DNA of 53,617 nucleotides from IMG/VR virus record IMGVR_UViG_3300046007_010355, positions 1 to 53,617 of that record; one strand, written 5' to 3'. The notes under the pieces were generated by a model, which was not told the origin of the DNA, did no database searches, and saw nothing but the letters and a program-made list of their open reading frames with translations. How positions within the stretch are numbered: position 1 is the first letter of the stretch; each line of letters starts with the position of its first letter. The position numbers and the translations under genes are program-made. Below, one piece after another: positions 1 to 53,617 of this stretch. The stretch is from a virus. Lineage: Duplodnaviria; Caudoviricetes.

Positions 1-474
1 ATTGTTACGATCCATTAACTTATGCAGACTGTGTGACCAAACTCCTGGATTTGTTGCCTTAAAGTCTTTATCGTCAATTTTAACCATTGTATTATAATTC
101 CATAAACCGATATATGGGATAGGAACACGGATCTGTGGAATAAAGTTATTGTATTCGCAGTATCCGCTTTCGTGAAATTCTTCAACTTGATTAATCGGAA
201 TATCAAGGCTGCACAGATAGTCTGCCTTAAGAAAGTGACTGATCATATCGTCCCAATTTTGATGCTCGGAAAAATCTTTTGGATTGTAACTATGGTTAGC
301 ACCAAAAAAGATATGTTCAATATTATGAGTATCGGCCCAGTCTTTTATAAGACTAATAGGTTGGATCCCAACAACAAACAATGTTTTCATACCGTAAGCA
401 GGGGTATGCTCAACTTCATTTCCTAAGAAAAATTGAGCATCATTTGATTCGCCAGTTGAATAATTACGATTCAT
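1..474 (-). CDS. Conserved phage hypothetical protein, 3'-truncated by the window edge (not in the ORF track)
   Basis: Manual translation from ATG at 474, overlapping the upstream gene end: MNRNYSTGESNDAQFFLGNEVEHTPAYGMKTLFVVG...KIDDKDFKATNPGVWSHSL..., open to position 1. Confidence 0.8.
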   Translation of the reverse strand, partial: MNRNYSTGESNDAQFFLGNEVEHTPAYGMKTLFVVGIQPISLIKDWADTHNIEHIFFGANHSYNPKDFSEHQNWDDMISHFLKADYLCSLDIPINQVEEFHESGYCEYNNFIPQIRVPIPYIGLWNYNTMVKIDDKDFKATNPGVWSHSLHKLMDRNN

Positions 475-691
475 CTTTCTTTTTACGTTTTGTCTTAGTA
501 GTAGCTACTTTAACAGAGTTTTCATATTCTGTCAATGTTTCTGTAATATCTTTTTGAAGAGCTTTCCAATCATGCTCAAAAGTTACTGTTCCGTCCTCGT
601 ATTCTGTTCTTATACTATGACTACCTTTTTGAATTTTTGGCCATTCTTGTTTTTTCGAATTCGTAGTACTAGTGTTGTTTTTACGTGCCAT
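464..691 (-). CDS. Hypothetical protein
   Basis: 75-aa ORF tightly packed between neighbours, AAGGA upstream. Confidence 0.75.
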   Translation of the reverse strand: MARKNNTSTTNSKKQEWPKIQKGSHSIRTEYEDGTVTFEHDWKALQKDITETLTEYENSVKVATTKTKRKKKDES

Positions 692-692
692 A

Positions 693-2246
693 TTATTTTC
701 CTTGTACAGTTTCTTCCAATGATCTTAATTTTTCATCATCTGGATTTGCTAAATCTATCTCTTCTTGTTTTGTAACTTCTTCAACTTCGAAATGAGTATT
801 AAATAGTGTCTGTTCTGGGCCTCCTCTTAGTCGTGCTCCTTCTAAGTTTCGTAGGAATGTACCGGCCTGTTCAATCATATCAAATGCTTCTGACTTTGTT
901 TTGGTATTAAACAAATCTTCTACGAAATTATTAAAGTACAGAATATTTCGAGGAACCCAATCTGAATATTCGTCGCTCATATCTGCTGATTTGACTTTTT
1001 TCCAATGTCGCCAATTAATCTTTCCTTGGGTCTTGGCAATTTCGATATCCATCAATTGTTGTGCACGTTGTACAGCTACAATATGACAATAAACGTTATG
1101 CCCCATCATCAGTGCGTATGAAAAACTATCCCAGGAAGTTCGACCTTCTTTTCCAATTTTATTAAGCATACCGGGTGCATAATGACAAATATCTCCTAAG
1201 GTTAATCTACGGCCTATTTCGGATTCGAAGGGGAACGGAATGTCTGATTTTGCAAGTGCTTTGTTATCTGGTGCTTTGTCCATAATAACACTCCACCTTT
1301 TGGCAGTGTGTTGTGCGTTGGTATAGACGAGACCGTGTGCTGTTGCAATAAATGGTGAGGCGCAATCAAAAGATATGGTAACTTCTTCATTAATGTGTTT
1401 CCTTATTTGTCTTTGAATACTAGTTAAGTAACAACTCCAATCGAGTTGAGCGGTACCGAGAAAGTGAATCCAATTCTTTCCCGCCAACATATTATCATCT
1501 CTCATAGTCATTAAACGTTTGAGAGTGATATCCATTTTACACATATTAGCTCCTCCGAAAGCCCAACCTTCGGCAGCTTTATCTTTCCAAATATTAGTAT
1601 CACTAAATTCTTTTACTCCATTATACCATTCTTCGGCAGTATCCCAATCTGAACCTTGAAGAACATTTAGCCATTTAGTATAACCTAGTCGATTTTTTAA
1701 GAAATATTCATTATTAAATTTTGTCTTATCTAAACAGTCTTGAAAAGTTTTCAATCCTGTTTTATGGCTATGATTGTGATCACATGCCCAGGTAGGTACA
1801 TCTAACATCATTGACCAATCGGCGGTGGTCTCCAACCATTCGAGAATTTGTTGACGAACTTTGTTAGCCTCTGGTCCTTCAAAATTTAACCAATCAAATT
1901 TAAGAACACCTTTACCAATTTGGTATCCTCCTGAGTCACCTAGAATCATAGTATTATTACGATCTCGTTGTTGAATCATTGATTCTTGTACAAGACTTTT
2001 TTGTAAATCCAATTGTGCGTGACCTGCTGAATACAGTGCATATTTGTATGTAAAATATCCTTCTTCTGGATTTAAGAAATTCATTCCTTCGATACCTCGA
2101 TCGAATTCTTTAGGAATGCGGTCATTTGGAACAAATTCTTCTAACCTTTGCTTTGCCACATAGGTTGAATAAAATGAGGAAATAGCTGGCAAATAGCAAG
2201 CGTAATCTTTGTTTAAAGAGCTTAAATCTACTGGTGGTTTTTTCAT
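693..2246 (-). CDS. dpdA: TGT-fold transglycosylase, DpdA-like (7-deazaguanine insertion) / queuine tRNA-ribosyltransferase-like
   Basis: GDSGGYQ, MMLDVP, VLQG, HFLG and SFD motifs of the TGT/DpdA family; queD and yhhQ are in the same window. Confidence 0.7.
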   Translation of the reverse strand: MKKPPVDLSSLNKDYACYLPAISSFYSTYVAKQRLEEFVPNDRIPKEFDRGIEGMNFLNPEEGYFTYKYALYSAGHAQLDLQKSLVQESMIQQRDRNNTMILGDSGGYQIGKGVLKFDWLNFEGPEANKVRQQILEWLETTADWSMMLDVPTWACDHNHSHKTGLKTFQDCLDKTKFNNEYFLKNRLGYTKWLNVLQGSDWDTAEEWYNGVKEFSDTNIWKDKAAEGWAFGGANMCKMDITLKRLMTMRDDNMLAGKNWIHFLGTAQLDWSCYLTSIQRQIRKHINEEVTISFDCASPFIATAHGLVYTNAQHTAKRWSVIMDKAPDNKALAKSDIPFPFESEIGRRLTLGDICHYAPGMLNKIGKEGRTSWDSFSYALMMGHNVYCHIVAVQRAQQLMDIEIAKTQGKINWRHWKKVKSADMSDEYSDWVPRNILYFNNFVEDLFNTKTKSEAFDMIEQAGTFLRNLEGARLRGGPEQTLFNTHFEVEEVTKQEEIDLANPDDEKLRSLEETVQGK

Positions 2247-2317
2247 ATTATACCCAATGATATTTTAAATTTTTGTTTTGAGTAATGCTGTTTTCCTGCA
2301 TATTGTAAATTATCATA

Positions 2318-3052
2318 TTAAGTTTTAGCAGGAATGATATATTTGTAAATTGCTAATCCACTGTCGAGGGTAATTTGCATTGCTCCTTCGTCACTAAAAC
2401 TAATAACTGTGTTATTAACATCAGAGGCCTTAAGGATTGACAATGTAGAAGTGACTGGCCAGGTCCAAGATTTTGTCAGTTTACCTGTAATTCCTTGTGT
2501 AAAAACAAACTCTCCTCCATGAGAATTTGCATCGCCGAACGTAAAAATTAATTTATCATTATCTGTTTTTGCCAAAAAAGTTTCATGTTCGGGATTAGCA
2601 CCTGCTTGAAATTGAAATCGTTGAATAGAACTTAATGTAGGAGATACCTCTACATGCCATTTAACACCTTTAAATTTTACAGTTTTAATTTTTTCATTAA
2701 TAATTTCTTGATTCATAAATCTGTAATCATTTTTAAAATCGCCATCTTTGTTTTCGAAATGAAGACCAACAGGAATGTCCTCTCCATTTCGATTTCCGAT
2801 CATTAATTCGATTTTAGCATCTTCTTGGTATTCTTTTCCTTCTACTAGATAACGAAGTTTTTCAAGTTGAGGCATACCGAATACACCTGACAATTGATCA
2901 TATGGAACAGAAGTTTCACCGTACATGATAACGGTTTTATTATCATTCATGGTATCAATTAATGTTTTGTCTTTTGTACCAGTGATTTTGACTGTATCAA
3001 ACAGTCCTAGTTTGTTTGTGTGAGATACAATATCTAAGAGAATATCTTTCAT
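2318..3052 (-). CDS. DNA polymerase sliding clamp (gp45-like)
   Basis: 244 aa, directly downstream of the family B polymerase, clamp-like C-terminus (YKYIIPA); a clamp loader is in the window. Confidence 0.65.
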   Translation of the reverse strand: MKDILLDIVSHTNKLGLFDTVKITGTKDKTLIDTMNDNKTVIMYGETSVPYDQLSGVFGMPQLEKLRYLVEGKEYQEDAKIELMIGNRNGEDIPVGLHFENKDGDFKNDYRFMNQEIINEKIKTVKFKGVKWHVEVSPTLSSIQRFQFQAGANPEHETFLAKTDNDKLIFTFGDANSHGGEFVFTQGITGKLTKSWTWPVTSTLSILKASDVNNTVISFSDEGAMQITLDSGLAIYKYIIPAKT

Positions 3053-3070
3053 ATTAAATTCCTTTATGTT

Positions 3071-3099
3071 ATTTTATTTAGATTTTTGAAGTTAGTCAA
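3071..3099 (-). promoter_or_regulatory. Sigma70-type promoter with an overlapping TAAATA late-type motif
   Basis: TTGACT-N17-TAAAAT upstream of the clamp gene. Confidence 0.6.
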
Positions 3100-3106
3100 A
3101 GAAAAT

Positions 3107-5776
3107 TTATTCAAACGTAAATAGATTGTTAAAGGTGGTTTTTTCATCTGTTGAATCTAAATCCCATTCTAGTACACCTATTAAATTATCTACTTTATTA
3201 TTAATAATTGTAGTTTCCATTTCTTCATGATCAAAAGGCAGTTCTTGAAACCATTTAGGTAAACGAAGTTCGTCAGTGGGGTATGCTACTGAAGTAAATC
3301 CCAATGGATTGGATTTTAATTTACAGATAATAACTTTCATGCCATCTACAATTTGCATTGAATATTTGTCGTCATTCATTCGTCTTAAAGTGTTCCAATT
3401 AATACTAGCACGAACATGTCCTGGCATATTAGCCTTACCTTGTTTTTTTTCTTTAGCTTCGTATTCTGTAATATTGTTTGCACGTTTAGGACTGCCTTTC
3501 TCCCAACCTGGACGAGCTTTAAAATTAACTCTAAATGCTGAAATCATGTCTAAAATTTCTTTTTCTTCAGAACCGTTTAGAACTTTGGTCAATATATCTG
3601 ATAAAAAATTTTGCATAAATTCTGGAGTATCTGATCTTTTTAGATCTAATCCCATAGCTTTTATTTTACCTGATTTACCGTCAATGTCAGTTCTTTTGCC
3701 TTCTTTGTCATAATAAAGTACAGCGTATCGTTTTTTAGTAATGAATAATCCTTTGACAGCAACGATTTCTCTGCCCGCCTTTATTACTTCGCCTCTACTT
3801 TTTGGACAATGAAATTTATCTAGCATAAGATCTGAAAAAGTAGAATTAACTTCACTGGCGATTGTGTCATACAATTTGATCACAGTATCTTTATCCCAAT
3901 TAATTTCGCCTTTATCGATTTCTTTTTTTAAAGTTGAATAAGCACTGAAATATGCCGAATCAGTATCACCATAAATGATTGATTTACCTAAATGGTTGTA
4001 TTCTCCGGTAACGACCTCATTTATTTTAGCAGCCATGTGCCTGGCAATACACCTTCCTGTAAGAGTGGTACTTTGACCAATACGGTTATCAAAAAACCTA
4101 CACCCAGCATTAAGAATAGCACCGTACAAACTATTAAGATTAATTTTTTTGACCAGTTGTCGTTTATCCCAGTATTCTTCTTCAATTTTATTCTCCGCTT
4201 TAATTGCATCTTTTAATTTAGCTTGTAATTCTTTACGTTCTGCATACCAACGTTTTAATAAACCGGGTATAATACCTTCGAATTCGTAGGTAAAAATAGT
4301 ACCATTAGCCGATAGCATCCAGGGTTTATTATTGTTAAAAATTAGATCATAGATTTGAGCTCCTGTCATGATTTCACATGTACCATTTTCCCAATCTACG
4401 TATATTTCATTAGCTTTATCTTGTGACATTACTAGTTCGTATTCGTTAGTACCGAATTTTCCCTCCCAACTAGCTGCGAAACTATTACCAGATGATATTT
4501 TTTCCTGTAGTTCGGCTTGTGTATAGTCCATTCTCAATTGACCAATAATTGTTTCGGGTCCCATGTTTAAAGCACGAATTACTGATGGATATAGACTATT
4601 AATATCCATTGATCCTATCCAATCATGAAGGCCTTTCTTAGGATATGCTACGTATGCTCCTGCTGCTTGACTATTATCACGATCATCCATTTTGGTTCGG
4701 CTAGGAACTATCATACCTCGATGATGAGCTTCGTTGATGATTGCTTGCTCTGTTACTGCAACCGCACCCATTGTAGTCTGTAACAATACTGTATTTTCAT
4801 GAGCAATGCTATTAGCTAGATCTATAAATTTTAATTTTTTATCTAATTTATCTAGTAGAGCACAGTCTTGTCTATTATATTCAATAAACTTTTTAAAATC
4901 ATTATTATATAATTGGTCGAGTGTTCCTTCGTAAACGGTTTTCGTTTCTCCTATTTCCATTTCTCCGATAGCGTCGAGCCTGTAGCTGTGTCGTTCTTCG
5001 TAAGTATATTTTCTGTACAGCTCAAGACTGTCCAAATGAACGCGACCGACAAGATCATAAGTGACAGCTTCTTTTCCGTATTTTTCATATTCTCTCTTTT
5101 TTGGTAATTGATCCCATAGACAAAATCTTCTTGTGTCTTCTTTAGATAAGACTTTAGTAACTCTATTGACAATATATGGAATATCGAAACCTTCTGAATT
5201 CCAACCGCTTAATACATCTGCATCTTCTATCAAATTCAAAAAAGTTTCCAGCATATCGGATTCATGATCGAAAAGATATGTATTTGGAAATTCTTTAATT
5301 AGTTCCTGAGCTTTTTCTTTAGTTAGAGTTTTCGGTGGAACAGCTAGACAGATTAGAGTATCTAACCATTGTAAATGCAATGCAATAGCAGTAATAGGCA
5401 TGAATGCATCATCTGGACTTGCATATCCTCTCTCAGGATCAAATGCAACTTCAATATCAAAAAATGCAACATTAAGTTTAGGGGGTTCTTTCCCTAGATA
5501 ATTGTCTTCTAAAATTCTAAATACAGGATTGATATCACTTTCGTATAACTTGTGTCCACTGTGAATTTTTTGTTCCTTAACATATTCCTTCCAGTTTTTA
5601 CATAGTACACGATTTAAATTTTCACCAAATATAGATTTGTATTTTCCTTTTTGATCTGGATAATAAAATATATATCTGGCAGGATATTCTTGATATAATC
5701 TACCTTTTTTAGGATCACGTTCTATAACCTGTACAATATCTTTTTCTCGATCCCATCTGGCATCAACATAACTCAT
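3107..5776 (-). CDS. Family B DNA polymerase with 3'-5' exonuclease (T4 gp43-like)
   Basis: Exonuclease motifs FDIE, GWNSEGFD, YNRQD; polymerase motifs DINSLYPS, KINLNSLYG, YGDTDS, KKRY. Confidence 0.97.
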   Translation of the reverse strand: MSYVDARWDREKDIVQVIERDPKKGRLYQEYPARYIFYYPDQKGKYKSIFGENLNRVLCKNWKEYVKEQKIHSGHKLYESDINPVFRILEDNYLGKEPPKLNVAFFDIEVAFDPERGYASPDDAFMPITAIALHLQWLDTLICLAVPPKTLTKEKAQELIKEFPNTYLFDHESDMLETFLNLIEDADVLSGWNSEGFDIPYIVNRVTKVLSKEDTRRFCLWDQLPKKREYEKYGKEAVTYDLVGRVHLDSLELYRKYTYEERHSYRLDAIGEMEIGETKTVYEGTLDQLYNNDFKKFIEYNRQDCALLDKLDKKLKFIDLANSIAHENTVLLQTTMGAVAVTEQAIINEAHHRGMIVPSRTKMDDRDNSQAAGAYVAYPKKGLHDWIGSMDINSLYPSVIRALNMGPETIIGQLRMDYTQAELQEKISSGNSFAASWEGKFGTNEYELVMSQDKANEIYVDWENGTCEIMTGAQIYDLIFNNNKPWMLSANGTIFTYEFEGIIPGLLKRWYAERKELQAKLKDAIKAENKIEEEYWDKRQLVKKINLNSLYGAILNAGCRFFDNRIGQSTTLTGRCIARHMAAKINEVVTGEYNHLGKSIIYGDTDSAYFSAYSTLKKEIDKGEINWDKDTVIKLYDTIASEVNSTFSDLMLDKFHCPKSRGEVIKAGREIVAVKGLFITKKRYAVLYYDKEGKRTDIDGKSGKIKAMGLDLKRSDTPEFMQNFLSDILTKVLNGSEEKEILDMISAFRVNFKARPGWEKGSPKRANNITEYEAKEKKQGKANMPGHVRASINWNTLRRMNDDKYSMQIVDGMKVIICKLKSNPLGFTSVAYPTDELRLPKWFQELPFDHEEMETTIINNKVDNLIGVLEWDLDSTDEKTTFNNLFTFE

Positions 5777-5789
5777 TACATTTCCCCTT

Positions 5790-5846
5790 GTGATTTATGG
5801 CTCACTAACCTTCATAAATGCGATTTTTGGCTCGCTTGACCTTCAT
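5790..5846 (-). promoter_or_regulatory. Tandem structured 5'-UTR elements of the polymerase gene (putative translational operator)
   Basis: Two units, AUGAAGGUCAA-GCGA-GCCAAAAA-UCGC and AUGAAGGUUA-GUGA-GCCAUAAA-UCAC, with a compensatory C-G/U-A change; ATAAATA just upstream (5853-5859). Confidence 0.55.
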
Positions 5847-5867
5847 CTAAATTATTTATTAACTTGC

Positions 5868-6137
5868 TTATTCGTCTTTACGATTTGCATGGCCACTGAT
5901 GTCCACAATGGTTTCGAGATCATCAAATTCTCTAAACACTTGATCCCATTGGTCTTTAAGTGCAATTCTAATGGCTTTGCGAATAACACTGGGTTTAACT
6001 TCTAGTTCTTCTGCCACTGCTTTAATAGTTTCGTTAAGTCCTTCTGTAAGATCTTGAATTTCTTGCATTACCGTTACGCCCTCTGCCACTATTTGTTTAA
6101 TTTTAGATTTTTCTGGGTCACCAAATACTTTACTCAT
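5868..6137 (-). CDS. Small dsDNA-binding protein / transcription regulator (T4 DsbA- or GapR-like)
   Basis: Coiled-coil pattern EIQDLTEGLNETIKAVAEELEVKPSVIRKAI; AGGAG upstream of the ATG at 6137. Confidence 0.6.
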   Translation of the reverse strand: MSKVFGDPEKSKIKQIVAEGVTVMQEIQDLTEGLNETIKAVAEELEVKPSVIRKAIRIALKDQWDQVFREFDDLETIVDISGHANRKDE

Positions 6138-6158
6138 ATAAACTCCTGTAAACAATTA

Positions 6159-6187
6159 ATTATAAAGGAACGATTGAGATAAATCAA
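6159..6187 (-). promoter_or_regulatory. Sigma70-type promoter
   Basis: TTGATT-N17-TATAAT. Confidence 0.6.
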
Positions 6188-6192
6188 ATTTA

Positions 6193-6801
6193 TTAATACC
6201 AAGGTCGTTCTAAACCGAAATATTTTGCCTTCCAATGTGATTGAGCATACCATCCTGTTAGATTTTGCCATTGGTCTCTAAGAGCCCATATTCGATGTGC
6301 AGCATCTACCCAATCTGTATTTAAAATAAGTTTTTCGGCTTGTTCTTTATGATATTGTATTAATTCTAAATTTGGAGCATCCCATTCTAAGTGTATAACT
6401 TCTAATGCAAAATTTTCATCGCAATAATCTATATCGACATCTATTCCGTATTTTTGTGCGCAGGTTAAAAGCCATCCTAGTCGTAAATTTTTAGATTTAT
6501 AATTTTCTATTTGGTCTCTTGCTTGACCTGTGAAGTTGCATCGGTACATGGCACAGCTATGATCGATAGTTAAATATTCATGTTGTACACTGATCCATGG
6601 TTGGAAAAATCCAGGATGTCCTGCTGTATAATTGGTAATAGGGTATCCTTGGCAAATGTAATATTGTTGTTCTAGTGCAGTAAGCTCATAACCGTCTTTA
6701 TCAAAAAACGCAATGAAGTTGGGATCTTCGAGATATTTTGAATTTACCTGTACGTCAATAGTGGGATTTTCTAAAAATTCAATATTTGCTATCGTGAACA
6801 T
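6193..6801 (-). CDS. Hypothetical protein
   Basis: 202-aa ORF in operon. Confidence 0.8.
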   Translation of the reverse strand: MFTIANIEFLENPTIDVQVNSKYLEDPNFIAFFDKDGYELTALEQQYYICQGYPITNYTAGHPGFFQPWISVQHEYLTIDHSCAMYRCNFTGQARDQIENYKSKNLRLGWLLTCAQKYGIDVDIDYCDENFALEVIHLEWDAPNLELIQYHKEQAEKLILNTDWVDAAHRIWALRDQWQNLTGWYAQSHWKAKYFGLERPWY

Positions 6802-6803
6802 TC

Positions 6804-7196
6804 TTACATATCTGAATCGAAATTACCTTGCATACGGATTTGTTCTATATCATTCTTTTCTGCGTAGTCGTCGATATACATGGCTAATTTAAAATCTAGT
6901 ATTGTCAGCCCTTCGACATCGGAAGTCGAAGTCTTAATTGTGACCTCGGCAACATCTTGTGTAACCTCGGCGAAGTGATCTAGTTTTTCACTTATACTAT
7001 TAACATATTCTACAAATTCTACAGCATGGCGATGATCTTTAGCCATGTATGTGGCTGTTAGGATTCTATGGTCAAGCATTTCCCAATCTGGTAAGAATCG
7101 ACTTTTTGCATCATCAAGATCGGCATCGGCTGGCACAAATTCTTCGATATCTTTTGATCTATATTTTCCTTCTGCAATATCGATCCAATTTCTCAT
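6804..7196 (-). CDS. Pterin-4-alpha-carbinolamine dehydratase-like protein
   Basis: LPDW...AVEFVEYV...SEKLDHFAEV...EGLTILDFKLA matches the PCD/PhhB pattern, with diverged His motifs. Confidence 0.75.
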   Translation of the reverse strand: MRNWIDIAEGKYRSKDIEEFVPADADLDDAKSRFLPDWEMLDHRILTATYMAKDHRHAVEFVEYVNSISEKLDHFAEVTQDVAEVTIKTSTSDVEGLTILDFKLAMYIDDYAEKNDIEQIRMQGNFDSDM

Positions 7197-7864
7197 TGTG
7201 TGCGATCCTTGTTATCAATAGCACGTTCTATCTTTGCGATATTATATTTACGAGATCCGCATTTATCTCTTAACATATAACTTATAGCCATCTTTGTTAA
7301 ACCCAAATCTAATCTAGTTCCTACTTTTTCTGTTCCGTCTTTGTATGTTACTTGATATTTTGCTCTGGCATATTGATTTGCCATTCCAGTATTCCAGGTT
7401 TTGATACCCCTTAGTGTTTCACTTCTGCGACGGTCTGCATCTGCTTTACGAGCAGCCTTTTCCTCTTCAGTTAAAACTTTTTTAGGTTTTGCTGTTCCTT
7501 TGTTCCAGGGATCTTTACCTTTTCTCTGTTCGCTCCATTTAGCACGAGTTTCCTCCGAAGGAACCCAGCCCGTTTGCCCTTCTCCACCTTCGCTCATATT
7601 GTAACCTTTAGGACCAAATGATTCGTATAGTGCGATATAAAATCTTTCTTTATCATTTAATAGGGTTTTATCTTCTATACTATCCTCGATGATTTCCCAA
7701 ACGAAGTTTTCTTCGCCGTACTTTCGTAATGCTCTATGGAAGGCGAATTTGCATCCTCTTCTGGTATCACTTAAATGATTATTTTTTCTAATGTTGAAAG
7801 GAAGTTCAGTCTTGCCTACATAAGACTTTTGATTAATTTGATTAGTAACTTTATATATTAACAT
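7193..7864 (-). mobile_element. Free-standing GIY-YIG homing endonuclease with NUMOD3-type DNA-binding repeats
   Basis: LIYKVTN...YVGKT...R...H, GYN, SEETRAKWSEQRKGKDPWNKG; likely start at ATG 7864, preceded by TAAATA. Confidence 0.85.
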
Positions 7865-7898
7865 AAAGTTATTTATCATTTCACTTGTAAAGCCAGGG

Positions 7899-8318
7899 TT
7901 ATTGAGTTCTGTCTTTGTCATCAATAGCACCGCCTGTTATGAAAGCAGTACAACTTCTGCTGCCCGCACATTTAAAATGAAGAAAGTTACAGTATCCTAG
8001 ATCTGCTTTGTGTATTGTGGCCATAGTATCTGCATTTGGTTCATCGCCTTTAGCACCTTCTTCGATACATTTCCACATTTTATCACTTACATCAAATGCA
8101 GCACAGTTACCGCACTTCATTGTTCGAGCAGTCTTTTCTGTAATATTCCAACGTTTAGCAGCCTGTTTCCAGTAGTCTTCGGGTTCTTCTGGATTAGCAG
8201 GACCATAATGATATTGATCTATTGCTTTTTGACGATTTTTGAGATTAACATCGATATCGTAAGTAGCAACAGGACATCCTTTATTGGCTGCTTCTATAAG
8301 TTTTATATAGTTTCTCAT
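7899..8318 (-). CDS. Cys-rich protein with a HiPIP-like Fe-S or metal-binding motif
   Basis: CGNCAAF...GYC...KC...RSC..F cysteine pattern. Confidence 0.55.
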   Translation of the reverse strand: MRNYIKLIEAANKGCPVATYDIDVNLKNRQKAIDQYHYGPANPEEPEDYWKQAAKRWNITEKTARTMKCGNCAAFDVSDKMWKCIEEGAKGDEPNADTMATIHKADLGYCNFLHFKCAGSRSCTAFITGGAIDDKDRTQ

Positions 8319-8563
8319 TTCTTTTTACTAGGTTCAGCTGCTGCAAAACGAGCAGCTATGGCCATTCTATCTATGTGCGCAGGATCCTTTTTAGTTCCTG
8401 GCCTATTATTTAATCTAAATTGATGATATCGTTCAGGGTCGGCATTTCGAAATCTTGTTTGCCACACTTCTAAATCGTCAGAAGGTTTCAGTTTAGGTTG
8501 AATACCGACCGGTTTTATTTGAGCAGGTTCTTGGGTCGATTGTTGTGGATCCTGCTCACTTAC
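8315..8563 (-). CDS. -1 frame C-terminal extension (82 aa) of the 749-aa protein via a putative programmed frameshift
   Basis: Open frame VSEQDPQQSTQEPAQIKPVGIQPKLKPSDDLEVWQTRFRNADPERYHQF...DRMAIAARFAAAEPSKKK with no start of its own; entered at A AAA AAG (8563-8569); its stop overlaps the next ATG (ATGA). Confidence 0.65.
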   Translation of the reverse strand, partial: VSEQDPQQSTQEPAQIKPVGIQPKLKPSDDLEVWQTRFRNADPERYHQFRLNNRPGTKKDPAHIDRMAIAARFAAAEPSKKK

Positions 8564-10809
8564 TTTTTTGCTTTGTTATCGGCCCTCTTTTTAGCTTTCC
8601 ATGTTGCACCAAATGCACGTTGAGCTATTTCTTTTTTATCTAAACCACTACCTTTATAACCAGCTTTGATATGTTTAGCCATACGTTTAAATTTAGCCTC
8701 TGGTGGTGCCTCTTCGTTAATCTCACTCTCTAACATTTGTTTAAGTTGTTCAAAGTATGGATCTATATTTTCTAATTCTTCTGCCACACCTCTTCCGTGA
8801 TTACCATTAGCATACGTATTATAAGATTCTTGACCATAACCATTGTTGAAATTAGAATGATCTTCTTTAGAGAAAACTTCATCACCTTGTAGATTATTTA
8901 GAACAGCATTTAGATAATCTGCTGCTTTAGTAATTTTACTTTGTTGCCAAGCTTCTAAGCCCTCCATTTCACTGTATTGTCTAATGATCTTTAGCAATCT
9001 CATAGCATCTTCGATGATACTTGTAAGTTCATTGCTGGCCATAGATATTTCGTGATCGACTGTTTCTTTCATATTTGAATCGGGTTGATCATCTTCTGGT
9101 TTTCTGACTAAAAATATTTTATCTTCTAATTCAGGTTTATTTTTAATAATAGCGAGAGCATAATTATTAGCACCGCGTTTCCAATCAAATACTTTTAGTT
9201 CGCCTTTGCTTCTTAAAATTTTACCATTAATTTTTAAATACCAAGGACCACGATCTCTATCTATTAACTGTCTTTGAAAATTAGGATCGTCTTCATGACC
9301 TAATTCTTGACCAAGCTCGGCTTGTTTAAATCTACGTTTTTCAGCATCCATTTGACGTTGTTGATCTCGTTCATATCCTCTGTAATAACCTGCTTCGTCG
9401 ACAGAGTTATGAACCTTACTTACTTTTAATGCATCTACAGTTTCTATATCTCTCGCAATAGTTAATGTATCTTGTGCTGGATCCTTATCTAAAACTGTCC
9501 ATATACCTTGATGATATTCGACTTTGTCACCTTTTTCAAAACTATCGGCTACTATATCAGCAAAGCCTTCCGTTAAACTTTGTCTTGGCTCAACAAAATG
9601 TCGACCGTCGCCGTCTCGATGAATTATTTCATTGATGAAGTTCTGGGGAGTAGTCATTACTTCATCTATCATGTCTTGACCTATTGCGTCTACTATTCTG
9701 GGCCAGCCTCCTGGCTCTTTGGCAGGGATAAGTCGCCAATCTGTAACAAAACGATATTGTATATCTTGATTAGTAGTGTCATACCACTTGTGATCTAACC
9801 AATCCTCATAGCCTCGACCCTGGGGTCCGTAAACTCTTTCGTATTCCGCTTCTCGATCCTCTCGGTCTTTGGGATCTAAATAAAATATTGCTTCTATTTT
9901 TGGTCCTCCCCACTTGATCTTGACCTTGCCGGTAAACCGTTCTCCTCGAGGAAAGGGAGTTGCAGTATCCCCCATGGAATATTTTTTATTTTTTGGCCAA
10001 ACTAGTACATTCGTTCCCTTAAAATTTAAGGGAAGTTCAAGTGAGTCACCGCCATCGTCACCGCCGCGATTCGGGGCAAATTCATTTAATCGTTCTTCCG
10101 CCACACCTTGCTGCATATTGATGTAACTCGGGGGATTCTTTGGATCAAATTCTGTGCCCGCAGGTAAATTTTTACTATGTGCTACATGACCGTATATCCC
10201 TACATCGCCGTCAATAATGCTGTATTCTACACCTCTTTTGGGTTCTAAATTATACATAAAGGTTTCTGCGTCTTTATAGTTTGCAAATGGACCAAAAGCC
10301 ATTTGATCAGGATCTGCATTGATGTCATTTATATAATAGTCTGCCTGTCCTGGGTTGGTTTGATAGCCTTCCGCCACACTATCTTCTTTGTATGCCTTAC
10401 TATATTTGTCTCTCAATCTACCTAATTCTGCCTGACTGGCACCTCTACGACCTGCTGCCGCAGCCATCTTCATATACTTCTCGCCATGTTTTTTTACACC
10501 TGTGTGATACTGTAGACCGCTTTCTTCTACATCATTTTCGGCGAATGGTTTACGATGTTTTTCCTGACCGCTCTTTTGTTCTTTTTTCTTATCACGGTGT
10601 TTACCACCGCCAGTTTGTGGACGTAGATGACCCTGTCTTGGTTTTTGAGGAACTGTTGGAGTGGCTTCACTAGCTGATCTACGTTGTGTTTGACCTAAAT
10701 TATGTGAAACAGTGGAACCTCCTGCTGTGCTAGATGCACCGCCGGTAGCAGTTTCTAAAATATATCTAGTTTCTTTATCTTTTTGGATTTTTTTGAATTC
10801 GTTTGTCAT
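8560..10809 (-). CDS. Modular (poly)protein, probable head-internal protein
   Basis: 749 aa with repeated (V/L/I)xE junctions (DSVAEG, QQGVAEE, SLTEG, SVDEA, GRGVAEE) separating unrelated-looking modules. Confidence 0.7.
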   Translation of the reverse strand: MTNEFKKIQKDKETRYILETATGGASSTAGGSTVSHNLGQTQRRSASEATPTVPQKPRQGHLRPQTGGGKHRDKKKEQKSGQEKHRKPFAENDVEESGLQYHTGVKKHGEKYMKMAAAAGRRGASQAELGRLRDKYSKAYKEDSVAEGYQTNPGQADYYINDINADPDQMAFGPFANYKDAETFMYNLEPKRGVEYSIIDGDVGIYGHVAHSKNLPAGTEFDPKNPPSYINMQQGVAEERLNEFAPNRGGDDGGDSLELPLNFKGTNVLVWPKNKKYSMGDTATPFPRGERFTGKVKIKWGGPKIEAIFYLDPKDREDREAEYERVYGPQGRGYEDWLDHKWYDTTNQDIQYRFVTDWRLIPAKEPGGWPRIVDAIGQDMIDEVMTTPQNFINEIIHRDGDGRHFVEPRQSLTEGFADIVADSFEKGDKVEYHQGIWTVLDKDPAQDTLTIARDIETVDALKVSKVHNSVDEAGYYRGYERDQQRQMDAEKRRFKQAELGQELGHEDDPNFQRQLIDRDRGPWYLKINGKILRSKGELKVFDWKRGANNYALAIIKNKPELEDKIFLVRKPEDDQPDSNMKETVDHEISMASNELTSIIEDAMRLLKIIRQYSEMEGLEAWQQSKITKAADYLNAVLNNLQGDEVFSKEDHSNFNNGYGQESYNTYANGNHGRGVAEELENIDPYFEQLKQMLESEINEEAPPEAKFKRMAKHIKAGYKGSGLDKKEIAQRAFGATWKAKKRADNKAKK
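8778..10379 (-). repeat. Dispersed 12-nt direct repeat GTGTGGCGGAAG (three copies)
   Basis: Exact copies at 10368-10379 and 10095-10106, one-mismatch copy at 8778-8789; all in frame, encoding VAE. Confidence 0.75.
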
Positions 10810-11171
10810 TTTTTATTCCAATTACTAATTGGGCTCACGGTATATGTGTCAGGTAGTTCTGAACTTTCCATGTCTCCATGATTTAAGTCGTGCACCTTCA
10901 CTCCCGCTACCTTAGCTGATAATTTAATCATTTCTTGTTCTGCTTTACTATATGGATGAAGTGTTTTCCATCTACCTACCCAACTTTCTTCAGGCATATC
11001 GGGTAAATTTACTCCATCACATTTTGCCAAAGCCATTCCTAATCTATAAAGTTTATAATCGCTACTCCATCTATCATCGTCTGTGAATTTGTTTAAGCCT
11101 CTTGTGGCAAAGCGTTGCCTTTTAGAAGGTTCGGGATTCAATTGTTCAAAAATAAATTCACGTGCTCTCAT
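10806..11171 (-). CDS. Hypothetical protein
   Basis: Likely start MRAREFIFE through an ATGA overlap with dps. Confidence 0.75.
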   Translation of the reverse strand: MRAREFIFEQLNPEPSKRQRFATRGLNKFTDDDRWSSDYKLYRLGMALAKCDGVNLPDMPEESWVGRWKTLHPYSKAEQEMIKLSAKVAGVKVHDLNHGDMESSELPDTYTVSPISNWNKK

Positions 11172-11602
11172 TTTAAAGTTGCTCTTAACATCCATCCGTG
11201 CTTATCATGTGCATCTATTCTTGATGCTACAAAATCACTAAATCCATGCTCTCCTAAATTTTCTGATTCTTCAAAAAGTTTTTTGAAAATGATTTTCATT
11301 TTTTCATTATCCATTAACAGTTCTTGAACCATTTGCTTACTATCTAAAATTTCAGTTTCATCTTCTACTTTGGAAAGCATACTTAGCCTAGTATAGCTAC
11401 CGGGCATATATGTGCCTAAACTACGTATCTTTTCGGCAAAATCATCTATACTACCATATACTTCTTCGTAGATTTTGCCGAATAAACTATGTAAAGATTC
11501 AAAGAACATGCCTTCGACATTCCAATGAAATTGATGTGCCTTTAAATAAAAACTGAATTCGCTGGCAAAAGCGATTTTAGCAAGTTTATGTAGATTTTCC
11601 AT
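11168..11602 (-). CDS. dps: Dps-family DNA protection / ferritin-like protein
   Basis: KAHQFHWNVEG, LHSLF, IDDFAEKIR, HDKHGWML. Confidence 0.92.
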   Translation of the reverse strand: MENLHKLAKIAFASEFSFYLKAHQFHWNVEGMFFESLHSLFGKIYEEVYGSIDDFAEKIRSLGTYMPGSYTRLSMLSKVEDETEILDSKQMVQELLMDNEKMKIIFKKLFEESENLGEHGFSDFVASRIDAHDKHGWMLRATLK

Positions 11603-11608
11603 AATATA

Positions 11609-11914
11609 TTATTTACCTATCGGCTTCTCTCCGGTCATGTATGGCAAACTAAACCATAACTTAAACCATTCTGGTGTTCCTGGTTTAATATTGTTATCTC
11701 GCATTAATTTTGCCTTTTCGTTCGCTGTTTTACTAATGTTACTACCTTCATTGGTTTTTAAACTCAATTTATATTCGTGCAGTCTATTTGCAGAATTTAA
11801 ACCAGCGAGATATTGAACAATTTTTAATTCATTTATTGGATCTTCTGGAGAAATATATGCATCATCCTCACTATCTTTTAAAATATTTTCGCTGGTAATT
11901 TTGTATTGTTTCAT
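11609..11914 (-). CDS. Hypothetical protein
   Basis: 101-aa ORF with IKPGTPEWFKLWF motif; ATGA-coupled. Confidence 0.75.
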   Translation of the reverse strand: MKQYKITSENILKDSEDDAYISPEDPINELKIVQYLAGLNSANRLHEYKLSLKTNEGSNISKTANEKAKLMRDNNIKPGTPEWFKLWFSLPYMTGEKPIGK

Positions 11915-14900
11915 TTTTTTAATATTTTTTCAATTAGTGCGGACTTTATATTGTCAATACTTTCTGCTAAACTTTCGTTACTCTTATTACCCCAATTACC
12001 TTTAGCTTTACGGCATTTAACTAAAGCACCACTGGCATATGCACTTGGCCAAACTTTATACCTGCTTTTGACTTTGTAATAACAAGAATCTTTCTTTTCA
12101 TTCATAAATGTTTCGGAAAACATGGGTCCACCACAATGTGGGCATTTTTCACTTTGCTCGTTATGAGTTTTCTTTTTACAACTACCCGGGGCACCAGCTG
12201 GAACACCTTGAACTCTTGTGTAGCCTGACCAGCACTTTAATTCATCAATTTTTTCTTCTGCTGAATCTTGCTGATAAAGGTCATTGTTAGTAAAGTCATA
12301 TATCTCCCCATCCTTATCTATTTTTACTTTTATAAGCCTAGGACTTGGTATTCTAACAATTACACCTGGTTCTGTTCCATACAAACCAAATCTACCATAG
12401 CCTGAAACATTGGCTATGACACGCTGCCCTACTGTAGGTACCATGACTTTTCTAAGATTAGGATTATCGCCTTCAGGTACATTCTCATTCGATTTCTTTT
12501 TTGTAGCAACATTAATTGCTTTACCTGAACGCTCTGGATTAGGATCTTCTCTACGCTTTCTTGCTGCTGCACTAGCACGACCTTTTTTGCCTAAGGCTTG
12601 TGCTTTACTTTGTGGTAAACATTTAGGTTTACCTTCGCTATCGTCTCCACGAGCACAGTCACCACGTATTTTTCCATCAGGACCGAATCTTACCCATTTT
12701 TCTTTGAACCATTTTCTTAAGTTTTCATCTACTTTATCACTGTCGATATCTGTTTCGCCTACTAACTGACCACGTTTCACCGGACCTTTCTGTTTACCTT
12801 TAGCTTGAGCAGCTGGGCCTAATTTATGATATGTAGGAGAACCTGTTCCTGCAAATGCAGATTTTGGTAACATACCTTCTGTGGCTATTAGAGGATTTAT
12901 TAATGCTCTAAATAATCTTATTTCTGAAATTGGCAATTGTGTTTTCGGAGACATAGAAGAATTCTTCCCTAGTGTAATATTCATTAGATTTCTAATCCAA
13001 TTTTGATCTTTGATACTAAAACTTGAAAACCAAACTTTATCTTGCATTTGCTGATCTGTGAGATTTGCATACTCAGGATGATCTTTTCTGTAACCATCTG
13101 GATTTCTTAATACATTTCTAAGACCTGTAAAACTGATTCCAGTTCCTCCTGTTTTTTCCGAACGTTCTGTAATATATGGAATTACTTTAACATGTTCATA
13201 TCCTGCAAATTTGTTAACAGCCTTCATTAAAGCCGATGCCATCTGTTTGGCCATACTTTCTCTATCTTTACCTACAGCGATAACAATCGTATCATACTTT
13301 GGTAATTTTCCTGGCAGTGGATTAATTAGTTCATGCTTAACTTTTTGTATCAGTGACCCGCCTTGCATAACTGTGCTGATGTTTTGTGCATGTTCAGGAT
13401 CTAATTTATGCCATGTTTTTACTTTGATAGCAGGCGGGATAGGGTCATCCTTGCCTTCTGCATTACCAATAAACAGATAAGGATCGCCTCCTAACTCTGT
13501 TGCTTTTTCTTTTGTTAAGTTCCAAAGTTGTTCGTGCCCTTTATGTCCAACAAAACTGCCAATAGCAACTACCGCAGTTTTATTAGTATTTTCTCTGCCG
13601 TGATCTGTACGAGCAGCAGCTTTGGCAGCATTTTTTTGTGCTATAATGTCTTTCTGCCTCTGACTGGTTACTTTGATTGGACCTAATCGACTATTAATTA
13701 CTATACCTTCATAGTCCTGTCCTAACATATCCTTGCCAATAATATTAGGATCTTCATCGATAGCTTTTTCTAATGCAATCTGTATAGGTTTTAATTGTGC
13801 TTCAACTTGTCTACGTAGATCTAAACTGGCGCGATCTCGCTTACCTGCTGTATCACTTACAATTCGTTTGAGCTCTTCTAGGTTTTCTAAAGGAGGTATA
13901 ATTGCTGTAACATCTAGTCCTTGTTTTTGTATGAGTCGATTGCTCATGAACATCACTTTGCCTTGATTGCCTAGACCTGTTATAGCTTTAAGCTCGTCTT
14001 CAGTTTCTGGAATATCTTCGCCTGTAGTAGCATCTACTATACGATAGGGGACCAGAACTAGTTCAACTCCGGTAGGTAATTTATCATATTCTATGCCAAC
14101 AAACAATAATTTGCCTTCTGGTGTTTCTGTAGCAAAAGGAGCAAATAGTACTTCACAAGTAACCTGTTTGTTTAGAAGAAATTCTGGACCTAAATTTGCA
14201 TCTACCATTTTAATGGCATACATTATTTGGTTAAACAAATCATCAAACAGTCCTGCTCTACGTAGAATATCTGGATCAGTTGTTCCTTTTTGTTGATGAT
14301 AGTCTAGAAATCCTGCCTTGTAACGAGGTTCAGTTCTACTCGTTCCCATAAAAGGTTGACCATCGGCATTCTTACCAAATCTGCCACCAAATCCGTCTAC
14401 CTTTACATTTAACGGTATGTCTTGTAGTTTAAAATTACCGTTGCCGTCATGTATTTCGTCTAACAAGTCTAAAAAATCCGCAGGCTTAAGATCTCGTAGA
14501 TGAGGCATATTTTTTCTTAATTGTGCCTTTACTTCTGCTTCTGTCAAAGAAGCCTGTTGTCGAGCTTTTAATTTTTTAAGTTCGGCTCGGGGTTGTTTAA
14601 TATCTGGATTGGCTTTTTTAAATGCTTCTAATTCTTCATAATCGGCTGTATATGCCGTAGCCATATCGATTGCTTCCTGTCTTAATCCGGTAGGATTAGG
14701 TAATTTAAGTGGTTTAATATTTTCTTCCTTATTACCTAATATCATTGCATCTACGGCTGCGAATTTAATATCTCTATCTCTAATCGGATCACCTTTAGTG
14801 ATCATTTGTTCTCCAGGGTCAAACAAAATTTTTAAAAATTGACGAGCAATTCCTTCGTTGACTTCGGGAGTAAACTCTTGATTCATTAATTGAATTGTAC

Positions 14901-15843
14901 CTAAAAAACTATTTTGTAAAGCAACATCTTGTTTAGTTCTTTTTCTACCAAATAAAGATAAAAATTGCTTATCTAAATTTTGAACATATTCTCTATCTTC
15001 TGAATCGACTTCTACTTTTACAGGAATATTGTTAATAAACATAGGTTCACCGGTATTAGGATCAATATAATCTTTATATCTATCGGATAAACCTCCTCCC
15101 TGACTACTTTTGACAGCAAAACTCTTATCTGCTGATACTACAGGTTCTGGTGAAATTTCTGTAGGTTTTCTTTTATAAACTTTGGCAATATATTTTTCAG
15201 TGGCTTGTGATATGGGTATACTTCTATATAGGTATTTGTGAAAGACTCCTTTTATTCCTTGTGCCATATCATTATAATCAGCACTGTGACTAAATTTAAA
15301 CCATTCAGTAGGTTTGCCTGTTTCGGGTTCATAAGGTCCTAATTCATAATCAACCTGCACTTTTATTGGAGGATCGTCTAATAACCAAAGACCCGATAAA
15401 CTGGCATTAAATCCAATAAATGTAGCATTACCGATTTTTTTACCTATAATGCTTTTAAGCCAAGCATTAATTTCATCTGCAATTTCTCGATCTACCTGTG
15501 TATCTATGTCACCGACTTTGGTTTTCTTTAATTTGTTGAGAAAATCTTGTGTATTAACACCTTTTACATCCATAAAATACAAACTACTGCCACTGAACAT
15601 ATCATTGCCGTCTAATAACTTTGGATCCCAAATTGGACGACCGTATGCAGCTTCAAATGATTGATTTTGTGCTTTCAACAATTCTCGCATTTTTTCAACC
15701 ATAAAATCACGATTATGAAGTTTTAAATCTATTTCTTCTGCTTTATGTTCTCCGGGAACGCCTTGCCAACCCGGGCTATCTGAACCAACATTACCGCCTT
15801 CAGTTATTAAATTTTGTTTTCTAAATAATTGATTAAGAAACAT
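11911..15843 (-). CDS. Multidomain protein: Pol-beta-like nucleotidyltransferase + ligase-like KxDG domain + HxGH cytidylyltransferase-like domain + small basic/Cys modules
   Basis: SGSS...GDID...QVD; VKVDG...EVLF...EGIV...IKV; FVGHKGH; C-terminal LRKWFKEKWV, CPHC and WPSAYASG modules. Confidence 0.65.
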   Translation of the reverse strand: MFLNQLFRKQNLITEGGNVGSDSPGWQGVPGEHKAEEIDLKLHNRDFMVEKMRELLKAQNQSFEAAYGRPIWDPKLLDGNDMFSGSSLYFMDVKGVNTQDFLNKLKKTKVGDIDTQVDREIADEINAWLKSIIGKKIGNATFIGFNASLSGLWLLDDPPIKVQVDYELGPYEPETGKPTEWFKFSHSADYNDMAQGIKGVFHKYLYRSIPISQATEKYIAKVYKRKPTEISPEPVVSADKSFAVKSSQGGGLSDRYKDYIDPNTGEPMFINNIPVKVEVDSEDREYVQNLDKQFLSLFGRKRTKQDVALQNSFLGTIQLMNQEFTPEVNEGIARQFLKILFDPGEQMITKGDPIRDRDIKFAAVDAMILGNKEENIKPLKLPNPTGLRQEAIDMATAYTADYEELEAFKKANPDIKQPRAELKKLKARQQASLTEAEVKAQLRKNMPHLRDLKPADFLDLLDEIHDGNGNFKLQDIPLNVKVDGFGGRFGKNADGQPFMGTSRTEPRYKAGFLDYHQQKGTTDPDILRRAGLFDDLFNQIMYAIKMVDANLGPEFLLNKQVTCEVLFAPFATETPEGKLLFVGIEYDKLPTGVELVLVPYRIVDATTGEDIPETEDELKAITGLGNQGKVMFMSNRLIQKQGLDVTAIIPPLENLEELKRIVSDTAGKRDRASLDLRRQVEAQLKPIQIALEKAIDEDPNIIGKDMLGQDYEGIVINSRLGPIKVTSQRQKDIIAQKNAAKAAARTDHGRENTNKTAVVAIGSFVGHKGHEQLWNLTKEKATELGGDPYLFIGNAEGKDDPIPPAIKVKTWHKLDPEHAQNISTVMQGGSLIQKVKHELINPLPGKLPKYDTIVIAVGKDRESMAKQMASALMKAVNKFAGYEHVKVIPYITERSEKTGGTGISFTGLRNVLRNPDGYRKDHPEYANLTDQQMQDKVWFSSFSIKDQNWIRNLMNITLGKNSSMSPKTQLPISEIRLFRALINPLIATEGMLPKSAFAGTGSPTYHKLGPAAQAKGKQKGPVKRGQLVGETDIDSDKVDENLRKWFKEKWVRFGPDGKIRGDCARGDDSEGKPKCLPQSKAQALGKKGRASAAARKRREDPNPERSGKAINVATKKKSNENVPEGDNPNLRKVMVPTVGQRVIANVSGYGRFGLYGTEPGVIVRIPSPRLIKVKIDKDGEIYDFTNNDLYQQDSAEEKIDELKCWSGYTRVQGVPAGAPGSCKKKTHNEQSEKCPHCGGPMFSETFMNEKKDSCYYKVKSRYKVWPSAYASGALVKCRKAKGNWGNKSNESLAESIDNIKSALIEKILKK

Positions 15844-15844
15844 T

Positions 15845-16222
15845 TTAAATACCTAATGAATAATTGTCTTTTAGAATATCTTCATAATAATGACTATAAA
15901 GTTTTTCACATAATGATTGTCTCATTGTTTTAGAAAACAGTTTTTCAGGTTTACCATTCATTTTTTCTCTATGATAATATTCCATACAGCCCTTGTTGAC
16001 CATAGGCATAAATGCTTTGACAAATTGTTCTTTATCAAATGAATTATTTTTATGTTTCTGTTTCATTTTTCTAGCTAATGGCATAAAATAATCTTTGTGT
16101 AACTTGTCATGATTTATTATAAACCAAAATAGATCGTCATTAGGATTTTCGTTATCTGTTTCCGAATTAGTTCGATTTTTATCTATATCAATTGCTTTAC
16201 CGAAGAATTCTTTTAGTAGCAT
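15845..16222 (-). CDS. Hypothetical protein
   Basis: 125-aa ORF, starts MLLKEFF. Confidence 0.8.
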   Translation of the reverse strand: MLLKEFFGKAIDIDKNRTNSETDNENPNDDLFWFIINHDKLHKDYFMPLARKMKQKHKNNSFDKEQFVKAFMPMVNKGCMEYYHREKMNGKPEKLFSKTMRQSLCEKLYSHYYEDILKDNYSLGI

Positions 16223-16249
16223 GATTTCGCCTTATATATAAACATGTAA

Positions 16250-16666
16250 TTACCAAGCTCTACATGACCAGTATCTTGCTTTCCAGCGTGGGCCGGGATT
16301 ATCGCAATTATGTCTTGCTCTAAACGACTTTCTTCTTCCTGGGATATGTTTTTTAATACTTAATTTTTTATCGCCAAAATTTACTTTAACAATATTTCCA
16401 TTAGGTTTTTTAACATATACCTTTGATTTTTTAACGTCTCCAGCCATAGGTTTACCTAAAGGAACTTTTCTACCTTGATATTCAGCTTCGTCTAATCTAA
16501 GAAATGAACAAGCAGTATCGTCAATATGAATAACAATACCTTCAGGAACTATATCTGCTATAGTAGTTTCGATTAGGAGATCGTCTAATTCTAGGTAAAA
16601 GATATCTCCTTCTTGTAAATGCTCTTCAGTTGATGATAAAGAGTTTAAAAGGTCGCGGATCTGCAT
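16250..16666 (-). CDS. Hypothetical protein with a basic C-terminal domain
   Basis: EAEYQGRKV...KVNFG...SFRARHNC...ARYWSC; AAGGAG RBS. Confidence 0.8.
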   Translation of the reverse strand: MQIRDLLNSLSSTEEHLQEGDIFYLELDDLLIETTIADIVPEGIVIHIDDTACSFLRLDEAEYQGRKVPLGKPMAGDVKKSKVYVKKPNGNIVKVNFGDKKLSIKKHIPGRRKSFRARHNCDNPGPRWKARYWSCRAW

Positions 16667-16692
16667 ACTATACTCCTTGTATAGTGTATTTA
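16667..16692 (-). promoter_or_regulatory. TAAATA late-type promoter followed by an RBS-containing hairpin
   Basis: ATAAATAC-ACTATAC-AAGGA-GTATAGT-ATG. Confidence 0.5.
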
Positions 16693-16715
16693 TTATAAAC
16701 TAATTAATTGGAAAT

Positions 16716-17120
16716 TTAGTTATTGTATTGAACCATGAATACTGAACCTGCTGATATAGCAACAGATCCACGTACCCAAACAAAATTGCCGGTAAAATTA
16801 TAACAATCGACCGTGCTAGTTGTTCTAATGTTCAACGCAGAATAGGTAGATGATGTACCATTTACTGTAAACCAATCTGTAACAGTGGGTTCTGTGGCCA
16901 GAGTAGCCTGCATGGTAATTGTGCCAACAAAGTTTTGACTCGACGCATACATTACTGTATGTAATCCGTCACTACCGCCAAAATAGCCATCTCCTTTTAC
17001 CTTACTACTGATATAATTAAGTGTAACCGAAGAAGTATTGGGGTAAACAACCTGCACTGTAGCAGTGCTACCTAGAGAATTAGCAGGCGTAAATAACAAA
17101 CTTTGGCTTAAAGCTGGCAT
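16716..17120 (-). CDS. Putative virion structural protein
   Basis: Thr/Ser/Gly-rich beta-type sequence, NFTGNFVWVR; ATAAATA upstream. Confidence 0.6.
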   Translation of the reverse strand: MPALSQSLLFTPANSLGSTATVQVVYPNTSSVTLNYISSKVKGDGYFGGSDGLHTVMYASSQNFVGTITMQATLATEPTVTDWFTVNGTSSTYSALNIRTTSTVDCYNFTGNFVWVRGSVAISAGSVFMVQYNN

Positions 17121-17135
17121 TATAGGGTCCTATTT

Positions 17136-17783
17136 TCAAGTATTTATGCTAGACCTTAATACAAATTTTTCTATGTGTCCTATATATTGGTTATAAGTTA
17201 ATAGCATCATAGTAATCATTTTAGGGTCTGAAACATATACAAATGGACTTTGTATCCATTGACGTTTACCCTTTAAGTACTCTGCGGTCGATTTACTTAT
17301 TTTAAAAATTTCTTTGTGTTGATTTAACCAATTATAGATTTCTAATTTGGCATATGTTGGAATATTCTTAAAAAATACTTTATGTGTATAACATTCATAG
17401 GGATAACTATCTACTATAGTTAATTTACTATTTTCTGTAAGCAATTTTTTTTCAGTATCACTATGAGGTTCCCAAACCTTAACAATATGCTGTGATAAAT
17501 CTTGTGTTAAAGATTCGAATAAAGCTTTATCCTCTAAAAATATATTAAGATATGACCCTTCTAATCTTGTTTTGATTAATTTTTGTTCAATCAGTGGTGA
17601 TAATAAAAGTAAAAGGTGCTGTAAATTTTTTCCGCTTGATGTATGGTTAAGATTCAGCAAATTAATTACACCCAATATACCATAATATTTGACTTTGTTA
17701 ATTCCTAAAACAAAGCAAGATATTTTGTAGGGGAATTTGTTATAAAATAGTTTACTGGTTTTCTGTTTGTGTAAATTTTTCAT
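17136..17783 (-). CDS. Hypothetical protein
   Basis: 215-aa ORF downstream of clpA. Confidence 0.75.
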   Translation of the reverse strand: MKNLHKQKTSKLFYNKFPYKISCFVLGINKVKYYGILGVINLLNLNHTSSGKNLQHLLLLLSPLIEQKLIKTRLEGSYLNIFLEDKALFESLTQDLSQHIVKVWEPHSDTEKKLLTENSKLTIVDSYPYECYTHKVFFKNIPTYAKLEIYNWLNQHKEIFKISKSTAEYLKGKRQWIQSPFVYVSDPKMITMMLLTYNQYIGHIEKFVLRSSINT

Positions 17784-20022
17784 TTTTAATTTTTACAGGT
17801 AACGGATCGATATATTCAAAGTGTAATTGTTGTTTTAGGACTGAAATTTCAACAATACCACCATTTGTCAATTTGCCAAATAAAATTTCTTTGCTTAACG
17901 GCTTCTTAATCATTTCTTCGATTGTTCTAAAAAGAGGTCTAGCACCCATCTTTTTATCGAATCCTTTATCTACTAAAAATTCGTAGGCATCGGAATTTAA
18001 TTTAACATGAATGTTTTTGTCTTTGACTAATAAATTCAATTCGTCTACAAATTTCTTAACAATCTTAATCATTGTGGTTTTATCTAGTTTACCGAACTGT
18101 ATAATAGCATCTATTCTATTTCTAAATTCCGGACTAAAGAATTGATTAATAGTGTTGTTGGGATCTTGTTCTTTTTCTAAATTACCAAAACCAATTGAAT
18201 TTTTTTCGGCATCTGCTGCACCTATATTACTGGTCATAATTAAGATAAGATTACGAGCATCTGCCTTTTTACCATTACTACCGGTAACAAATCCATTATC
18301 CATAAGCTGTAGCATAATTGTAATTACATCGGGATGAGCTTTTTCAATTTCATCTAACAGCAGTACACAGTTTGGATTTTCTTGGATTTGAGTAATTAAT
18401 TGTCCAGCATTATCTTCGAATCCAACGTATCCGGGTGGACTACCGATGAATTTTGCAACACTATGTTTTTCTTGATATTCACTCATGTCGAATCGAACTA
18501 ATTTTACATGCAAATTAGATGCTAATTGTTTAGCAACTTCAGTTTTTCCTACACCGGTGGGTCCAACAAAAAGAAAGTTTCCTACTGGTTTGTTAATGCT
18601 TTTTAATCCTGATTGCGCAATATATACTTTGTCTAATAGATTTTTAATTGCTTTTTCTTGACCAAACACAGCATTAAATAAGTTTTTTTCTAAATTAGCT
18701 AAATTAACACTTTCTTTACTGTTCAGTTGCTCTACAGGTAAGTTTGACAATTTAGCAATTTCGAACAAAATTTCTGAACGATCTACTACTCCGTTTTCTT
18801 CATCTTTAATTTTAAATCTTGCTGATGCACAATCAATTATATCAATTGCTTTATCTGGCAATTTTTTATCACTGATATATTTCACACTATATTTTACTGC
18901 GTCAATAACGGCTTGATTTGTAATTTTTACTTTATGATGTTTCTCAAAATATTTTTTTAATCCTTTTAGGATTTTAATTGCAGTATCTTCATCTGGTTCT
19001 TCAACCGTAACTTTTTGGAATCTGCGCATTAACGCACGATCTTTTTCAAAATGTTTTCTATATTCTTCCCAAGTTGTACTAGCAATAACTTTAATATTTC
19101 CTTTACCTAACGCATTTTTTAACATATTGGCCATATCATTGCTGCCACCGTTGCTGGTGCCTGCACCGTTCATCATATGTGCTTCGTCGATAAAAAGGAT
19201 ACATTTACCCCTGCGTTCAACTGCATTTATAACTGCTTTAAGCCGTTCTTCAAAATCTCCTCGATATTTACTACCTGCCAATAAACTACTGATCTCTAAA
19301 CTATAAACTGTGTGATCTTTAATAAATTCTGGAACATTTCCTTCAATTATCTTTCTAGCAATACCTTCTGCTATAGCTGTTTTACCCACACCCGGGTCTC
19401 CGATAAGAATAGCATTTGCTTTATTTCTTCTAGCCAGAATTAGTTGAACCTCTTCGATTTCTTTCTCTCGTCCAATTACAGGGTCTATTTTTTTGTTCTT
19501 TGCTTTTGCTGTTAAATTAACGCAGAATTGTGTAATGATTTTTTCAAGTTGATGTAGTGCTTGATTGCTCAATGTACCATCTTTATTTTGTTTTTCTTCT
19601 TTTTTAATAAAATTCAAAAATGGTTCTTTTTCAATATTTGCTTGACGAACAAAATGATTTGCATGGCTTTTCTTTTCGTTTAACAAACTAATAAAGCAGT
19701 CTAGTGGTTCGATAATTTGTCTACCACTGAATAACACTTCATGAAATGCTCTATTTAGAACTCTGTCTACTGTTGCAGTCTTTTTAGGTTTTTCTATAGA
19801 CGGATTAACAATATCGTTTAATTCATTAGAAATAAAATTTTCTAGATTTTCTTGCAGTTGATCTACATCAGCACCAAAGTTTTTTAATAGTTGATTCAAT
19901 GATTGATTAGAAATCATACTGTACAGGAAATGTTCTAAGGTCACATATTCATGATTTTTTGAAATGGCAAGTTGTACAGCATTATCGAAAATATTTTCTA
20001 GATCTTTATTTGGTTCTAACAT
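17752..20022 (-). CDS. clpA: ATP-dependent Clp protease ATP-binding subunit ClpA-like
   Basis: Clp N domain (HEYVTLEH), two AAA+ modules (GDPGVGKT, GPTGVGKT), RFDMSEYQEKHSVA, GARPL; no ClpB coiled-coil; likely start at ATG 20022. Confidence 0.92.
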   Translation of the reverse strand: MLEPNKDLENIFDNAVQLAISKNHEYVTLEHFLYSMISNQSLNQLLKNFGADVDQLQENLENFISNELNDIVNPSIEKPKKTATVDRVLNRAFHEVLFSGRQIIEPLDCFISLLNEKKSHANHFVRQANIEKEPFLNFIKKEEKQNKDGTLSNQALHQLEKIITQFCVNLTAKAKNKKIDPVIGREKEIEEVQLILARRNKANAILIGDPGVGKTAIAEGIARKIIEGNVPEFIKDHTVYSLEISSLLAGSKYRGDFEERLKAVINAVERRGKCILFIDEAHMMNGAGTSNGGSNDMANMLKNALGKGNIKVIASTTWEEYRKHFEKDRALMRRFQKVTVEEPDEDTAIKILKGLKKYFEKHHKVKITNQAVIDAVKYSVKYISDKKLPDKAIDIIDCASARFKIKDEENGVVDRSEILFEIAKLSNLPVEQLNSKESVNLANLEKNLFNAVFGQEKAIKNLLDKVYIAQSGLKSINKPVGNFLFVGPTGVGKTEVAKQLASNLHVKLVRFDMSEYQEKHSVAKFIGSPPGYVGFEDNAGQLITQIQENPNCVLLLDEIEKAHPDVITIMLQLMDNGFVTGSNGKKADARNLILIMTSNIGAADAEKNSIGFGNLEKEQDPNNTINQFFSPEFRNRIDAIIQFGKLDKTTMIKIVKKFVDELNLLVKDKNIHVKLNSDAYEFLVDKGFDKKMGARPLFRTIEEMIKKPLSKEILFGKLTNGGIVEISVLKQQLHFEYIDPLPVKIKNEKFTQTENQ

Positions 20023-20023
20023 A

Positions 20024-20515
20024 TTATTTTTTCCTTTTACTCTTTTTAACCGCAAGTGCCCATTTGATATTTGATATTCTATCTTTAAATGTGATTCCTT
20101 CTAAGTGATCTAATTCGTGTAGAAAACATTTACAATTATATCCGTCGAATATATCTTCTTGCCATTCTCCTTTTGAATTTTGCCATCTAGCTTTAATTTT
20201 TTTAGGACGTTTAATATTAACATAAATTCCCGGGAAGCTCAAACAGCCTTCTTCTAGATTTTCTACATCATCTAAATGTGCAACAACCATGGGATTAAAG
20301 AAAGCTTGTGCATTATCTGGGTAATCTTTATGTCCCATTACGAATACTCTTGCACTTATTCCTATTTGATTAGCTGCTAATCCTATTCCATTTTCTTTAA
20401 ACATAATATCTATCATATCTTTTTCTAATTGGATAGGATCATATTTTGGATTAGAAAAATCAAAGTTTTCTATCCTTTGAAATAATATTGGATTTGGATA
20501 TTTTACAATTTGCAT
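20024..20515 (-). CDS. def: Peptide deformylase
   Basis: GIGLAANQIG, EGCLSFP, HELDHLEG. Confidence 0.97.
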   Translation of the reverse strand: MQIVKYPNPILFQRIENFDFSNPKYDPIQLEKDMIDIMFKENGIGLAANQIGISARVFVMGHKDYPDNAQAFFNPMVVAHLDDVENLEEGCLSFPGIYVNIKRPKKIKARWQNSKGEWQEDIFDGYNCKCFLHELDHLEGITFKDRISNIKWALAVKKSKRKK

Positions 20516-20523
20516 AATTTTAT

Positions 20524-21342
20524 TTAATTATAAATTTCTCGTAGTTTAGAAAGTTGTAGTTCATTTAAATTTTGTGGAATTTTTATCAGTATTTTTATTA
20601 ATAATCTACCCACAAATCTATTGTCATTAATGTTTGGAACACCATAACCGGGGATTGAAAGAATCGTATCTGGTTGTGTACCCGGCTGTATACGTACTTC
20701 TAAAAGTTTTTTATCTATTGTTTCAATTTGATAAACTTTGCCTAATATAGCATCTATTGCATTTACTTCTAAAGGATAAATTAAATCATCGCCCTGTCTT
20801 GCAAAATTAGAATGAGGATTTATATGTACAGTAAGATGTATATCTCCGCGAGGTAAATTGGGCATAGAATCGTCGCCCATACTGGCCAATCTTATAGTTA
20901 CTCCGTCTTGGATACCTTTTGGTATTTTTACTTCGCATAATTGTTCTCTACCGCTTGGCAATTTTACATTAAATGTAAGTGTTTTACCAAAAATTGAATC
21001 TTCTAAATTAATATGAGTGGTAAAACTTAGATTTCTGTTCCTTTGTGGTCTTGCTCTATTAAACATATCACCAAACGGACCCATTCCTCCAAAAGCACCG
21101 AAAATTTCTTCAAACCCTGGAGGCATAGCTCCGAAATTTTGGAATTGAGGTCTAGGATTATCATATTGAGAACGTTTGTCCGGATCACTTAGAGTTTCGT
21201 ATGCAGCTTGAATTTCCTGGAACTTTTTAGTATCACCACCCTTATCTGGATGATGTTGGCTAGCTAATTTGCGGAATGCTTTTTTAATTTCATCTGCAGA
21301 TGCGGTTTTGGGTACGCCTAAAATTGAATAATAATCGCTCAT
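20524..21342 (-). CDS. dnaJ: DnaJ-class chaperone without zinc finger (CbpA-like)
   Basis: J domain (DYYSILGV...HHPDKGG), G/F-rich linker, DnaJ C-terminal domain. Confidence 0.92.
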
Positions 21343-21344
21343 AA

Positions 21345-21378
21345 TAGAAAAAGGTATAGTAGATTTTACTATACCTTT
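21345..21378 (-). terminator. Intrinsic terminator overlapping a sigma70 promoter for dnaJ
   Basis: 12-bp stem AAAGGTATAGTA/TACTATACCTTT ending in a T run; TTGACT-N17-TAAAAT at 21363-21391. Confidence 0.6.
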
Positions 21379-21397
21379 GAAAATAAGTCAAGAAAGA

Positions 21398-21622
21398 TTA
21401 TTTTTTTGGTGGAATTTCGGTCCCCTCTAATTTCTTTCTTACTTTTACATCTTTACATTCTTGTAGTGGTTTACCATCTTTACCATTTATAACTTTGCCA
21501 TTCTTATCTGTTTTATCATGACAGACTTTTTTAATTTCACCTTTACCCGGGCCATCATCTGCTGCATAAGTTGGATATGCAAAAGTAAGAGCCATTGCTG
21601 CTACAAACAATATATTTTTCAT
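21398..21622 (-). CDS. Small secreted protein with one Cys pair
   Basis: Signal peptide MKNILFVAAMALTFAYPTYA; KVC...QEC; AGGAG RBS. Confidence 0.75.
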   Translation of the reverse strand: MKNILFVAAMALTFAYPTYAADDGPGKGEIKKVCHDKTDKNGKVINGKDGKPLQECKDVKVRKKLEGTEIPPKK

Positions 21623-21632
21623 AATTTGCTCC

Positions 21633-21980
21633 TTATCTTATTGGTTGTTCTTCTGGAATAGGAGCTGGTCTACCTCCAAATCCAATTCTTACCTGTGGTT
21701 GCACAATATTAGAAGACACTCCTGCAATTTTTTCTTGTCCTCTACTCCATGCTGTTACACCTAAAATTGCGCCCATTGCTACATGAAATAATCCTGCGCC
21801 TTGCAGTGTTAACGGATTCCATTGATTTGATACATGACCTTGATTATATGCCTGCATTATACTCCATAATACTGGAAAGATAATAAAATCTGTAATACAA
21901 GTTATCATATAACACCACCCCATCATAGGGCGCCATTTAGTGTTCATCCAGTTTTCTTGTTTAATATCAATAGAGTTCAT
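21633..21980 (-). CDS. Holin-like membrane protein
   Basis: WRPMMGW, two TM segments and GAILGVTAWSRGQEK resemble the GTA 3TM holin family; inside the lysis cluster. Confidence 0.6.
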   Translation of the reverse strand: MNSIDIKQENWMNTKWRPMMGWCYMITCITDFIIFPVLWSIMQAYNQGHVSNQWNPLTLQGAGLFHVAMGAILGVTAWSRGQEKIAGVSSNIVQPQVRIGFGGRPAPIPEEQPIR

Positions 21981-21993
21981 AGTCTATTCAAAA

Positions 21994-22539
21994 TTAAATT
22001 TCTGGTTGAGGAGCCGGTGCAGGAGCAGGTCTACCACCAAATCCTGTAAGTACCTGTGGTTGTGATGGAGTCATACTCATAGGTTGTAAACCTAAACCTG
22101 GTTCTTGTCTAAATGTTGATACACCAGAACCAAACCCAGTAGAACCACCGAAGCTATTTGAAGACCCGAAACTATTACCAGCAAATGAATTATTTGGTCC
22201 GAATGATGTAGTGGATGGAGTCGGTGGGGTAGGTGATTGTGGTGGTTTATCCCATCCTTTATTTGCTGCATCTAATGCTTTTTGTTTGGCTTCTTTATCG
22301 CCACCTGCTAACATTATTCCAGATAGTGTGCCTGTTAAAAATGTAGCAATAGGTACAATTAATTCAAAAAACTTTTGATCTATTGGTGATATGGCATTTA
22401 GAGGTTGTGTTACAAAAATTAAACTATACAAAACTACAAAAACAATTCCGGTCAGTGTTAATGCAAGACAGACTCCTATGAAAAATCTCAGTCTTGCCAT
22501 CAATTGATCTTCAGTATATACGAATTGATTATTTTCCAC
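21994..22539 (-). CDS. Two-TM membrane protein with a Pro/Gly/Ser-rich tail
   Basis: Likely GTG start at 22539 after AGGAG; two hydrophobic helices. Confidence 0.7.
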   Translation of the reverse strand: MENNQFVYTEDQLMARLRFFIGVCLALTLTGIVFVVLYSLIFVTQPLNAISPIDQKFFELIVPIATFLTGTLSGIMLAGGDKEAKQKALDAANKGWDKPPQSPTPPTPSTTSFGPNNSFAGNSFGSSNSFGGSTGFGSGVSTFRQEPGLGLQPMSMTPSQPQVLTGFGGRPAPAPAPQPEI

Positions 22540-22825
22540 ATTTGGCTCCTTGTGTTGGTGTAGGACACTGTAAAGTCTGTTGTGTAGGTTGAATAGGCGC
22601 ATTGTTAGGCTCCGATGGAGGTCCTAGTCTAGGATCTCGTTGTCCTTTAAAGACATGTTCTGGACATGTTCTGGTTACATCACATAATGGTTTTTGACAA
22701 ATTTCTTTATCCCAATTTTTTGGATCTTGACAGGGATATCGAAATCTATCACCACCAAAGATAGCTATAGTTATAGGGAGAATAATTAATAGTAATAGCC
22801 ATCTAAATAATTTTTTATCAGCCAT
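22529..22825 (-). CDS. Membrane-anchored Cys-rich periplasmic protein
   Basis: N-terminal TM followed by RYPCQDP...C..P.C....CP. Confidence 0.7.
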   Translation of the reverse strand: MADKKLFRWLLLLIILPITIAIFGGDRFRYPCQDPKNWDKEICQKPLCDVTRTCPEHVFKGQRDPRLGPPSEPNNAPIQPTQQTLQCPTPTQGAKCGK

Positions 22826-22829
22826 TAGC

Positions 22830-23453
22830 TTATTCTCCTAAAATATGTAGGGCGTGTTCATAATGTTTTTGTCTATCTGCTAATCCAATGGTGCCTCCGT
22901 TTATACGTTTAGTCATAGTTAAGATATCACCTGTGTCGGCAAACTGATTTAAATTGTTTGTTTCCCAAAACCAACATGCAGATTGTACAGCACCTTCAAA
23001 TGTTTCTAGGTAAGGAGGAACTTCTTCCACTTTTATTTCTATACTGTCGGCAAATCTTTGATAGTTAGATTTTCCGGTAAGTTGAATTAAACCTCTACCA
23101 CAATATCTCCAACCGTCCCCCGAAGCTTCGTCCCCGTTGCCCATTCTATTAGAATATGCTTTATTAGCAATCATTTCTGGTTTGTTTGCATATTGGTTGG
23201 CCATTTCTTGTGTAGGGAAATGTCTAGGCCATACTTTCATAAGACTAGCGGCTCGATAATTTAAGTTTTCTTTTAGAAATTTATAATTACCGCTTTCGTG
23301 GCAAGTCTGAGCCATAAATGCTGCTACTCTTTTAGCTGTATTAATATCATAATCCGGTAAACATCTCTCCAATGCACTATACCAATAATCTAGGTAGGGA
23401 TTGTTTGTTAGCAATTGAGCAAGCTGATCTTTTGACATTATAAAAGTAGACAT
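22830..23453 (-). CDS. Glycoside hydrolase family 19 endolysin
   Basis: AFMAQTCHES, ENLNY, GRGLIQLTGKSNY, TKRINGG; likely start at 23453. Confidence 0.92.
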   Translation of the reverse strand: MSTFIMSKDQLAQLLTNNPYLDYWYSALERCLPDYDINTAKRVAAFMAQTCHESGNYKFLKENLNYRAASLMKVWPRHFPTQEMANQYANKPEMIANKAYSNRMGNGDEASGDGWRYCGRGLIQLTGKSNYQRFADSIEIKVEEVPPYLETFEGAVQSACWFWETNNLNQFADTGDILTMTKRINGGTIGLADRQKHYEHALHILGE

Positions 23454-23463
23454 ATTTTTTCCC

Positions 23464-23718
23464 TTAAACCATTTTGGCAATGTTTATTAAACCATTTATA
23501 GCAGTATTTAATCTCTGAAGATTTTCTAGTTCTACCATTGATGCTCTAATATTCATTTGTCTCTGTATATCTTCTATGAGTTCTACAAATTCTTCTTTAC
23601 TGACCTCACCTCGTTTGCACATTTCTGTATATTGAAATACTAATTTTGCAGCTTCGTTACAATCTGAATTGTGAGAATTAATTTCTGTTAATAATTGTTG
23701 GTTTTGTTCAATGCTCAT
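23464..23718 (-). CDS. Hypothetical protein
   Basis: 84-aa ORF, ATGA-coupled, in the lysis cluster. Confidence 0.75.
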   Translation of the reverse strand: MSIEQNQQLLTEINSHNSDCNEAAKLVFQYTEMCKRGEVSKEEFVELIEDIQRQMNIRASMVELENLQRLNTAINGLINIAKMV

Positions 23719-24128
23719 CTTGGTTTATCTCCTATAGTCTTTTGCATAAGTTCTGCATTTTTAGATACTGTATCTAATTTTAATTTGCAAAATGTAGCAC
23801 TGACTTTGTCGTTCTTTTTATACTGATCATTAAGCCCTTGAATGATTTTATCTAGTTCATCTGCTGATTTTTTAACCACATTGTTTCTTGGAAGATATTC
23901 TGTATGATTAACAAAATGTCTACTTTGATATGCAAGCACATTGGAATTAAGTTTTGCTTTGTCTTGAGTATCACAATCCTGTTTAAAAATTTGTGCATTT
24001 GTTCTAATTTCAGTTATAAGCCTGTATTCATTACTGTCATATTTCATAAAATAAGCATCTAAGACTTTATCAACAGTTGCACACCCTGATAACACTAAAG
24101 TCAATACAACTATAAACATTTTTTTCAT
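23715..24128 (-). CDS. Lipoprotein
   Basis: Lipobox VLSGC after a hydrophobic signal. Confidence 0.75.
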   Translation of the reverse strand: MKKMFIVVLTLVLSGCATVDKVLDAYFMKYDSNEYRLITEIRTNAQIFKQDCDTQDKAKLNSNVLAYQSRHFVNHTEYLPRNNVVKKSADELDKIIQGLNDQYKKNDKVSATFCKLKLDTVSKNAELMQKTIGDKPR

Positions 24129-24403
24129 TTTGCCATCCTTTCAAAATTACTTTTTTGTTCATTATACCATTTGATCCATTCGTCTACTTTTACTTTGCAT
24201 TCATGATAAGATGTATAATTTTCTGTTATAATTTTTGTAAGTTGGCTTAGCAATACTTTATCTGTATCTATAGTTTTAAGTTCTGGACAGTTTTGCATCA
24301 ATATCGATGCTGCTGGAGGAAATTTAGGTATTTGGGGAGGAGCAACAGGGGTTGCCAAACATCCGGTTAATAAAGGCAAAAACAGTAGACTTAATTTTTT
24401 CAT
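24125..24403 (-). CDS. Outer-membrane spanin (Rz1-like lipoprotein)
   Basis: Lipobox LLTGC, Pro-rich segment, CPEL...YHEC...WIKW; follows the i-spanin. Confidence 0.75.
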   Translation of the reverse strand: MKKLSLLFLPLLTGCLATPVAPPQIPKFPPAASILMQNCPELKTIDTDKVLLSQLTKIITENYTSYHECKVKVDEWIKWYNEQKSNFERMAK

Positions 24404-24867
24404 TTTTTATCTTCTACCAATTTATTTTGAGCAGCGGCATTATGAGCCTTTATAACTTCATTGGGTATATCACATTTATTATCGTATTTTACAATTTCTC
24501 TATCGACATATTTTACAATTTCATTTCCGGGAATTCTTACTATTTCTAATTTTTTAACTACTCTTTCCTGCACCACTGTGGTAATTTTTTCGCCTCTATT
24601 TTCTAGTTCTGTAACTTTTTCTGTAAGTTCTTTAACTTTAGCTTCCCAAAGTTTTTGTGTAATTCTACTACCTGTAAAGTATATACCTGATGCAATAATC
24701 AGAAGTGAAAGAATTTGTATAGGAATAATATATAGTCTTAAAGGAGGTAGCAATTTTAATATGTAAGATACAATGAATAATGCTAAACCTATTCCTATTG
24801 TAATATAAAATACATAGTCTGGTAAAAAATTTATCCAAAATAGTATTTTATCAAACATAATTACCAC
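24400..24867 (-). CDS. Inner-membrane spanin (Rz-like)
   Basis: N-terminal TM helices, coiled coil, C-terminal CDIP..VIKAHNAAA. Confidence 0.7.
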   Translation of the reverse strand: MVIMFDKILFWINFLPDYVFYITIGIGLALFIVSYILKLLPPLRLYIIPIQILSLLIIASGIYFTGSRITQKLWEAKVKELTEKVTELENRGEKITTVVQERVVKKLEIVRIPGNEIVKYVDREIVKYDNKCDIPNEVIKAHNAAAQNKLVEDKK

Positions 24868-25625
24868 CTATTCTTTTCTGCGATAATTGCATAATTGCCA
24901 TTTTTAATTAGAAATTTATCTTGTATTTTGTTAATTTCATAATTACCTAAATATTTTTGTAGGAAATAAATCTGACTTTGACTATTTTCATCTAAACTTA
25001 ATGCCCCGGGTAATTGATTTTTTATATCATCATATTTGCCCATGCTGATCAATTTCATATGTAAATCACCGAAGTATGGCTTTTTAAAGGTCAAACTACC
25101 ATCTTCGTCTAGAGTTACGTTATCCAATGAACCTTGATTAAAGAAAGTACCTACCTGTTTATTTTTAATTTCTAGTATTTTTTTATCATATGCTTGTGCA
25201 TTCATAGGTACATGTTCTATAATTTTATCTTTAGAGAATGGAATCAACCCATGAGATTTTTGGTATCTAAATTTCCAGTCATAGTTATCTGTTAATTGTG
25301 TAACTCCATGTAATAAAGATTGTAATTGTAGTGGTAAGTCTTGAGTTCTCTCCATTTCAACGAATACCTTGTATTGACCATCATTTTCTTCGCCTGTGCT
25401 AATATCTGCGTCCAGTACAAATTGATAAGCTTTTTCAATAAACTCCATTAGGTCAATTGCAGGTAATTTTTCCTTAACAGTGAAAGCTAGAACTACAATA
25501 TCTTTATCTTCGCCCATTTTACTTTTAAATCTGTCGATCGTGAATATGTCAGATACAAGATATTTTAAATCTTGATATTGTAAACCTTCAAACAGTTTAG
25601 GACGGTGTTGTTGGGGGTTGTTCAT
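24861..25625 (-). CDS. Conserved phage hypothetical protein
   Basis: 254-aa ORF (FKSKMGED...VFVEMER). Confidence 0.8.
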   Translation of the reverse strand: MNNPQQHRPKLFEGLQYQDLKYLVSDIFTIDRFKSKMGEDKDIVVLAFTVKEKLPAIDLMEFIEKAYQFVLDADISTGEENDGQYKVFVEMERTQDLPLQLQSLLHGVTQLTDNYDWKFRYQKSHGLIPFSKDKIIEHVPMNAQAYDKKILEIKNKQVGTFFNQGSLDNVTLDEDGSLTFKKPYFGDLHMKLISMGKYDDIKNQLPGALSLDENSQSQIYFLQKYLGNYEINKIQDKFLIKNGNYAIIAEKNRW

Positions 25626-26124
25626 TAGGGGCCTCCTGAGCTGCGTTTCCTGCGTCTATAGTTTTTAAGTCATATCGCATAAGTTCAGCCATTTTTGCAT
25701 TTTCTTTATTTTCTTTGCCTATACTTACATCTTGCATTAGTTTTTTTGGCATTTTAATTTCGACTGTCCATATAGGATGTGCATCGATTTTACCCTTCTT
25801 AGTTCCGGGACGATAATCATCGGGATCTTTAATTTTACGTGGGATTAATATTGTTTCTTTGCGGTAAGCAACTTCACAACCATAATCTGCTAATATTTTG
25901 GCACCTTTTGGATCTGGCATTTCTTTCTGTTCCCACATAAATTTGCAGGTAACATGATATCTAGAAACTTTTGGACCAATAATAATTTCACCTTCGTCCC
26001 AATTTTTATATACATATACATCTAATTCGTCAATAACTCGTTCGAAGTCTTTTAAAACTTCAAAAGCGCCTGTGCTTTCGCTTATAGTTTGTAAATTTTT
26101 AATTACATCTAAAATATCATGCAT
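25597..26124 (-). CDS. Conserved phage hypothetical protein
   Basis: 175-aa ORF; TATAAATA upstream (about 26146-26153). Confidence 0.8.
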   Translation of the reverse strand: MHDILDVIKNLQTISESTGAFEVLKDFERVIDELDVYVYKNWDEGEIIIGPKVSRYHVTCKFMWEQKEMPDPKGAKILADYGCEVAYRKETILIPRKIKDPDDYRPGTKKGKIDAHPIWTVEIKMPKKLMQDVSIGKENKENAKMAELMRYDLKTIDAGNAAQEAPNEQPPTTPS

Positions 26125-26263
26125 AATTGTTCTCTGATGTGCAATTATTTATATAGATTTTGTGTGATAAGTTATGGTTTAAAAAAGTAATATTATAATT
26201 GGTTTTTTTAAAATATGGTGTAAATATCAATGCAGGTCGTTTGTCTTAAACGGAGAAATAAAA

Positions 26264-27016
26264 TTGCCTAGAAGTAAACGACGTATAAGCGACAACATGA
26301 CTAGTCGAGATCCTCGATTCGCTACAGAAAAAACCAACTTAATTCAAATAAAGTCTTACTTAAAAAGAAAACAACAAGTCAACATTATTCCAAGAAATTT
26401 AGCTCAGGAAACGTATGTTGAGCTTTTAAAAAATCCAAAAAAATTTATTGTTTTTGCTATCGGTCCAGCCGGTACAGGTAAGACTATGCTTGCAGTTCAA
26501 ATGGCCATCAAATTACTTAAAGAGGAGGTGATTGATAAAATTATCGTTACTAGGCCAGCTGTAAGTGTTGATGAAGAACATGGGTTCTTACCGGGTAACT
26601 TAAATCAAAAAATGGAACCTTGGACAAGACCTATATTCGATGTATTTTCGGAATATTATCATCCTAAAGAAATTCAAGCAATGTTAGAAGATGGGGTTAT
26701 AGAAATATCGCCATTAGCCTACATGCGTGGTCGTACTTTTAAAAATGCATTTGTAGTAGCCGACGAAATGCAAAATGCAACACCATCACAGATGAAGATG
26801 TTATTAACCCGATTAGGAGAAAATTCTAGGATGGTAGTAACAGGAGATTTAAATCAAGCCGACAGACCTACTGAAAATGGTCTTTTAGAATTTGTAAATT
26901 TATATTCTCAAGGAGGTGATTATCGTTTAATAGCAATGGCAAAATTTGAAGCTAAGGACGTTGAAAGACATCCAGTAGTCAAAGAAGTTTTATCAATTTA
27001 CAAGGAGGTTGAATAG
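26264..27016 (+). CDS. phoH: PhoH-family ATPase
   Basis: GPAGTGKT, RPAV, GFLPG, YMRGRT, DEMQN, TGDLNQ, VERHP; TTG start after GGAG. Confidence 0.95.
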   Translation: MPRSKRRISDNMTSRDPRFATEKTNLIQIKSYLKRKQQVNIIPRNLAQETYVELLKNPKKFIVFAIGPAGTGKTMLAVQMAIKLLKEEVIDKIIVTRPAVSVDEEHGFLPGNLNQKMEPWTRPIFDVFSEYYHPKEIQAMLEDGVIEISPLAYMRGRTFKNAFVVADEMQNATPSQMKMLLTRLGENSRMVVTGDLNQADRPTENGLLEFVNLYSQGGDYRLIAMAKFEAKDVERHPVVKEVLSIYKEVE

Positions 27017-27035
27017 CTACTTAAATTAAAACTGT

Positions 27036-27089
27036 AAAAACCGCGTAACTAACCGACCTGCACAATCAGTTACGCGGTTTTATTTTTTT
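27036..27089. terminator. Bidirectional intrinsic terminator between convergent phoH and clamp loader genes
   Basis: 14-bp stem AAAACCGCGTAACT/AGTTACGCGGTTTT with a 17-nt loop and T runs on both strands. Confidence 0.8.
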
Positions 27090-27161
27090 GGAAAAACCTT
27101 GGTAGTAAAAAATTAGGATTGCATTCTACTTTTGTCTTATTGATAATTTAGTAAAATTTTA

Positions 27162-28094
27162 TCATTGTTCATAAATTCTAGCAAGTTTGATTAAAGTAGC
27201 TGACAGATTAATTTCCGGATCTGCAATAATCGTATGATCGATCAATCCTTGTTTTATAACTAATAATGAAGAATCTTGTTTTTCTTCTGTATCACCAAAT
27301 AAATTAATATTCTGATACATCCATGTATATACTTCACTGATTTCTTCAGGACGAATTCTCCCGCACAATAACGTTCTTGCTTCTCGAATTTTTCCCTTTT
27401 TAAATAATTCGACCATTTCAAATTTAAAATCACCGTTAATTTCAGTGTTATGACGAGGGATGTTTAGATTTTTATCTTCATCGACATTTTGTTGAACTGT
27501 ATTGATACATTTTCTTAAATCTGGATAGGTTGTTTTAACATATGTATCTAGCGTATCTAAATTGAAATTAACATTTTCACTTACTAAAATTGTGGCGATT
27601 CTGGCTGTAAATTCAGTCTGATCAGTTTTTTCGAAATGAAATCCCTGACACCTGCTATGTATAGCAGGGATAATTCTATACATATAATTACATGTAAGAA
27701 TAAATCGGCTAGTATTTGAATATTGTTCCATTACGCCCCTTAAAATTGCTTGGGCATTTGGAGTTAAATAATCTGCTTCATCTAATAAAACAACCTTAAA
27801 ATCTCCAAATGGAATCATTTGAACAAAATTAATAATCTTATCTCGTACTGTTTCGACGTTATTTTCTCGGCTTGCATTTATTTCTAAGACATCTAAATCT
27901 TCAATTCCTATTTCATTAATTAAGATTTTAGCCAGGGTAGTCTTACCAATACCTGCTGCACCACTGAATAATAGATGTGGGAAAGATTTGTCTTTAATCC
28001 ATCTGGTTACCTGTTGTTTCTGTTCGTTGTCTTTAAAAACATATTCAGTAATTGTTTTAGGTCTATATTTTTCTACCCATAGGTTATTTTTCAT
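27162..28094 (-). CDS. Clamp loader subunit (T4 gp44 / RFC small subunit-like)
   Basis: LWVEKYRP, GAAGIGKTT, INAS, LLDEAD, SRC. Confidence 0.93.
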   Translation of the reverse strand: MKNNLWVEKYRPKTITEYVFKDNEQKQQVTRWIKDKSFPHLLFSGAAGIGKTTLAKILINEIGIEDLDVLEINASRENNVETVRDKIINFVQMIPFGDFKVVLLDEADYLTPNAQAILRGVMEQYSNTSRFILTCNYMYRIIPAIHSRCQGFHFEKTDQTEFTARIATILVSENVNFNLDTLDTYVKTTYPDLRKCINTVQQNVDEDKNLNIPRHNTEINGDFKFEMVELFKKGKIREARTLLCGRIRPEEISEVYTWMYQNINLFGDTEEKQDSSLLVIKQGLIDHTIIADPEINLSATLIKLARIYEQ

Positions 28095-28378
28095 CTTAAT
28101 GATTCCATTGTAATTATTTTGCCTAACTCATTACCAATATCTGCATCTCCTGTAATTATGTACATTTGATGATGAACCCGATCTTTTACTCGATCGACTT
28201 TGGTTGTTTCAATTACATATCCGCCATTTGCTCGATGTAACACGAATCTCATACCATCGCTTTGTAATTGGTCTCCCGGTGAAGTTAATGATTGAGGAAT
28301 ATCTTTTATCATGAGCGAACCCTCATCGACTTTATTAAGCCAATTTCTAACCCAATTTCTGAATCTATATTTTTTCAT
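28091..28378 (-). CDS. Hypothetical protein
   Basis: 95-aa ORF, ATGA-coupled. Confidence 0.75.
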   Translation of the reverse strand: MKKYRFRNWVRNWLNKVDEGSLMIKDIPQSLTSPGDQLQSDGMRFVLHRANGGYVIETTKVDRVKDRVHHQMYIITGDADIGNELGKIITMESLR

Positions 28379-28408
28379 TTGTTTTACAATTAATTTTAGG
28401 AGTTTAAT

Positions 28409-28873
28409 TTACCAGTTTTCTTTTTGACGTTCTGTTTCTGCAACTCGTTTACGCAGACTACTTGAACTAAAACTATGATCTCTGCCATTATAGATAATTT
28501 TTATGTTTCGGTTTTCACAAATTTCTTTACCTGTGAATTCTTTGTCTGCATATTCTATACCTAAAATTCTAACATGAATAGGCAGTGTTAGCAATATATC
28601 TTCTAGATCTTTTTCGGTTTGGTAAACAACTATTTCGTCCACATAGCGTACTGCCTGCAATTGTAATTGTCTTTCTACTATAGTCTGTACTGGTTTATTT
28701 TTTGTGTCAGGTCTGTCAATAGTGGGATCAGTTTGTAAACCGGCAATTAGATAATCACAATGCAATTTTGCTTCTGCTAACATAGCCACATGACCTGCAT
28801 GTAATAAATCAAATGCAGAAAATACAATACCTACTGTTTTTTGTTCTAGTTCTTTAATCTTGTTGAATATCAT
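28409..28873 (-). CDS. Cytidylyltransferase (TagD-like, HxGH family)
   Basis: FDLLHAGH, KPVQ...ER, VDEI, FSSSSLR. Confidence 0.88.
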   Translation of the reverse strand: MIFNKIKELEQKTVGIVFSAFDLLHAGHVAMLAEAKLHCDYLIAGLQTDPTIDRPDTKNKPVQTIVERQLQLQAVRYVDEIVVYQTEKDLEDILLTLPIHVRILGIEYADKEFTGKEICENRNIKIIYNGRDHSFSSSSLRKRVAETERQKENW

Positions 28874-29021
28874 TTTTTTTCTTCACTAAAATGTTAATCA
28901 TTCTTGTTTTCCAAAGTTTAGCATCTTCTTCAAAATCAAATCTAGGGCTTAATTCGATCTCATGATTTTTATCTTCAACCCATACCCAACATTCATCATA
29001 ATCGACATGTAGCAATGTCAT
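28854..29021 (-). CDS. Small hypothetical protein, 55 aa (not in the ORF track)
   Basis: MTLLHVDYDECWVWVEDKNHEIELSPRFDFEEDAKLW... fills the gap, ATGA-coupled to the upstream gene. Confidence 0.6.
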   Translation of the reverse strand: MTLLHVDYDECWVWVEDKNHEIELSPRFDFEEDAKLWKTRMINILVKKKNDIQQD

Positions 29022-29269
29022 TTTTTAATCTCCGTTTTCAAAATATCAATTATTCTCTGTTTTTCTTGTTCTTTTAACCAATCAGTTTCGGTTATCCCAA
29101 ACTCTGGACATCTTTTTATAGCATCATCTAGAATCCATTTTAATCGATAAAGATCTTGTTTTGCACCCCAAGAAATATAACCGTCGTTATATCTATTTGA
29201 GGCGTCATAAGAAGCCGCATTGATTTCTCTTGCAGCGATAGCAATATTATAAGAATATTTAAAACCCAT
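29018..29269 (-). CDS. Hypothetical protein
   Basis: 83-aa ORF in operon. Confidence 0.75.
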   Translation of the reverse strand: MGFKYSYNIAIAAREINAASYDASNRYNDGYISWGAKQDLYRLKWILDDAIKRCPEFGITETDWLKEQEKQRIIDILKTEIKK

Positions 29270-29274
29270 TTAAT

Positions 29275-29637
29275 TTAAACTGTTAAATTAAAGTGTCCTT
29301 GTACAACTCTATGTACAGAATTTGAAGGTTGTTCATCTGAAGTAACTAGAATAGCGTCATTATCAATCATTCTAATTTCCATAATAGATCCATCAATATT
29401 TTCGTATTCAACAGTTCTAGTCCATCTACCATGTTGAATCAATATCCAATCGCCTACTTTAACATCTTTTTGGTCGTCACCTATAGCCCATACTTTAGCC
29501 CAACGGGGATGAATTCCGCTGCCTTTTGCATTGTCACTTGGAACAATTAACCCCGCGGCAGTTTTTTGTTCGCCGAAGTCCATATCTGAAACAAATACTT
29601 TATCTCTTAATGGTTTAATTTTTCCTTTAACTTTCAT
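29275..29637 (-). CDS. groES: Co-chaperonin GroES-like
   Basis: IKPLRDKVFV, KTAAGLIVP, VKVGD. Confidence 0.85.
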   Translation of the reverse strand: MKVKGKIKPLRDKVFVSDMDFGEQKTAAGLIVPSDNAKGSGIHPRWAKVWAIGDDQKDVKVGDWILIQHGRWTRTVEYENIDGSIMEIRMIDNDAILVTSDEQPSNSVHRVVQGHFNLTV

Positions 29638-29639
29638 TT

Positions 29640-29903
29640 TTATCCTTTATTTTTTGTTGATTGATTATTTGAAGTAAAATTTGTAGGTTGTGGTACATCT
29701 ACTCTGGGAGTAGGTTTGGATTCGGGATGTCCTTCATAATAATCTTTCATAATATCTTCACGTTTACGAACAATACGTCCTCCCTGTCCTAGTTCATCTC
29801 CTCTAGCATTAACTTTTTGATTACCTACGGCAGGTGTAAGTTCTTGCTGACGCATTAATTTTTCCATATCTATAGTTTTTCCCTGCATTGTTCTGTATAC
29901 CAT
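29640..29903 (-). CDS. Conserved phage hypothetical protein
   Basis: YRTMQGKTIDM...AVGNQKVNARGDELG. Confidence 0.8.
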   Translation of the reverse strand: MVYRTMQGKTIDMEKLMRQQELTPAVGNQKVNARGDELGQGGRIVRKREDIMKDYYEGHPESKPTPRVDVPQPTNFTSNNQSTKNKG

Positions 29904-29904
29904 T

Positions 29905-30429
29905 TTAATTCTCCTTTAGAAATTCTGTTATGTCTAAATTATATTTAATACTATCTATTCTATGCACACCTAGTAAAAAGAGAACATAACTTGCTACACT
30001 AGATCCTCGACCTACTCCGAATACTAAATTTTCTTGCTGCATAAAGTCTACAAGGTATTTTAAAAATTTTAACACATCTAACATATTATATTTTTTATAA
30101 AGTTCTAATTCTGAATTTACTCTCAGTATTTCTAGTTCGGTTTTACATTTTTCATGTATATGAGAAATTATATCTAAATTTTTAAAGTTTTGCGGAATAA
30201 ACCAATTTGATCTGTTATATTCATCAAATTTTTCTATTGATAGTTGATGGTCCGATTGTGGTTCAGACAGTTTTTGAATTTTATCACCATTCAAATCTAT
30301 TGATGAATTGAATTGATCAGGATCAAAATCTATTAGAACATTTTCTAGACTTTGAAGTTGACCGGAATATAATGCATCAAATATCTCTTGTTCGTTTAGT
30401 AGAATTTGACTGAATTTATCTATTTTCAC
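29905..30429 (-). CDS. DNA polymerase III alpha subunit fragment (stand-alone)
   Basis: GVGRGSSVASYVLFLLGVHRIDSIKYNL matches the DnaE GRGS region; only 174 aa. Confidence 0.75.
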   Translation of the reverse strand: MKIDKFSQILLNEQEIFDALYSGQLQSLENVLIDFDPDQFNSSIDLNGDKIQKLSEPQSDHQLSIEKFDEYNRSNWFIPQNFKNLDIISHIHEKCKTELEILRVNSELELYKKYNMLDVLKFLKYLVDFMQQENLVFGVGRGSSVASYVLFLLGVHRIDSIKYNLDITEFLKEN

Positions 30430-30976
30430 TCAGACCACCTTTAATAATTGTGGGTTTAAATTTTGATTCATTAGTAAGATTAAGTTCGTTCCAAGTTGTT
30501 TTTGTGTTTGATCCAGTGTACACATTATCTTGATTCCACCAATAATCGCCTTGCAGTTGTAGATTCGAATCATATGGGCTTACAATATTATATTGTACAT
30601 TATCTCCTATCATACTTGCAATAGTCAAATATTGTATATCGAAGTAGTTGGATGTAATTGTTTGAAATTTTACCATTAATACAGCACCGATAAAAAAATC
30701 ATATGTTTCTGCAGGAAACAAAATTAAATTATTACCGAATTCTCTTAAGTTTGAAAGATGTTCATATTCTTCCCACACAAAAATTGAATTTTGCAAGTAA
30801 TTGTGTGTTAAATATTTTATTCTTTGTAATCCTAATCCGATGTTTTCTCCAGATACTTCTAATGGATCTATTCCTACTTTGATAGTATATAAATTTGGGT
30901 AAACAACTTTATCGTTTATTATCGAACAACTGAAATCTAACGATACTACAAAGACACTTAACACATCAGTTAACAT
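30416..30976 (-). CDS. Hypothetical protein
   Basis: 186-aa ORF, exact start uncertain. Confidence 0.7.
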   Translation of the reverse strand: MLTDVLSVFVVSLDFSCSIINDKVVYPNLYTIKVGIDPLEVSGENIGLGLQRIKYLTHNYLQNSIFVWEEYEHLSNLREFGNNLILFPAETYDFFIGAVLMVKFQTITSNYFDIQYLTIASMIGDNVQYNIVSPYDSNLQLQGDYWWNQDNVYTGSNTKTTWNELNLTNESKFKPTIIKGGLSENR

Positions 30977-31208
30977 TTATTAATTCATCTAAATCTTTAT
31001 CTTGTTTTTTTATCAGTTTTTGTGTAGCTTCAAAATGTCTTTTTTGTTGCTCAAATTTAAATGTTTCTAAAGCTGCAAGTATTTGTTCACAAATAGCTCC
31101 GTGTCCATTTCGTGCAGCTATAAAATATTTTTTATTTAAATCTAATATTTTTGATTCTAACTCTTGATCTTTTAATTTACTAACATCGGGTAACAAAGGA
31201 TTATACAT
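30966..31208 (-). CDS. Hypothetical protein
   Basis: 80-aa helical ORF. Confidence 0.75.
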   Translation of the reverse strand: MYNPLLPDVSKLKDQELESKILDLNKKYFIAARNGHGAICEQILAALETFKFEQQKRHFEATQKLIKKQDKDLDELINVN

Positions 31209-31210
31209 AT

Positions 31211-31759
31211 CTATCCTCTTTTTGTAACGAACAGACTGGTTCCTCCGTTATCTGTCCATAAATCAAAAAATGTTATACTAGTAGCTGTCACACTGGTTGG
31301 TAAAGTTAGTGAACCAATTGCAGTAACAGAACCACCAAATGTGACCAGAGTAGTCGAAGTTGTGGTCGGTGTTATACTTAAGGTTACGTTTGCATATCCT
31401 TGACTGGGCCAATTATCTACTGTAAAAGTTGTAGTACCTGGGGTAAGACTAAATTTTTGATAATTACTTTCTAAGAAATTAATACTTACATTACCAGAAG
31501 TGGGAGAAGTGGTATAGTCAACAGTTTTAACCCCATAACTTTGTAGAATTGGTTTTTTTAAATTATTATATCCAAAATCATTATTACCCCCTAGTGTAAC
31601 AGCATTTAACTGAAGACTTTCTAAATCGGCGTTGGTTGCACTAAAGGCATTAAAAATATTTCTAAAATTATCTCTAAAACCTTGACTGTCATTGTCTTTT
31701 CCCGCTTGTGGGAAATCTGTCCTAATTTTATTAAAATATATACTAGCAGTTGTGGTCAC
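31211..31759 (-). CDS. Putative virion structural protein
   Basis: FPQAGKDNDSQGFRDNF N-terminal motif, Thr-rich body; GTG start after GGAG. Confidence 0.65.
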   Translation of the reverse strand: MTTTASIYFNKIRTDFPQAGKDNDSQGFRDNFRNIFNAFSATNADLESLQLNAVTLGGNNDFGYNNLKKPILQSYGVKTVDYTTSPTSGNVSINFLESNYQKFSLTPGTTTFTVDNWPSQGYANVTLSITPTTTSTTLVTFGGSVTAIGSLTLPTSVTATSITFFDLWTDNGGTSLFVTKRG

Positions 31760-31796
31760 TATGTCACTCCATTTCTAATATTTAATGAGATATTTT

Positions 31797-34700
31797 TTAT
31801 TGTATTTTTTTCTTTAAATCATCTATTTCTTTTGACAATTCTTGAATAGCTTTTACTATAATAGGTATCAATCTATCAGTAGATACTGTATATCTTTCTG
31901 GATCACCTATACCTACAATATTGGTCCATTCCGCATTGTGTTTTTTAATAATAGTCTGTAATTGTTGTGCAAGAAATCCGGTTTGAGTCATACCTTTTTT
32001 ACCATCCAAAGGAGCATTCCTCATATTCCATTCAAACTTAACCGGTTCTATTTCGTTAACAAATTTTAATCCCAATGGCAGTGGTTGTATATTAGTTTTA
32101 TCCCTACAATCAGAATAGGCTGTAAAGGCAACTGCTACCCTTGAACAGGTTATACTTGCATTTCCAATTGTGACAGAATTACAAGCTGTATCGTTGTAAG
32201 ATGTAGCTTGACAGCCTATTATGATGTTATTACATCCGGCTATCATGTTATACGCAGCACAAGTTCCTAAATATGTATTGTTATCACCTTCGCCACTGGT
32301 TGCGTTATATCCGATTACAACGTTATTACAACCGGTTTTATTGCTATACATCGCACAACATCCGATGGCAATATTTCCATTACGGCCACCGTTATATAAT
32401 GCAGCACTTCCAATTGCAATGTTGTCATATCCGGCATCATTTTTTTGGCTCATACTAAGCAAGCCTACAGCAATGTTATAACATCCTGTAGAGGTGCAAC
32501 ACAATGCACAATGGCCTATGGCTATGTTCAGCTGGGCATCATTATTTTTTAATGCATCTGTGCCTATTGCAATATTGCATCCACCGCATGTATTAAGCAA
32601 CAGAGAATTCCTGCCTATTGCAATATTTTCACATCCAGTTTTATTTACAGTTAGTGCACAATTACCTATAGCAATATTACACATTCCTAATGTTTGTTGC
32701 TGTAAACTTTGTCTTCCTATTGCTATGTTGCTAGATCCACCTGTATTTCCGCACATTGAGTACTCACCTATAGCAATATTATGATTTCCAGTACGATTAA
32801 ATCGTAATGGAAAATACCCAATGGCAACATTATTAGATCCGCTATCACTACAATATGCAGCTAATGCTCCTATTGCTATATTAAAGTCAGCTACGCATGC
32901 CGATAATAATGCGCTATCTCCAATTGCAACATTTTGACTTCCGCGAACAAAACGCAGGGTTTGATCACCTATCGCTATATTAGCATTTCCTCCCATTTGC
33001 TCACCAGCAAGATTACCTATGGCAATTGCCTCTGATGTTCCGGTATTGACAGAAGTCATTGCATTATGACCTATGGCGATCAACCCAGTTTGACCATTTA
33101 AATTAAGTAACGCTGATGATCCGACAGCAACATTACAACGGCCTGTTGTATTGCATTTTAAAGCTTGATATCCTACTGCTATATTATTACAACCATTAGT
33201 GATACATTTACTAGACTCAAAACCTAGTGCAACGTTAGCCTCGCCAAATGATAGTCCTAGAAATACACAGCCTCCTATTCCAACATTTGAATGACCGGTT
33301 GAATTTGATTTACCTGCATCCCTTCCTAGAAACACATCATGACCTACTGCTCCTAGTGCGGAGTTGTTGGTATGACCGTATACTGTTCCTAAAGTGGTAG
33401 GGGTCGCAGCACTTACTGTACTAGATGAACCACTAAATCCGCTTATACCTGAATAACCACTATCTCCAGAATACCCACTAGCTCCTGAATACCCACTAGC
33501 TCCTGAATACCCACTCGGTCCTGAATATCCACTCGGTCCTGAATATCCACTCGGTCCTGAATACCCACTCGGTCCTGAATATCCACTCGGTCCTGAATAT
33601 CCACTCGGTCCTGAATAACCACTAAATCCACTCCAACCACTAATGCCAGAAAATCCACTTAGTCCTGAATAACCTGATGCTCCACTCCAGCCACTCGGTC
33701 CTGAATAACCACTAAATCCACTTATACCTGAATACCCTGAGATACCTGAATACCCTGAGATACCTGAATAGCCACTTACGGTTTCTCCACTAAATCCACT
33801 TATACCTGAATAGCCTGAGATACCTGAATAACCGCTACTGCTTGAATATCCTGAGATACCAGAATAACCGCTAATACCTGAATAGCCTGAGATACCTGAG
33901 TAACCGCTAATACCTGAATAGCCTGAGATACCTGAGTAACCGCTCAATCCTAACCCACTATATCCGCTAATACCTGAATAGCCTGAGATACCCGAATAGC
34001 CTGAGATACCCGAATAGCCTGAGATACCTGAATAGCCTGAGATACCTGAGTAACCGCTACTACTTGAATAGCCTGAGATACCTGAATATCCTGAGATACC
34101 TGAGTAACCGCTACTGCTTGAATAGCCTGAGATACCTGAATAGCCTGAGATACCAGAATAGCCTGAGATACCAGAATAGCCTGAGATACCTGAATAGCCA
34201 CTCAGTCCTACCCCACTATATCCGCTAATACCTGAATAACCGCTAATACCTGAATATCCTGAGATACCTGAATATCCTGAGATACCTGAGTAACCGCTAC
34301 TGCTTGAATATCCTGAGATACCTGAGTAACCGCTAATACCTGAATAACCACTGTATCCACTTTCGGCGGTTCCTGAATACCCTGAGATTCCTGAATAACC
34401 TGAGTAACCGCTACTGCTTGAATAGCCTGAAATACCTGAGTAACCGCTAATACCTGAATAGCCTGAATACCCGCTATGACCGCTATAACCGCTAGTACCT
34501 GATCCTGAATAGCCTGAGATACCTGAATATCCTGAGATACCTGAATATCCTGAGATACCTGAATAGCCTGAGATACCTGAATAGCCTGAGATACCTGAAT
34601 ACCCTGAGTGCCCGCTATATCCACTCGAAGCTATTCCCGAATAGCCAGAGATACCCGAATAGCCTGAGATACCTGAATAGCCTGAGATACCTGAATAGCC

Positions 34701-35408
34701 TGAGTAACCGCTAATACCTGAATATCCACTGTAACCTTGATCTCCCTTGTCACCTGTTCTAGCAAATGTAATTACTATGTCTTCGTTATTAACAAAAGAT
34801 GAAACAGACCCCGAAACGTATGCACAATCTACCGTAAAGTATCCTGTATTTTCAGTAAGAGAACTAATAGTATATAAAACAAAACTATTGAAATCGCTTT
34901 TCTTTGTAACCTTAAAATGTCCTTTAATAGTGCTAGTGCTGTCGTCTATTGTACGTAAAAACAGTTGAATATCAAAAGGACCATCCTGTTCGTCATCTAT
35001 ATATAATTGTGTTGCTAAAGTTAAATCACCACTGTTAAATTTAAGTTTTCCACTTGTAGGATCAGTGTTTGTCGTAATTGTACTAAAGGTATAATCAAAT
35101 GCTGCACCACCAAATCCGCCTATTTGACCGCTATAACCGCTAAATCCGCTCCACCCACTAATACCAGAATAACCGCTAATACCAGAATAACCGCTAATAC
35201 CAGAATAACCGCTAATACCAGAATAACCAGAGTGACCACTAAATCCCCTTGGACCGGTAGGACCTTTAGCGCCCGACGTTGCCAACCATGATTGGGCAGC
35301 AGGTAGCGTTAGCGACTGATTGACGCCCTGGTCTTGAACTATAATTAAAGTTTGATTAGTAGGACTTGTTAGTTCTGGAAGATTGACTAAATCTGGTCTT
35401 GTTGTCAT
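31797..35408 (-). CDS. Tail fibre with (SGX)n repeats, Cys-rich NIAIG beta-roll repeats and a C-terminal intramolecular chaperone (S74-like)
   Basis: Long SGYSGISGY tracts; repeated NIAIG..AL units; SDCRDKTNI...GFLAQ...IVKAIQEL. Confidence 0.85.
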   Translation of the reverse strand: MTTRPDLVNLPELTSPTNQTLIIVQDQGVNQSLTLPAAQSWLATSGAKGPTGPRGFSGHSGYSGISGYSGISGYSGISGYSGISGWSGFSGYSGQIGGFGGAAFDYTFSTITTNTDPTSGKLKFNSGDLTLATQLYIDDEQDGPFDIQLFLRTIDDSTSTIKGHFKVTKKSDFNSFVLYTISSLTENTGYFTVDCAYVSGSVSSFVNNEDIVITFARTGDKGDQGYSGYSGISGYSGYSGISGYSGISGYSGISGYSGIASSGYSGHSGYSGISGYSGISGYSGISGYSGISGYSGISGYSGSGTSGYSGHSGYSGYSGISGYSGISGYSSSSGYSGYSGISGYSGTAESGYSGYSGISGYSGISGYSSSSGYSGISGYSGISGYSGISGYSGISGYSGVGLSGYSGISGYSGISGYSGISGYSGISGYSSSSGYSGISGYSGISGYSSSSGYSGISGYSGISGYSGISGYSGISGYSGISGYSGLGLSGYSGISGYSGISGYSGISGYSGISGYSGISGYSSSSGYSGISGYSGISGFSGETVSGYSGISGYSGISGYSGISGFSGYSGPSGWSGASGYSGLSGFSGISGWSGFSGYSGPSGYSGPSGYSGPSGYSGPSGYSGPSGYSGPSGYSGASGYSGASGYSGDSGYSGISGFSGSSSTVSAATPTTLGTVYGHTNNSALGAVGHDVFLGRDAGKSNSTGHSNVGIGGCVFLGLSFGEANVALGFESSKCITNGCNNIAVGYQALKCNTTGRCNVAVGSSALLNLNGQTGLIAIGHNAMTSVNTGTSEAIAIGNLAGEQMGGNANIAIGDQTLRFVRGSQNVAIGDSALLSACVADFNIAIGALAAYCSDSGSNNVAIGYFPLRFNRTGNHNIAIGEYSMCGNTGGSSNIAIGRQSLQQQTLGMCNIAIGNCALTVNKTGCENIAIGRNSLLLNTCGGCNIAIGTDALKNNDAQLNIAIGHCALCCTSTGCYNIAVGLLSMSQKNDAGYDNIAIGSAALYNGGRNGNIAIGCCAMYSNKTGCNNVVIGYNATSGEGDNNTYLGTCAAYNMIAGCNNIIIGCQATSYNDTACNSVTIGNASITCSRVAVAFTAYSDCRDKTNIQPLPLGLKFVNEIEPVKFEWNMRNAPLDGKKGMTQTGFLAQQLQTIIKKHNAEWTNIVGIGDPERYTVSTDRLIPIIVKAIQELSKEIDDLKKKIQ
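33430..34740 (-). repeat. Coding tandem repeat of 9/18-nt units (Ser-Gly-Tyr/Ile/Phe/Pro)
   Basis: For example cctgagatacctgaatag repeated many times; a shorter tract lies at about 35120-35250. Confidence 0.9.
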
Positions 35409-35417
35409 GTTTTACTC

Positions 35418-37934
35418 TTATCTATTATTAAATTTTGTAATTTCAAATTCTAACACCTTAATTTTGTTGGAAAGTTCTTTAATCGACTCTACTAACAATC
35501 CCACTAGATTGCCATAGGCAATCGAATATTGTGTATCTTCGGAACCTGTTACTGCTTCTGGTAAAACTTTTAATACGTCTTGAGCAATCAAACCTGTATG
35601 CTTTAAATTATCATTATGATCTTTTCTTGTAAAAGTTACTCCAGTTAGTTGAGATACTTTATTCAAAGCATTAGAAATTGGTTCGATATTGTCTTTTATT
35701 CTTCTATCTGAAAATGCAACAAGATCTCCTGTAGCTGTTAAAGTACCAGAGACCATGTTAAAGGTAAAAGGAGCAATTACGGCTGCGCTGTTATCATCTG
35801 CTGTTGAAGCAAGGAAATATAAATTATCATCATTAGTTATACCTATTCCTTTAGCTCGTGATGTTAAACCTTTTGGCCAAAATAGTGCTGCTCCTTGAGG
35901 GAAAGATACAGCTTTACGCCATTCTGCGAGTGTCCAAAGATTGTATGAATCTGTAGCTGTACCTATATTAACTCCGAGACTAGCTCTAACTTGTCCAGTA
36001 ACATCTAGCGTTATAGAAGGTGTAGCATTATTGATACCTACCTTGTCTCCTCTCAGTGAGATAGCATCTGTCCAAACAGAATTGACTCTATTATAGAAAT
36101 GTACATCTCCTTCAATATTTTGGCTAGTATTAAGAGCAAAACTAGCTGTAGTTTTTCCTATTACTAATTGAGTATCTGATGTGCTCTGAATTATTAAACC
36201 ATTGGACATAACTACGCCGGGAGCAAAGGTAGTCAGTGTTGTTGCTGTTCCTATATATAATATATTTTCTGATGCCACCCATCTTAGTCTCGGGCTTCCT
36301 GTAGCAACACCAGGTATTCCGCCTGCAGGATTTCCGCCTACATTATATATAACCTGTGTGTCAGACCCTCCAATGGCACTTCCCGCTGTTCCCGAATAAC
36401 CACTCGGCCCGCTAAATCCACTATAACCACTTGGACCACTATAGCCACTTGGACCACTATAGCCACTTGGGCCACTATAGCCACTTATTCCACTATAGCC
36501 ACTTATTCCACTATAGCCACTCGGACCACTATAACCACTAAATCCACTCCAACCACTTATTCCACTATAGCCACTTGGACCACTATAACCACTTATTCCA
36601 CTATAGCCACTTGGCCCCGAATAACCGCTAAATCCACTTATTCCACTGTATCCGCTATCACCTTTAGCGACTGCTGATCCAGGTGTTCCTGAATATCCAC
36701 TAAATCCGCTATCGCCTTTAGCTACCGCTGATCCTGGAATTCCGGAATATCCACTAAATCCGCTTTGACCTGAAAATCCAGAACCTATCTGTCCAGAATA
36801 TCCACTAGTACCGCTGTATCCACTAATACCGCTGTATCCACTAAGACCACTAAAACCACTAGTGCTAGAATAGCCACTAATACCGGAATAACCACTAATA
36901 CCAGAAAAACCACTAGAACCTGAATAGCCACTTAGACCCAATCCGGAATATCCTGAAATTCCTACTCCTGAATACCCACTAATTCCTGAATATCCTGAAT
37001 ACCCACTAATTCCTGAATATCCTGAGATACCTGAATACCCACTTGTTGAAGAATAACCTGAGTATCCACTAGGACCTGAGTATCCACTAGGACCTGAGTA
37101 TCCACTTGTTGACGAGTATCCGCTATAACCGCTAATTCCGCTATAACCACTTTCTCCAGAAAATCCACTTCCGATACTGCCACTATATCCACTTGTACCG
37201 CTATACCCACTGAATCCACTTTCACCTGAGTATCCACTGTTTGCGCTGTATCCACTAAATCCTGAATATCCACTATTTGAACTATAACCGCTAATTCCCG
37301 AATATCCACTAATTCCTGAATATCCACTAATTCCTGAATATCCACTTCCGTTAATACCGCTGTAACCACTTATTCCGCTAAAGCCACTTGTTCCACTGAA
37401 GCCGCTGTATCCGCTAATACCACTAAAACCCGAATATCCACTATGGCCGCTAAATCCGCTTGCTCCGGAACCAGAAAATCCGCTAATTCCCGAATATCCA
37501 CTAATTCCCGAATATCCACTTTGGCTACTATATCCACTGAATCCACTTAATCCGCTAAAACCACTTGATCCGCTGTACCCACTAAAGCCCGAATATCCGC
37601 TTGTTCCTGATCCCGAATATCCGCTACGTCCACTATAACCTGAAATTCCACTATATCCACTGTATCCGCTGAAACTCGAATATCCACTATATCCACTAAT
37701 ACCGGAATATCCGCTGACACCGGAGTAGCCACTGATACCAGAATGTCCACTATATCCACTAGGACCAGTCGGTCCTCTAGGGCCACTAGGACCAGTCGGG
37801 CCTTGAGTATTCAATAATGCTCTTGTTTTAGCAACTGATAAAGTTTGTTCTACAGAATCATAAACTACAAATTTAGTACCACCTTCTGTAGGATTTTGTA
37901 ATTCAGGAAGGGAATTTATGTCTTGTCTGGTCAT
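35418..37934 (-). CDS. Tail fibre with (SGX)n repeats and a C-terminal intramolecular chaperone (S74-like)
   Basis: SGYSG tracts; SDRRIKDNI...GLIAQDV...LVESIKEL. Confidence 0.85.
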   Translation of the reverse strand: MTRQDINSLPELQNPTEGGTKFVVYDSVEQTLSVAKTRALLNTQGPTGPSGPRGPTGPSGYSGHSGISGYSGVSGYSGISGYSGYSSFSGYSGYSGISGYSGRSGYSGSGTSGYSGFSGYSGSSGFSGLSGFSGYSSQSGYSGISGYSGISGFSGSGASGFSGHSGYSGFSGISGYSGFSGTSGFSGISGYSGINGSGYSGISGYSGISGYSGISGYSSNSGYSGFSGYSANSGYSGESGFSGYSGTSGYSGSIGSGFSGESGYSGISGYSGYSSTSGYSGPSGYSGPSGYSGYSSTSGYSGISGYSGISGYSGYSGISGYSGVGISGYSGLGLSGYSGSSGFSGISGYSGISGYSSTSGFSGLSGYSGISGYSGTSGYSGQIGSGFSGQSGFSGYSGIPGSAVAKGDSGFSGYSGTPGSAVAKGDSGYSGISGFSGYSGPSGYSGISGYSGPSGYSGISGWSGFSGYSGPSGYSGISGYSGISGYSGPSGYSGPSGYSGPSGYSGFSGPSGYSGTAGSAIGGSDTQVIYNVGGNPAGGIPGVATGSPRLRWVASENILYIGTATTLTTFAPGVVMSNGLIIQSTSDTQLVIGKTTASFALNTSQNIEGDVHFYNRVNSVWTDAISLRGDKVGINNATPSITLDVTGQVRASLGVNIGTATDSYNLWTLAEWRKAVSFPQGAALFWPKGLTSRAKGIGITNDDNLYFLASTADDNSAAVIAPFTFNMVSGTLTATGDLVAFSDRRIKDNIEPISNALNKVSQLTGVTFTRKDHNDNLKHTGLIAQDVLKVLPEAVTGSEDTQYSIAYGNLVGLLVESIKELSNKIKVLEFEITKFNNR
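36390..37790 (-). repeat. Coding tandem repeat (Ser-Gly-X)n
   Basis: Degenerate 9-nt periodic repeat. Confidence 0.85.
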
Positions 37935-37985
37935 TTTTAAAGTTTTTCAAAATCCTTTTATAGTTTATTTATTTTAAGAATTAGT

Positions 37986-38579
37986 TTACACTACAAACCA
38001 ATGATAACCATCGCAAGCAATTTGTATAGCACTATTTGTAGCAATGGTACCTAAGTTACCCAGTCCTCCCCAAACTGTAAATGTTTGGGTTGAACTTCTA
38101 TTTCTAACAATAAGAATAATGCCACCTAAATTACTAGAAGCAATAGGCAAATACAAATTTCTTCCTGCTACAGTGGGATTTCCTGATAAAATAGGTGCAT
38201 TAATTTCACTAGCTGTTAAACTTATGTTCCCTGTAGAAAATTCTGTTAAATCTCTTACTGATTTTTTAAAAGCAGTAACCTGTACAGTGCCATCTCCAAA
38301 TGTTATTCCGGTTGCAGTATTTGTAATTAATATTGATGAAAAAGTCACAGTACTAACTGTGTTTAAAGTTTGATTAGCACCGGGACCTGAAGGACCTATC
38401 GGACCACTGGGTCCTACTGCTCCTTGAATACCTTCAGGCCCTTGTGGTCCAGCACTTAATGCCACTAATTGACCTAATGATATTTTTTTAGTTTTATTAT
38501 TGTCTGATTGATCACTAACAACAAATACAAGTTGATTTGTAAGAGTATTTAAAGATGGTAAGTTAATTATTTGGGTCAT
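37986..38579 (-). CDS. Short collagen-like fibre or structural protein
   Basis: GPQGPEGIQGAVGPSGPIGPSG; N-terminus resembles those of the two fibres (INLPSL). Confidence 0.75.
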   Translation of the reverse strand: MTQIINLPSLNTLTNQLVFVVSDQSDNNKTKKISLGQLVALSAGPQGPEGIQGAVGPSGPIGPSGPGANQTLNTVSTVTFSSILITNTATGITFGDGTVQVTAFKKSVRDLTEFSTGNISLTASEINAPILSGNPTVAGRNLYLPIASSNLGGIILIVRNRSSTQTFTVWGGLGNLGTIATNSAIQIACDGYHWFVV

Positions 38580-38582
38580 TGT

Positions 38583-40793
38583 TTATTCTCTTGTTATGGC
38601 TTCATTTGTATCAGTTTCAAGTGGCGTTTCGTCAAACACATACAGAATACTATCTGATTGAATTGAATCTGTAATATTTTTCCTCGGGAACAACAAATAT
38701 TTAGCGGTTGTATTATCTAAACTTTTATCAATTATTATTCTATCAATTTCAAGATCAAATTGATTAAAATTAAAATTGGATAATTTTATTCTTTTAAGTA
38801 TTTTATCTCCCTCTCCTGGTAAAACATAACACAAGGGTAAAACATGCATGTATCCAGGAGGTTCATATTGATCTAGTTGAGGAGATCTCATAAATCTTGG
38901 CATCATAAATTCGTCTATGTTTATAAAATCATTATCATTCAAAGTTAATTGACTTAATTGTCTACGCATATTATGAATACTACTTGGATAATAACTTTGA
39001 TCATTAGCATAAATCACATTATTCACACTTTGTAGCACATTATTATCATTTAATCTTTCCAGATTATCTACTATATCTACGTATACTACTTCATATACAA
39101 TAGTGCCTGTAGTTGTTTTTGCCAAAGCTACTTTCACATCTCCAAATGTAAATCTTCTTTTATAAAAATTTTCTCTCAGTGCCGGGATATAATCTGCTAA
39201 ATTTTGCTGTTGAATTCCAAACTCTAAAATCATTTTTATTTCTGTTTGAACTCCAAAATTAGGATCAAAAAATCTATATATTGAGGATTGGGGAAAGGTA
39301 AATGTATCTAACATGAAATCTCTAAATATTGTTCTTTTATCCAGAGATAAGAAGGGTCTAGTCCATATTTTAGTGTAGCTGTTATTATCATAGGTACCAA
39401 CTTCTAAAGTGAATTCTTTTTGAATTGCACTTAATTCGTAGACATCTTGGGCCTTAATTGTAAAACTGTATGTACCTGTAGTACCATAATCTATACTACC
39501 ACTCAACGATCCGTCTCTTTCTAAAGTTAATCCTGAAGGTATAGTGCCATCAACTAAAGAATATTTGATAGAAAAATCTGAATTTAATTGTTTTGCTTCT
39601 ACTGATAACTCACTAGTTTGTCCTGGATATAATGATTCTAATGTAGAAGAACTTACCCATTCCATTGAACTTTCAACTAGACCTTTTATGGCTAAAGTAA
39701 AAGTGTTTACTGCTATTGTGCCTGTTCCTTGATACCATTTTTCTGCATTAATTGTAAGGCTATAATTTGTTGTATATGCAGGTTGATAAGGTATGTATCC
39801 ATATAAAATACCTGTATTGGGTTCTAATTGTAAATTATTAGGTAAACGAGTTAATAATGTTGATCCTGTATTTAGAGTATAAATTACAGAACCTAATAAT
39901 GGATAACCATCATACGCACTGATATCAAAAGTTTCGTTATTTTCAGCACGTGCTATTCCTAAGTCTGAGCCTTTTATAAATTGCGGTGAAGGTATATAAT
40001 TAGAATTAGTGCTGATTAACCCAGGTTCTAAAGACATCTGTATTCTTTCAGGAGTTCTAATCATTTCTGGATTAACTACCAATATTTTAAAAAATCTATC
40101 AGTAGACCTAACATTGTCTGAAGCGGTCACTTTAAAAGTATAAATTTTAGGAACACCGATACTATCTACTTCTACCTGACCGTAATCATAAGCATAAGCA
40201 TCATATTTTTCTTCGTCGTATCCTCCTAAATCCTCATCTAATCCGTCAAATGTTAAAGTATCATTCATAAATCCTGATAGTATACCGTCTTTAGTTAAGG
40301 TTAGTCCGGGCGGCAAATTTCCGCCATTTTCTGGTATATAAAATTTTAAACTTGTATCTGATGGAGCAGAAGTCGGTTCAGCTTGAAACTGATAATATAC
40401 ATATTGTTTATTAAGAGTAAAACTTTCTCCTTTAGGTCCTAGTTTCAAATAGGCTGTGCTAGTATTGTAATCTATTATACTCGAATAGCCTGTAGAAGTA
40501 TTCCAAGTTGGTGGTTGAGAATCTTTAACAACGAAGTTAAATGTTCTGTCTGCAAATCCTTCTGTAGATGTAGCTCGCACTACAAAGTTATAAGTTGTCG
40601 GTTGAAGAACAGCAGATGGAATCCCTGATATGGTTCCGGTAGAAGACACAATTATACCCGAGGGCACTGTGCCACTAATAAATCTATAAGACACATTAGT
40701 GCCGCTTGCAATTACTTGTGTACTAGTGCTAATTAATTCTGTTAGAGTAGATAAAAAACCAGCAGCAGTAATCCAAATTGGTCCAGTAGTCAT
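38583..40793 (-). CDS. Virion structural protein with putative Ig-like domains (baseplate/tail-associated)
   Basis: Repeated G.LP.GL.L...G.LSG...Y.F.V.A units. Confidence 0.75.
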   Translation of the reverse strand: MTTGPIWITAAGFLSTLTELISTSTQVIASGTNVSYRFISGTVPSGIIVSSTGTISGIPSAVLQPTTYNFVVRATSTEGFADRTFNFVVKDSQPPTWNTSTGYSSIIDYNTSTAYLKLGPKGESFTLNKQYVYYQFQAEPTSAPSDTSLKFYIPENGGNLPPGLTLTKDGILSGFMNDTLTFDGLDEDLGGYDEEKYDAYAYDYGQVEVDSIGVPKIYTFKVTASDNVRSTDRFFKILVVNPEMIRTPERIQMSLEPGLISTNSNYIPSPQFIKGSDLGIARAENNETFDISAYDGYPLLGSVIYTLNTGSTLLTRLPNNLQLEPNTGILYGYIPYQPAYTTNYSLTINAEKWYQGTGTIAVNTFTLAIKGLVESSMEWVSSSTLESLYPGQTSELSVEAKQLNSDFSIKYSLVDGTIPSGLTLERDGSLSGSIDYGTTGTYSFTIKAQDVYELSAIQKEFTLEVGTYDNNSYTKIWTRPFLSLDKRTIFRDFMLDTFTFPQSSIYRFFDPNFGVQTEIKMILEFGIQQQNLADYIPALRENFYKRRFTFGDVKVALAKTTTGTIVYEVVYVDIVDNLERLNDNNVLQSVNNVIYANDQSYYPSSIHNMRRQLSQLTLNDNDFINIDEFMMPRFMRSPQLDQYEPPGYMHVLPLCYVLPGEGDKILKRIKLSNFNFNQFDLEIDRIIIDKSLDNTTAKYLLFPRKNITDSIQSDSILYVFDETPLETDTNEAITRE

Positions 40794-40832
40794 AAAAAAA
40801 TACCTCTATAACGAGTGCTATAGAGGTATTTA
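40794..40832 (-). terminator. Hairpin (terminator / RBS-sequestering) overlapped by a TAAATA late-type promoter
   Basis: 13-bp stem AAATACCTCTATA/TATAGAGGTATTT followed by a T run; the 3' arm contains AGAGG. Confidence 0.6.
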
Positions 40833-40851
40833 ATTGATTTAAAGAGATTAT

Positions 40852-41076
40852 TTAGTGCAAGGTTCTTCCTTCTAACTGATGTATATCATTTATTCCAAAT
40901 ATTTTTAAAATTAATTGCACTTCGCTTGGAGGGTCATCCATTAAATGTCCGGGTATCATAATGCTTTTGAGCTCTCCGTCTGATCCTATGATAAAACTAA
41001 AATCATCCGCATCATAATCGTCATCTTCTTCTAATTCTTCCTCAACAATAATATTTGTTGCTGGGTCTTGAGGCAT
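40852..41076 (-). CDS. Small acidic hypothetical protein
   Basis: 74-aa ORF, GGAG RBS. Confidence 0.75.
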   Translation of the reverse strand: MPQDPATNIIVEEELEEDDDYDADDFSFIIGSDGELKSIMIPGHLMDDPPSEVQLILKIFGINDIHQLEGRTLH

Positions 41077-41208
41077 AATATTGCTCCACTACTTAATAAA
41101 AGGTACTAAAGTTAGTTATAATAAATTTAAAAGTCCTCCATAATTTATATAAAGATATTTAGTTGATGTTAAATAAACACATATATTTCTAATTAAAAGG
41201 AATTTAAA

Positions 41209-41571
41209 ATGGAAATTATTATCTTAATTTTAATTATTGCTGCATTTGTATGGTGGTGGTCTAGTCATTTAAAGAATAACTCTTCTACAAAATCATCATC
41301 TGTACCAGCAGAAAACAAAGTAGAAGAAAAACCCTCTACAGAACCTTTACCAGTAACGGAAGCAGCCCCGGTTGGTTTAGTAGCTTTAGCAACTCATGTT
41401 TCACAACCTGTAATTCAAAATCCGGTGGTTGAAAACGCTGTAGTTAAAACACGTAAACCACGTAAACCACGTGCTGTTAAAGTTGAAAAACCTGCTAGTA
41501 AAAGCAAAACAAAATCAGTACAGACCAAGAAAACTACAGTGGCTAGAAAACCTAGATCAAACAAACCCTAA
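41209..41571 (+). CDS. Membrane-anchored protein with a Lys/Pro-rich low-complexity tail
   Basis: N-terminal TM, KTRKPRKPR; AAGGA RBS and TAAATA upstream. Confidence 0.7.
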   Translation: MEIIILILIIAAFVWWWSSHLKNNSSTKSSSVPAENKVEEKPSTEPLPVTEAAPVGLVALATHVSQPVIQNPVVENAVVKTRKPRKPRAVKVEKPASKSKTKSVQTKKTTVARKPRSNKP

Positions 41572-42585
41572 TCTTTTAGCCTGTTTGGCAAGTTCAAAAC
41601 TTGCCAAATTTTTAGCTTTGGATTCACACATAATATCGTGGGTTTCTAAAAAGCTCAAAGCCCATTCATTCACTGCGGTGTTCCAGTAGAAATCACTATG
41701 GGCTCGCAGTTTCTGTTTTTTATGTCCTGACTCGATTAAGGTCTTAAAATCGGGAATCCGATCTCGGGGATGATCCACCAGGATATCCTCTCTAGAAATA
41801 CTATAATGCAAAGTAGGACGAACCCCGCGCCAACTATCCACCACTCTTTTAACACTGTCACTAGTTGGTTCAATGTATACCCCTTCACGGCACCAATTAT
41901 GATGTATGTCAAGCACAGTAGGTATAATATCAGCAAGGCTAAGACAATCATCCAATCCATAACTTATTTCCTCGTTTTCGACGGTAATGGTATTACGGGC
42001 TTCTGGACTGAGTCGCGAATAGGCTTGTCGGATACCGGCTGGACCGGCTCTACCCGCGATGTGGACGTTGATTTTAAAGTCTTGAAACGATTTGCCATAA
42101 TCCATCCAACGGGCCATATCTGCATGGTATTCAAACTCCTCTATACTACGTTCAACAATTTCAGGACTATCACTAGCAAGCACAGTGAACTGGCCAGGAT
42201 GAAAGCTAAGCCGAACACTACGATCCCGAGCCAGCCTTCCGACCTTGGCAAACGCTGATTCCGCATATCTCTGTACATCAGGAAGCTGCCAAAAGTAGCG
42301 CCAGCTAGGCTCAGTATAAACAGGAAGAATGTCGCTTGAAAGACGAACCATCCGAAGTCCATTATCCAAATCTCCTACTCGTTGAACCAACAGTCTTGTT
42401 GATTCGATATTTTGTTTCATTAAATCCCATAATTTTTGTTCTGCAACCTCTCGTGTTTGTCTGTTCAGCCAAGCAACAGTAGTTGAACCTGTATTGTATT
42501 TTTTACAGTCGTCTTTAGGTTTGATACCATCTACCTGATCTGGATGATCAATCCATTTACAAGCAAATCCAATTCTTTTACTCAT
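41557..42585 (-). CDS. uvsE: UV damage endonuclease (UvsE/UVDE)
   Basis: RIGFAC, RLSSD, RLSFHPGQF, INVH, ENEE, LDIHH, RAHSD, MCESK; likely start at 42585. Confidence 0.92.
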   Translation of the reverse strand: MSKRIGFACKWIDHPDQVDGIKPKDDCKKYNTGSTTVAWLNRQTREVAEQKLWDLMKQNIESTRLLVQRVGDLDNGLRMVRLSSDILPVYTEPSWRYFWQLPDVQRYAESAFAKVGRLARDRSVRLSFHPGQFTVLASDSPEIVERSIEEFEYHADMARWMDYGKSFQDFKINVHIAGRAGPAGIRQAYSRLSPEARNTITVENEEISYGLDDCLSLADIIPTVLDIHHNWCREGVYIEPTSDSVKRVVDSWRGVRPTLHYSISREDILVDHPRDRIPDFKTLIESGHKKQKLRAHSDFYWNTAVNEWALSFLETHDIMCESKAKNLASFELAKQAKRLGFV

Positions 42586-43048
42586 GTTGTTCTTTTGATA
42601 ATTTAGCAAGTAGAATAAAGTGATCGTATGCTTTTTTAACTGTCTCATTAGATAATAACAGGTCTGCTTCTTTTTGTAAAGCTTTCATAGCTTCCTCTGC
42701 AACTTCTCTAGCACTCGGCCATTCTAATTGTTTAGCATCATCGCCGAATTCCTTTATAAGATTATTCCAAGCAGCTAGTTGACCTTCTGTAAGTTGTTTT
42801 CCTCTATCTGACCTTGGCATACGCAGTTCTCCTTCTTTTACCAAAGCTGTTGCTAGTGCATCTTCGGCCACATGACTGGCAGCAATTAAGGCTACATAAT
42901 TTGGATCAACATTGAATTTTCGACTAGTTAACCCTGGCCGGCATATTACAACGTGTGTTCCTTTGGGATATGCGTCTATGAATTCGCTATCATACTCTTT
43001 AACCGGAACGTATCGTTTCCCACGTTTTTCATAAAAAGTTTTTTTCAT
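42578..43048 (-). CDS. Hypothetical protein
   Basis: 156-aa ORF. Confidence 0.8.
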   Translation of the reverse strand: MKKTFYEKRGKRYVPVKEYDSEFIDAYPKGTHVVICRPGLTSRKFNVDPNYVALIAASHVAEDALATALVKEGELRMPRSDRGKQLTEGQLAAWNNLIKEFGDDAKQLEWPSAREVAEEAMKALQKEADLLLSNETVKKAYDHFILLAKLSKEQHE

Positions 43049-43287
43049 AATTTATCGCTTAACAGAATTTTGCACATTAGAGCATCTTCTTCATTAGTAA
43101 AATTAAAGATCATATAATCAAAACAAGGTTTATACATGTATCTACAACCGGGTAATCCAAAAACTTCTAGCACATCTGCACAACACTCGTTCCACCAAAT
43201 TGTGCCTTGTTCATCGGTCCAGTTTATTCTGACTGAGAAGGGATAACTTTGCTCAATGTCCAACTGCCATCTCCGTTGTCCTTCCAT
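43045..43287 (-). CDS. Hypothetical protein
   Basis: WWNECCADVLEVFGLPG; true start probably further downstream. Confidence 0.65.
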   Translation of the reverse strand: MEGQRRWQLDIEQSYPFSVRINWTDEQGTIWWNECCADVLEVFGLPGCRYMYKPCFDYMIFNFTNEEDALMCKILLSDKL

Positions 43288-43406
43288 TCTAAAGTATCTC
43301 CTTCAAACCATCCCTGCATTGCAAGCATTTCTGCAGGAAGTGGAAGAATTAATTCTCCGCTTTCTGGATCTTCTTCTACAGTGATAGTCCAACTAAGTTT
43401 TTCCAT
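43224..43406 (-). CDS. AbrB/MazE-like small DNA-binding protein
   Basis: GELILPLP.EM...GW.EGDTLEW swapped-hairpin pattern; likely start at 43406. Confidence 0.6.
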   Translation of the reverse strand: MEKLSWTITVEEDPESGELILPLPAEMLAMQGWFEGDTLEWKDNGDGSWTLSKVIPSQSE

Positions 43407-43408
43407 TT

Positions 43409-43645
43409 TTAATCCTTTATTAGTTCTGTCCAAATTAACCATTGTCTAAAAGCTTTGTAAACTGATCTAGCTTCTTCGTCGTCTATATCTAACTTTTTAC
43501 CTCTGACATAAAAGCCGTCCTCGGCCACTCGTAACATTTCACTTTGATTGGTATACAAAGTAATATTCGAGGATTCTTCTCCCCTTGGCTCAAATGTTAA
43601 AATAGGTTGAGGAGAACTTTCTTTTACAACAAATTCTTGTGTCAT
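43409..43645 (-). CDS. Hypothetical protein
   Basis: 78-aa ORF. Confidence 0.7.
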   Translation of the reverse strand: MTQEFVVKESSPQPILTFEPRGEESSNITLYTNQSEMLRVAEDGFYVRGKKLDIDDEEARSVYKAFRQWLIWTELIKD

Positions 43646-43648
43646 ATT

Positions 43649-44587
43649 TTACACTTCTCTTTGAAAATAAGCAATAGTTTTACGAAGTCCGTCCTCTAAT
43701 GAAATAGAAGGTTCCCAGTTTAATATCTGTTTTGCTAAACTGATATCTGGTCTACGCTGTTTTGGATCATCTTTAGGTAATGGACTTTTAATTATTTGAC
43801 TAGAACTTTTAGTTAACTCGAGTACTTTTGTTGCTAATTCGTTCATAGTAAATTCACCAGGATTGCCTAAATTGATAGGTCCGGGAATTGTTTGCTCTGT
43901 GTTCAACTCCATATATTTCAACATAGCATCGATAAGATCATCTACATAACAAAAACTTCTAGTCTGTTCTCCGTCTCCGTAAATGGTTAAATCGATTCCT
44001 TTAAGAGCCTGTACAATCAAGTTACTGACCACTCGTCCGTCATTCTTAGCCATTCTAGGACCGTAAGTATTGAAAATTCTAATGATTCTTACATCTACAT
44101 TATGTACACGCCAATAATCCATAAAAAGAGTTTCAGCCGCACGTTTGCCTTCGTCATAGCAACTTCTAATACCAATCGGATTTACATTGCCCCAATAGTC
44201 TTCTTTTTGAGGATGAATTTTAGGATCGCCGTATACTTCCGAAGTACTGGCTTGGAGAATCTTAGCACCAGTTCTTTTAGCTAAACCTAATAGATTATAG
44301 GATCCTAAAATGCTAGTTTTCATAGTTTGAATCGGATCCCATTGATAGTAGAATGGACTAGCAGGACAGGCTAAATTGTATATTTCATCAACTTCCACAT
44401 ATAATGGAAAGCATACATCTTGTCTTAATACTTCGAAATTTTTGTAATCTAATAAATTTTCTATATTCTTTTTTGATCCTGTAAAGTAATTATCGACACA
44501 TAGTACATGATGACCGGAGTTTACTAAACGATCGCAAAGATGGCTACCTAAAAATCCAGCACCACCTGTAACTAAAATCTTTTTCAT
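43649..44587 (-). CDS. UDP-glucuronate decarboxylase-like (UDP-xylose synthase) NAD-dependent SDR
   Basis: [55 protein letters not shown]. Confidence 0.9.
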
Positions 44588-44588
44588 A

Positions 44589-44732
44589 TTATTCCTTATC
44601 TGAAATTCCTTTTGGGGGAATTATACCATATTGTTTATATAACCAATATATAAAATCTTCGATATTTTTGTTCTTTTCTGAATATACATTATAAGCATTA
44701 AAAACTTTTTCTAACCATAACTTATCTAACAT
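44589..44732 (-). CDS. Small hypothetical protein, 47 aa (not in the ORF track)
   Basis: [47 protein letters not shown] fills the intergenic gap. Confidence 0.55.
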
Positions 44733-45919
44733 TTTTCTATCAACTCCGTTAACAATACAGAAGTAGCAGGACTAAAAGTCCATCCTAAATGTCCGTGACC
44801 CGTATGATAAAACACTTTTTTATTTTTATTACTTTGTTTTATAATGGGTAGCATATTAGGAGTCATAGGCCTTAAACAGGCCCAACTAGTATAATTACTT
44901 GTATTAATTTTTGGAAAGTTTATATTAACCCATTTTAGGATTGGTTCTATTCTTGATCTTTTAATGTCATAATTTTCACCTGAAAGTTCGGCAGTGCCGG
45001 CTACTCTAAATCTATTGCCTAAAGTACTGGTTACAATTTTTGCTTGATCATCTAAAAGACTTATTTTAGGTACATACTGCATATCTTCTGGACTAACGGT
45101 AATTGTGATACTATATCCTTTTACTGGATACATAGAAAGATTATCTCCTAGTAATTTAGATATTGCAATAGAACCTATACCTGCAGATACTACAATGAAA
45201 TCAAAATTATTTTTTAAGATTTCTAAATCATTTATTGATTTAATTTGATTATTGAACTTAAATTCTACTTTATATTTTTTTTCTAAAATATCTACTAGTT
45301 GGTGACAAAATTTATGTATATCTCCAGTCCAGTCTTCTGAAGTCCATGCACCACCTTTTATATTTTCTATATATTTTAGTGCAGGATCCTTTGAAAGTGT
45401 CTGGATAGGATTTAGAATTTGCCATTCGCATCCGTTTGCTGTATATAGTTCTTCACATATCTGTGCATTTTTAAAATATTCTATATCTTTATAAAAATGT
45501 AAAATACCACAAAATGATTGATCGAATGCTATATCTTCTTCATCTAGTATATTTTTATATAAAATTCTAGATTTTAATCCTAATTCTATAGTCTTAGCAG
45601 TATTAATCGCGTATTCATTTTTTGCTGTATAGTATACAAACTTTAGTAGCCAGTTAATTTTTGCCCATGACAACCTATGTCCTATAAGGAGAGGAGCATC
45701 TTTTTTAAATATCCAACTGATACCTTTTTGGATATTACTCCATGTATTCCATACTTCACTATTACTAACAGATACTTGTCCGCCGTTTGCAAAGCTAGTC
45801 CTCATAGCAGGATAGCGTTCTTGTTCTAAGACAGTTACTTTGTATCCTGCCTTAGTTAAAAAGTATGCAGACAAAACTCCTGTAATGCCTGCACCTATTA
45901 CTGCAATATTTTTATTCAT
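44726..45919 (-). CDS. dadA: D-amino acid dehydrogenase-like FAD oxidoreductase
   Basis: VIGAGITG, TSFANGGQ, YPVKGYSIT, RVAGTAE, WACLRPMTP, GHGHLGWT. Confidence 0.88.
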   Translation of the reverse strand: MNKNIAVIGAGITGVLSAYFLTKAGYKVTVLEQERYPAMRTSFANGGQVSVSNSEVWNTWSNIQKGISWIFKKDAPLLIGHRLSWAKINWLLKFVYYTAKNEYAINTAKTIELGLKSRILYKNILDEEDIAFDQSFCGILHFYKDIEYFKNAQICEELYTANGCEWQILNPIQTLSKDPALKYIENIKGGAWTSEDWTGDIHKFCHQLVDILEKKYKVEFKFNNQIKSINDLEILKNNFDFIVVSAGIGSIAISKLLGDNLSMYPVKGYSITITVSPEDMQYVPKISLLDDQAKIVTSTLGNRFRVAGTAELSGENYDIKRSRIEPILKWVNINFPKINTSNYTSWACLRPMTPNMLPIIKQSNKNKKVFYHTGHGHLGWTFSPATSVLLTELIEKC

Positions 45920-46159
45920 TTACATAAAGCTCTTAATTAATGGGGGTAGGTATATTAATGTTATAACAGTTTGTACAGTTAGTAAACTATATTTTTTCCA
46001 TATAATTGCCTGAATAGCCCATCCTAAATTACTTACAAATAAAAACCATATGTTCAATGGATAAATGTTGAATGAAGTAAGTACCGCACCTATAATTAGA
46101 ATTGCGGTGATACTCCATTCAAACCAAAACGTCCAAGGTTGTTTCAGTGAACTAATCAC
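45920..46159 (-). CDS. Small three-TM membrane protein
   Basis: Three hydrophobic segments in 79 aa; GTG start coupled to yhhQ. Confidence 0.65.
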   Translation of the reverse strand: MISSLKQPWTFWFEWSITAILIIGAVLTSFNIYPLNIWFLFVSNLGWAIQAIIWKKYSLLTVQTVITLIYLPPLIKSFM

Positions 46160-46854
46160 TTCATACCTTTAGCTTCTTCTCTCCAAGGTGCAAGACTGAC
46201 CAACGGAGTAAGAGCTAAAATCACTGCTAATTTGAATAATGTAGATCCTGAAACAATTCGTGCAATTGCATTATTAATTTCCATGGCATTACCACCTAGC
46301 AATGGAGGAATAAACACAAAGGCAAATAATACAAACAGAACTGCATCTACTGGCAAGCTTACCAAATTAGAAACAAATGTTCTTGACCAACTACCCCAAT
46401 CTTTATCCCAAAGATATTGATAAACGAATGTATTAACCCATTGCGACACTACAGTAGCAATTTCGGATCCGATTACAATACCTAAGCTTAATTTCCAAAC
46501 TGCATCAAAATTTACACTGGGTCTAAATGCAGGTGCTGGAATAAATGTCATCAAATACATAAACCCGGCAATTAGTAGATTTAAAACTACGCCTATCAAA
46601 ATAACTCGTTGAGTAATAGCAGCACCTGCTAATTTGTGTAACATATCACGAACTACAAATACTATTGCAAACAGTAATGCACCTGCGGGTGTTACAACCC
46701 AACCAAAATCTAGAAATTTTGCAGCAGCAAAATCTGCCACAGTCATTGACATAATTAGGGTGGCACTTAGACCAATAATCCAATAAAGAGTTTTATGATC
46801 AATACTCATCAATGGATTTTCGTGAAATTTATCATGTAAAATAGTTGTACTCAT
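46156..46854 (-). CDS. yhhQ: Queuosine-precursor (preQ0/preQ1) transporter, VUT/YhhQ family
   Basis: About six TMs, AAKF...G.LLF...F..RD, RTFVSN.VS.PVD.VLF; adjacent to queD. Confidence 0.75.
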   Translation of the reverse strand: MSTTILHDKFHENPLMSIDHKTLYWIIGLSATLIMSMTVADFAAAKFLDFGWVVTPAGALLFAIVFVVRDMLHKLAGAAITQRVILIGVVLNLLIAGFMYLMTFIPAPAFRPSVNFDAVWKLSLGIVIGSEIATVVSQWVNTFVYQYLWDKDWGSWSRTFVSNLVSLPVDAVLFVLFAFVFIPPLLGGNAMEINNAIARIVSGSTLFKLAVILALTPLVSLAPWREEAKGMK

Positions 46855-46873
46855 TTTTTTCCTTTTTTAAAAT

Positions 46874-47428
46874 TTATGCGAACAAATCTTCATTCCATTC
46901 GCGGTGACCTTCTCTAAAAGCCATATTGTTTTGAGTTTCTCTTACTTCTACGCGAAAGCACCAGAGTCGTTCAGCTTCTCCAGGTCCCCACATATCAGGA
47001 ATATACACTCCATTAACAAATTTGTAAAGCATATCGGCTAAACCTTCACATCCTAGTTTCGGTAGAATGGTTAGTTTAGCCATTTTCTTTTCTTGTAATA
47101 ATTTGAATGTTTCCAATTCTGGATCATCTTGTGCTACAAGTAAAGTATGATCAAATTGGTCTTCTAATATTTTTTTAAGTTCTTTTAGACCACCATAATC
47201 AGCAGCCCAATTTCGAATATCGAGATCATTAGTCCCGAAATAAAACTTCATTGAAAAACTATAACCGTGGATTAAATTACAGTGACTATCGGCACGCCAT
47301 TGACGATATGCACAGGGAAATGTGTCGTGATATTCTTTAGTACTGGTGAATTTATATGTAATTGGGCCACGATATGGAAAGTTTTGTTCCATATGACGTA
47401 TTAACTCTTGTGTGGATGTTTTTGCCAT
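46874..47428 (-). CDS. queD: 6-carboxytetrahydropterin synthase / 6-pyruvoyl-tetrahydropterin synthase
   Basis: HCNLIHGY, D.G.LK, FDHTLL, GCEGLA, VRET. Confidence 0.85.
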   Translation of the reverse strand: MAKTSTQELIRHMEQNFPYRGPITYKFTSTKEYHDTFPCAYRQWRADSHCNLIHGYSFSMKFYFGTNDLDIRNWAADYGGLKELKKILEDQFDHTLLVAQDDPELETFKLLQEKKMAKLTILPKLGCEGLADMLYKFVNGVYIPDMWGPGEAERLWCFRVEVRETQNNMAFREGHREWNEDLFA

Positions 47429-47510
47429 CTCTTGCCTCCTTGAGTAAGTTTGATGACAGCAGAATTTATAAAGCGGGGTGATGCCAAGACCGCTGTTAAA
47501 ATTATATTTA
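47429..47510 (-). ncRNA. Candidate preQ1-I-like riboswitch or structured leader of the queD-yhhQ operon
   Basis: TAAATA promoter, then AGCGG-UCUUGGCAUCACC-CCGCU-UUAUAAAUUC-UGCUG, then GGAGG RBS. Confidence 0.5.
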
Positions 47511-47511
47511 A

Positions 47512-47700
47512 TTATTTTTTTATGTCAACAGTTATTTTAGAAATATCTGATTTAAGTAATTCAAAATCAGATTTAATTTTTTGTATAATTTGAATTTCTC
47601 TTTTTCTTGTAATTATGATTTGAATAGCGGTATACAGAAATAATAACCAACCTAAAACAGCGCCTATAAAAATGATTGTTAACTCTAATTTAGTTGCCAT
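47512..47700 (-). CDS. Small membrane protein
   Basis: One TM; GGGAG RBS. Confidence 0.65.
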   Translation of the reverse strand: MATKLELTIIFIGAVLGWLLFLYTAIQIIITRKREIQIIQKIKSDFELLKSDISKITVDIKK

Positions 47701-47704
47701 AATG

Positions 47705-47745
47705 TTCTCCCATAAGTGTATTATTTACTTTATCTTAAGGGAGAA
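47705..47745 (-). promoter_or_regulatory. RBS-sequestering hairpin with a TAAATA promoter in its loop
   Basis: TTCTCCC-T-TAAG...TAAATA...CTTA-T-GGGAGAA directly before the ATG. Confidence 0.55.
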
Positions 47746-47756
47746 AATATTTAACT

Positions 47757-48281
47757 TTAATCAGTAATATTCAAAAATTTTCTAAGCATTTTCTCCACAT
47801 AGTTATTCAATGACATATCTGCTTCGTGAGCTAATTTAAAAAGCACTAACAACTCTGAATCTGACAATTCGATTGGAAAAGAGACTCTGGTGTCGTAAGT
47901 TTCGCCGAGCCTAATTGATTTAGATTTGCTAATCCAATCCTCTACAAGTTCTAAATCAACCCATTTGACGTCTTCCCATGCGGTATCATCTACTTTATTA
48001 TTTAGAACTTCTGTATTATACAGATTTTTGTATTTGGGATTGATAATACGGTATGCATTATTATTTTTATAATCGCATGCCTCGATAACATAAACTTCTT
48101 GAGTATCGGTGTCGAACACAACATTAAAGCTATATCCGTCGTGGTCTCCATTCCAACTAGATAAAGAATAAGCTTTATCACCGAAACAGTTCCATTGGTA
48201 TTGTGTTCCTTCTGTGATTCTATAATCTACAGTTTCAAACCATGTTTTAAGATCAATCATAATTTCCTCTTTAATCTTCAA
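47757..48281 (-). CDS. Conserved phage hypothetical protein
   Basis: 174-aa ORF with a possible ribbon-helix-helix-like C-terminus. Confidence 0.8.
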   Translation of the reverse strand: MKIKEEIMIDLKTWFETVDYRITEGTQYQWNCFGDKAYSLSSWNGDHDGYSFNVVFDTDTQEVYVIEACDYKNNNAYRIINPKYKNLYNTEVLNNKVDDTAWEDVKWVDLELVEDWISKSKSIRLGETYDTRVSFPIELSDSELLVLFKLAHEADMSLNNYVEKMLRKFLNITD

Positions 48282-48423
48282 AAGTTAGAATTTTGTTTTT
48301 GTGTTTAGGTTTACGCTTGATTTTAATTTTCTTTAACCTATCGAAATCGGAAAATAAAATGTCAGTGCGTTTGTATGTATTACGGACTTTATAAATTTTT
48401 TGAATTGATGCAGTTTTTTCCAT
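48271..48423 (-). CDS. Small basic hypothetical protein
   Basis: Likely start MEKTAS at 48423. Confidence 0.55.
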   Translation of the reverse strand: MEKTASIQKIYKVRNTYKRTDILFSDFDRLKKIKIKRKPKHKNKILTFED

Positions 48424-48430
48424 AATCTTA

Positions 48431-48622
48431 TTAATGTTCAAATTGAGCAATAACAATGTCGATAGCTTTAATAACTTCTTTATTTTTTTCGACATCTTCT
48501 GGATGTAACCATTGACCTTTTTTGTAATTACTAAGTTCTTTTTTCAAGTAAGTTCTATATTCTTTTAAATTAGCGCAGGTAATTCTTGATGCTGTTTCCC
48601 AATCTAAAGTAATAGCTTTCAT
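48431..48622 (-). CDS. Hypothetical protein
   Basis: 63-aa ORF, AAGGAAG RBS. Confidence 0.7.
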   Translation of the reverse strand: MKAITLDWETASRITCANLKEYRTYLKKELSNYKKGQWLHPEDVEKNKEVIKAIDIVIAQFEH

Positions 48623-48639
48623 TAAAAATCTTCCTTGAT

Positions 48640-49053
48640 TTATTTTTGATCAGTCAATCCGGCAATAATTTGAAAATTTTCCCAAGCTTTTTTAACAGCA
48701 GGATGGCTTTCCATATCTTCCTGTGAAGGTCCTACTTCTAGCCAATAATAGGGCAAACGACCAGGACGAGCACCAAATTGTCTAGGTTGATGTAATTTTC
48801 CCTGATTCCATAAATCAATACTGACCGAACGAACCCTCTCTTCATCCTGTGTAGAAAAATTGCTCCATTCTGGCATTGACCATGGACTTCCTGCGGTATA
48901 ACCGCCACCATAACCTTGCCAAATACCATCCCATTGTTTTTGATCTCTGGGATCAAAATCTGTTCGAGCAATTATGACAAGTACATCTTTGATATCTACT
49001 TTGCCTTCTACAATATCTCGAACACATCTGCTGAACGAAAGGCCTATTTTCAT
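48640..49053 (-). CDS. Hypothetical protein
   Basis: MKIGLSFSRCVRDIV...GKLHQPR; likely start at 49053. Confidence 0.8.
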   Translation of the reverse strand: MKIGLSFSRCVRDIVEGKVDIKDVLVIIARTDFDPRDQKQWDGIWQGYGGGYTAGSPWSMPEWSNFSTQDEERVRSVSIDLWNQGKLHQPRQFGARPGRLPYYWLEVGPSQEDMESHPAVKKAWENFQIIAGLTDQK

Positions 49054-49457
49054 GATTGTTCCTGTAACCATTCAATTCTAAAATCTTCGGGATCATCTAC
49101 TAACATATGTTCTTTTACTTCAGTCCACTTTCCATCTATTTTAATTTCTATTTTAACTTTTGTCAATTCTTCCTGAACCTTACGGTCAATTTCATCTAGT
49201 ATTCCGCAACGTTTCATAGCTTCAATTTTGCTCCATTTTTGGAATTTATCAGTTGAAGCCATTTTTACAAAAGCATCTCTTTTGTTGTCATGTTGACTAC
49301 GACTACTTTCACTGTATCCATGAGCACCACTTGCACGATGACTACAGTGTACAGCAGAACTAGTTTTGTTACGTTTTTGACCACCGGCACCTGTGCCTTT
49401 GGTGTAACTCCAATCACAGTCTTTGGCAGTGACCGAAAACAAAATATTATTAGTCAT
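49050..49457 (-). CDS. Class I release-factor-domain protein (GGQ peptidyl-tRNA hydrolase, ArfB-like)
   Basis: GTGAGGQKRNKTSSAV...SRSQHDNKRDAF; no codon-recognition domain. Confidence 0.8.
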   Translation of the reverse strand: MTNNILFSVTAKDCDWSYTKGTGAGGQKRNKTSSAVHCSHRASGAHGYSESSRSQHDNKRDAFVKMASTDKFQKWSKIEAMKRCGILDEIDRKVQEELTKVKIEIKIDGKWTEVKEHMLVDDPEDFRIEWLQEQS

Positions 49458-49698
49458 TTTTGTCTTGCTCATATTTTTTAATCATACGATATAGTGGTTC
49501 GAGATCTTTTGCAAAATGTTCCGGAATTTTCTCTGTTATTAACTCCAGGTGATAATCATCTGGCCAATGACGCAGTAATGATCTTGCTTGTTGTCTGATC
49601 GTTTTTGGCACTCTTGGGGTCATCATAGGACTTTGCAATCCTATAAGAAACTTTTTAGTTTGAATTAGACTACGATATCTTTCGTCTGCTAAGGTCAT
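49450..49698 (-). CDS. Hypothetical protein
   Basis: MTLADERYRSL...PRVP..IRQQARSLLRHWP. Confidence 0.75.
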   Translation of the reverse strand: MTLADERYRSLIQTKKFLIGLQSPMMTPRVPKTIRQQARSLLRHWPDDYHLELITEKIPEHFAKDLEPLYRMIKKYEQDKND

Positions 49699-49705
49699 AA
49701 TACTA

Positions 49706-50893
49706 TTACCTGTAAATTTTTAAGATAACTACATCTTCGTTTATACGTCCAGAATGAGCAGTTTCGGTAGTTTTAACTGATTTACCAAACCAAGTTTCGA
49801 ATCTTTTTTGAGTATTTTGTTCTTTAAATTCTTTAAGTTGAACAGCTGGATTCCTTAAAGTTCTTTGAACACTTTTTTCACTAAAATTCAAAAGTGATGT
49901 ACCTTTTACACTTAGACCATTTGAATTTTTACTGATAATATAGGCCAACTTTCTAGTTTTTGTATTATACAAAACCAAACTGTTTGAACCAATAATACCT
50001 GCCGGGGGGACACTAACTAACCCTAGTTTATCATCTCTAATACAAAATTTAAGTTTTTTGATTAAATCTTCCGCTGGCTTTACTTTCTTAGCACGTGGTT
50101 TTTTAAGAACTTTTTGTTCAGCCGCAATTTGATCACATGCTGTCATAATCATTTCATAAAATTCAATAAGTTTTTTAACATTACGACGACTGTTATGTCT
50201 GTATGCCTCTCGAAGTTGCTCATCGGCTTCTCCACTTGACAATTCTAATAGTTCATTATAACTGTTTTGGAAATATGATTTAATATATCTGCTTTGAGCA
50301 CCCTTAACATGTTTCCCACGCAACAGATTAATAACCTTAAATGATTTTGGATCAAAATTTTCTGGATCATTAATCCAAGAATCGATTGCAGCATCTAGTT
50401 CTTCGCTAGCAACACCTGCTTGATCTTTAATTCTGTCCTGTATAGAAATAATTAATTCTGGGGGTTTAACTAGAATTTTACTTGTTTCGGTCTCGTCTGG
50501 ATCTTCTTGTCCTTCATTTATAATTGTTAGAATTTCCTTTTTCAGCCATTCGGCACTATTACGTCCTTTGTTGAACGCTGGATGAACAGAAGGCATACCA
50601 TTATTCAAGTTGGCAGCAATAGCGCCCATAGTAAAATGACTACGAGAATCTTTTGTTTTCTTAAAAGCATCGATTAGATCTTTATCAAAACTATTTCTAC
50701 CCATCCAATTGATTACTTGTGGTTTTAGTTCTTTGGCACTTTTTTCTAAGCGATACCAATCCATAGAATCTCTAAAATGTTTATGGAATTGTTCACCAGA
50801 CCAAGTTTCTGCACCATCCCATTTTGGACTTCTATCTTTTTTAGAATTTTGTAGAACAGCATGAGCTTTTTGACGTTTCAATGCAGTAGCCAT
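49706..50893 (-). CDS. Conserved phage hypothetical protein
   Basis: 395-aa ORF, AGGAG RBS, own promoter. Confidence 0.85.
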   Translation of the reverse strand: MATALKRQKAHAVLQNSKKDRSPKWDGAETWSGEQFHKHFRDSMDWYRLEKSAKELKPQVINWMGRNSFDKDLIDAFKKTKDSRSHFTMGAIAANLNNGMPSVHPAFNKGRNSAEWLKKEILTIINEGQEDPDETETSKILVKPPELIISIQDRIKDQAGVASEELDAAIDSWINDPENFDPKSFKVINLLRGKHVKGAQSRYIKSYFQNSYNELLELSSGEADEQLREAYRHNSRRNVKKLIEFYEMIMTACDQIAAEQKVLKKPRAKKVKPAEDLIKKLKFCIRDDKLGLVSVPPAGIIGSNSLVLYNTKTRKLAYIISKNSNGLSVKGTSLLNFSEKSVQRTLRNPAVQLKEFKEQNTQKRFETWFGKSVKTTETAHSGRINEDVVILKIYR

Positions 50894-50924
50894 CTGTGCT
50901 CCTAAAAGTTAGTATATAGTAGTA

Positions 50925-50953
50925 ATTATATATTCAATTTATGACAAAGTCAA
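50925..50953 (-). promoter_or_regulatory. Near-consensus sigma70 (early) promoter
   Basis: TTGACT-N17-TATAAT. Confidence 0.7.
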
Positions 50954-50958
50954 TCAAA

Positions 50959-51306
50959 TTAAACAATAACCGGTACTATTGTGTTTCTGTTTGAGAATAA
51001 TTTATGACCACGTTGTCTAATTAGGTCAGCGGTCTCTTGTGGATATTCTTCCCATTGATTGCGCCAAAACTTTTCATCAAGTGTAGAATCACAATCGATA
51101 GCATAAATTTCATAATGACGTTGACTATTGAATTGTGCTCTTAGAATTAGATTTCTAATGATATGATCTAGTGGATTTTTTTCAGTTCGCTCTTCTTTTA
51201 GGATTCTAATTAAATTTTGTTTATCCCAATGCTCATATTGAGTGATGGGGATAATACCTTCAATACCATGATGGTCCCAAGAAAAAATAAATGCATTAGT
51301 GGTCAT
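50959..51306 (-). CDS. Hypothetical protein
   Basis: 115-aa ORF (RAQFNSQRHYEIY). Confidence 0.8.
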   Translation of the reverse strand: MTTNAFIFSWDHHGIEGIIPITQYEHWDKQNLIRILKEERTEKNPLDHIIRNLILRAQFNSQRHYEIYAIDCDSTLDEKFWRNQWEEYPQETADLIRQRGHKLFSNRNTIVPVIV

Positions 51307-51589
51307 TTAGAAATTCTCCGTATTTTAACAAGAACATCGTGCGTTTTGGTTCATTGTAAAAATCCAAACAGATCTTTTTTTCAAAATTCCTGCGTGATGT
51401 ACCTATATCCAAGATCCATTCTTCATGCCATCTAACTGTAAACCCTAGAACAACTTTCATTTTTTCTCGAATGAGAATTACACTACTAGGATGGTCTTTC
51501 GCCAATTGTCTATGTAGTAGTCCCCATTTTGCTTCAGTAAGTATAATAGGTTTATTCAAAATGTTCCCAATCTCCGCCTTTGGCGGCAA
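51296..51589 (-). CDS. Hypothetical protein
   Basis: ORF ending LDFYNEPKRTMFLLKY; start uncertain. Confidence 0.7.
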   Translation of the reverse strand: MPPKAEIGNILNKPIILTEAKWGLLHRQLAKDHPSSVILIREKMKVVLGFTVRWHEEWILDIGTSRRNFEKKICLDFYNEPKRTMFLLKYGEFLNDH

Positions 51590-52136
51590 CCCAACCTAGA
51601 GTTTTTAGGTCTTGTTTGATTTCTTCAGTGATCATGCCTTCTGGAACATATTTAGAAAAGACAGTTTCCCACAATTGCTTTTGTTCATCGGTCCAATTTT
51701 CTTCTTCACCTGAAGATGGATGACGATCTCTAATACCCGAACAGTACCAATCGATATAATCGCCCTCTTGTCGCATATCTGCTACAATACCACCGGCATA
51801 GCGCCAAGAGCAACTCCATTCTTGTTCTGTTAAAATAGGAATTACATCAAGTTTGGTAAAACTATTATTACAGAATGCAGCATACAGATTTTGGGCATAG
51901 TATTCACTACTTCTAGTTTTTTCTAAAATCCAATCTGTAGTCAATAAATCGTATTCTAGATTATTTTTTCGTGATTCTGGATTGTCAAATCTAGTGTCAT
52001 ACTGTTCTAATGATTTATCGAAAAAATCAAGATATTCGGGACTGGGATCCTCGCCGTTTTCTTTTTGACGCTTGATGTACTTTTCTTTTTGAAAAGTCAT
52101 TCTACCGGGGCTTTTGCTAACCATTTTTAAGTCCAA
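51552..52136 (-). CDS. Hypothetical protein
   Basis: YAQNLYAA.CNN...WSCSWRYAGGIVA...YIDWYCSG. Confidence 0.8.
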   Translation of the reverse strand: MDLKMVSKSPGRMTFQKEKYIKRQKENGEDPSPEYLDFFDKSLEQYDTRFDNPESRKNNLEYDLLTTDWILEKTRSSEYYAQNLYAAFCNNSFTKLDVIPILTEQEWSCSWRYAGGIVADMRQEGDYIDWYCSGIRDRHPSSGEEENWTDEQKQLWETVFSKYVPEGMITEEIKQDLKTLGWVAAKGGDWEHFE

Positions 52137-52975
52137 AGAGATTTGCGAATTTTAATTAAACGGATCAACATTTCTTCATCCTCTTTTTCGTAGGCTTCTT
52201 CTATTTCTTGACTTTTATTCAATGCTGTATGTCCAAACTCTTTAAGTTCTGGAGAAATTTTATCATCACAAAACCAATCCAAATCTTTATCACCGTTAAT
52301 TTCACGCTTACGAGCACAGTATTCTGTCCAACCACTAGCATCATGAGGATCTGGACGATTTGGATATACTTCGGTCCACCATTTGTATAGTGCTAGAACT
52401 TCTTTTGCTCGTTCGGCCTGATAGGTAGGTTTTCCGATAAGTTCGGGATCAGTAACCTCTTCTTCTTTCCAAACCAATTCACTTTGCCATTTAAGGTTAT
52501 CTAGACCAGCCTGTGGACATCGCCATAGACGCATATTCCACCAGCCGAATCTCCACCACGGAGCATTATATTTTTTACGCTCTTCCTTATCTTCCCAAGC
52601 AAGATGCCACCAAGCCAATTCAACTTCAACATAGTTGACCAATTCGTTAAAAAGACAAGGTAAAAAGCGATATCCAATATCTTGCCATTGTCCGGGCTTG
52701 ATATCTCGAGGATGTGCAGTAAGACTATGAGTTCGACTGACCCAACGATTATTAATATAATATTTTACATCGTATAATCGATCAATAGGCCAGTAAAGGA
52801 AGGATTGGATATGATCCAACCCCTCCTCGGCCAACCAGTAACGATAGGGATACTTTGATTTAGCATCCTTTCTCCAGTCACGCCAACCTTCTGCGGTTAG
52901 TGCACCTTGTTTAGGAGTTCCTCTAAGCCAATCGGCAAATTTAGTACAACTCCAATAACGAACACGTTGAGCCAT
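52127..52975 (-). CDS. Hypothetical Trp-rich protein
   Basis: 282-aa ORF. Confidence 0.8.
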   Translation of the reverse strand: MAQRVRYWSCTKFADWLRGTPKQGALTAEGWRDWRKDAKSKYPYRYWLAEEGLDHIQSFLYWPIDRLYDVKYYINNRWVSRTHSLTAHPRDIKPGQWQDIGYRFLPCLFNELVNYVEVELAWWHLAWEDKEERKKYNAPWWRFGWWNMRLWRCPQAGLDNLKWQSELVWKEEEVTDPELIGKPTYQAERAKEVLALYKWWTEVYPNRPDPHDASGWTEYCARKREINGDKDLDWFCDDKISPELKEFGHTALNKSQEIEEAYEKEDEEMLIRLIKIRKSLWT

Positions 52976-53616
52976 TAATCTTCCTTAGTACCAAATAGTT
53001 GAAGTAAACTAGTGAAAATGTTAATAAAATTGATATATAGACTCAATGCCCCTAAAATTTCAGCACGATGATCTTCACCTACAACACTAACTTGTTCACG
53101 AATTTGTTGAGTATCGTATGCAGTTAATGCCATAAAAAGAATAACTGCCACGGCTGAAATGATAGTTTGCATTAGGCTACTACCAATGAACACATTAATT
53201 ATACTACAAATAATGATTGCAATCAAGCCTACAATCAAATATTTGCCCCAATTATCCAAACTTTGTTTAGTAAAATAACCATAAAGGCTCATTGTTCCAA
53301 ATAATACAGCCGCGCCCATAAACGCAGTAACAATGCTATATCCAGTGAACATAGCAATTAAACCGCTTAAGCTTAGACCCATGACACCTGCAAATGCCAA
53401 AAGTAGGGCAAGGGCTCCTTCTTTTGGAATACCGGCATTAATAGCAAGTGGAACCAAAAATACAAAAAGCAATGGAGCGAAAATAGTAATCCATTTTGTA
53501 ATAGGTCCAAAAAAGATTGCCATCGCGGCTGGACTTGATGCTACGGCCAAACTCACAATCATACTTACAGCTACAGATAGAGCCATGTAATTATAAACTC
53601 TACCCATTGCTGAATT
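52975..53616 (-). CDS. Bax inhibitor-1/YccA family membrane protein, probably 5'-truncated by the window edge
   Basis: About seven TMs, LTAYDTQQI, GALSLYINFINIF; frame stays open upstream of ATG 53607 (NSAMGRVY). Confidence 0.88.
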   Translation of the reverse strand, partial: NSAMGRVYNYMALSVAVSMIVSLAVASSPAAMAIFFGPITKWITIFAPLLFVFLVPLAINAGIPKEGALALLLAFAGVMGLSLSGLIAMFTGYSIVTAFMGAAVLFGTMSLYGYFTKQSLDNWGKYLIVGLIAIIICSIINVFIGSSLMQTIISAVAVILFMALTAYDTQQIREQVSVVGEDHRAEILGALSLYINFINIFTSLLQLFGTKED

Positions 53617-53617
53617 A

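Follow-up and report, generated by a model that had tools for sequence, protein, structure and literature searches.

A probable programmed -1 ribosomal frameshift at the end of a mosaic gene in freshwater T4-like jumbo phages

Does the 749-aa open reading frame (ORF) P0001 of this phage DNA give rise to a single protein, which ends at its stop codon, or also to a longer one, made by ribosomes that move into the -1 frame just before that stop? The window, i.e. the whole stretch of 53,617 nucleotides analysed here, belongs to a lineage of freshwater T4-like jumbo phages and is a fragment, with completeness estimated at 15%. Its 749-aa gene encodes a mosaic protein punctuated by repeated GVAE, a member of a family that is uncharacterised and widespread in lake phages; no description of the site or of the protein family was found in open-access main texts. 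The original prediction was of a dnaX-style -1 shift at A_AAA_AAG, aided by a hairpin on the 3' side and leading to a short and a long isoform at a putatively set ratio. All the comparative tests named with that prediction are supportive, and a programmed -1 ribosomal frameshift is, as judged from sequence comparison, very probably the correct reading of the end of this ORF. To our knowledge, phage genes other than those of tail chaperones offer only a small number of well-supported programmed frameshifts, and such genes are split or truncated by gene callers. The present site is a clean case, deeply conserved and open to testing, and leads to a corrected annotation of the whole family.

The shift site in the window

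Table 1. Positions of the features around the 3' end of the 749-aa ORF in the window.
Feature	Position	Strand	Remarks
Zero-frame ORF P0001, 749 aa	8560-10809	minus	mosaic, putative 'polyprotein'; terminates ...NKAKK-TAA
GAGG, Shine-Dalgarno (SD)-like	8587-8584	minus	14 nt 5' of heptamer; not a conserved element
TAA closing the -1 frame	8578-8576	minus	two codons ahead of heptamer
Slippery heptamer A_AAA_AAG	8569-8563	minus	X_XXY_YYZ register
Zero-frame stop TAA	8562-8560	minus	directly 3' of heptamer
-1 frame extension	8315-8563	minus	82 sense codons (8563-8318), VSEQDPQ...SKKK, and TGA (8317-8315)
Stem-loop	8520-8558	minus	arms TGAGCAGG (8558-8551) and CCTGCTCA (8527-8520); 8 bp, 23-nt loop
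Candidate second pseudoknot stem	8505-8539	minus	loop TCGACC (8539-8534) with GGTCGG (8510-8505)
C-terminal domain, about 45 aa	8333-8476	minus	W..RF...P..YHQF...P...MA.AA; alignment A1
Next gene, 139 aa	7899-8318	minus	Cys-rich, no family; ATG 8318-8316 overlaps extension TGA 8317-8315 (ATGA)

The anatomy of the site (table 1) is largely as originally predicted: the ORF ends GCA AAA AAG TAA with the heptamer in frame, the 8-bp hairpin begins 4 nt past it with both arms where they had been placed, and the -1 frame stays open for 82 codons into the ATGA overlap with the next gene. The -1 frame stop upstream of the heptamer is also present, two codons before the -1 frame AAA AAA rather than three; since it closes the -1 frame, any shift is confined to a 4-codon overlap, and A_AAA_AAG sits between this stop and the zero-frame TAA. 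Both an in-register heptamer within a short frame overlap and a coding -1 ORF that lacks a conserved start of its own, as expected of a -1 signal, are found here. In E. coli, A_AAA_AAG is described as shifting more readily than any other heptamer (PMC5009743); the host here may be a different one, and no tRNA genes are encoded in the window.

AAAAAAG occurs 36 times on the two strands of the window, and 10 of these occurrences are followed, 3-8 nt downstream, by a stem of at least 7 bp (G-U pairs allowed). Among the 10, a G+C-rich stem is unique to the end of P0001 (5/8 G-C pairs vs 0-2 in the others). A second heptamer, at 48693 (minus strand), was rejected: its 10-bp stem is A+T-rich and it lies outside the X_XXY_YYZ register of its ORF (register assigned by hand). 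The evidence for a frameshift from the window sequence alone is modest, and the weight comes from conservation.

The original prediction also turned on whether the run holds six or seven A residues. At the level of contigs, A6 is kept in independent assemblies with no indel: Logan contigs of X1, X5 and X6 each span 8250-8750 without insertion or deletion, and the only difference is at 8581, where X5 and X6 share a synonymous G>A (the source sample may be X1, X5 and X6 are of equal size and may be one data set, rare variants are invisible in such contigs, and X7 is without coverage of 8556-8691).

Relatives of the extension and the constraint on its reading frame

Relatives were searched for in IMG/VR with the C-terminal domain of the extension as the only query, the patterns used also lying within that domain; 186 stretches matched and 58 loci were confirmed. 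When the window is added, a long ORF carrying an in-register A_AAA_AA[G/A] at its end is followed by the domain in the -1 frame in 49 of 59 loci, the remaining arrangements being 10 in-frame fusions and 0 standalone domains. The in-register heptamer is present in every one (49/49) of the loci with an out-of-frame domain. The zero-frame stop adjoins it immediately in 47 of them (41 AAAAAAG+TAA, six AAAAAAA+TAA), and follows as TAG one codon later or as TAA five codons later in one locus each. Heptamer and hairpin, the conservation of which the original prediction had singled out for checking, are, like the adjacent stop, kept in homologues found without using them. The names of the 58 contigs carry 53 different data-set numbers, and the distinct cassette sequences are 29; retention of the shift signal by all out-of-frame loci across 53 data sets is not what an assembly error would produce. 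Furthermore, an exact 19-mer composed of heptamer, stop and 5' arm, which is missing from 21 of the 49 frameshift-type loci, was found in 33 IMG/VR contigs. The rows examined number 36, namely the window, the 33 contigs and a further two loci, found by protein search, that lie on two of these contigs. In every row, the zero frame terminates AAG TAA and the -1 frame is then open for 73-287 codons, one row being cut by the contig end at 52 -1 frame codons.

A profile search with the domain (alignment A1) gave 162 matches at E <= 0.001, of which almost all lie at the very C-terminus. Among the best 150 of them, the domain lies more than 62 residues into the protein in 124, in all of which it is at most 10 residues from the C-terminus, and the other 26 are gene-caller orphan small ORFs with the domain near the N-terminus. 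Relatives fused in frame without a slippery site, which the original prediction had named as speaking against it, are literally what is seen in 10/59 loci and, among the 150 best representatives, in 124; the frameshift claim is not refuted by them, because they show, at the level of sequence, that the extension belongs to the family as a true C-terminal module. A tree of the domain was built from 109 rows and 46 columns, after removal of exact duplicates, of the 10 in-frame IMG/VR loci and of rows that lacked W...F...[YC].QF or had fewer than 40 residues. In-frame and frameshift labels cluster in it (0/500 shuffles as low), but as 56 of 104 inner branches are open and the tree is unrooted, it supports no claim as to a single origin or the direction of change. 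Two loci (L041 and L071) depart from the rest in having A9 followed by G, a 10-codon linker and no GAGCAGG hairpin, so that in-frame, slippery-heptamer and A9 versions, side by side, form a natural series for the gain and loss of recoding signals.

The extension itself is made up of a Pro/Gln/Glu-rich linker and the conserved mini-domain, for which a helix-loop-helix fold is predicted. The best AlphaFold2 model of the 48-aa domain reached a pLDDT of 91.8, the other four of the five models only 66-77; a Foldseek search of the model against the PDB gave no match at E <= 0.001, and the top score of the extension in the ESM Atlas was 0.83, under the meaningful level.

Between heptamer and conserved Trp, the linker (14-41 codons in the 29 distinct cassettes) is open in the -1 frame in 29/29, with 0 stops, whereas the same stretches hold 77 stops in the zero frame (0/29 open) and 92 in the +1 frame (1/29 open). 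Re-initiation or read-through at the TAA was rejected on these 77 zero-frame stops and on the window itself, in which the zero frame opens with GTG and stops after 14 codons. In the PVGPQPKL motif, which is found 5' of the possible Met in 15/29 cassettes, pairwise differences at codon positions 1, 2 and 3 are 0.257, 0.132 and 0.465, respectively, and codon pairs comprise 346 synonymous vs 167 non-synonymous cases. These values support a protein-coding constraint on the extension 5' of any start codon.

The constraint bears on a rival explanation that we regard as quite improbable, namely that two genes are present, with a protein of about 50 aa made from an internal start, which would be GTG 8467 in the window and an ATG in relatives, and with the linker as an untranslated spacer that contains a regulatory hairpin or a terminator. 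To state, as the original prediction did, that the -1 frame has no plausible start was slightly too strong: the GTG, one codon 5' of the conserved Trp, does open a 50-aa ORF (8315-8467), an ATG five codons ahead of the Trp in 17/29 distinct cassettes could start a product of 47-50 aa, and the 26 representatives called with the domain near the N-terminus have the look of such genes. However, this ATG is absent in 12/29 cassettes, in five of the 29 the stretch up to the Trp contains neither ATG nor GTG nor TTG, and no SD-like GGAG/GAGG was seen, by eye and unscored, in the 14 nt before candidate starts. Nor does an untranslated spacer accord with a linker that is stop-free only in the -1 frame and biased towards third-position substitutions, with cassette length changes in multiples of three, or with the in-frame fusion of the domain to the same family described above; the terminator version is further at odds with a hairpin that has no trailing T-run.

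The RNA structure 3' of the heptamer

A bacterial-type -1 signal calls for an RNA structure about 4-8 nt 3' of the heptamer, and one is predicted here by folding. In the window, two extra pairs lie beyond a mismatch in the stem, and 4 nt separate the stem from the heptamer, or 5 nt if measured to the invariant core; the 71-nt fold has a free energy of -12.9 kcal/mol with z = -2.2, and 7/200 shuffles fold equally well. This hairpin is the weakest of the family (-14.8 kcal/mol over 70 nt), in which 27/27 hairpin-type cassettes fold to a stem-loop closed by GAGCAGG/CCUGCUC, with minimum free energies of -14.8 to -26.6 kcal/mol and z from -0.8 to -5.6. In all 27, the heptamer-to-core spacer is fixed at 5 nt and the stem core AGCAGG/CCUGCU is without variation, and the differences between the arm spacings (23, 35 and 41 nt) are all divisible by 3. 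As coding sequence, the stem arms specify the conserved residues EQ and PA, the codons of which, GAG CAG and CCT GCT, are unchanged in 27/27 cassettes; control columns of conserved residues all vary synonymously (11/11, e.g. Gln CAA 12 / CAG 15).

Being invariant, the core can yield no covariation. Covarying pairs are found at position 9 (GC 12, AU 1, UA 1) and position 10 (CG 21, GC 1); 77.5% of the cells are paired in the structure vs 21-37% for slid partners, and the covariation score is 0.118 vs 0.051 in shuffled alignments (0/500 as high), values that stem from few events in related sequences and from a structure derived from the same sequences. Counterparts of the candidate second stem in relatives, i.e. 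CCGAC/GTCGG in five cassettes and CCAAC/GTTGG in one (a double synonymous change), are only suggestive of a pseudoknot. The upstream GAGG, which had been counted as part of the signal, is rejected as an element of it for lack of conservation, an SD-like motif being present 6-16 nt upstream in only 7/29 distinct cassettes, six of which have it at 7 nt.

The same long product could be obtained by a different mechanism, transcriptional slippage, in which a phage or host RNA polymerase would add an A in the A-run; this is used by Thermus dnaX (PMC5009743). The two A9 loci, with their short linker and without the GAGCAGG hairpin, fit a replacement of the ribosomal signal by slippage on a long run. 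However, the window and 46 other loci carry just A6 or A7, which are short for efficient polymerase slippage. The X_XXY_YYZ register, the spacer fixed at 5 nt and the arms with their conserved synonymous sites are features of a ribosomal signal, for which a polymerase would have no use. Transcriptional slippage is quite improbable as an explanation for the site. An artefact or decay, i.e. an indel in the A-run or a newly broken pseudogene of an in-frame ancestor, is hardly credible: homopolymers are indel-prone, in-frame relatives exist and L041 alone could be an error, having an in-frame near relative (P0082), but the out-of-frame layout recurs over the 53 data-set numbers and 29 distinct cassettes, the Logan re-assemblies are without indel, and a broken gene would lose the 73-287 open codons, the in-register heptamer, the adjoining stop and the frozen synonymous sites of the hairpin.

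Proposed mechanism, known systems and a possible head-cargo role

In the programmed ribosomal frameshift that we favour, most ribosomes would read AAA AAG and end at the adjoining TAA, yielding the 749-aa form. Some would pause at the G+C-rich stem-loop 4-5 nt downstream, maybe extended to a pseudoknot, and both tRNA-Lys would slip one base back on A_AAA_AAG, after which 82 codons would be decoded in the -1 frame; the slippage, its efficiency and the role of the domain are what we infer. The resulting 831-aa isoform would carry in addition the Pro/Gln/Glu-rich linker, the mini-domain of about 45 aa, predicted to be helix-loop-helix, and a basic tail. Since the mini-domain is an in-frame C-terminal module in most relatives, the shift would not create a new part of the protein but would set the dose of a normal one.

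The heptamer A_AAA_AAG with a simple stem-loop a few nt on its 3' side is shared with E. coli dnaX (tau/gamma). In dnaX, the spacings are 10 nt for the SD and 6 nt for the stem. There, the SD acts as a 5' stimulator, whereas here a conserved counterpart is absent (GAGG 14 nt up; SD-like motif in 7/29) and a second pseudoknot stem is possible. Closer still is the layout of some bacterial ('reversed') dnaX genes, as described in PMC5009743, in which the zero-frame stop directly follows the shift site and the longer product results from the shift, as in the 749-aa gene. That this gene is itself a dnaX was rejected: searches of Pfam and PHROG gave no family for P0001, its extension or the 139-aa gene that follows, and the phage clamp loader is encoded separately (27162-28094). 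In IS3-family transposases (IS911, IS150), A_AAA_AAG is also combined with a 3' structure, and an upstream ORF is fused to a -1 ORF. The structure of IS911 is an elaborate stem-loop (PMC5009743). The present locus differs from these elements in that it has no transposase, inverted repeats or mobile context, and is surrounded by phage replication and virion genes.

Frameshifts in phage structural genes (lambda G/GT, T7 gene 10A/10B and the major head protein of Lactobacillus phage A2) concern other gene families, the 749-aa gene being neither beside a tape-measure gene nor a capsid protein gene; the heptamer found here is of the bacterial Lys-Lys type rather than G_GGA_AAG, and the extension here is an ordinary family module, in frame in many relatives. 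These phage cases are drawn from the PRFect paper and its reference list, and T7 gene 10 is also mentioned in PMC5009743. A tail assembly chaperone of the G/GT kind was rejected, in line with the original prediction: in place of a small gene pair upstream of a tape-measure gene, there is an ORF of 749 aa with DNA polymerase, homing endonuclease and ferritin-like genes as neighbours, and the tail-fibre genes are 23 kb away.

A different role is suggested by the composition of the protein family. GVAE is its commonest 4-mer, VAE is observed 220 times vs 16.1 expected (sd 4.0), and at least two motif copies are found in 63/89 family proteins; in P0001, the Glu-ending motif lies near module borders, with [VIL]-x-E sites at residues 17, 94, 145, 236, 412, 470 and 675. 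The motif of the T4 prohead protease is L/I-x-E. Prohead proteases of this kind are described as cleaving after Glu at x-X-E (PMC5694885), and polyvalent phage proteins as predicted to be packaged in heads (PMC5512222). Peptidase_S77 (gp21-type prohead protease) is above cut-off in 3/5 large related contigs (87-96 bits), and was not detected in the window itself, estimated to be a 15% fragment. The conserved N-terminus of the family, M..EFKK..TRY[IV]LE, is at most reminiscent of the T4 targeting sequence. The repeated GVAE motif and the gp21-type protease in three of the five related contigs make a head-cargo reading plausible, and the mosaic, multi-module build with a recurring Glu-ending motif, here known from sequence alone, is a likeness to T4 internal head and giant-phage ejection proteins; no frameshift in these or in polyvalent proteins was found in the open-access literature.

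The 749-aa protein may be a head-packaged polyprotein that is cut after Glu at GVAE-type junctions by a gp21-type protease, with KK-VSE-Q as one more site, a tentative reading against which the balance leans slightly. More speculative, and rather unlikely in its entirety, is a scheme in which the cassette would be the regulated last joint of a capsid-delivered polyprotein: cuts would fall at GVAE/G and at the trans-frame KK-VSE/Q, the frameshift with its hairpin-type pseudoknot would set the number of mini-domain copies, the domain would maybe act as an anchor or packaging handle, and dosing would have been solved in three ways, by in-frame fusion, ribosomal slippage and A9 transcriptional slippage. 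If the head-cargo reading is true, the shift would set the dose of a delivered protein module.

In the phage collection, blastn with 7800-11200 gave no match, and tblastn with P0001 matched only three records, from two cyanophages, over a module of 60 residues. P0001 modules occur piecemeal in other contigs, and a homologue of the next gene, with 75.5% identity, also trails the extension in another locus, L005.

The shift site in the window and its integrity

All genes around the cassette, i.e. the heptamer, the zero-frame stop, the 3′ hairpin and the -1 linker that together make up the proposed programmed -1 ribosomal frameshift signal, lie on the minus strand. The anatomy described in the original prediction (heptamer, hairpin, open -1 frame and overlap of the TGA closing the extension with the ATG of the next gene) proved right, with minor corrections only. 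Since the -1 frame is shut by a TAA shortly upstream, any shift would be confined to the four codons containing the heptamer. Judged by the window alone, the signal stands out only moderately, with a fold of -12.9 kcal/mol (z = -2.2) and a G+C-rich stem downstream of only one of the 36 AAAAAAG occurrences, namely that of the cassette.

Features in the window and in contigs of related phages
Feature	Location	Strand	Remarks
749-aa zero-frame ORF (P0001)	8560-10809	-	3′ end GCA AAA AAG TAA
Slippery heptamer A_AAA_AAG	8569-8563	-	X_XXY_YYZ register
Zero-frame stop TAA	8562-8560	-	directly adjoins heptamer
TAA closing -1 frame upstream	8578-8576	-	
Extension	from 8563	-	82 codons in -1 frame, reads VSEQDPQQSTQEPAQIKPVGIQPKLKPSDDLEVWQTRFRNADPERYHQF...SKKK
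Hairpin arms TGAGCAGG with CCTGCTCA	8558-8551 with 8527-8520	-	begins 4 nt past heptamer
Loop TCGACC, complementary to GGTCGG	8505-8539	-	GGTCGG 9 nt past stem
GIY-YIG homing endonuclease gene	7193-7930	-	PHROG 314, E = 1.2e-29; between Cys-rich 139-aa gene and DNA polymerase; start overlaps end of 139-aa gene
1310-aa protein	11911-15843	-	separate segments match several unrelated PHROGs of unknown function
Lon-like ATP-dependent protease, 767 aa	17752-20055	-	PHROG 4871, E = 1e-248
Synechococcus phage S-SM2 SSM2_109	L100, 2713-4839		encoded between small and large terminase genes
A9 site of L041	about 1390-1440		replaces A6G heptamer and hairpin
A9 site of L071	about 1435-1470		replaces A6G heptamer and hairpin

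An assembly error, with seven rather than six A residues in the genuine sequence, had been named in the original prediction as the alternative to be checked in the reads. Contigs assembled independently by Logan from three sequencing runs (X1, possibly the source sample, and X5 and X6, possibly one data set) carry no indel at 8250-8750, the site included. Recurrence of the same arrangement in other contigs is more telling against such an error: the exact 19-mer formed by heptamer, stop and 5′ arm is present in 33 IMG/VR contigs and, in 36 of 36 rows examined (these 33, two protein-found loci on two of the same contigs, and the window), the zero frame ends directly past AAG and the -1 frame is open for 73-287 codons, one -1 frame being cut at 52 codons by the contig end.

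X5 and X6 also include another contig, lower in depth and derived from a related phage, whose match to the window is limited to 8544-8577, exactly the heptamer, stop and 5′ arm, with divergence on either side, so that the cassette is the most conserved nucleotide island between these co-occurring related phages.

The out-of-frame domain and coding in the -1 frame

As a search with the exact 19-mer presupposes the signal, IMG/VR was searched by domain alone, using an alignment (A1) limited to the C-terminal mini-domain of the extension (~45 residues), within which both peptide patterns fall. The search matched 186 stretches, of which 58 were confirmed, the contig names bearing 53 different data-set numbers; together with the window they make a set of 59 loci. 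At 49 of these the domain lies in the -1 frame behind an A_AAA_AA[G/A] at the end of a long ORF (AAAAAAG with adjacent TAA at 41, AAAAAAA with adjacent TAA at six, AAAAAAG with TAG one codon on at one, and an A9G run with TAA five codons on at one), at 10 it is fused in frame, and at none is it a stand-alone gene. The conservation in homologues that the original prediction proposed to look for is thus borne out for the heptamer, which is in register at 49/49 loci where the domain is out of frame, including 21 from which the exact 19-mer is absent. Among cassettes, both the codon ahead of Lys-Lys (GCA, TCA, ACA, CCA, CTA or GAA) and the upstream C-termini (..AWKAKNKAKK, ..GYKSHKAKK, ..AKVEELAKK, ..PEKKPKK) vary, so that the signal is maintained independently of the preceding protein sequence.

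Across the 29 distinct cassette sequences, the linker, taken from the heptamer to a conserved Trp (14-41 codons), has no -1 stops, as against 77 zero-frame and 92 +1 stops; the -1, zero and +1 frames are open in 29/29, 0/29 and 1/29 cassettes, respectively. The hairpin arms are spaced by 23, 35 or 41 nt, differences that are multiples of three. The PVGPQPKL motif, recognisable in 15 of the 29 and located upstream of any possible start, differs mostly at third codon positions (0.257, 0.132 and 0.465 at positions 1, 2 and 3), with 346 synonymous vs 167 non-synonymous codon pairs, counts that are not independent in related sequences. With regard to internal starts, an ATG is found five codons ahead of the Trp in 17/29 cassettes, with no SD-like motif seen by eye in the 14 nt preceding it, and in 5/29 no ATG, GTG or TTG precedes the Trp. 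As judged from these codon patterns, the -1 frame appears to be translated from the shift site onward.

When 1.84 billion representatives were searched with the domain profile, 162 proteins were found at E <= 0.001, 78 of them at E <= 1e-10. Among the best 150 of the 162, the domain begins more than 62 residues in for 124, in all of which (124/124) it lies no more than 10 residues from the C-terminus; in the remaining 26 it sits close to the N-terminus, the position to be expected of proteins called from the -1 ORF alone, and two proteins of this type (P0007 and P0043) start just ahead of ..KKVSEQEP. In-frame relatives read ...EDAYMxxL..[VL]AEKLNPxAP-VDVWVQDFQKADPNKYHQF..., and in frameshift relatives the zero frame ends ...EDAYMESLLARLEEQTKK* and a Pro/Gln/Glu-rich -1 linker of ~30 codons follows, with the hairpin inside it; comparison of the two places the shift site at a homologous junction. 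The extension is a regular component of this protein family. In a tree of the 46-column domain the in-frame and frameshift arrangements are clustered; being unrooted and poorly resolved, the tree yields no direction of change.

Contigs L041 and L071 have a linker of 10 codons with a run of A9G, and lack the GAGCAGG hairpin. These runs hint at transcriptional slippage, and for that of L041 a homopolymer error is also possible, in favour of which an in-frame near relative (P0082) can be cited.

At five loci the -1 frame runs on beyond the mini-domain into further modules linked by ..ENF.. motifs, giving extensions of 233-287 codons (L007, L012 and L036) or 131-135 codons (L010 and L015), so that whole modules would be expressed only via the shift.

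RNA structure and comparison with known frameshift signals

A stem-loop closed by GAGCAGG/CCUGCUC, 5 nt past the heptamer every time, is predicted in 27/27 hairpin-type cassettes; over 70 nt, MFE values range from -14.8 to -26.6 kcal/mol and z from -0.8 to -5.6, the hairpin of the window being the weakest of the 27. The upstream GAGG, originally counted as part of the signal, is not conserved (7/29 cassettes). The six-pair core of the stem is without variation in the 27 and, therefore, provides no covariation, and the flanking pairs covary slightly (position 9: G-C 12, A-U 1, U-A 1, unpaired 13; position 10: C-G 21, G-C 1). Frozen synonymous sites in the arms are the stronger argument for the hairpin, the arm codons GAG, CAG, CCT and GCT being each unchanged in 27/27, whereas between two and five codons are found at 11/11 columns that served as controls, likewise with a conserved residue and from the same sequences (e.g. 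Pro CCA 15, CCT 9, CCG 2, CCC 1; Ala GCT 8, GCC 7, GCA 11, GCG 1).

In the class with a 23-nt loop, to which the window belongs, loop positions 11-15 complement a 5-mer 11-14 nt past the stem, as CCGAC/GTCGG in five cassettes and as CCAAC/GTTGG, a double synonymous change relative to the former, at locus L045. On alignment A2, 77.5% of cells are paired for the hairpin together with the second stem vs 21-37% for slid partners, and the covariation score is 0.118 vs 0.051 shuffled, with 0/500 shuffles as high. Because the structure was derived from the very sequences of A2 and the variants with CCGGC/GCCGG form palindromes, a pseudoknot of loop and downstream 5-mer with the hairpin is called possible.

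Computational support makes it very probable that the cassette acts as a bacterial-type -1 programmed frameshift signal. Its heptamer is that of E. coli dnaX; the stop directly after the shift site is a layout in common with the ‘reversed’ dnaX of some bacteria, as described in an excerpt of PMC5009743; and, like frameshifts of the IS3 family and of phage structural genes, it joins a downstream -1 ORF. No report on the site or on the P0001 family was found in the open-access literature searched. The cassette is of use to genome annotation and to studies of recoding.

P0001 belongs neither to the dnaX gene family nor to those of transposases or tail chaperones.

The 749-aa protein and its surroundings

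No known family was found for P0001. Its modules 1-92, 93-147, 234-415, 585-643 and 683-749 are each shared with different contigs, and it has two modules in common with a 708-aa hypothetical protein of cyanophage S-SM2. SSM2_109 ends in a ..RKSFCARM..RAWNC module also present in L060 and L084. Long relatives (612-1139 aa) start with M..EFKK..TRYVLES, continue with varied modules and have the mini-domain last; some show a putative GNAT-like motif, recognised by eye. For the mini-domain a helix (2-10), a loop, a helix (32-47) and a basic tail are predicted (best model pLDDT 91.8, the other four 66-77), with no fold match in the PDB.

In 89 family proteins of at least 300 aa, GVAE is the commonest 4-mer (176 occurrences), and VAE is observed 220 times vs 16.1 expected (s.d. 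4.0), with Gly before it in 176 cases and after it in 135; at least two VAE sites occur in 63/89. Repeated (Q)GVAE(G) is seen in P0001 and in P0011, P0019, P0041 and P0136. The motif looks like a protease cut-site between shuffled modules. The V/L-x-E sites of P0001 (94, 145, 236 and 412) fall at or near module borders, and the trans-frame junction reads KK-VSE-Q. According to passages of PMC5694885, the prohead protease, in T4 as in giant phages, cleaves after Glu at short x-X-E motifs; internal proteins of T4 undergo head targeting and trimming (passages of PMC3012670 and PMC5694885). Of five large related contigs, three encode a Peptidase_S77 (gp21-type); none is encoded in the window, which is a fragment (CheckV completeness 15%). 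The motif, the site positions and the protease link thus give a coherent reading as a head-packaged, protease-cut polyprotein, close to the head-cargo polyprotein of the original prediction, which we infer throughout and put forward tentatively, as somewhat short of an even chance, for the P0001 family.

The window is a viral contig in IMG/VR, and DNA near-identical to it is found in lake and freshwater metagenomes. Its DNA polymerase has its closest counterparts among jumbo T4-like myophages, with 49.6% for Sinorhizobium phage Phosso, 45.9% for Agrobacterium phage Atu_ph07 and 43% for Cronobacter phage GAP32. Nearby genes encode the GIY-YIG homing endonuclease, the polymerase, a ferritin-like protein and the 1310-aa protein, which may be a second mosaic protein near P0001; the Lon-like protease, a clamp loader and tail-fibre genes are found farther away.

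Follow-up and report, generated by a model that had tools for sequence, protein, structure and literature searches.

In bacteriophage T4, IPI, IPII and IPIII, which are internal proteins, and the protein Alt are small, often basic cargo that a short N-terminal leader brings into the prohead; the S77-family protease gp21, which cleaves after L/I-x-E, removes the leader after this hydrophobic-x-Glu motif, the cargo is ejected with the DNA, and the set of internal proteins varies between related phages (PMC9026906). In phage SPN3US, a diverged T4-type protease, gp245, cuts many head and ejection proteins at A-X-E, and some of its substrates carry several sites; these cuts remove N-terminal propeptides, and the accessible part of that report describes neither the separation of chained modules nor conservation at the DNA level (PMC10052503). 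Polyvalent proteins contain 2 to 15 domains in mosaic arrangement and are predicted to be packaged, delivered with the DNA and cut into units; their domains are recognisably enzymatic, they often include a processing peptidase of their own, and the accessible text, where the word 'linker' occurs 0 times, makes no mention of a repeated joint with locked codons (PMC5512222). The gp38 adhesins of T-even phages have short conserved glycine-rich motifs that separate variable segments; these motifs form the core of a single domain, and single-segment deletions are not viable (PMC3157838). Lastly, in the bacterial CdiA and Rhs proteins a peptide motif (VENN and PxxxxDPxGL, respectively) marks the exchange point and strains differ right after it, with one junction per protein, an immunity gene, and promoterless orphans downstream (PMC3150448).

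The phage locus analyzed here has features in common with each of these systems. As for the T4 cargo, its relatives encode an S77 protease and a gp23-like capsid protein, and its joints end in V-A-E, that is, in a three-residue motif with a terminal Glu as in SPN3US; however, the T4 proteins are encoded by separate genes with one leader each, whereas many predicted cargoes are chained here in one ORF by one repeated joint, the DNA of which is fixed at silent sites. Cleavage and packaging have been demonstrated for T4, and are predicted here from sequence. Short motifs separate variable segments in gp38 and at this locus alike, but here whole unrelated modules come and go and the motif is a linker. 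Unlike in CdiA and Rhs, relatives carry up to 8 joints per gene, the cassettes are contiguous in one ORF, and there are no immunity genes. No orphan cassette arrays were seen in the loci examined, and copies of the motif that are off frame or in short frames were explained by locus ends, gene ends or chance. In contrast to the polyvalent proteins, scans of the protein with Pfam and PHROG found no known family or domain and no in-chain peptidase, and 45 relatives yielded only small DUFs (DUF3008, DUF6321, DUF5872, DUF7230 and DUF5710), one PG_binding_1 and one sub-threshold TAT_signal. A literature search found no description of codon-locked swap joints.

The window, meaning the whole stretch of DNA that was analyzed, comprises 53,617 nt of the IMG/VR record IMGVR_UViG_3300046007_010355, a fragment about 15% complete from an uncultured giant T4-type lake phage. 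The gene under study, P0001, had no match by tblastn in 50,697 phage records, and its parts are listed in Table 1. The loci of relatives were collected by protein similarity, and all joint counts were drawn from these fetched loci, including a census of 139 [GS]VAE joints with unique context; the counted sites belong to related lake phages and are not independent events. Five large related records, themselves fragments of 35-62% completeness, were also examined, and runs X1, X6 and the like are contigs from lake metagenomes rather than raw reads; stretches of the window that no contig of runs X5, X6 and X8 covered were left out of the evidence.

Table 1. Features of the P0001 locus, in coordinates of the window; an arrow marks a border or predicted cut.
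Feature	Position	Strand	Basis or remark
Modular 'polyprotein' gene P0001, 749 aa	8560..10809	-	ORF and translation; relatives share pieces only
Predicted leader, aa 1-19 (MTNEFKK...TRYILE), predicted protease site after E19	10753..10809	-	alignment of 26 family members
Conserved N-terminal module, aa 20-91	10537..10752	-	alignment A1; tblastn matches in 78 fetched loci
Module M2, aa 92-147 (GLQYHTGVKKHGEKYMK...)	10369..10536	-	small, widely reused
Joint J1, GAT AGT GTG GCG GAA GGC (DSVAEG)	10366..10383	-	15/18 to consensus; holds exact 12-mer 10368-10379
Cassette A, aa 148-238	10096..10368	-	unique; GC3 0.33
Joint J2, CAA GGT GTG GCG GAA GAA (QGVAEE)	10093..10110	-	16/18; holds exact 12-mer 10095-10106
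Cassette B, aa 239-414 (ERLNEFAP...), mobile	9568..10095	-	recurs embedded in other proteins
Joint J3, decayed, CAA AGT TTA ACG GAA GGC (QSLTEG)	9565..9582	-	14/18 bases
Region C, aa 415-583, at least 2 modules	9061..9567	-	HSP borders near aa 469-472 (SVDE↓A)
Conserved core module D, aa 584-677 (DHEISMASNEL...LEAWQQSKITKAADYLN)	8779..9060	-	alignment A1
Joint J4, AGA GGT GTG GCA GAA GAA (RGVAEE)	8776..8793	-	13/18; holds one-mismatch 12-mer 8778-8789
C-terminal basic tail module, aa 678-749	8563..8778	-	alignment A1; tblastn matches in 11 loci
Conserved upstream neighbours: 1310-aa, 101-aa, ferritin-like 144-aa and 129-aa proteins	10806..15843	-	tblastn

Across the 26 family members of alignment A1, T14 and E19 are invariant, and the module that follows the leader is composed of a stretch resembling the N-arm of a capsid protein and a basic region ending in KPFAE. 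Module M2 is present at many positions in about 50 other proteins, with HSPs that stop at aa 141-148, while module D gave 60 tblastn matches in 52 loci and its place in the chain varies between orthologues. In region C, the HSP borders fall at aa 400-469 (P0011), 472-589 (P0019) and 471-584 (P0021), and the SVDEA site there matches the joint consensus at only 6/18 bases. The first-pass annotation had described the modules flanked by the repeat as unlike the rest of the protein, and this agrees with what was found: cassette A has no tblastn relative in the fetched loci, and cassette B is GC-richer (GC 0.44; GC3 0.34, vs a GC3 of 0.13-0.23 in the 3' half of the gene) and recurs elsewhere. Among 1.84 billion representative proteins, cassette B was found in 13, always embedded, at positions from 147 to 874, with 76-87% identity for 9 of the 13. 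Its HSPs begin at aa 232-234, i.e., at J2, and in run X1 the contig depth of cassette B was 3-7 times that of its flanks, with loose ends at 9564 and 10113. The approximate border at about 9570 given by the annotation proved to be a real fourth joint in a decayed state (J3), at which relatives read PRQSVAEG and the homology of an X6 contig (record 17) ends, at 9572. An AlphaFold model of cassette B from an 11-row alignment had a mean pLDDT of 38.8 and was unusable for a fold search, and the ESM Atlas gave only weak leads below the level of evidence (scores 0.81-0.83; hypothetical phage proteins, Arr-ms and DarT). The modules had been called effectors, which is a guess, as no cassette was assigned a function by Pfam, PHROG or the structure model.

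The 12-mer GTGTGGCGGAAG occurs in two exact copies 273 nt apart and a third copy with one mismatch, all on the minus strand, all within P0001, and all in the same frame (xGT GTG GCG GAA Gxx), where they encode SVAEG (aa 144-148), GVAEE (aa 235-239) and GVAEE (aa 674-678). These three matches at ≤1 mismatch compare with 0.05 expected by chance in the window, and 0/100 shuffles reached three; at ≤2 mismatches the excess was weak (4 vs 1.27 expected, with 3/100 shuffles reaching 4). GTG accounts for 9.7% of the Val codons and GCG for 4.9% of the Ala codons in the ORFs of the window, and among the 30 Val codons of P0001 there are 3 GTG codons, which are those at the three joints. The GC-rich repeat at the VAE junctions, and its use of GTG GCG against the preference of the genome, were therefore as originally reported.

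The same spelling is locked in the relatives. The consensus peptide of the joint is (K/E/Q)-Q-G-V-A-E↓G, spelled CAA GGT GTG GCG GAA GGC, and 93 of the 139 joints match GGTGTGGCGGAA exactly. GTG encodes Val, and GCG encodes Ala, at 119/139 joints each, vs backgrounds of 15% and 5.8%, respectively, in the same ORFs; the Gly before the joint VAE is GGT in 128/133 cases (background 44%), the Gly after the joint is GGC in 64/86 (background 27%), and the upstream Gln is CAA in 90 cases, with 0 CAG among the codons listed (CAA background 70%). The lock is confined to the joints: GTGGCG was used at 107/135 joints, vs 2/11 VAE outside joints within the ORFs that carry them and 4/72 in other ORFs. Conservation of the DNA is sharply bounded to about 18 bases, CAAGGTGTGGCGGAAGGC; it extends from about -8 to +11 around GTGGCGGAA and is at background level beyond. 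A search for the 18-mer at ≤4 mismatches returned 194 unique matches, all on the gene strand, compared to 12 for a reversed control pattern. Furthermore, the exact 17-mer is present in at least 130 stretches of IMG/VR and the preferred-codon spelling in 50, which is opposite to codon usage, as the latter would be favoured about 17-fold. The silent positions differ in 3-4% of copies for Gln and Gly and in 12-15% for Val, Ala and Glu, and non-synonymous joint positions vary in 0-9%. Together, the silent-site lock and the control at non-joint VAE support selection or homogenisation acting on the DNA beyond the peptide, as had been suggested from the window, and the synonymous codons at the VAE junctions are not random.

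Several candidate causes of the lock were rejected. Donor codon usage does not account for it, because GCG is rare even in ORFs of the family. A signal acting across the genome, of the Chi type or for packaging, was discarded as copies are confined to one small region per genome; in the five large related records, the 0-7 copies of the 14-mer always lie in a single small region and share one strand. The possibility of an overlapping gene was dismissed since the VAE frame alone is open at 89/117 sites. If local recombination homogenised the joints, copies within a genome should agree more with each other than with copies across genomes, and there was no such excess (within-genome concordance 0.716 vs 0.698 shuffled; 607/2000 shuffles ≥ observed), which led to the rejection of lineage-specific homogenisation and also counts against the reading favoured below.

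In our judgment, it is very unlikely that the silent-site conservation serves the mRNA, whether by providing a pause site (Shine-Dalgarno-like or a two-layer G-quadruplex) or the site of an RNA-binding protein or nuclease; the joint would then space the translation and folding of the cassettes, and shuffling would be a side effect of identical linkers. The locked GTG and GCG do create the GG runs in GG-TGT-GG-C-GG-AA-GG, the 18-mer folds as a two-layer quadruplex in ViennaRNA with the G-quadruplex option, CAAGG is similar to ribosome-binding sites of the window (CAAGGAG, CAAGGGG; strong core in 16/42 genes), and all joint copies are on the coding strand. However, the predicted quadruplex is marginal (-1.36 kcal/mol) and needs neither the fixed T of GGT nor CAA, the 94-nt contexts of 75 joints displayed no excess structure (mean z -0.53, mononucleotide shuffles), and there was no Rfam match in 8300-11000 at E≤1. 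Internal translation starts at the joints were rejected, as no start codon follows the joint at a fixed, conserved distance. The window contains no tRNA.

Integrons employ a tyrosine recombinase, IntI, and attC sites that fold and are imperfectly palindromic; each of their cassettes is an ORF of its own, expressed from a shared promoter. The arrays described here are similar in that many unrelated small cassettes share a recurring boundary site at which gain, loss and reshuffling take place; however, the boundary is a non-palindromic 17-18-mer read as codons, the cassettes lie within one ORF, and no integrase was found. PF00589 had 0 matches in the window and in the 5 related records, which are incomplete, and PF00239 had 0 in those 5. 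The arrangement also differs from a shufflon, as the 194 motif copies are all direct and no recombinase was found. The repeat had been proposed as an integration site of an integron-like array, which does not hold as worded, and 'integron-like' may be retained only as an analogy. We regard it as quite unlikely that the 17-18-mer is read, as in a true integron analogue, by a dedicated enzyme, be it a site-specific recombinase, an endonuclease of the nicking or homing type, or some other factor that binds DNA. The uniform spelling across diverged lineages without lineage-specific drift would fit such an enzyme, as would the sharp, binding-site-like edges of conservation and the fixation of silent positions that add no G+C (GGT in 96%; CAA in 90/90 Gln cases listed). 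Against it, searches of the window and the five large fragments found neither a tyrosine nor a serine recombinase, and the 18-mer is not palindromic and has no flanking structure.

The neighbourhood of the gene bears on the same question. The conserved upstream neighbours of 1310, 101, 144 and 129 aa are present in 59, 76, 56 and 79 fetched loci, respectively (tblastn), and the 144-aa protein carries a ferritin-like domain (Pfam). Two genes downstream of P0001 in the window is a GIY-YIG endonuclease gene. Its proximity could speak for a dedicated enzyme, but it is close to a family gene in just 1 other fetched locus, compared to 56-79 loci for the four upstream neighbours, and these four carry no nuclease or recombinase domain. 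A related possibility, which we consider unlikely, is that the 18-mer is a dedicated in-frame recombination signal, in effect an att site within a coding sequence, that would be read by a phage factor or act via a G-rich DNA structure. If so, giant T4-type phages would own an integron-like assembly of capsid-delivered arsenals, in which every joint would double as the protease cut releasing the cargo, with one short sequence selected for DNA exchange, peptide cleavage and possibly translation.

Whole cassettes are naturally replaced and inserted at the joints. The genes of loci L015 and L025 share 99.3% identity over nt 1-290 and 100% identity across 1037 nt downstream; in the interval bounded by the same two joints, L015 carries a single 79-aa cassette, whereas L025 carries two unrelated cassettes of 98 and 115 aa. 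In an X6 contig (record 23), window positions 10368-11000 and 10117-10379 are present as separate pieces that share the 12-mer as their overlap and have 171 additional bases between them, i.e., a 183-nt (61-codon) in-frame insert at J1. Among protein HSPs of ≥75% identity, 32% of 636 unique ends were within 6 aa of a joint, vs 7% at random, with peaks at Q/G (left) and E/G (right), and DNA HSP ends were likewise enriched near joints (12% vs 1.7%). The 328 joint-bounded cassettes of 147 proteins formed 202 clusters with a median length of 76 aa. These data indicate that module content is not constant among orthologues, that modules are gained, lost and replaced with breakpoints on the repeat, and that crossovers, as the natural chimeras show, fall in a conserved in-frame motif. 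It should be noted that 68% of the high-identity HSP ends lie more than 6 aa from an intact joint, which counts against recombination at the joints. The expectation that indel breakpoints coincide with the repeat stood in part: among 14 unique indels in family ORFs, 3 had the motif at both ends and 7 at one end, but 4 had it at neither. Cassettes with two perfect flanks were more frequent among singletons (36/58) than among recurrent cassettes (13/42; p 0.002), which is the opposite of the prediction that recurrent mobile cassettes keep cleaner joints, and that prediction was rejected.

T4-type prohead proteases follow a hydrophobic-x-Glu rule with which the V-A-E of the joint agrees, and the leader, YILE19↓T, also ends in hydrophobic-x-Glu, as expected for T4-type cargo. 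The N-terminus of P0001 matched the capsid protein with E-values of 8e-5 (BLASTP) and 5e-5 (hhalign), and in the alignment E19 shares a column with E65 of T4 gp23, which we take to be cut after residue 65, and with the capsid protein site of lake phages, YLGE↓SATAG. Of the large relatives, 3/5 encode both an S77 protease and a gp23-like capsid protein and 3/5 have RecA/UvsX-like genes, and neither the protease nor the capsid gene is in the window. In other loci, small stand-alone ORFs possess a 10-20-aa leader ending in QGVAE↓G, and upstream ORFs of 800-1200 aa, which are taken to be homologues of the 1310-aa protein, bear GVAE joints. From these similarities we infer that the leader is cleaved after E19, and the joints are plausible Glu-specific sites of a T4-type prohead protease. 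Counting against packaging, the gene does not lie in a head-gene cluster, and in G001 the joints are about 70 kb from the protease and capsid genes.

The linker could instead be a mere flexible spacer in a whole, perhaps unpackaged, multidomain protein, its uniform DNA resulting from passive molecular drive in which each exchange copies the joint along with the cassette and no benefit is selected; we assign this a low probability. It would suit the indirect nature of the case for cleavage and packaging, the position of P0001 among non-structural genes (ferritin-like, ClpB-like, deformylase), the persistence of the decayed joint J3 in place, and the cleanest flanks being those of singleton cassettes, possibly recent arrivals. 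However, VAE occurs 140 times vs 18 expected in 76 proteins, and the peptide, with the little non-synonymous variation given above, is thus more strongly conserved than a passive spacer needs. The joint peptide further ends in Glu after a hydrophobic residue, as do T4-type protease sites, the N-terminus aligns with a capsid protein maturation site, and the stand-alone small ORFs have a short leader that ends in the same joint.

Taken together, these observations lead us to favour, with some reservation, a joint that serves both as a short-homology, in-frame recombination point and as a prohead-protease site freeing capsid-packaged cargo modules. The gene would encode small cassettes, most of them unrelated, chained behind a conserved N-terminal leader, and the identical GC-rich 17-18-nt stretch would act as a crossover point, whether inside one array, from one paralogous array to another or between phages in a co-infection, such that whole cassettes could be replaced, inserted or deleted with the frame always kept. 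General homologous or annealing recombination may be sufficient for this, with no dedicated enzyme, and recombination itself may keep the DNA spelling of the joint uniform. The chain would be cleaved inside the capsid after head assembly, like the T4 internal proteins and Alt, and the pieces would be packaged, leave with the DNA and act in the host. Because the joint would also be the cut site, any new combination of cassettes would be tolerated. A stretch of 17 bases is short for efficient RecA-type recombination, and this counts against the favoured reading.

Phages carry proteins into the host with their DNA, and these proteins are prime candidates for counter-defence, yet how such arsenals diversify is poorly understood. 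The locus suggests a simple and general solution, in which cargoes are chained with one short crossover-plus-protease sequence between them, and any cassette could be added, lost or relocated while the frame and its neighbours' function stay intact. Within a coding region, the joints offer a clear-cut example from nature of strong purifying pressure at silent positions, one relevant to how viral genes are shaped by evolvability (second-order selection) or molecular drive. If confirmed, the approximately 200 cassette clusters would be a catalogue of candidate host-takeover and anti-defence proteins, and the joint would offer a design rule from nature for loading foreign proteins into T4-type capsids.

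Pattern search of the window for the 12-mer GTGTGGCGGAAG bore out the repeat described in the first-pass annotation (two exact copies, 273 nt apart, and one with a single mismatch), and all three copies were found on the minus strand within a single gene encoding the 749-aa modular protein P0001, in one frame read as xGT GTG GCG GAA Gxx and encoding SVAEG, GVAEE and GVAEE. At one mismatch or fewer, three copies were counted across the window against 0.05 expected, and 0 of 100 dinucleotide-preserving shuffles reached three; at two mismatches or fewer, no significant excess was seen (4 copies found, 1.27 expected; at least 4 in 3 of 100 shuffles). The observation that GTG GCG is used against the codon preference of the genome was also confirmed: in the window ORFs, GTG accounts for 9.7% of all codons for Val and GCG for 4.9% of those for Ala, and the 30 Val codons of the P0001 gene include only three GTG, all of them at the three joints. 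The module border that had been placed near 9570 proved to be a decayed fourth joint, J3, where relatives read PRQSVAEG. Third-position G+C differs by module of P0001 (0.32-0.34 in M2, A and B; 0.13-0.23 in N, C, D and E), which suggests that the 5'-proximal cassettes derive from a G+C-richer donor.

Positions in the window of the repeat copies, the decayed joint and the genes discussed in the text
Feature	Position	Strand	Remarks
12-mer, exact (joint J2)	10095-10106	minus	pattern search of window
12-mer, exact (joint J1)	10368-10379	minus	pattern search of window
12-mer, one mismatch (joint J4)	8778-8789	minus	pattern search of window
Decayed joint J3 (QSLTEG)	9565-9582	minus	CAA AGT TTA ACG GAA GGC; 14/18 bases
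Cassette gene (P0001)	8560-10809	minus	749 aa
129-aa gene	10806-11195	minus	overlaps cassette-gene start; conserved in 79 fetched loci
1310-aa neighbour	11911-15843	minus	without Pfam family
GIY-YIG/NUMOD3 homing endonuclease, free-standing	7193-7930	minus	two genes downstream of cassette gene
Two large collagen-like tail-fibre genes, adjacent	31797-35408, 35418-37934	minus	many PHROG tail-fibre matches
736-aa protein with He_PIG Ig-like domains	38583-40793		
Auxiliary genes: ferritin/Dps-like, pterin-4a-carbinolamine dehydratase, ClpB-like double AAA+ ATPase, peptide deformylase, nucleotide-sugar epimerase, FAD-dependent (DAO family) oxidoreductase	11168-11602, 6804-7196, 17752-20055, 20024-20515, 43649-44587, 44726-45919	minus	unusual for a phage

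Among 5.8 billion protein clusters searched, 75 metagenomic proteins were found that have only pieces of P0001 in common, and these pieces occupy differing positions from protein to protein; P0001 matched no Pfam family, no PHROG family and nothing among 50,697 phage records. The VAE tripeptide occurs 140 times in these 76 proteins against 18 expected, nearly always as (K/E/Q)-Q-G-V-A-E-G. An N-terminus (M.NEFKK..ETRYVLE.ATAGATS...QKPRQGPLRPQTGGGAHRDKKKEQKQGKEKHRKPFAE), a helical core (DHEISMASNEL...LEAWQQSKITKAADYLNSVL) and a basic tail are common to 26 members, with variable material in between. When 147 family proteins were split at the joints, 328 internal cassettes with a median length of 76 aa were obtained in 202 clusters (147 singletons), and the recurrent cassettes each had several differing neighbours. 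Only 13 representative proteins out of 1.84 billion contain cassette B; it is embedded in every one of them, at positions 147 to 874 and mostly at 76-87% identity. No function was assigned to any cassette, and the structure predicted for cassette B was too poor to use (pLDDT 38.8). Among the smaller pieces, a mini-module of ~25 aa, NPCWKGYKPVGTKKKGGRTVPNCVP, recurs in family proteins P0016, P0024, P0026, P0039, P0066 and others, the CWK tripeptide occurs 28 times against 0.3 expected, and small DUFs (DUF3008, DUF6321, DUF5872, DUF7230 and DUF5710) appear as cassettes; the mini-module and DUF cassettes are all basic and may bind nucleic acid.

Codon usage at the joints was measured in 84 IMG/VR loci fetched by protein similarity, and therefore not selected by DNA spelling; 139 joints of unique context were obtained from ORFs containing two or more [GS]VAE sites. 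These joints come from related lake phages with common ancestry and are not independent events. The exact sequence GGTGTGGCGGAA was present at 93 of these joints. GTG encodes the joint Val and GCG the joint Ala in 119/139 cases each, against 15% and 5.8% elsewhere in the same ORFs. The Gly before VAE is GGT in 128/133 (background 44%), the Gln before the joint is CAA in 90, with CAG absent among the codons listed (background 70%), and the Gly after the joint is GGC in 64/86 (background 27%). GTGGCG accounts for 107/135 joints, for 2/11 of the remaining VAE sites in these ORFs and for 4/72 of those in other ORFs. These data indicate that the codon lock is specific to the joints, and they uphold the DNA-level constraint claimed at first pass. 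In IMG/VR, the exact 17-mer was found in at least 130 stretches and the preferred-codon spelling GTA GCA in 50, some of them in unrelated genes such as a helicase, while background codon usage predicts a ~17-fold ratio in the reverse direction; the two sets had unequal flanks (1500 and 300 nt), and their per-ORF counts are therefore not comparable.

DNA conservation extends from about -8 to +11 around GTGGCGGAA, as (A)(G)CAAGGTGTGGCGGAAGG(C), with background levels beyond either edge. Of 117 unique GTGGCGGAA sites, 113 have an open VAE frame, and matches to the 18-mer with at most four mismatches (194 unique) all lie on the gene strand, compared to 12 for a reversed control pattern. Non-synonymous positions of G-V-A-E varied in 0-9% of copies, and silent positions in 3-4% (Gln, Gly) or 12-15% (Val, Ala, Glu). 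These mismatch rates show selection at both levels: the peptide is under selection, with strong silent-site conservation on top. Peptide conservation of this strength is not accounted for by a purely passive spacer. A genome-wide signal was ruled out in five large related records (138-221 kb), in which the 14-mer at one mismatch or fewer had 0, 1, 2, 2 and 7 copies, always confined to one small region and one strand. Joints were no more alike within a locus than across loci (0.716 against 0.698 shuffled, a value equalled or exceeded in 607 of 2000 shuffles), and the only clear lineage-specific variant seen was that of the 206-kb record G002 (loci L078 and L266), with GTA GCA at both joints.

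Uniform spelling across lineages, together with the fixation even of positions that contribute no G+C, makes a dedicated enzyme acting on the joint possible. However, no site-specific recombinase was found in these incomplete records (PF00589, 0 in the window and five relatives; PF00239, 0 in the five relatives), and the GIY-YIG endonuclease gene of the window stands beside a family gene in just one other locus and is not a conserved neighbour. The earlier term 'integron-like' thus holds as an analogy only; the joint system departs from integrons, and likewise from shufflons, in their defining features. General recombination genes of the RecA/UvsX type were present in 3/5 relatives. A role of the joint at the RNA level is a weak alternative: the four GG runs arise from precisely the locked codons, and CAAGG resembles local ribosome-binding sites, but the quadruplex of two layers that is predicted has marginal stability (-1.36 kcal/mol), the joint contexts have no excess structure, Rfam gave no match, and no start codon follows CAAGG. 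The best-supported reading is that the joint would be a short-homology, in-frame crossover point doubling as a predicted protease site, with short identical DNA allowing cassettes to cross over and the joint peptide allowing cleavage.

Comparison of related genes supported the proposed in-frame exchange of cassettes at the repeat. In loci L015 and L025, the genes match at 99.3% identity across nt 1-290 and at 100% across the final 1037 nt. The segment from the first joint to the one preceding the core module contains a single 79-aa cassette in L015 and two unrelated ones (98 and 115 aa) in L025, and identity stops and restarts inside the joint 15-mers. Across orthologues, module content and order differ, and the core module too shifts position. 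Population evidence came from contigs rather than reads of two metagenome runs. In lake run X6, contig record 23 joins window 10368-11000 to 10117-10379 with a 12-mer overlap and 171 extra bases between, giving an insert of 183 nt (61 codons) at J1 with the repeat on both flanks, and in another contig the match to the window ends at 9572, within J3. In run X1, contig depth over cassette B is 3-7x that of the sequence on either side, with loose ends at 9564 and 10113, as expected if cassette B sits in several contexts in that community.

Among 69 multi-joint proteins (HSPs at 75% identity or more; 636 unique internal end points), 32% of protein HSP ends fell within 6 aa of a joint compared to 7% for random positions, with peaks at the joint Q/G on the left and E/G on the right, although such end points are biased towards shared linkers and most lie away from intact joints. 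DNA HSP ends fell on the motif in ~12% of some 1280 of each kind, against 1.7%. Closely related loci differ by 21 unique indels, 14 of them inside family ORFs; among these 14, the motif was present at both ends of three, at one end of seven and at neither end of four, and 11/14 are multiples of three. Both flanks were perfect in 13/42 clustered cassettes compared to 36/58 singletons (p 0.002), which can be read post hoc as new arrivals bringing fresh joints. In some stand-alone ORFs (L118, L193, L095, L170), a leader of 10-20 aa is followed by a single codon-locked joint and a single module, and some array genes in L150, L205, L223 and L129 end 2-10 codons past the last joint, like an empty slot.

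In 3/5 large relatives, a Peptidase_S77 (T4 gp21-type) prohead protease adjoins genes for a scaffold-like protein and a capsid protein of gp23 type, and no S77 protease was found in the window, an IMG/VR record ~15% complete; in G001, ~70 kb separate the joints from the head genes. The family N-terminus is similar to the stretch of the capsid protein that surrounds the maturation site (BLASTP E 8e-5; hhalign E 5e-5). T4 gp23 is cleaved after residue 65. In an alignment with gp23 from NC_000866, one invariant column holds family E19, the Glu of lake-phage capsid YLGE/SATAG and gp23 E65; on gp23, that record states that it is cleaved by gp21 and nothing more. According to PMC9026906, gp21 cleaves after the Glu of L/I-x-E and removes the ~10-residue leader that takes T4 internal proteins into the head; gp245 of SPN3US cleaves after A-x-E (PMC10052503). 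V-A-E/G, YILE19/T and KPFAE91/N of P0001 fit this class of predicted sites, and small ORFs of other loci have 10-20-residue leaders that close in a joint, such as MKTLREYINLIESAEQGVAE/G and MRATEFIIEGVAE/G. The joints are plausible as protease sites, and the cassettes may be packaged cargo.

The window, present in lake and freshwater metagenomes, encodes a family-B DNA polymerase with 43-50% identity to jumbo myovirus homologues (for example those of Atu_ph07, Phosso and GAP32), along with a clamp loader, collagen-like tail fibres, a ClpB-like ATPase, peptide deformylase and endolysin. Conserved neighbours of the cassette gene (1310-aa, 101-aa, ferritin-like and 129-aa proteins) recur in 56-79 fetched loci, with the ferritin/Dps-like gene adjoining it in 56. 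The C-terminal third of the 1310-aa protein includes small, Cys-containing, basic mini-modules resembling those of the cassette family. In other loci, the upstream ORFs are 800-1200 aa long and are assumed here to be homologous to it; they contain GVAE joints of identical spelling, so that a second, adjacent gene family appears to use the joint. Residues 9-18 of the 129-aa protein (MRAREFIFEQ) resemble the short leader MRATEFIIEGVAE of the stand-alone joint-bearing ORF in L170; the 129-aa protein is a further candidate for capsid cargo, in which case it would have an internal start.

No description of a codon-locked joint was found in the literature searched, which left subscription journals mostly outside its coverage. 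The system resembles T4 internal proteins in its leader, predicted Glu-specific cut and variable cargo, but here the cargo is chained. Exchanges within conserved motifs also occur in T-even gp38, whereas whole modules are exchanged here (PMC3157838); polymorphic-toxin VENN/Rhs junctions likewise exchange modules at a junction motif, but here the joint is repeated many times per gene and immunity genes are absent (PMC3150448); and polyvalent proteins match in concept, with their defining domains absent here (PMC5512222).

Follow-up and report, generated by a model that had tools for sequence, protein, structure and literature searches.

A conserved pseudoknot in the leaders of phage QueD-like genes as a candidate ligand-responsive switch

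The leader of a QueD/PTPS-like gene in the window is, from comparison with related loci, a conserved H-type pseudoknot that lies between a sigma-70-type promoter and the gene. The window is the whole stretch of DNA that was analyzed, 53,617 nucleotides, and corresponds to an entire virus record (IMG/VR IMGVR_UViG_3300046007_010355; Duplodnaviria; Caudoviricetes) with a completeness estimate of 15%. The motif has two covarying helices (P1 and P2) and conserved unpaired bases, is associated with QueD-like genes, occurs as a single copy per genome, and shares one strand of P2 with hairpins at the ribosome binding site (RBS). The reading preferred here, at a probability of roughly 0.55, is that the pseudoknot is a ligand-stabilized aptamer that competes with an anti-start hairpin and switches translation of the QueD-like protein on. 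A sequence-only reading of the same site had proposed a preQ1/preQ0-type riboswitch ahead of queD-yhhQ through which the phage would feedback-regulate the supply of a DNA modification precursor. Its observation was confirmed in part. Its interpretation, which is partly supported, was right in kind but erred over the P2 register, preQ1-I membership, feedback as the mode of control, and the tie to DNA modification.

Architecture and covariation of the leader

The leader fills the gap between a 62-aa open reading frame (ORF) and the QueD-like gene (Table 1). Its promoter agrees with the sigma-70 consensus at 12 of 12 positions, ends 7 nt ahead of P1, and would place the transcript start at about 47494, the first base of P1. 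Sigma-70-like sites (at least 9 of 12 positions) ending 4 to 12 nt before P1 were found in 40 of 181 leaders, compared with 4 of 181 at a control offset, and TAA(A/G)TA occurred no more than 30 nt upstream of P1 in 136 of the 181, compared with 2 in a control region. This second element, often in the form ATAAATA 10 to 19 nt 5' of P1 (e.g., in L095, L112, L119, and L186), is one that we liken to a T4-type late promoter, and it may be a phage promoter that replaces the sigma-70 type of the window. Given promoter-like sites just upstream and upstream genes that vary from locus to locus, the queD mRNA appears to begin with the motif.

Table 1. Positions of the leader elements and adjoining features in the window, in order of transcription
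Feature	Positions	Strand	Remarks
62-aa ORF	end at 47512	-	upstream neighbor of the leader
Sigma-70-type promoter	47501-47528	-	TTGACA 47528-47523, 16-nt spacer, TATAAT 47506-47501
Leader	47511-47429	-	83-nt gap between the 62-aa ORF and the QueD-like gene
P1 5' strand AGCGG	47490-47494	-	partner 47476-47472
L1 UCUU	47486-47489	-	from alignment A1
P2 5' strand GGCA-U-CA	47479-47485	-	U47481, invariant, mismatched with C47459
L2 CC	47477-47478	-	C47477 invariant, immediately 5' of the P1 3' strand
P1 3' strand CCGCU	47472-47476	-	covariation, RNAalifold
L3 UUAUAAAUUC	47462-47471	-	family consensus nUAnAAAyUC
P2 3' strand UG-C-UGUC	47455-47461	-	C47459, invariant, mismatched with U47481
Anti-start arm UGUCAUC	47452-47458	-	shares 47458-47455 (4 nt) with the P2 3' strand
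Shine-Dalgarno AAGGAGG	47435-47441	-	from sequence; placed by the fold in the loop of the anti-start hairpin
GAUGGCA, 3' arm of the hairpin	47423-47429	-	start codon and flanks; MFE fold
ATG of the QueD-like gene	47428-47426	-	from sequence
QueD/PTPS-like gene, 184 aa	46874-47428	-	Pfam PTPS 6.5e-15; phrog_2389
Terminator-like hairpin	46902-46878	-	9 pairs, then T-rich tail; overlaps the last queD codons
YhhQ/Vut_1-like transporter gene, 232 aa	46156-46854	-	Pfam Vut_1 1e-27

P1 consists of 5 bp and closes the loop UCUUGGCAUCACC (47489-47477, minus strand), whereas P2 consists of 7 to 8 bp around an invariant U.C mismatch. The sequence-only reading had described the P1 stem, and its placement of the loop, of the linker that is now L3, and of UGCUG (47461-47457) is exact on the minus strand. 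In alignment A1, made up of 131 distinct copies, L1 ranges from 3 to about 10 nt; its first base is variable (U, C, or A) and its second is C in at least 90% of the copies. All 131 copies have C in the column immediately 5' of the P1 3' strand, preceded by U, C, or A. L3 is 10 nt long and A-rich, with A, A, A, U, and C invariant or nearly so in A1, and in most copies it reads TACAAA, not TATAAA. By analogy, L3 may make A-minor contacts with P1, and C47477, which occupies the position of the specificity cytosine of preQ1-I, might serve likewise in the leader RNA.

Folded by itself, the window leader has a minimum free energy (MFE) of -17.1 kcal/mol, and 33 of 200 shuffled sequences fold as well or better; with z = -0.83, it is the relatives and not the fold of the window that make the case for the stem. 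Across both helices in A1, 94.4% of the cells were paired (85.6% when shuffled), double changes occurred at 9 of 12 pairs, and the covariation score of 0.215, compared with 0.070 for shuffles, was reached by none of 500 shuffles. P1 was 100% paired in this set, for which complementarity was a filter, with double changes at three of its five pairs; its variants over all the sets include GCGG/CCGC, GAGG/CCUC, GUGG/CCAC, CCGG/CCGG, and UCGG/CCGA, and the first pair alternates between A-U and U-A. P2, which joins A1 columns 19 to 26 with columns 47 to 54, was 90.1% paired, with both sides changed at six of seven pairs, and pairing dropped to 30 to 46% when the partner was slid by 1 to 3 columns. 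The two inner pairs of P2 change from CA/UG to CG/CG and UA/UA, and the variants elsewhere include GACUU/AAGUC, AUGGCAU/AUGUCAU, GGCG/CGCC, GGUG/CACC, and GACGC/GUGUC. G.U pairs in A1 were confined to the queD-sense orientation.

The A1 copies had been extracted on condition that P1 be complementary, and GCGG/CCGC was fixed in the first pattern; a second pattern scan therefore placed no constraint on the P1 5' strand or on the central part of its 3' partner. It yielded 33 new loci, of which 32 carried the whole motif and one (L217) was a chance match, and it added the P1 type AUCGG/CCGAU. With the P1 5' strand free, a perfect 5-of-5 partner was present in 117 of 123 distinct matches, compared with 2.6% when the upstream bases were shuffled. 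Alignment A2, a set still derived in part from the GCGG-fixed scan, had 99.2% of its P1 cells paired and a covariation score of 0.258 (0.038 shuffled); it was used for P1 only, because it misplaces the P2 5' strand between length classes. RNAalifold predicted P1 unaided. Two copies, L216 and L235, combine AGCGG with CCGGU, leaving one G.G mismatch in P1; they may stand midway between GCGG/CCGC and CCGG/CCGG.

The existence of the pseudoknot stands, but not the register that the sequence-only reading gave it, UGGCA with UGCUG, which was paired in 62.3% of cells compared with 61.8% for shuffles; sliding it by 3 columns restores the covariation. The competing 7-bp pairing of ACAGCGG with CUGCUGU is present in the window and possible in other copies of the GCGG type, but copies with a changed P1 do not preserve it (85.5%, compared with 84.5% shuffled). 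The pairing of UCUUG with CAAGA exists in the window but is missing, on inspection of the leaders, from the commonest leader type.

Distribution and gene context

A search anchored on the QueD-like protein returned 590 confirmed relatives, of which 80 were kept. The same motif was found just 5' of the gene in 75 of these 80 loci; two of the others were cut by the contig end, one had the 3' half only, and two were without the motif. In the half copy (L002:1-150), the motif is retained from the P2 5' strand on and is fused to unrelated upstream sequence, which looks like a recombination break within the aptamer. A pattern scan for the motif gave at least 120 stretches, with the full feature set in all of those listed, and the total among IMG/VR phage contigs is at least about 200 copies. 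A covariance model (R1) built with P2 as the structure had a single match in the window (57.3 bits, E = 3e-12) and one strong match per genome in five jumbo phages (330 to 383 kb, completeness 95 to 100%). The first downstream ORF was QueD-like in 148 of 160 leaders; by a simpler test, the motif in L085, L137, L150, and L190 lies clearly ahead of another gene.

Outside phage contigs, a specific pattern gave two matches in representative prokaryote genomes (185,579 species), both in short contigs of metagenome-assembled genomes (MAGs), and apart from these two no bacterial counterpart was detected with that pattern. The two (L211 and L212) sit at the ends of Bacteroidota MAG contigs and are probably binned phage DNA; we take the strong Shine-Dalgarno (SD) sites of their leaders to speak against a Bacteroidota host. 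When the 2.2 kb surrounding the site were searched as DNA against GenBank phages, nothing matched. Cultured phages with QueD homologs all showed less than 60% identity (105 records), and three of them, ACP17, X1, and Phosso, had no R1 match at E <= 0.1; the single R1 match in X1 (E = 0.29) is 5 kb away from queD. No description of the motif was found in the literature, where supplementary motif lists, such as that of PMC5737381, might contain one.

The 184-aa protein encoded after the leader matches phrog_2389, "QueD-like 6-pyruvoyl-tetrahydropterin synthase" (6.2e-37), and falls below the NCBIfam QueD cutoff (33.1 bits versus 89.25). It is 43% identical to the QueD of Pseudomonas phage Iggy, which is encoded in a QueE-QueC-QueD-FolE-DpdA cluster, and it is of the type seen in bona fide phage 7-deazaguanine clusters. 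The QueD-like proteins found after the motif belong to three PTPS subfamilies, two with HGY and one (L149) with the canonical HGH. Among 143 distinct homologs, most of the motif-linked proteins have C-x3-H-G-Y where canonical QueD has H-G-H, and most carry Y, C, or F at the first zinc-histidine position, whereas L149 keeps the canonical histidines; we assume that these histidine positions of QueD are zinc ligands.

The 232-aa transporter encoded next in the window passes the queuosine precursor transporter model TIGR00697 (61.3 bits, cutoff 50.95). This match is in favor of the sequence-only reading, but a yhhQ-like gene follows within two ORFs of queD in only 9 of 160 leaders, which counts against it. 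Because a terminator-like hairpin separates the two genes and the transporter is a neighbor in those 9 leaders only, it is uncertain whether queD and yhhQ form an operon, that is, whether the transporter is under the control of the leader. Further downstream, the window encodes a DUF6552 protein, a D-amino-acid-dehydrogenase-like flavoprotein, and a UXS-like epimerase.

Other genes of the pathway accompany the motif. FolE was found in 109 of 233 loci and a divergent QueE-like radical-SAM gene in 105, and near-complete or complete relatives encoded FolE (four of four), the QueE-like protein (four of four), and Vut_1 (one of four). QueC and TGT were found in none of these four relatives, and a single-sequence search with the DpdA of Iggy, of limited sensitivity, gave nothing in five of five relatives; the link to a DNA modification precursor drawn in the sequence-only reading is not borne out by this gene content. 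The same picture holds across the five jumbo phages (G001 to G005, 330 to 383 kb), in which FolE, QueD-like, and QueE-like genes were detected and QueC, TGT, and Iggy-type DpdA were not. The QueE-like protein, represented by a 295-aa product of L012:1072-1959 (plus strand), is matched by QueE models at its N terminus only (42 bits, cutoff 206), has an unusual cysteine spacing (CNFTCAGFGC), and has its homologs in the 105 loci.

The surroundings of queD form a shuffled island of auxiliary genes, including those for a methyltransferase, a B12-binding radical-SAM protein, a cupin, and a UXS-like epimerase, together with a GT2-like gene (under the Pfam cutoff) and a neighbor that is KdsA-like by eye only. 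In the window, a UvdE-like UV endonuclease gene (41575-42633, minus strand) is 54.7% identical to a gene that frequently follows queD in relatives. Elsewhere on the minus strand (48640-49472), a 140-aa RF-1-domain protein (Pfam 6.6e-13), a peptidyl-tRNA-hydrolase or ArfB-like fragment, is encoded with a 22-nt overlap with the next ORF.

Predicted switch, candidate ligands, and alternatives

The MFE fold of the window pairs UGUCAUC (47458-47452) with GAUGGCA (47429-47423) in a hairpin that covers the start codon and shares bases with P2. This anti-start hairpin has a predicted energy of -9.1 kcal/mol, compared with -3.8 for the core of the P2 duplex, and therefore the default state should be off. 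The same UGUCAUC...GAUGGCA design over the start codon was found in 49 of 181 leaders, the window included. The commonest type, class B, has CCUAUG...CAUAGG over the SD (103 of 181), and two further designs place GCCAUUG...CAAUGGC over the start codon (17 of 181) and UGUCU...AGACA over the SD (6 of 181), leaving 6 of the 181 outside all four.

Pairing of 3 or more nt of the P2 3' strand to the region from the SD to 6 nt past the AUG was seen in the MFE folds of 142 of 156 leaders. Of the 13 nt that begin with the P2 3' strand, 6 or more were paired in this way in 129 of 156 (0.83), compared with 0.39 for shuffled sequences, an approximately twofold enrichment counted over copies that are related to one another; in the same type of test (at least 6 nt), L3 was paired to this region in 21 of 156. 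When the P2 strands were blocked, the probability that the SD is unpaired rose from 0.43 to 0.72, AUG accessibility showed no rise (0.35 to 0.30 on average), and the accessibility of the SD or AUG fell by more than 0.2 in 66 of 156 leaders. The SD itself lies outside P2, 20 to 40 nt beyond it. These folds argue with moderate force that pseudoknot formation would free the ribosome site, making the motif an ON switch and not a feedback repressor. With the anti-RBS role falling to the P2 3' strand, the arrangement points to activation, in place of the feedback control of supply that had been proposed for the site. In class B, the overlap between P2 and the SD hairpin is only 2 nt, so both could coexist.

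Class-B leaders (e.g., L005:2925-3006) have a further peculiarity: the loop of the SD hairpin reads TAnnnT (TATAAT, TAAAAT, TACAAT, and others) in 97 of 103, and TTTACA or ATACAA of L3 stands 17 to 18 nt upstream of it, an arrangement that the leader type of the window is without. This arrangement could be an internal promoter, which would give a transcript without the aptamer.

A covarying aptamer in a predicted 5' untranslated region, followed by variable platforms that share a strand with it, is the general pattern of a riboswitch, and it is the pattern of these leaders. In the reading preferred here, the leader of the queD-like mRNA would fold into P1 and P2, with an A-rich L3 and the invariant C47477 at the P1/P2 junction, and the rival fold of the aptamer would pair UGUCAUC, which takes in the 3' part of the P2 3' strand, with GAUGGCA. 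When ligand is absent, the hairpin would prevail and translation would be off; bound ligand would stabilize the pseudoknot, which would capture the anti-start strand and expose the SD and AUG, turning translation on. We infer that the RNA binds a small molecule, that this is a guanine-like heterocycle of the FolE-QueD-QueE pathway, and that the switch runs in this direction. The invariant junction C suggests a ligand with a guanine-like Watson-Crick face, and the gene context points to the route from GTP through H2NTP, CPH4, and CDG to preQ0, so that candidate ligands would be the 7-deazaguanines preQ0, preQ1, and CDG or the pterins H2NTP and CPH4. If the motif is a riboswitch, 7-deazaguanines would, on a rough estimate, be the leading candidates at somewhat under even odds; pterins would be a lesser prospect, other guanine derivatives rather unlikely, and something else more unlikely still. 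Activation of a biosynthetic gene by an end product would be an unusual logic, and the first base of L1, with which preQ1-I reads its ligand, is not conserved; both count against this explanation. A substrate or an upstream signal would suit an ON switch better than an end product would.

A more specific version of the proposal is tentative, and we hold it to be somewhat more likely wrong than right: the motif would represent a new, phage-confined riboswitch class, with a preQ1-I-like fold remodeled by a long P2 and an invariant U.C step, that senses a guanine-like metabolite of the GTP-to-7-deazaguanine route (H2NTP, CPH4, CDG, or preQ0/preQ1) and turns QueD translation on, so that freshwater jumbo phages would time or gate FolE-QueD-QueE by the metabolic state of the host. 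Identification of a ligand would reveal the way in which a phage reads a host metabolite so as to control an auxiliary metabolic gene, would extend the sequence space of the preQ1-I fold, and would provide a handle on FolE-QueD-QueE modules in phages in which QueC, TGT, and DpdA were not detected. To our knowledge, new classes of riboswitch are seldom found, and almost all of them are bacterial. The present motif is abundant and strongly covarying, without an Rfam match or a detected bacterial counterpart, and it resembles preQ1-I with an apparently opposite direction of control. The few phage-borne riboswitches described in excerpts of PMC9004378 are copies of bacterial classes.

An unlikely but not negligible alternative is that the pseudoknot regulates in cis without any small molecule, as a binding site for a protein (a phage translational regulator or the QueD-like protein itself), as a ribosome-standby or enhancer element, or as a switch responding to temperature or Mg. 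In its favor, the structure and the gene association are observed whereas ligand binding is a prediction, and the confinement to phage contigs, bar the two short MAG contigs among 185,579 species, would fit a phage-encoded partner. It accounts poorly for the many unpaired positions that are invariant or nearly so (the C of L2; A, A, A, U, and C of L3; the U.C mismatch) and for a constant aptamer in front of differing expression platforms. Invariant unpaired bases and varied platforms behind a constant aptamer are the usual signature of a metabolite riboswitch. No conserved partner gene was noticed adjoining the motif except the QueD-like one.

It is improbable that the motif is, as the sequence-only reading had it, a divergent member of preQ1-I with preQ1 or preQ0 as its ligand and feedback repression of queD (and yhhQ) as its effect, although several observations lean that way. 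The leader has the H-type fold, the 5-bp P1, the U/A/C-C step before the P1 3' strand, and the A-rich L3 (features as given in available parts of PMC11625349); the genes controlled would be the QueD-like gene and, in the window, a transporter that passes a queuosine precursor model; and type III sets a precedent at yhhQ in gamma-proteobacteria (excerpts of PMC10622847). Against it, the SD lies well past P2 and the RBS finds its complement in the P2 3' strand, which predicts activation, and L1 has no conserved uridine. The Rfam scan that the sequence-only reading had suggested found no match to any of the three preQ1 models. At the gathering score, Rfam gave no match in the window or in 20 loci, and all-family scans at E <= 10 of 181 nt and 141 nt around two copies returned no preQ1 family, preQ1-II (RF01054) and preQ1-III (RF02680) included. 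RF00522 searched alone at E <= 10 gave no match at the motif in the window and four relatives, with the best match elsewhere at 17.1 bits or below (gathering score, 39), in a search whose cutoff was passed in 1 of 14 control genomes. That best match in a relative (17.1 bits; 211605-211638 of G001) lies inside a 339-aa ORF and was taken as chance.

Signals at the DNA level, namely, a promoter, a terminator (stem and U-rich tract) belonging to the gene upstream, or both, are a very improbable explanation: L3 is TATAAAT in the window, the form in which excerpts of PMC9004378 quote the T4-type late promoter consensus, and resembles the T4-type late promoter TATAAATA, and in class B an arrangement TTTACA-N17-TAnnnT overlaps L3 and the hairpin loop, with TAnnnT following CUAUGC in 97 of 103 leaders, but crossing-helix covariation and G.U pairs on one strand are inexplicable at the DNA level, no terminator was called at 47472-47494, where the loop measures 13 to 19 nt and pairs with bases further downstream, L3 shows the same conservation in types without the -10-like hexamer (the window included) and is TACAAA and not TATAAA in most copies, and the upstream genes differ from locus to locus.

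Comparison with known riboswitches

PreQ1-I is the smallest known aptamer, and the leader, as far as its sequence tells, would work like a preQ1-I-type pseudoknot aptamer that lacks three marks of the class: a sufficient RF00522 score, the conserved uridine or uridines of L1, and an SD within or abutting the P2 3' strand. Two marks are present, namely, an H-type pseudoknot whose P1 is short and whose L3 is rich in A, and the C before the P1 3' strand. In preQ1-I, available parts of PMC11625349 place a cytosine specificity base directly before the P1 3' strand, in a UC or AC step. The phage motif shares with preQ1-I (RF00522, types I to III) a 5-bp P1 with G-C pairs at the junction, a C (after U, A, or C) at that position, an association with queuosine pathway genes, and control of translation, which is predicted here. 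The claim of a preQ1-type riboswitch accordingly holds for a queuosine-gene leader pseudoknot with preQ1-I-like features and not for membership in preQ1-I.

The differences concern several parts of the fold. P2 has 7 to 8 bp with the invariant U.C mismatch, whereas preQ1-I has 3 to 4 bp. L1 of the phage motif has 3 to 10 nt and starts N-C, whereas that of preQ1-I starts U-U, and its first base, which in preQ1-I reads the ligand (U6; the UU motif in types I and III), is not conserved in the phage motif. The 10-nt L3 with its conserved UUC end is also unlike that of preQ1-I. In preQ1-I, the P2 3' strand holds or abuts the SD and the switch is OFF, whereas in the phage motif the SD is outside P2 and the switch is predicted to be ON. 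Unlike preQ1-I, the phage motif was found, among the matches listed, in phage contigs only.

Type III of preQ1-I controls yhhQ in gamma-proteobacteria, as excerpts of PMC10622847 describe. The likeness is that of a small pseudoknot before a 7-deazaguanine salvage gene, the yhhQ-like gene of the window being one gene further downstream; the differences are that the regulated gene here is QueD-like and that a transporter is a rare neighbor (9 of 160 leaders). In type III, according to the same excerpts (PMC10622847), the SD (AAGG) pairs inside P2 and touches the ligand, which is not so in the phage motif.

For a riboswitch carried by phages, the glutamine riboswitches of aquatic phages provide a precedent, described in portions of PMC9004378 as copies of the bacterial glnA motif. 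They thus have a bacterial class, whereas the queD-leader motif has no detected bacterial counterpart. For the predicted direction of control, the closest likeness is to the fluoride, ZTP, and guanidine-III riboswitches. Their consensus, ligands, and gene contexts are unrelated to those of the phage motif, and none of them matched in the Rfam scans; in all three, a ligand-stabilized pseudoknot pulls a strand from a repressive helix and so activates expression.
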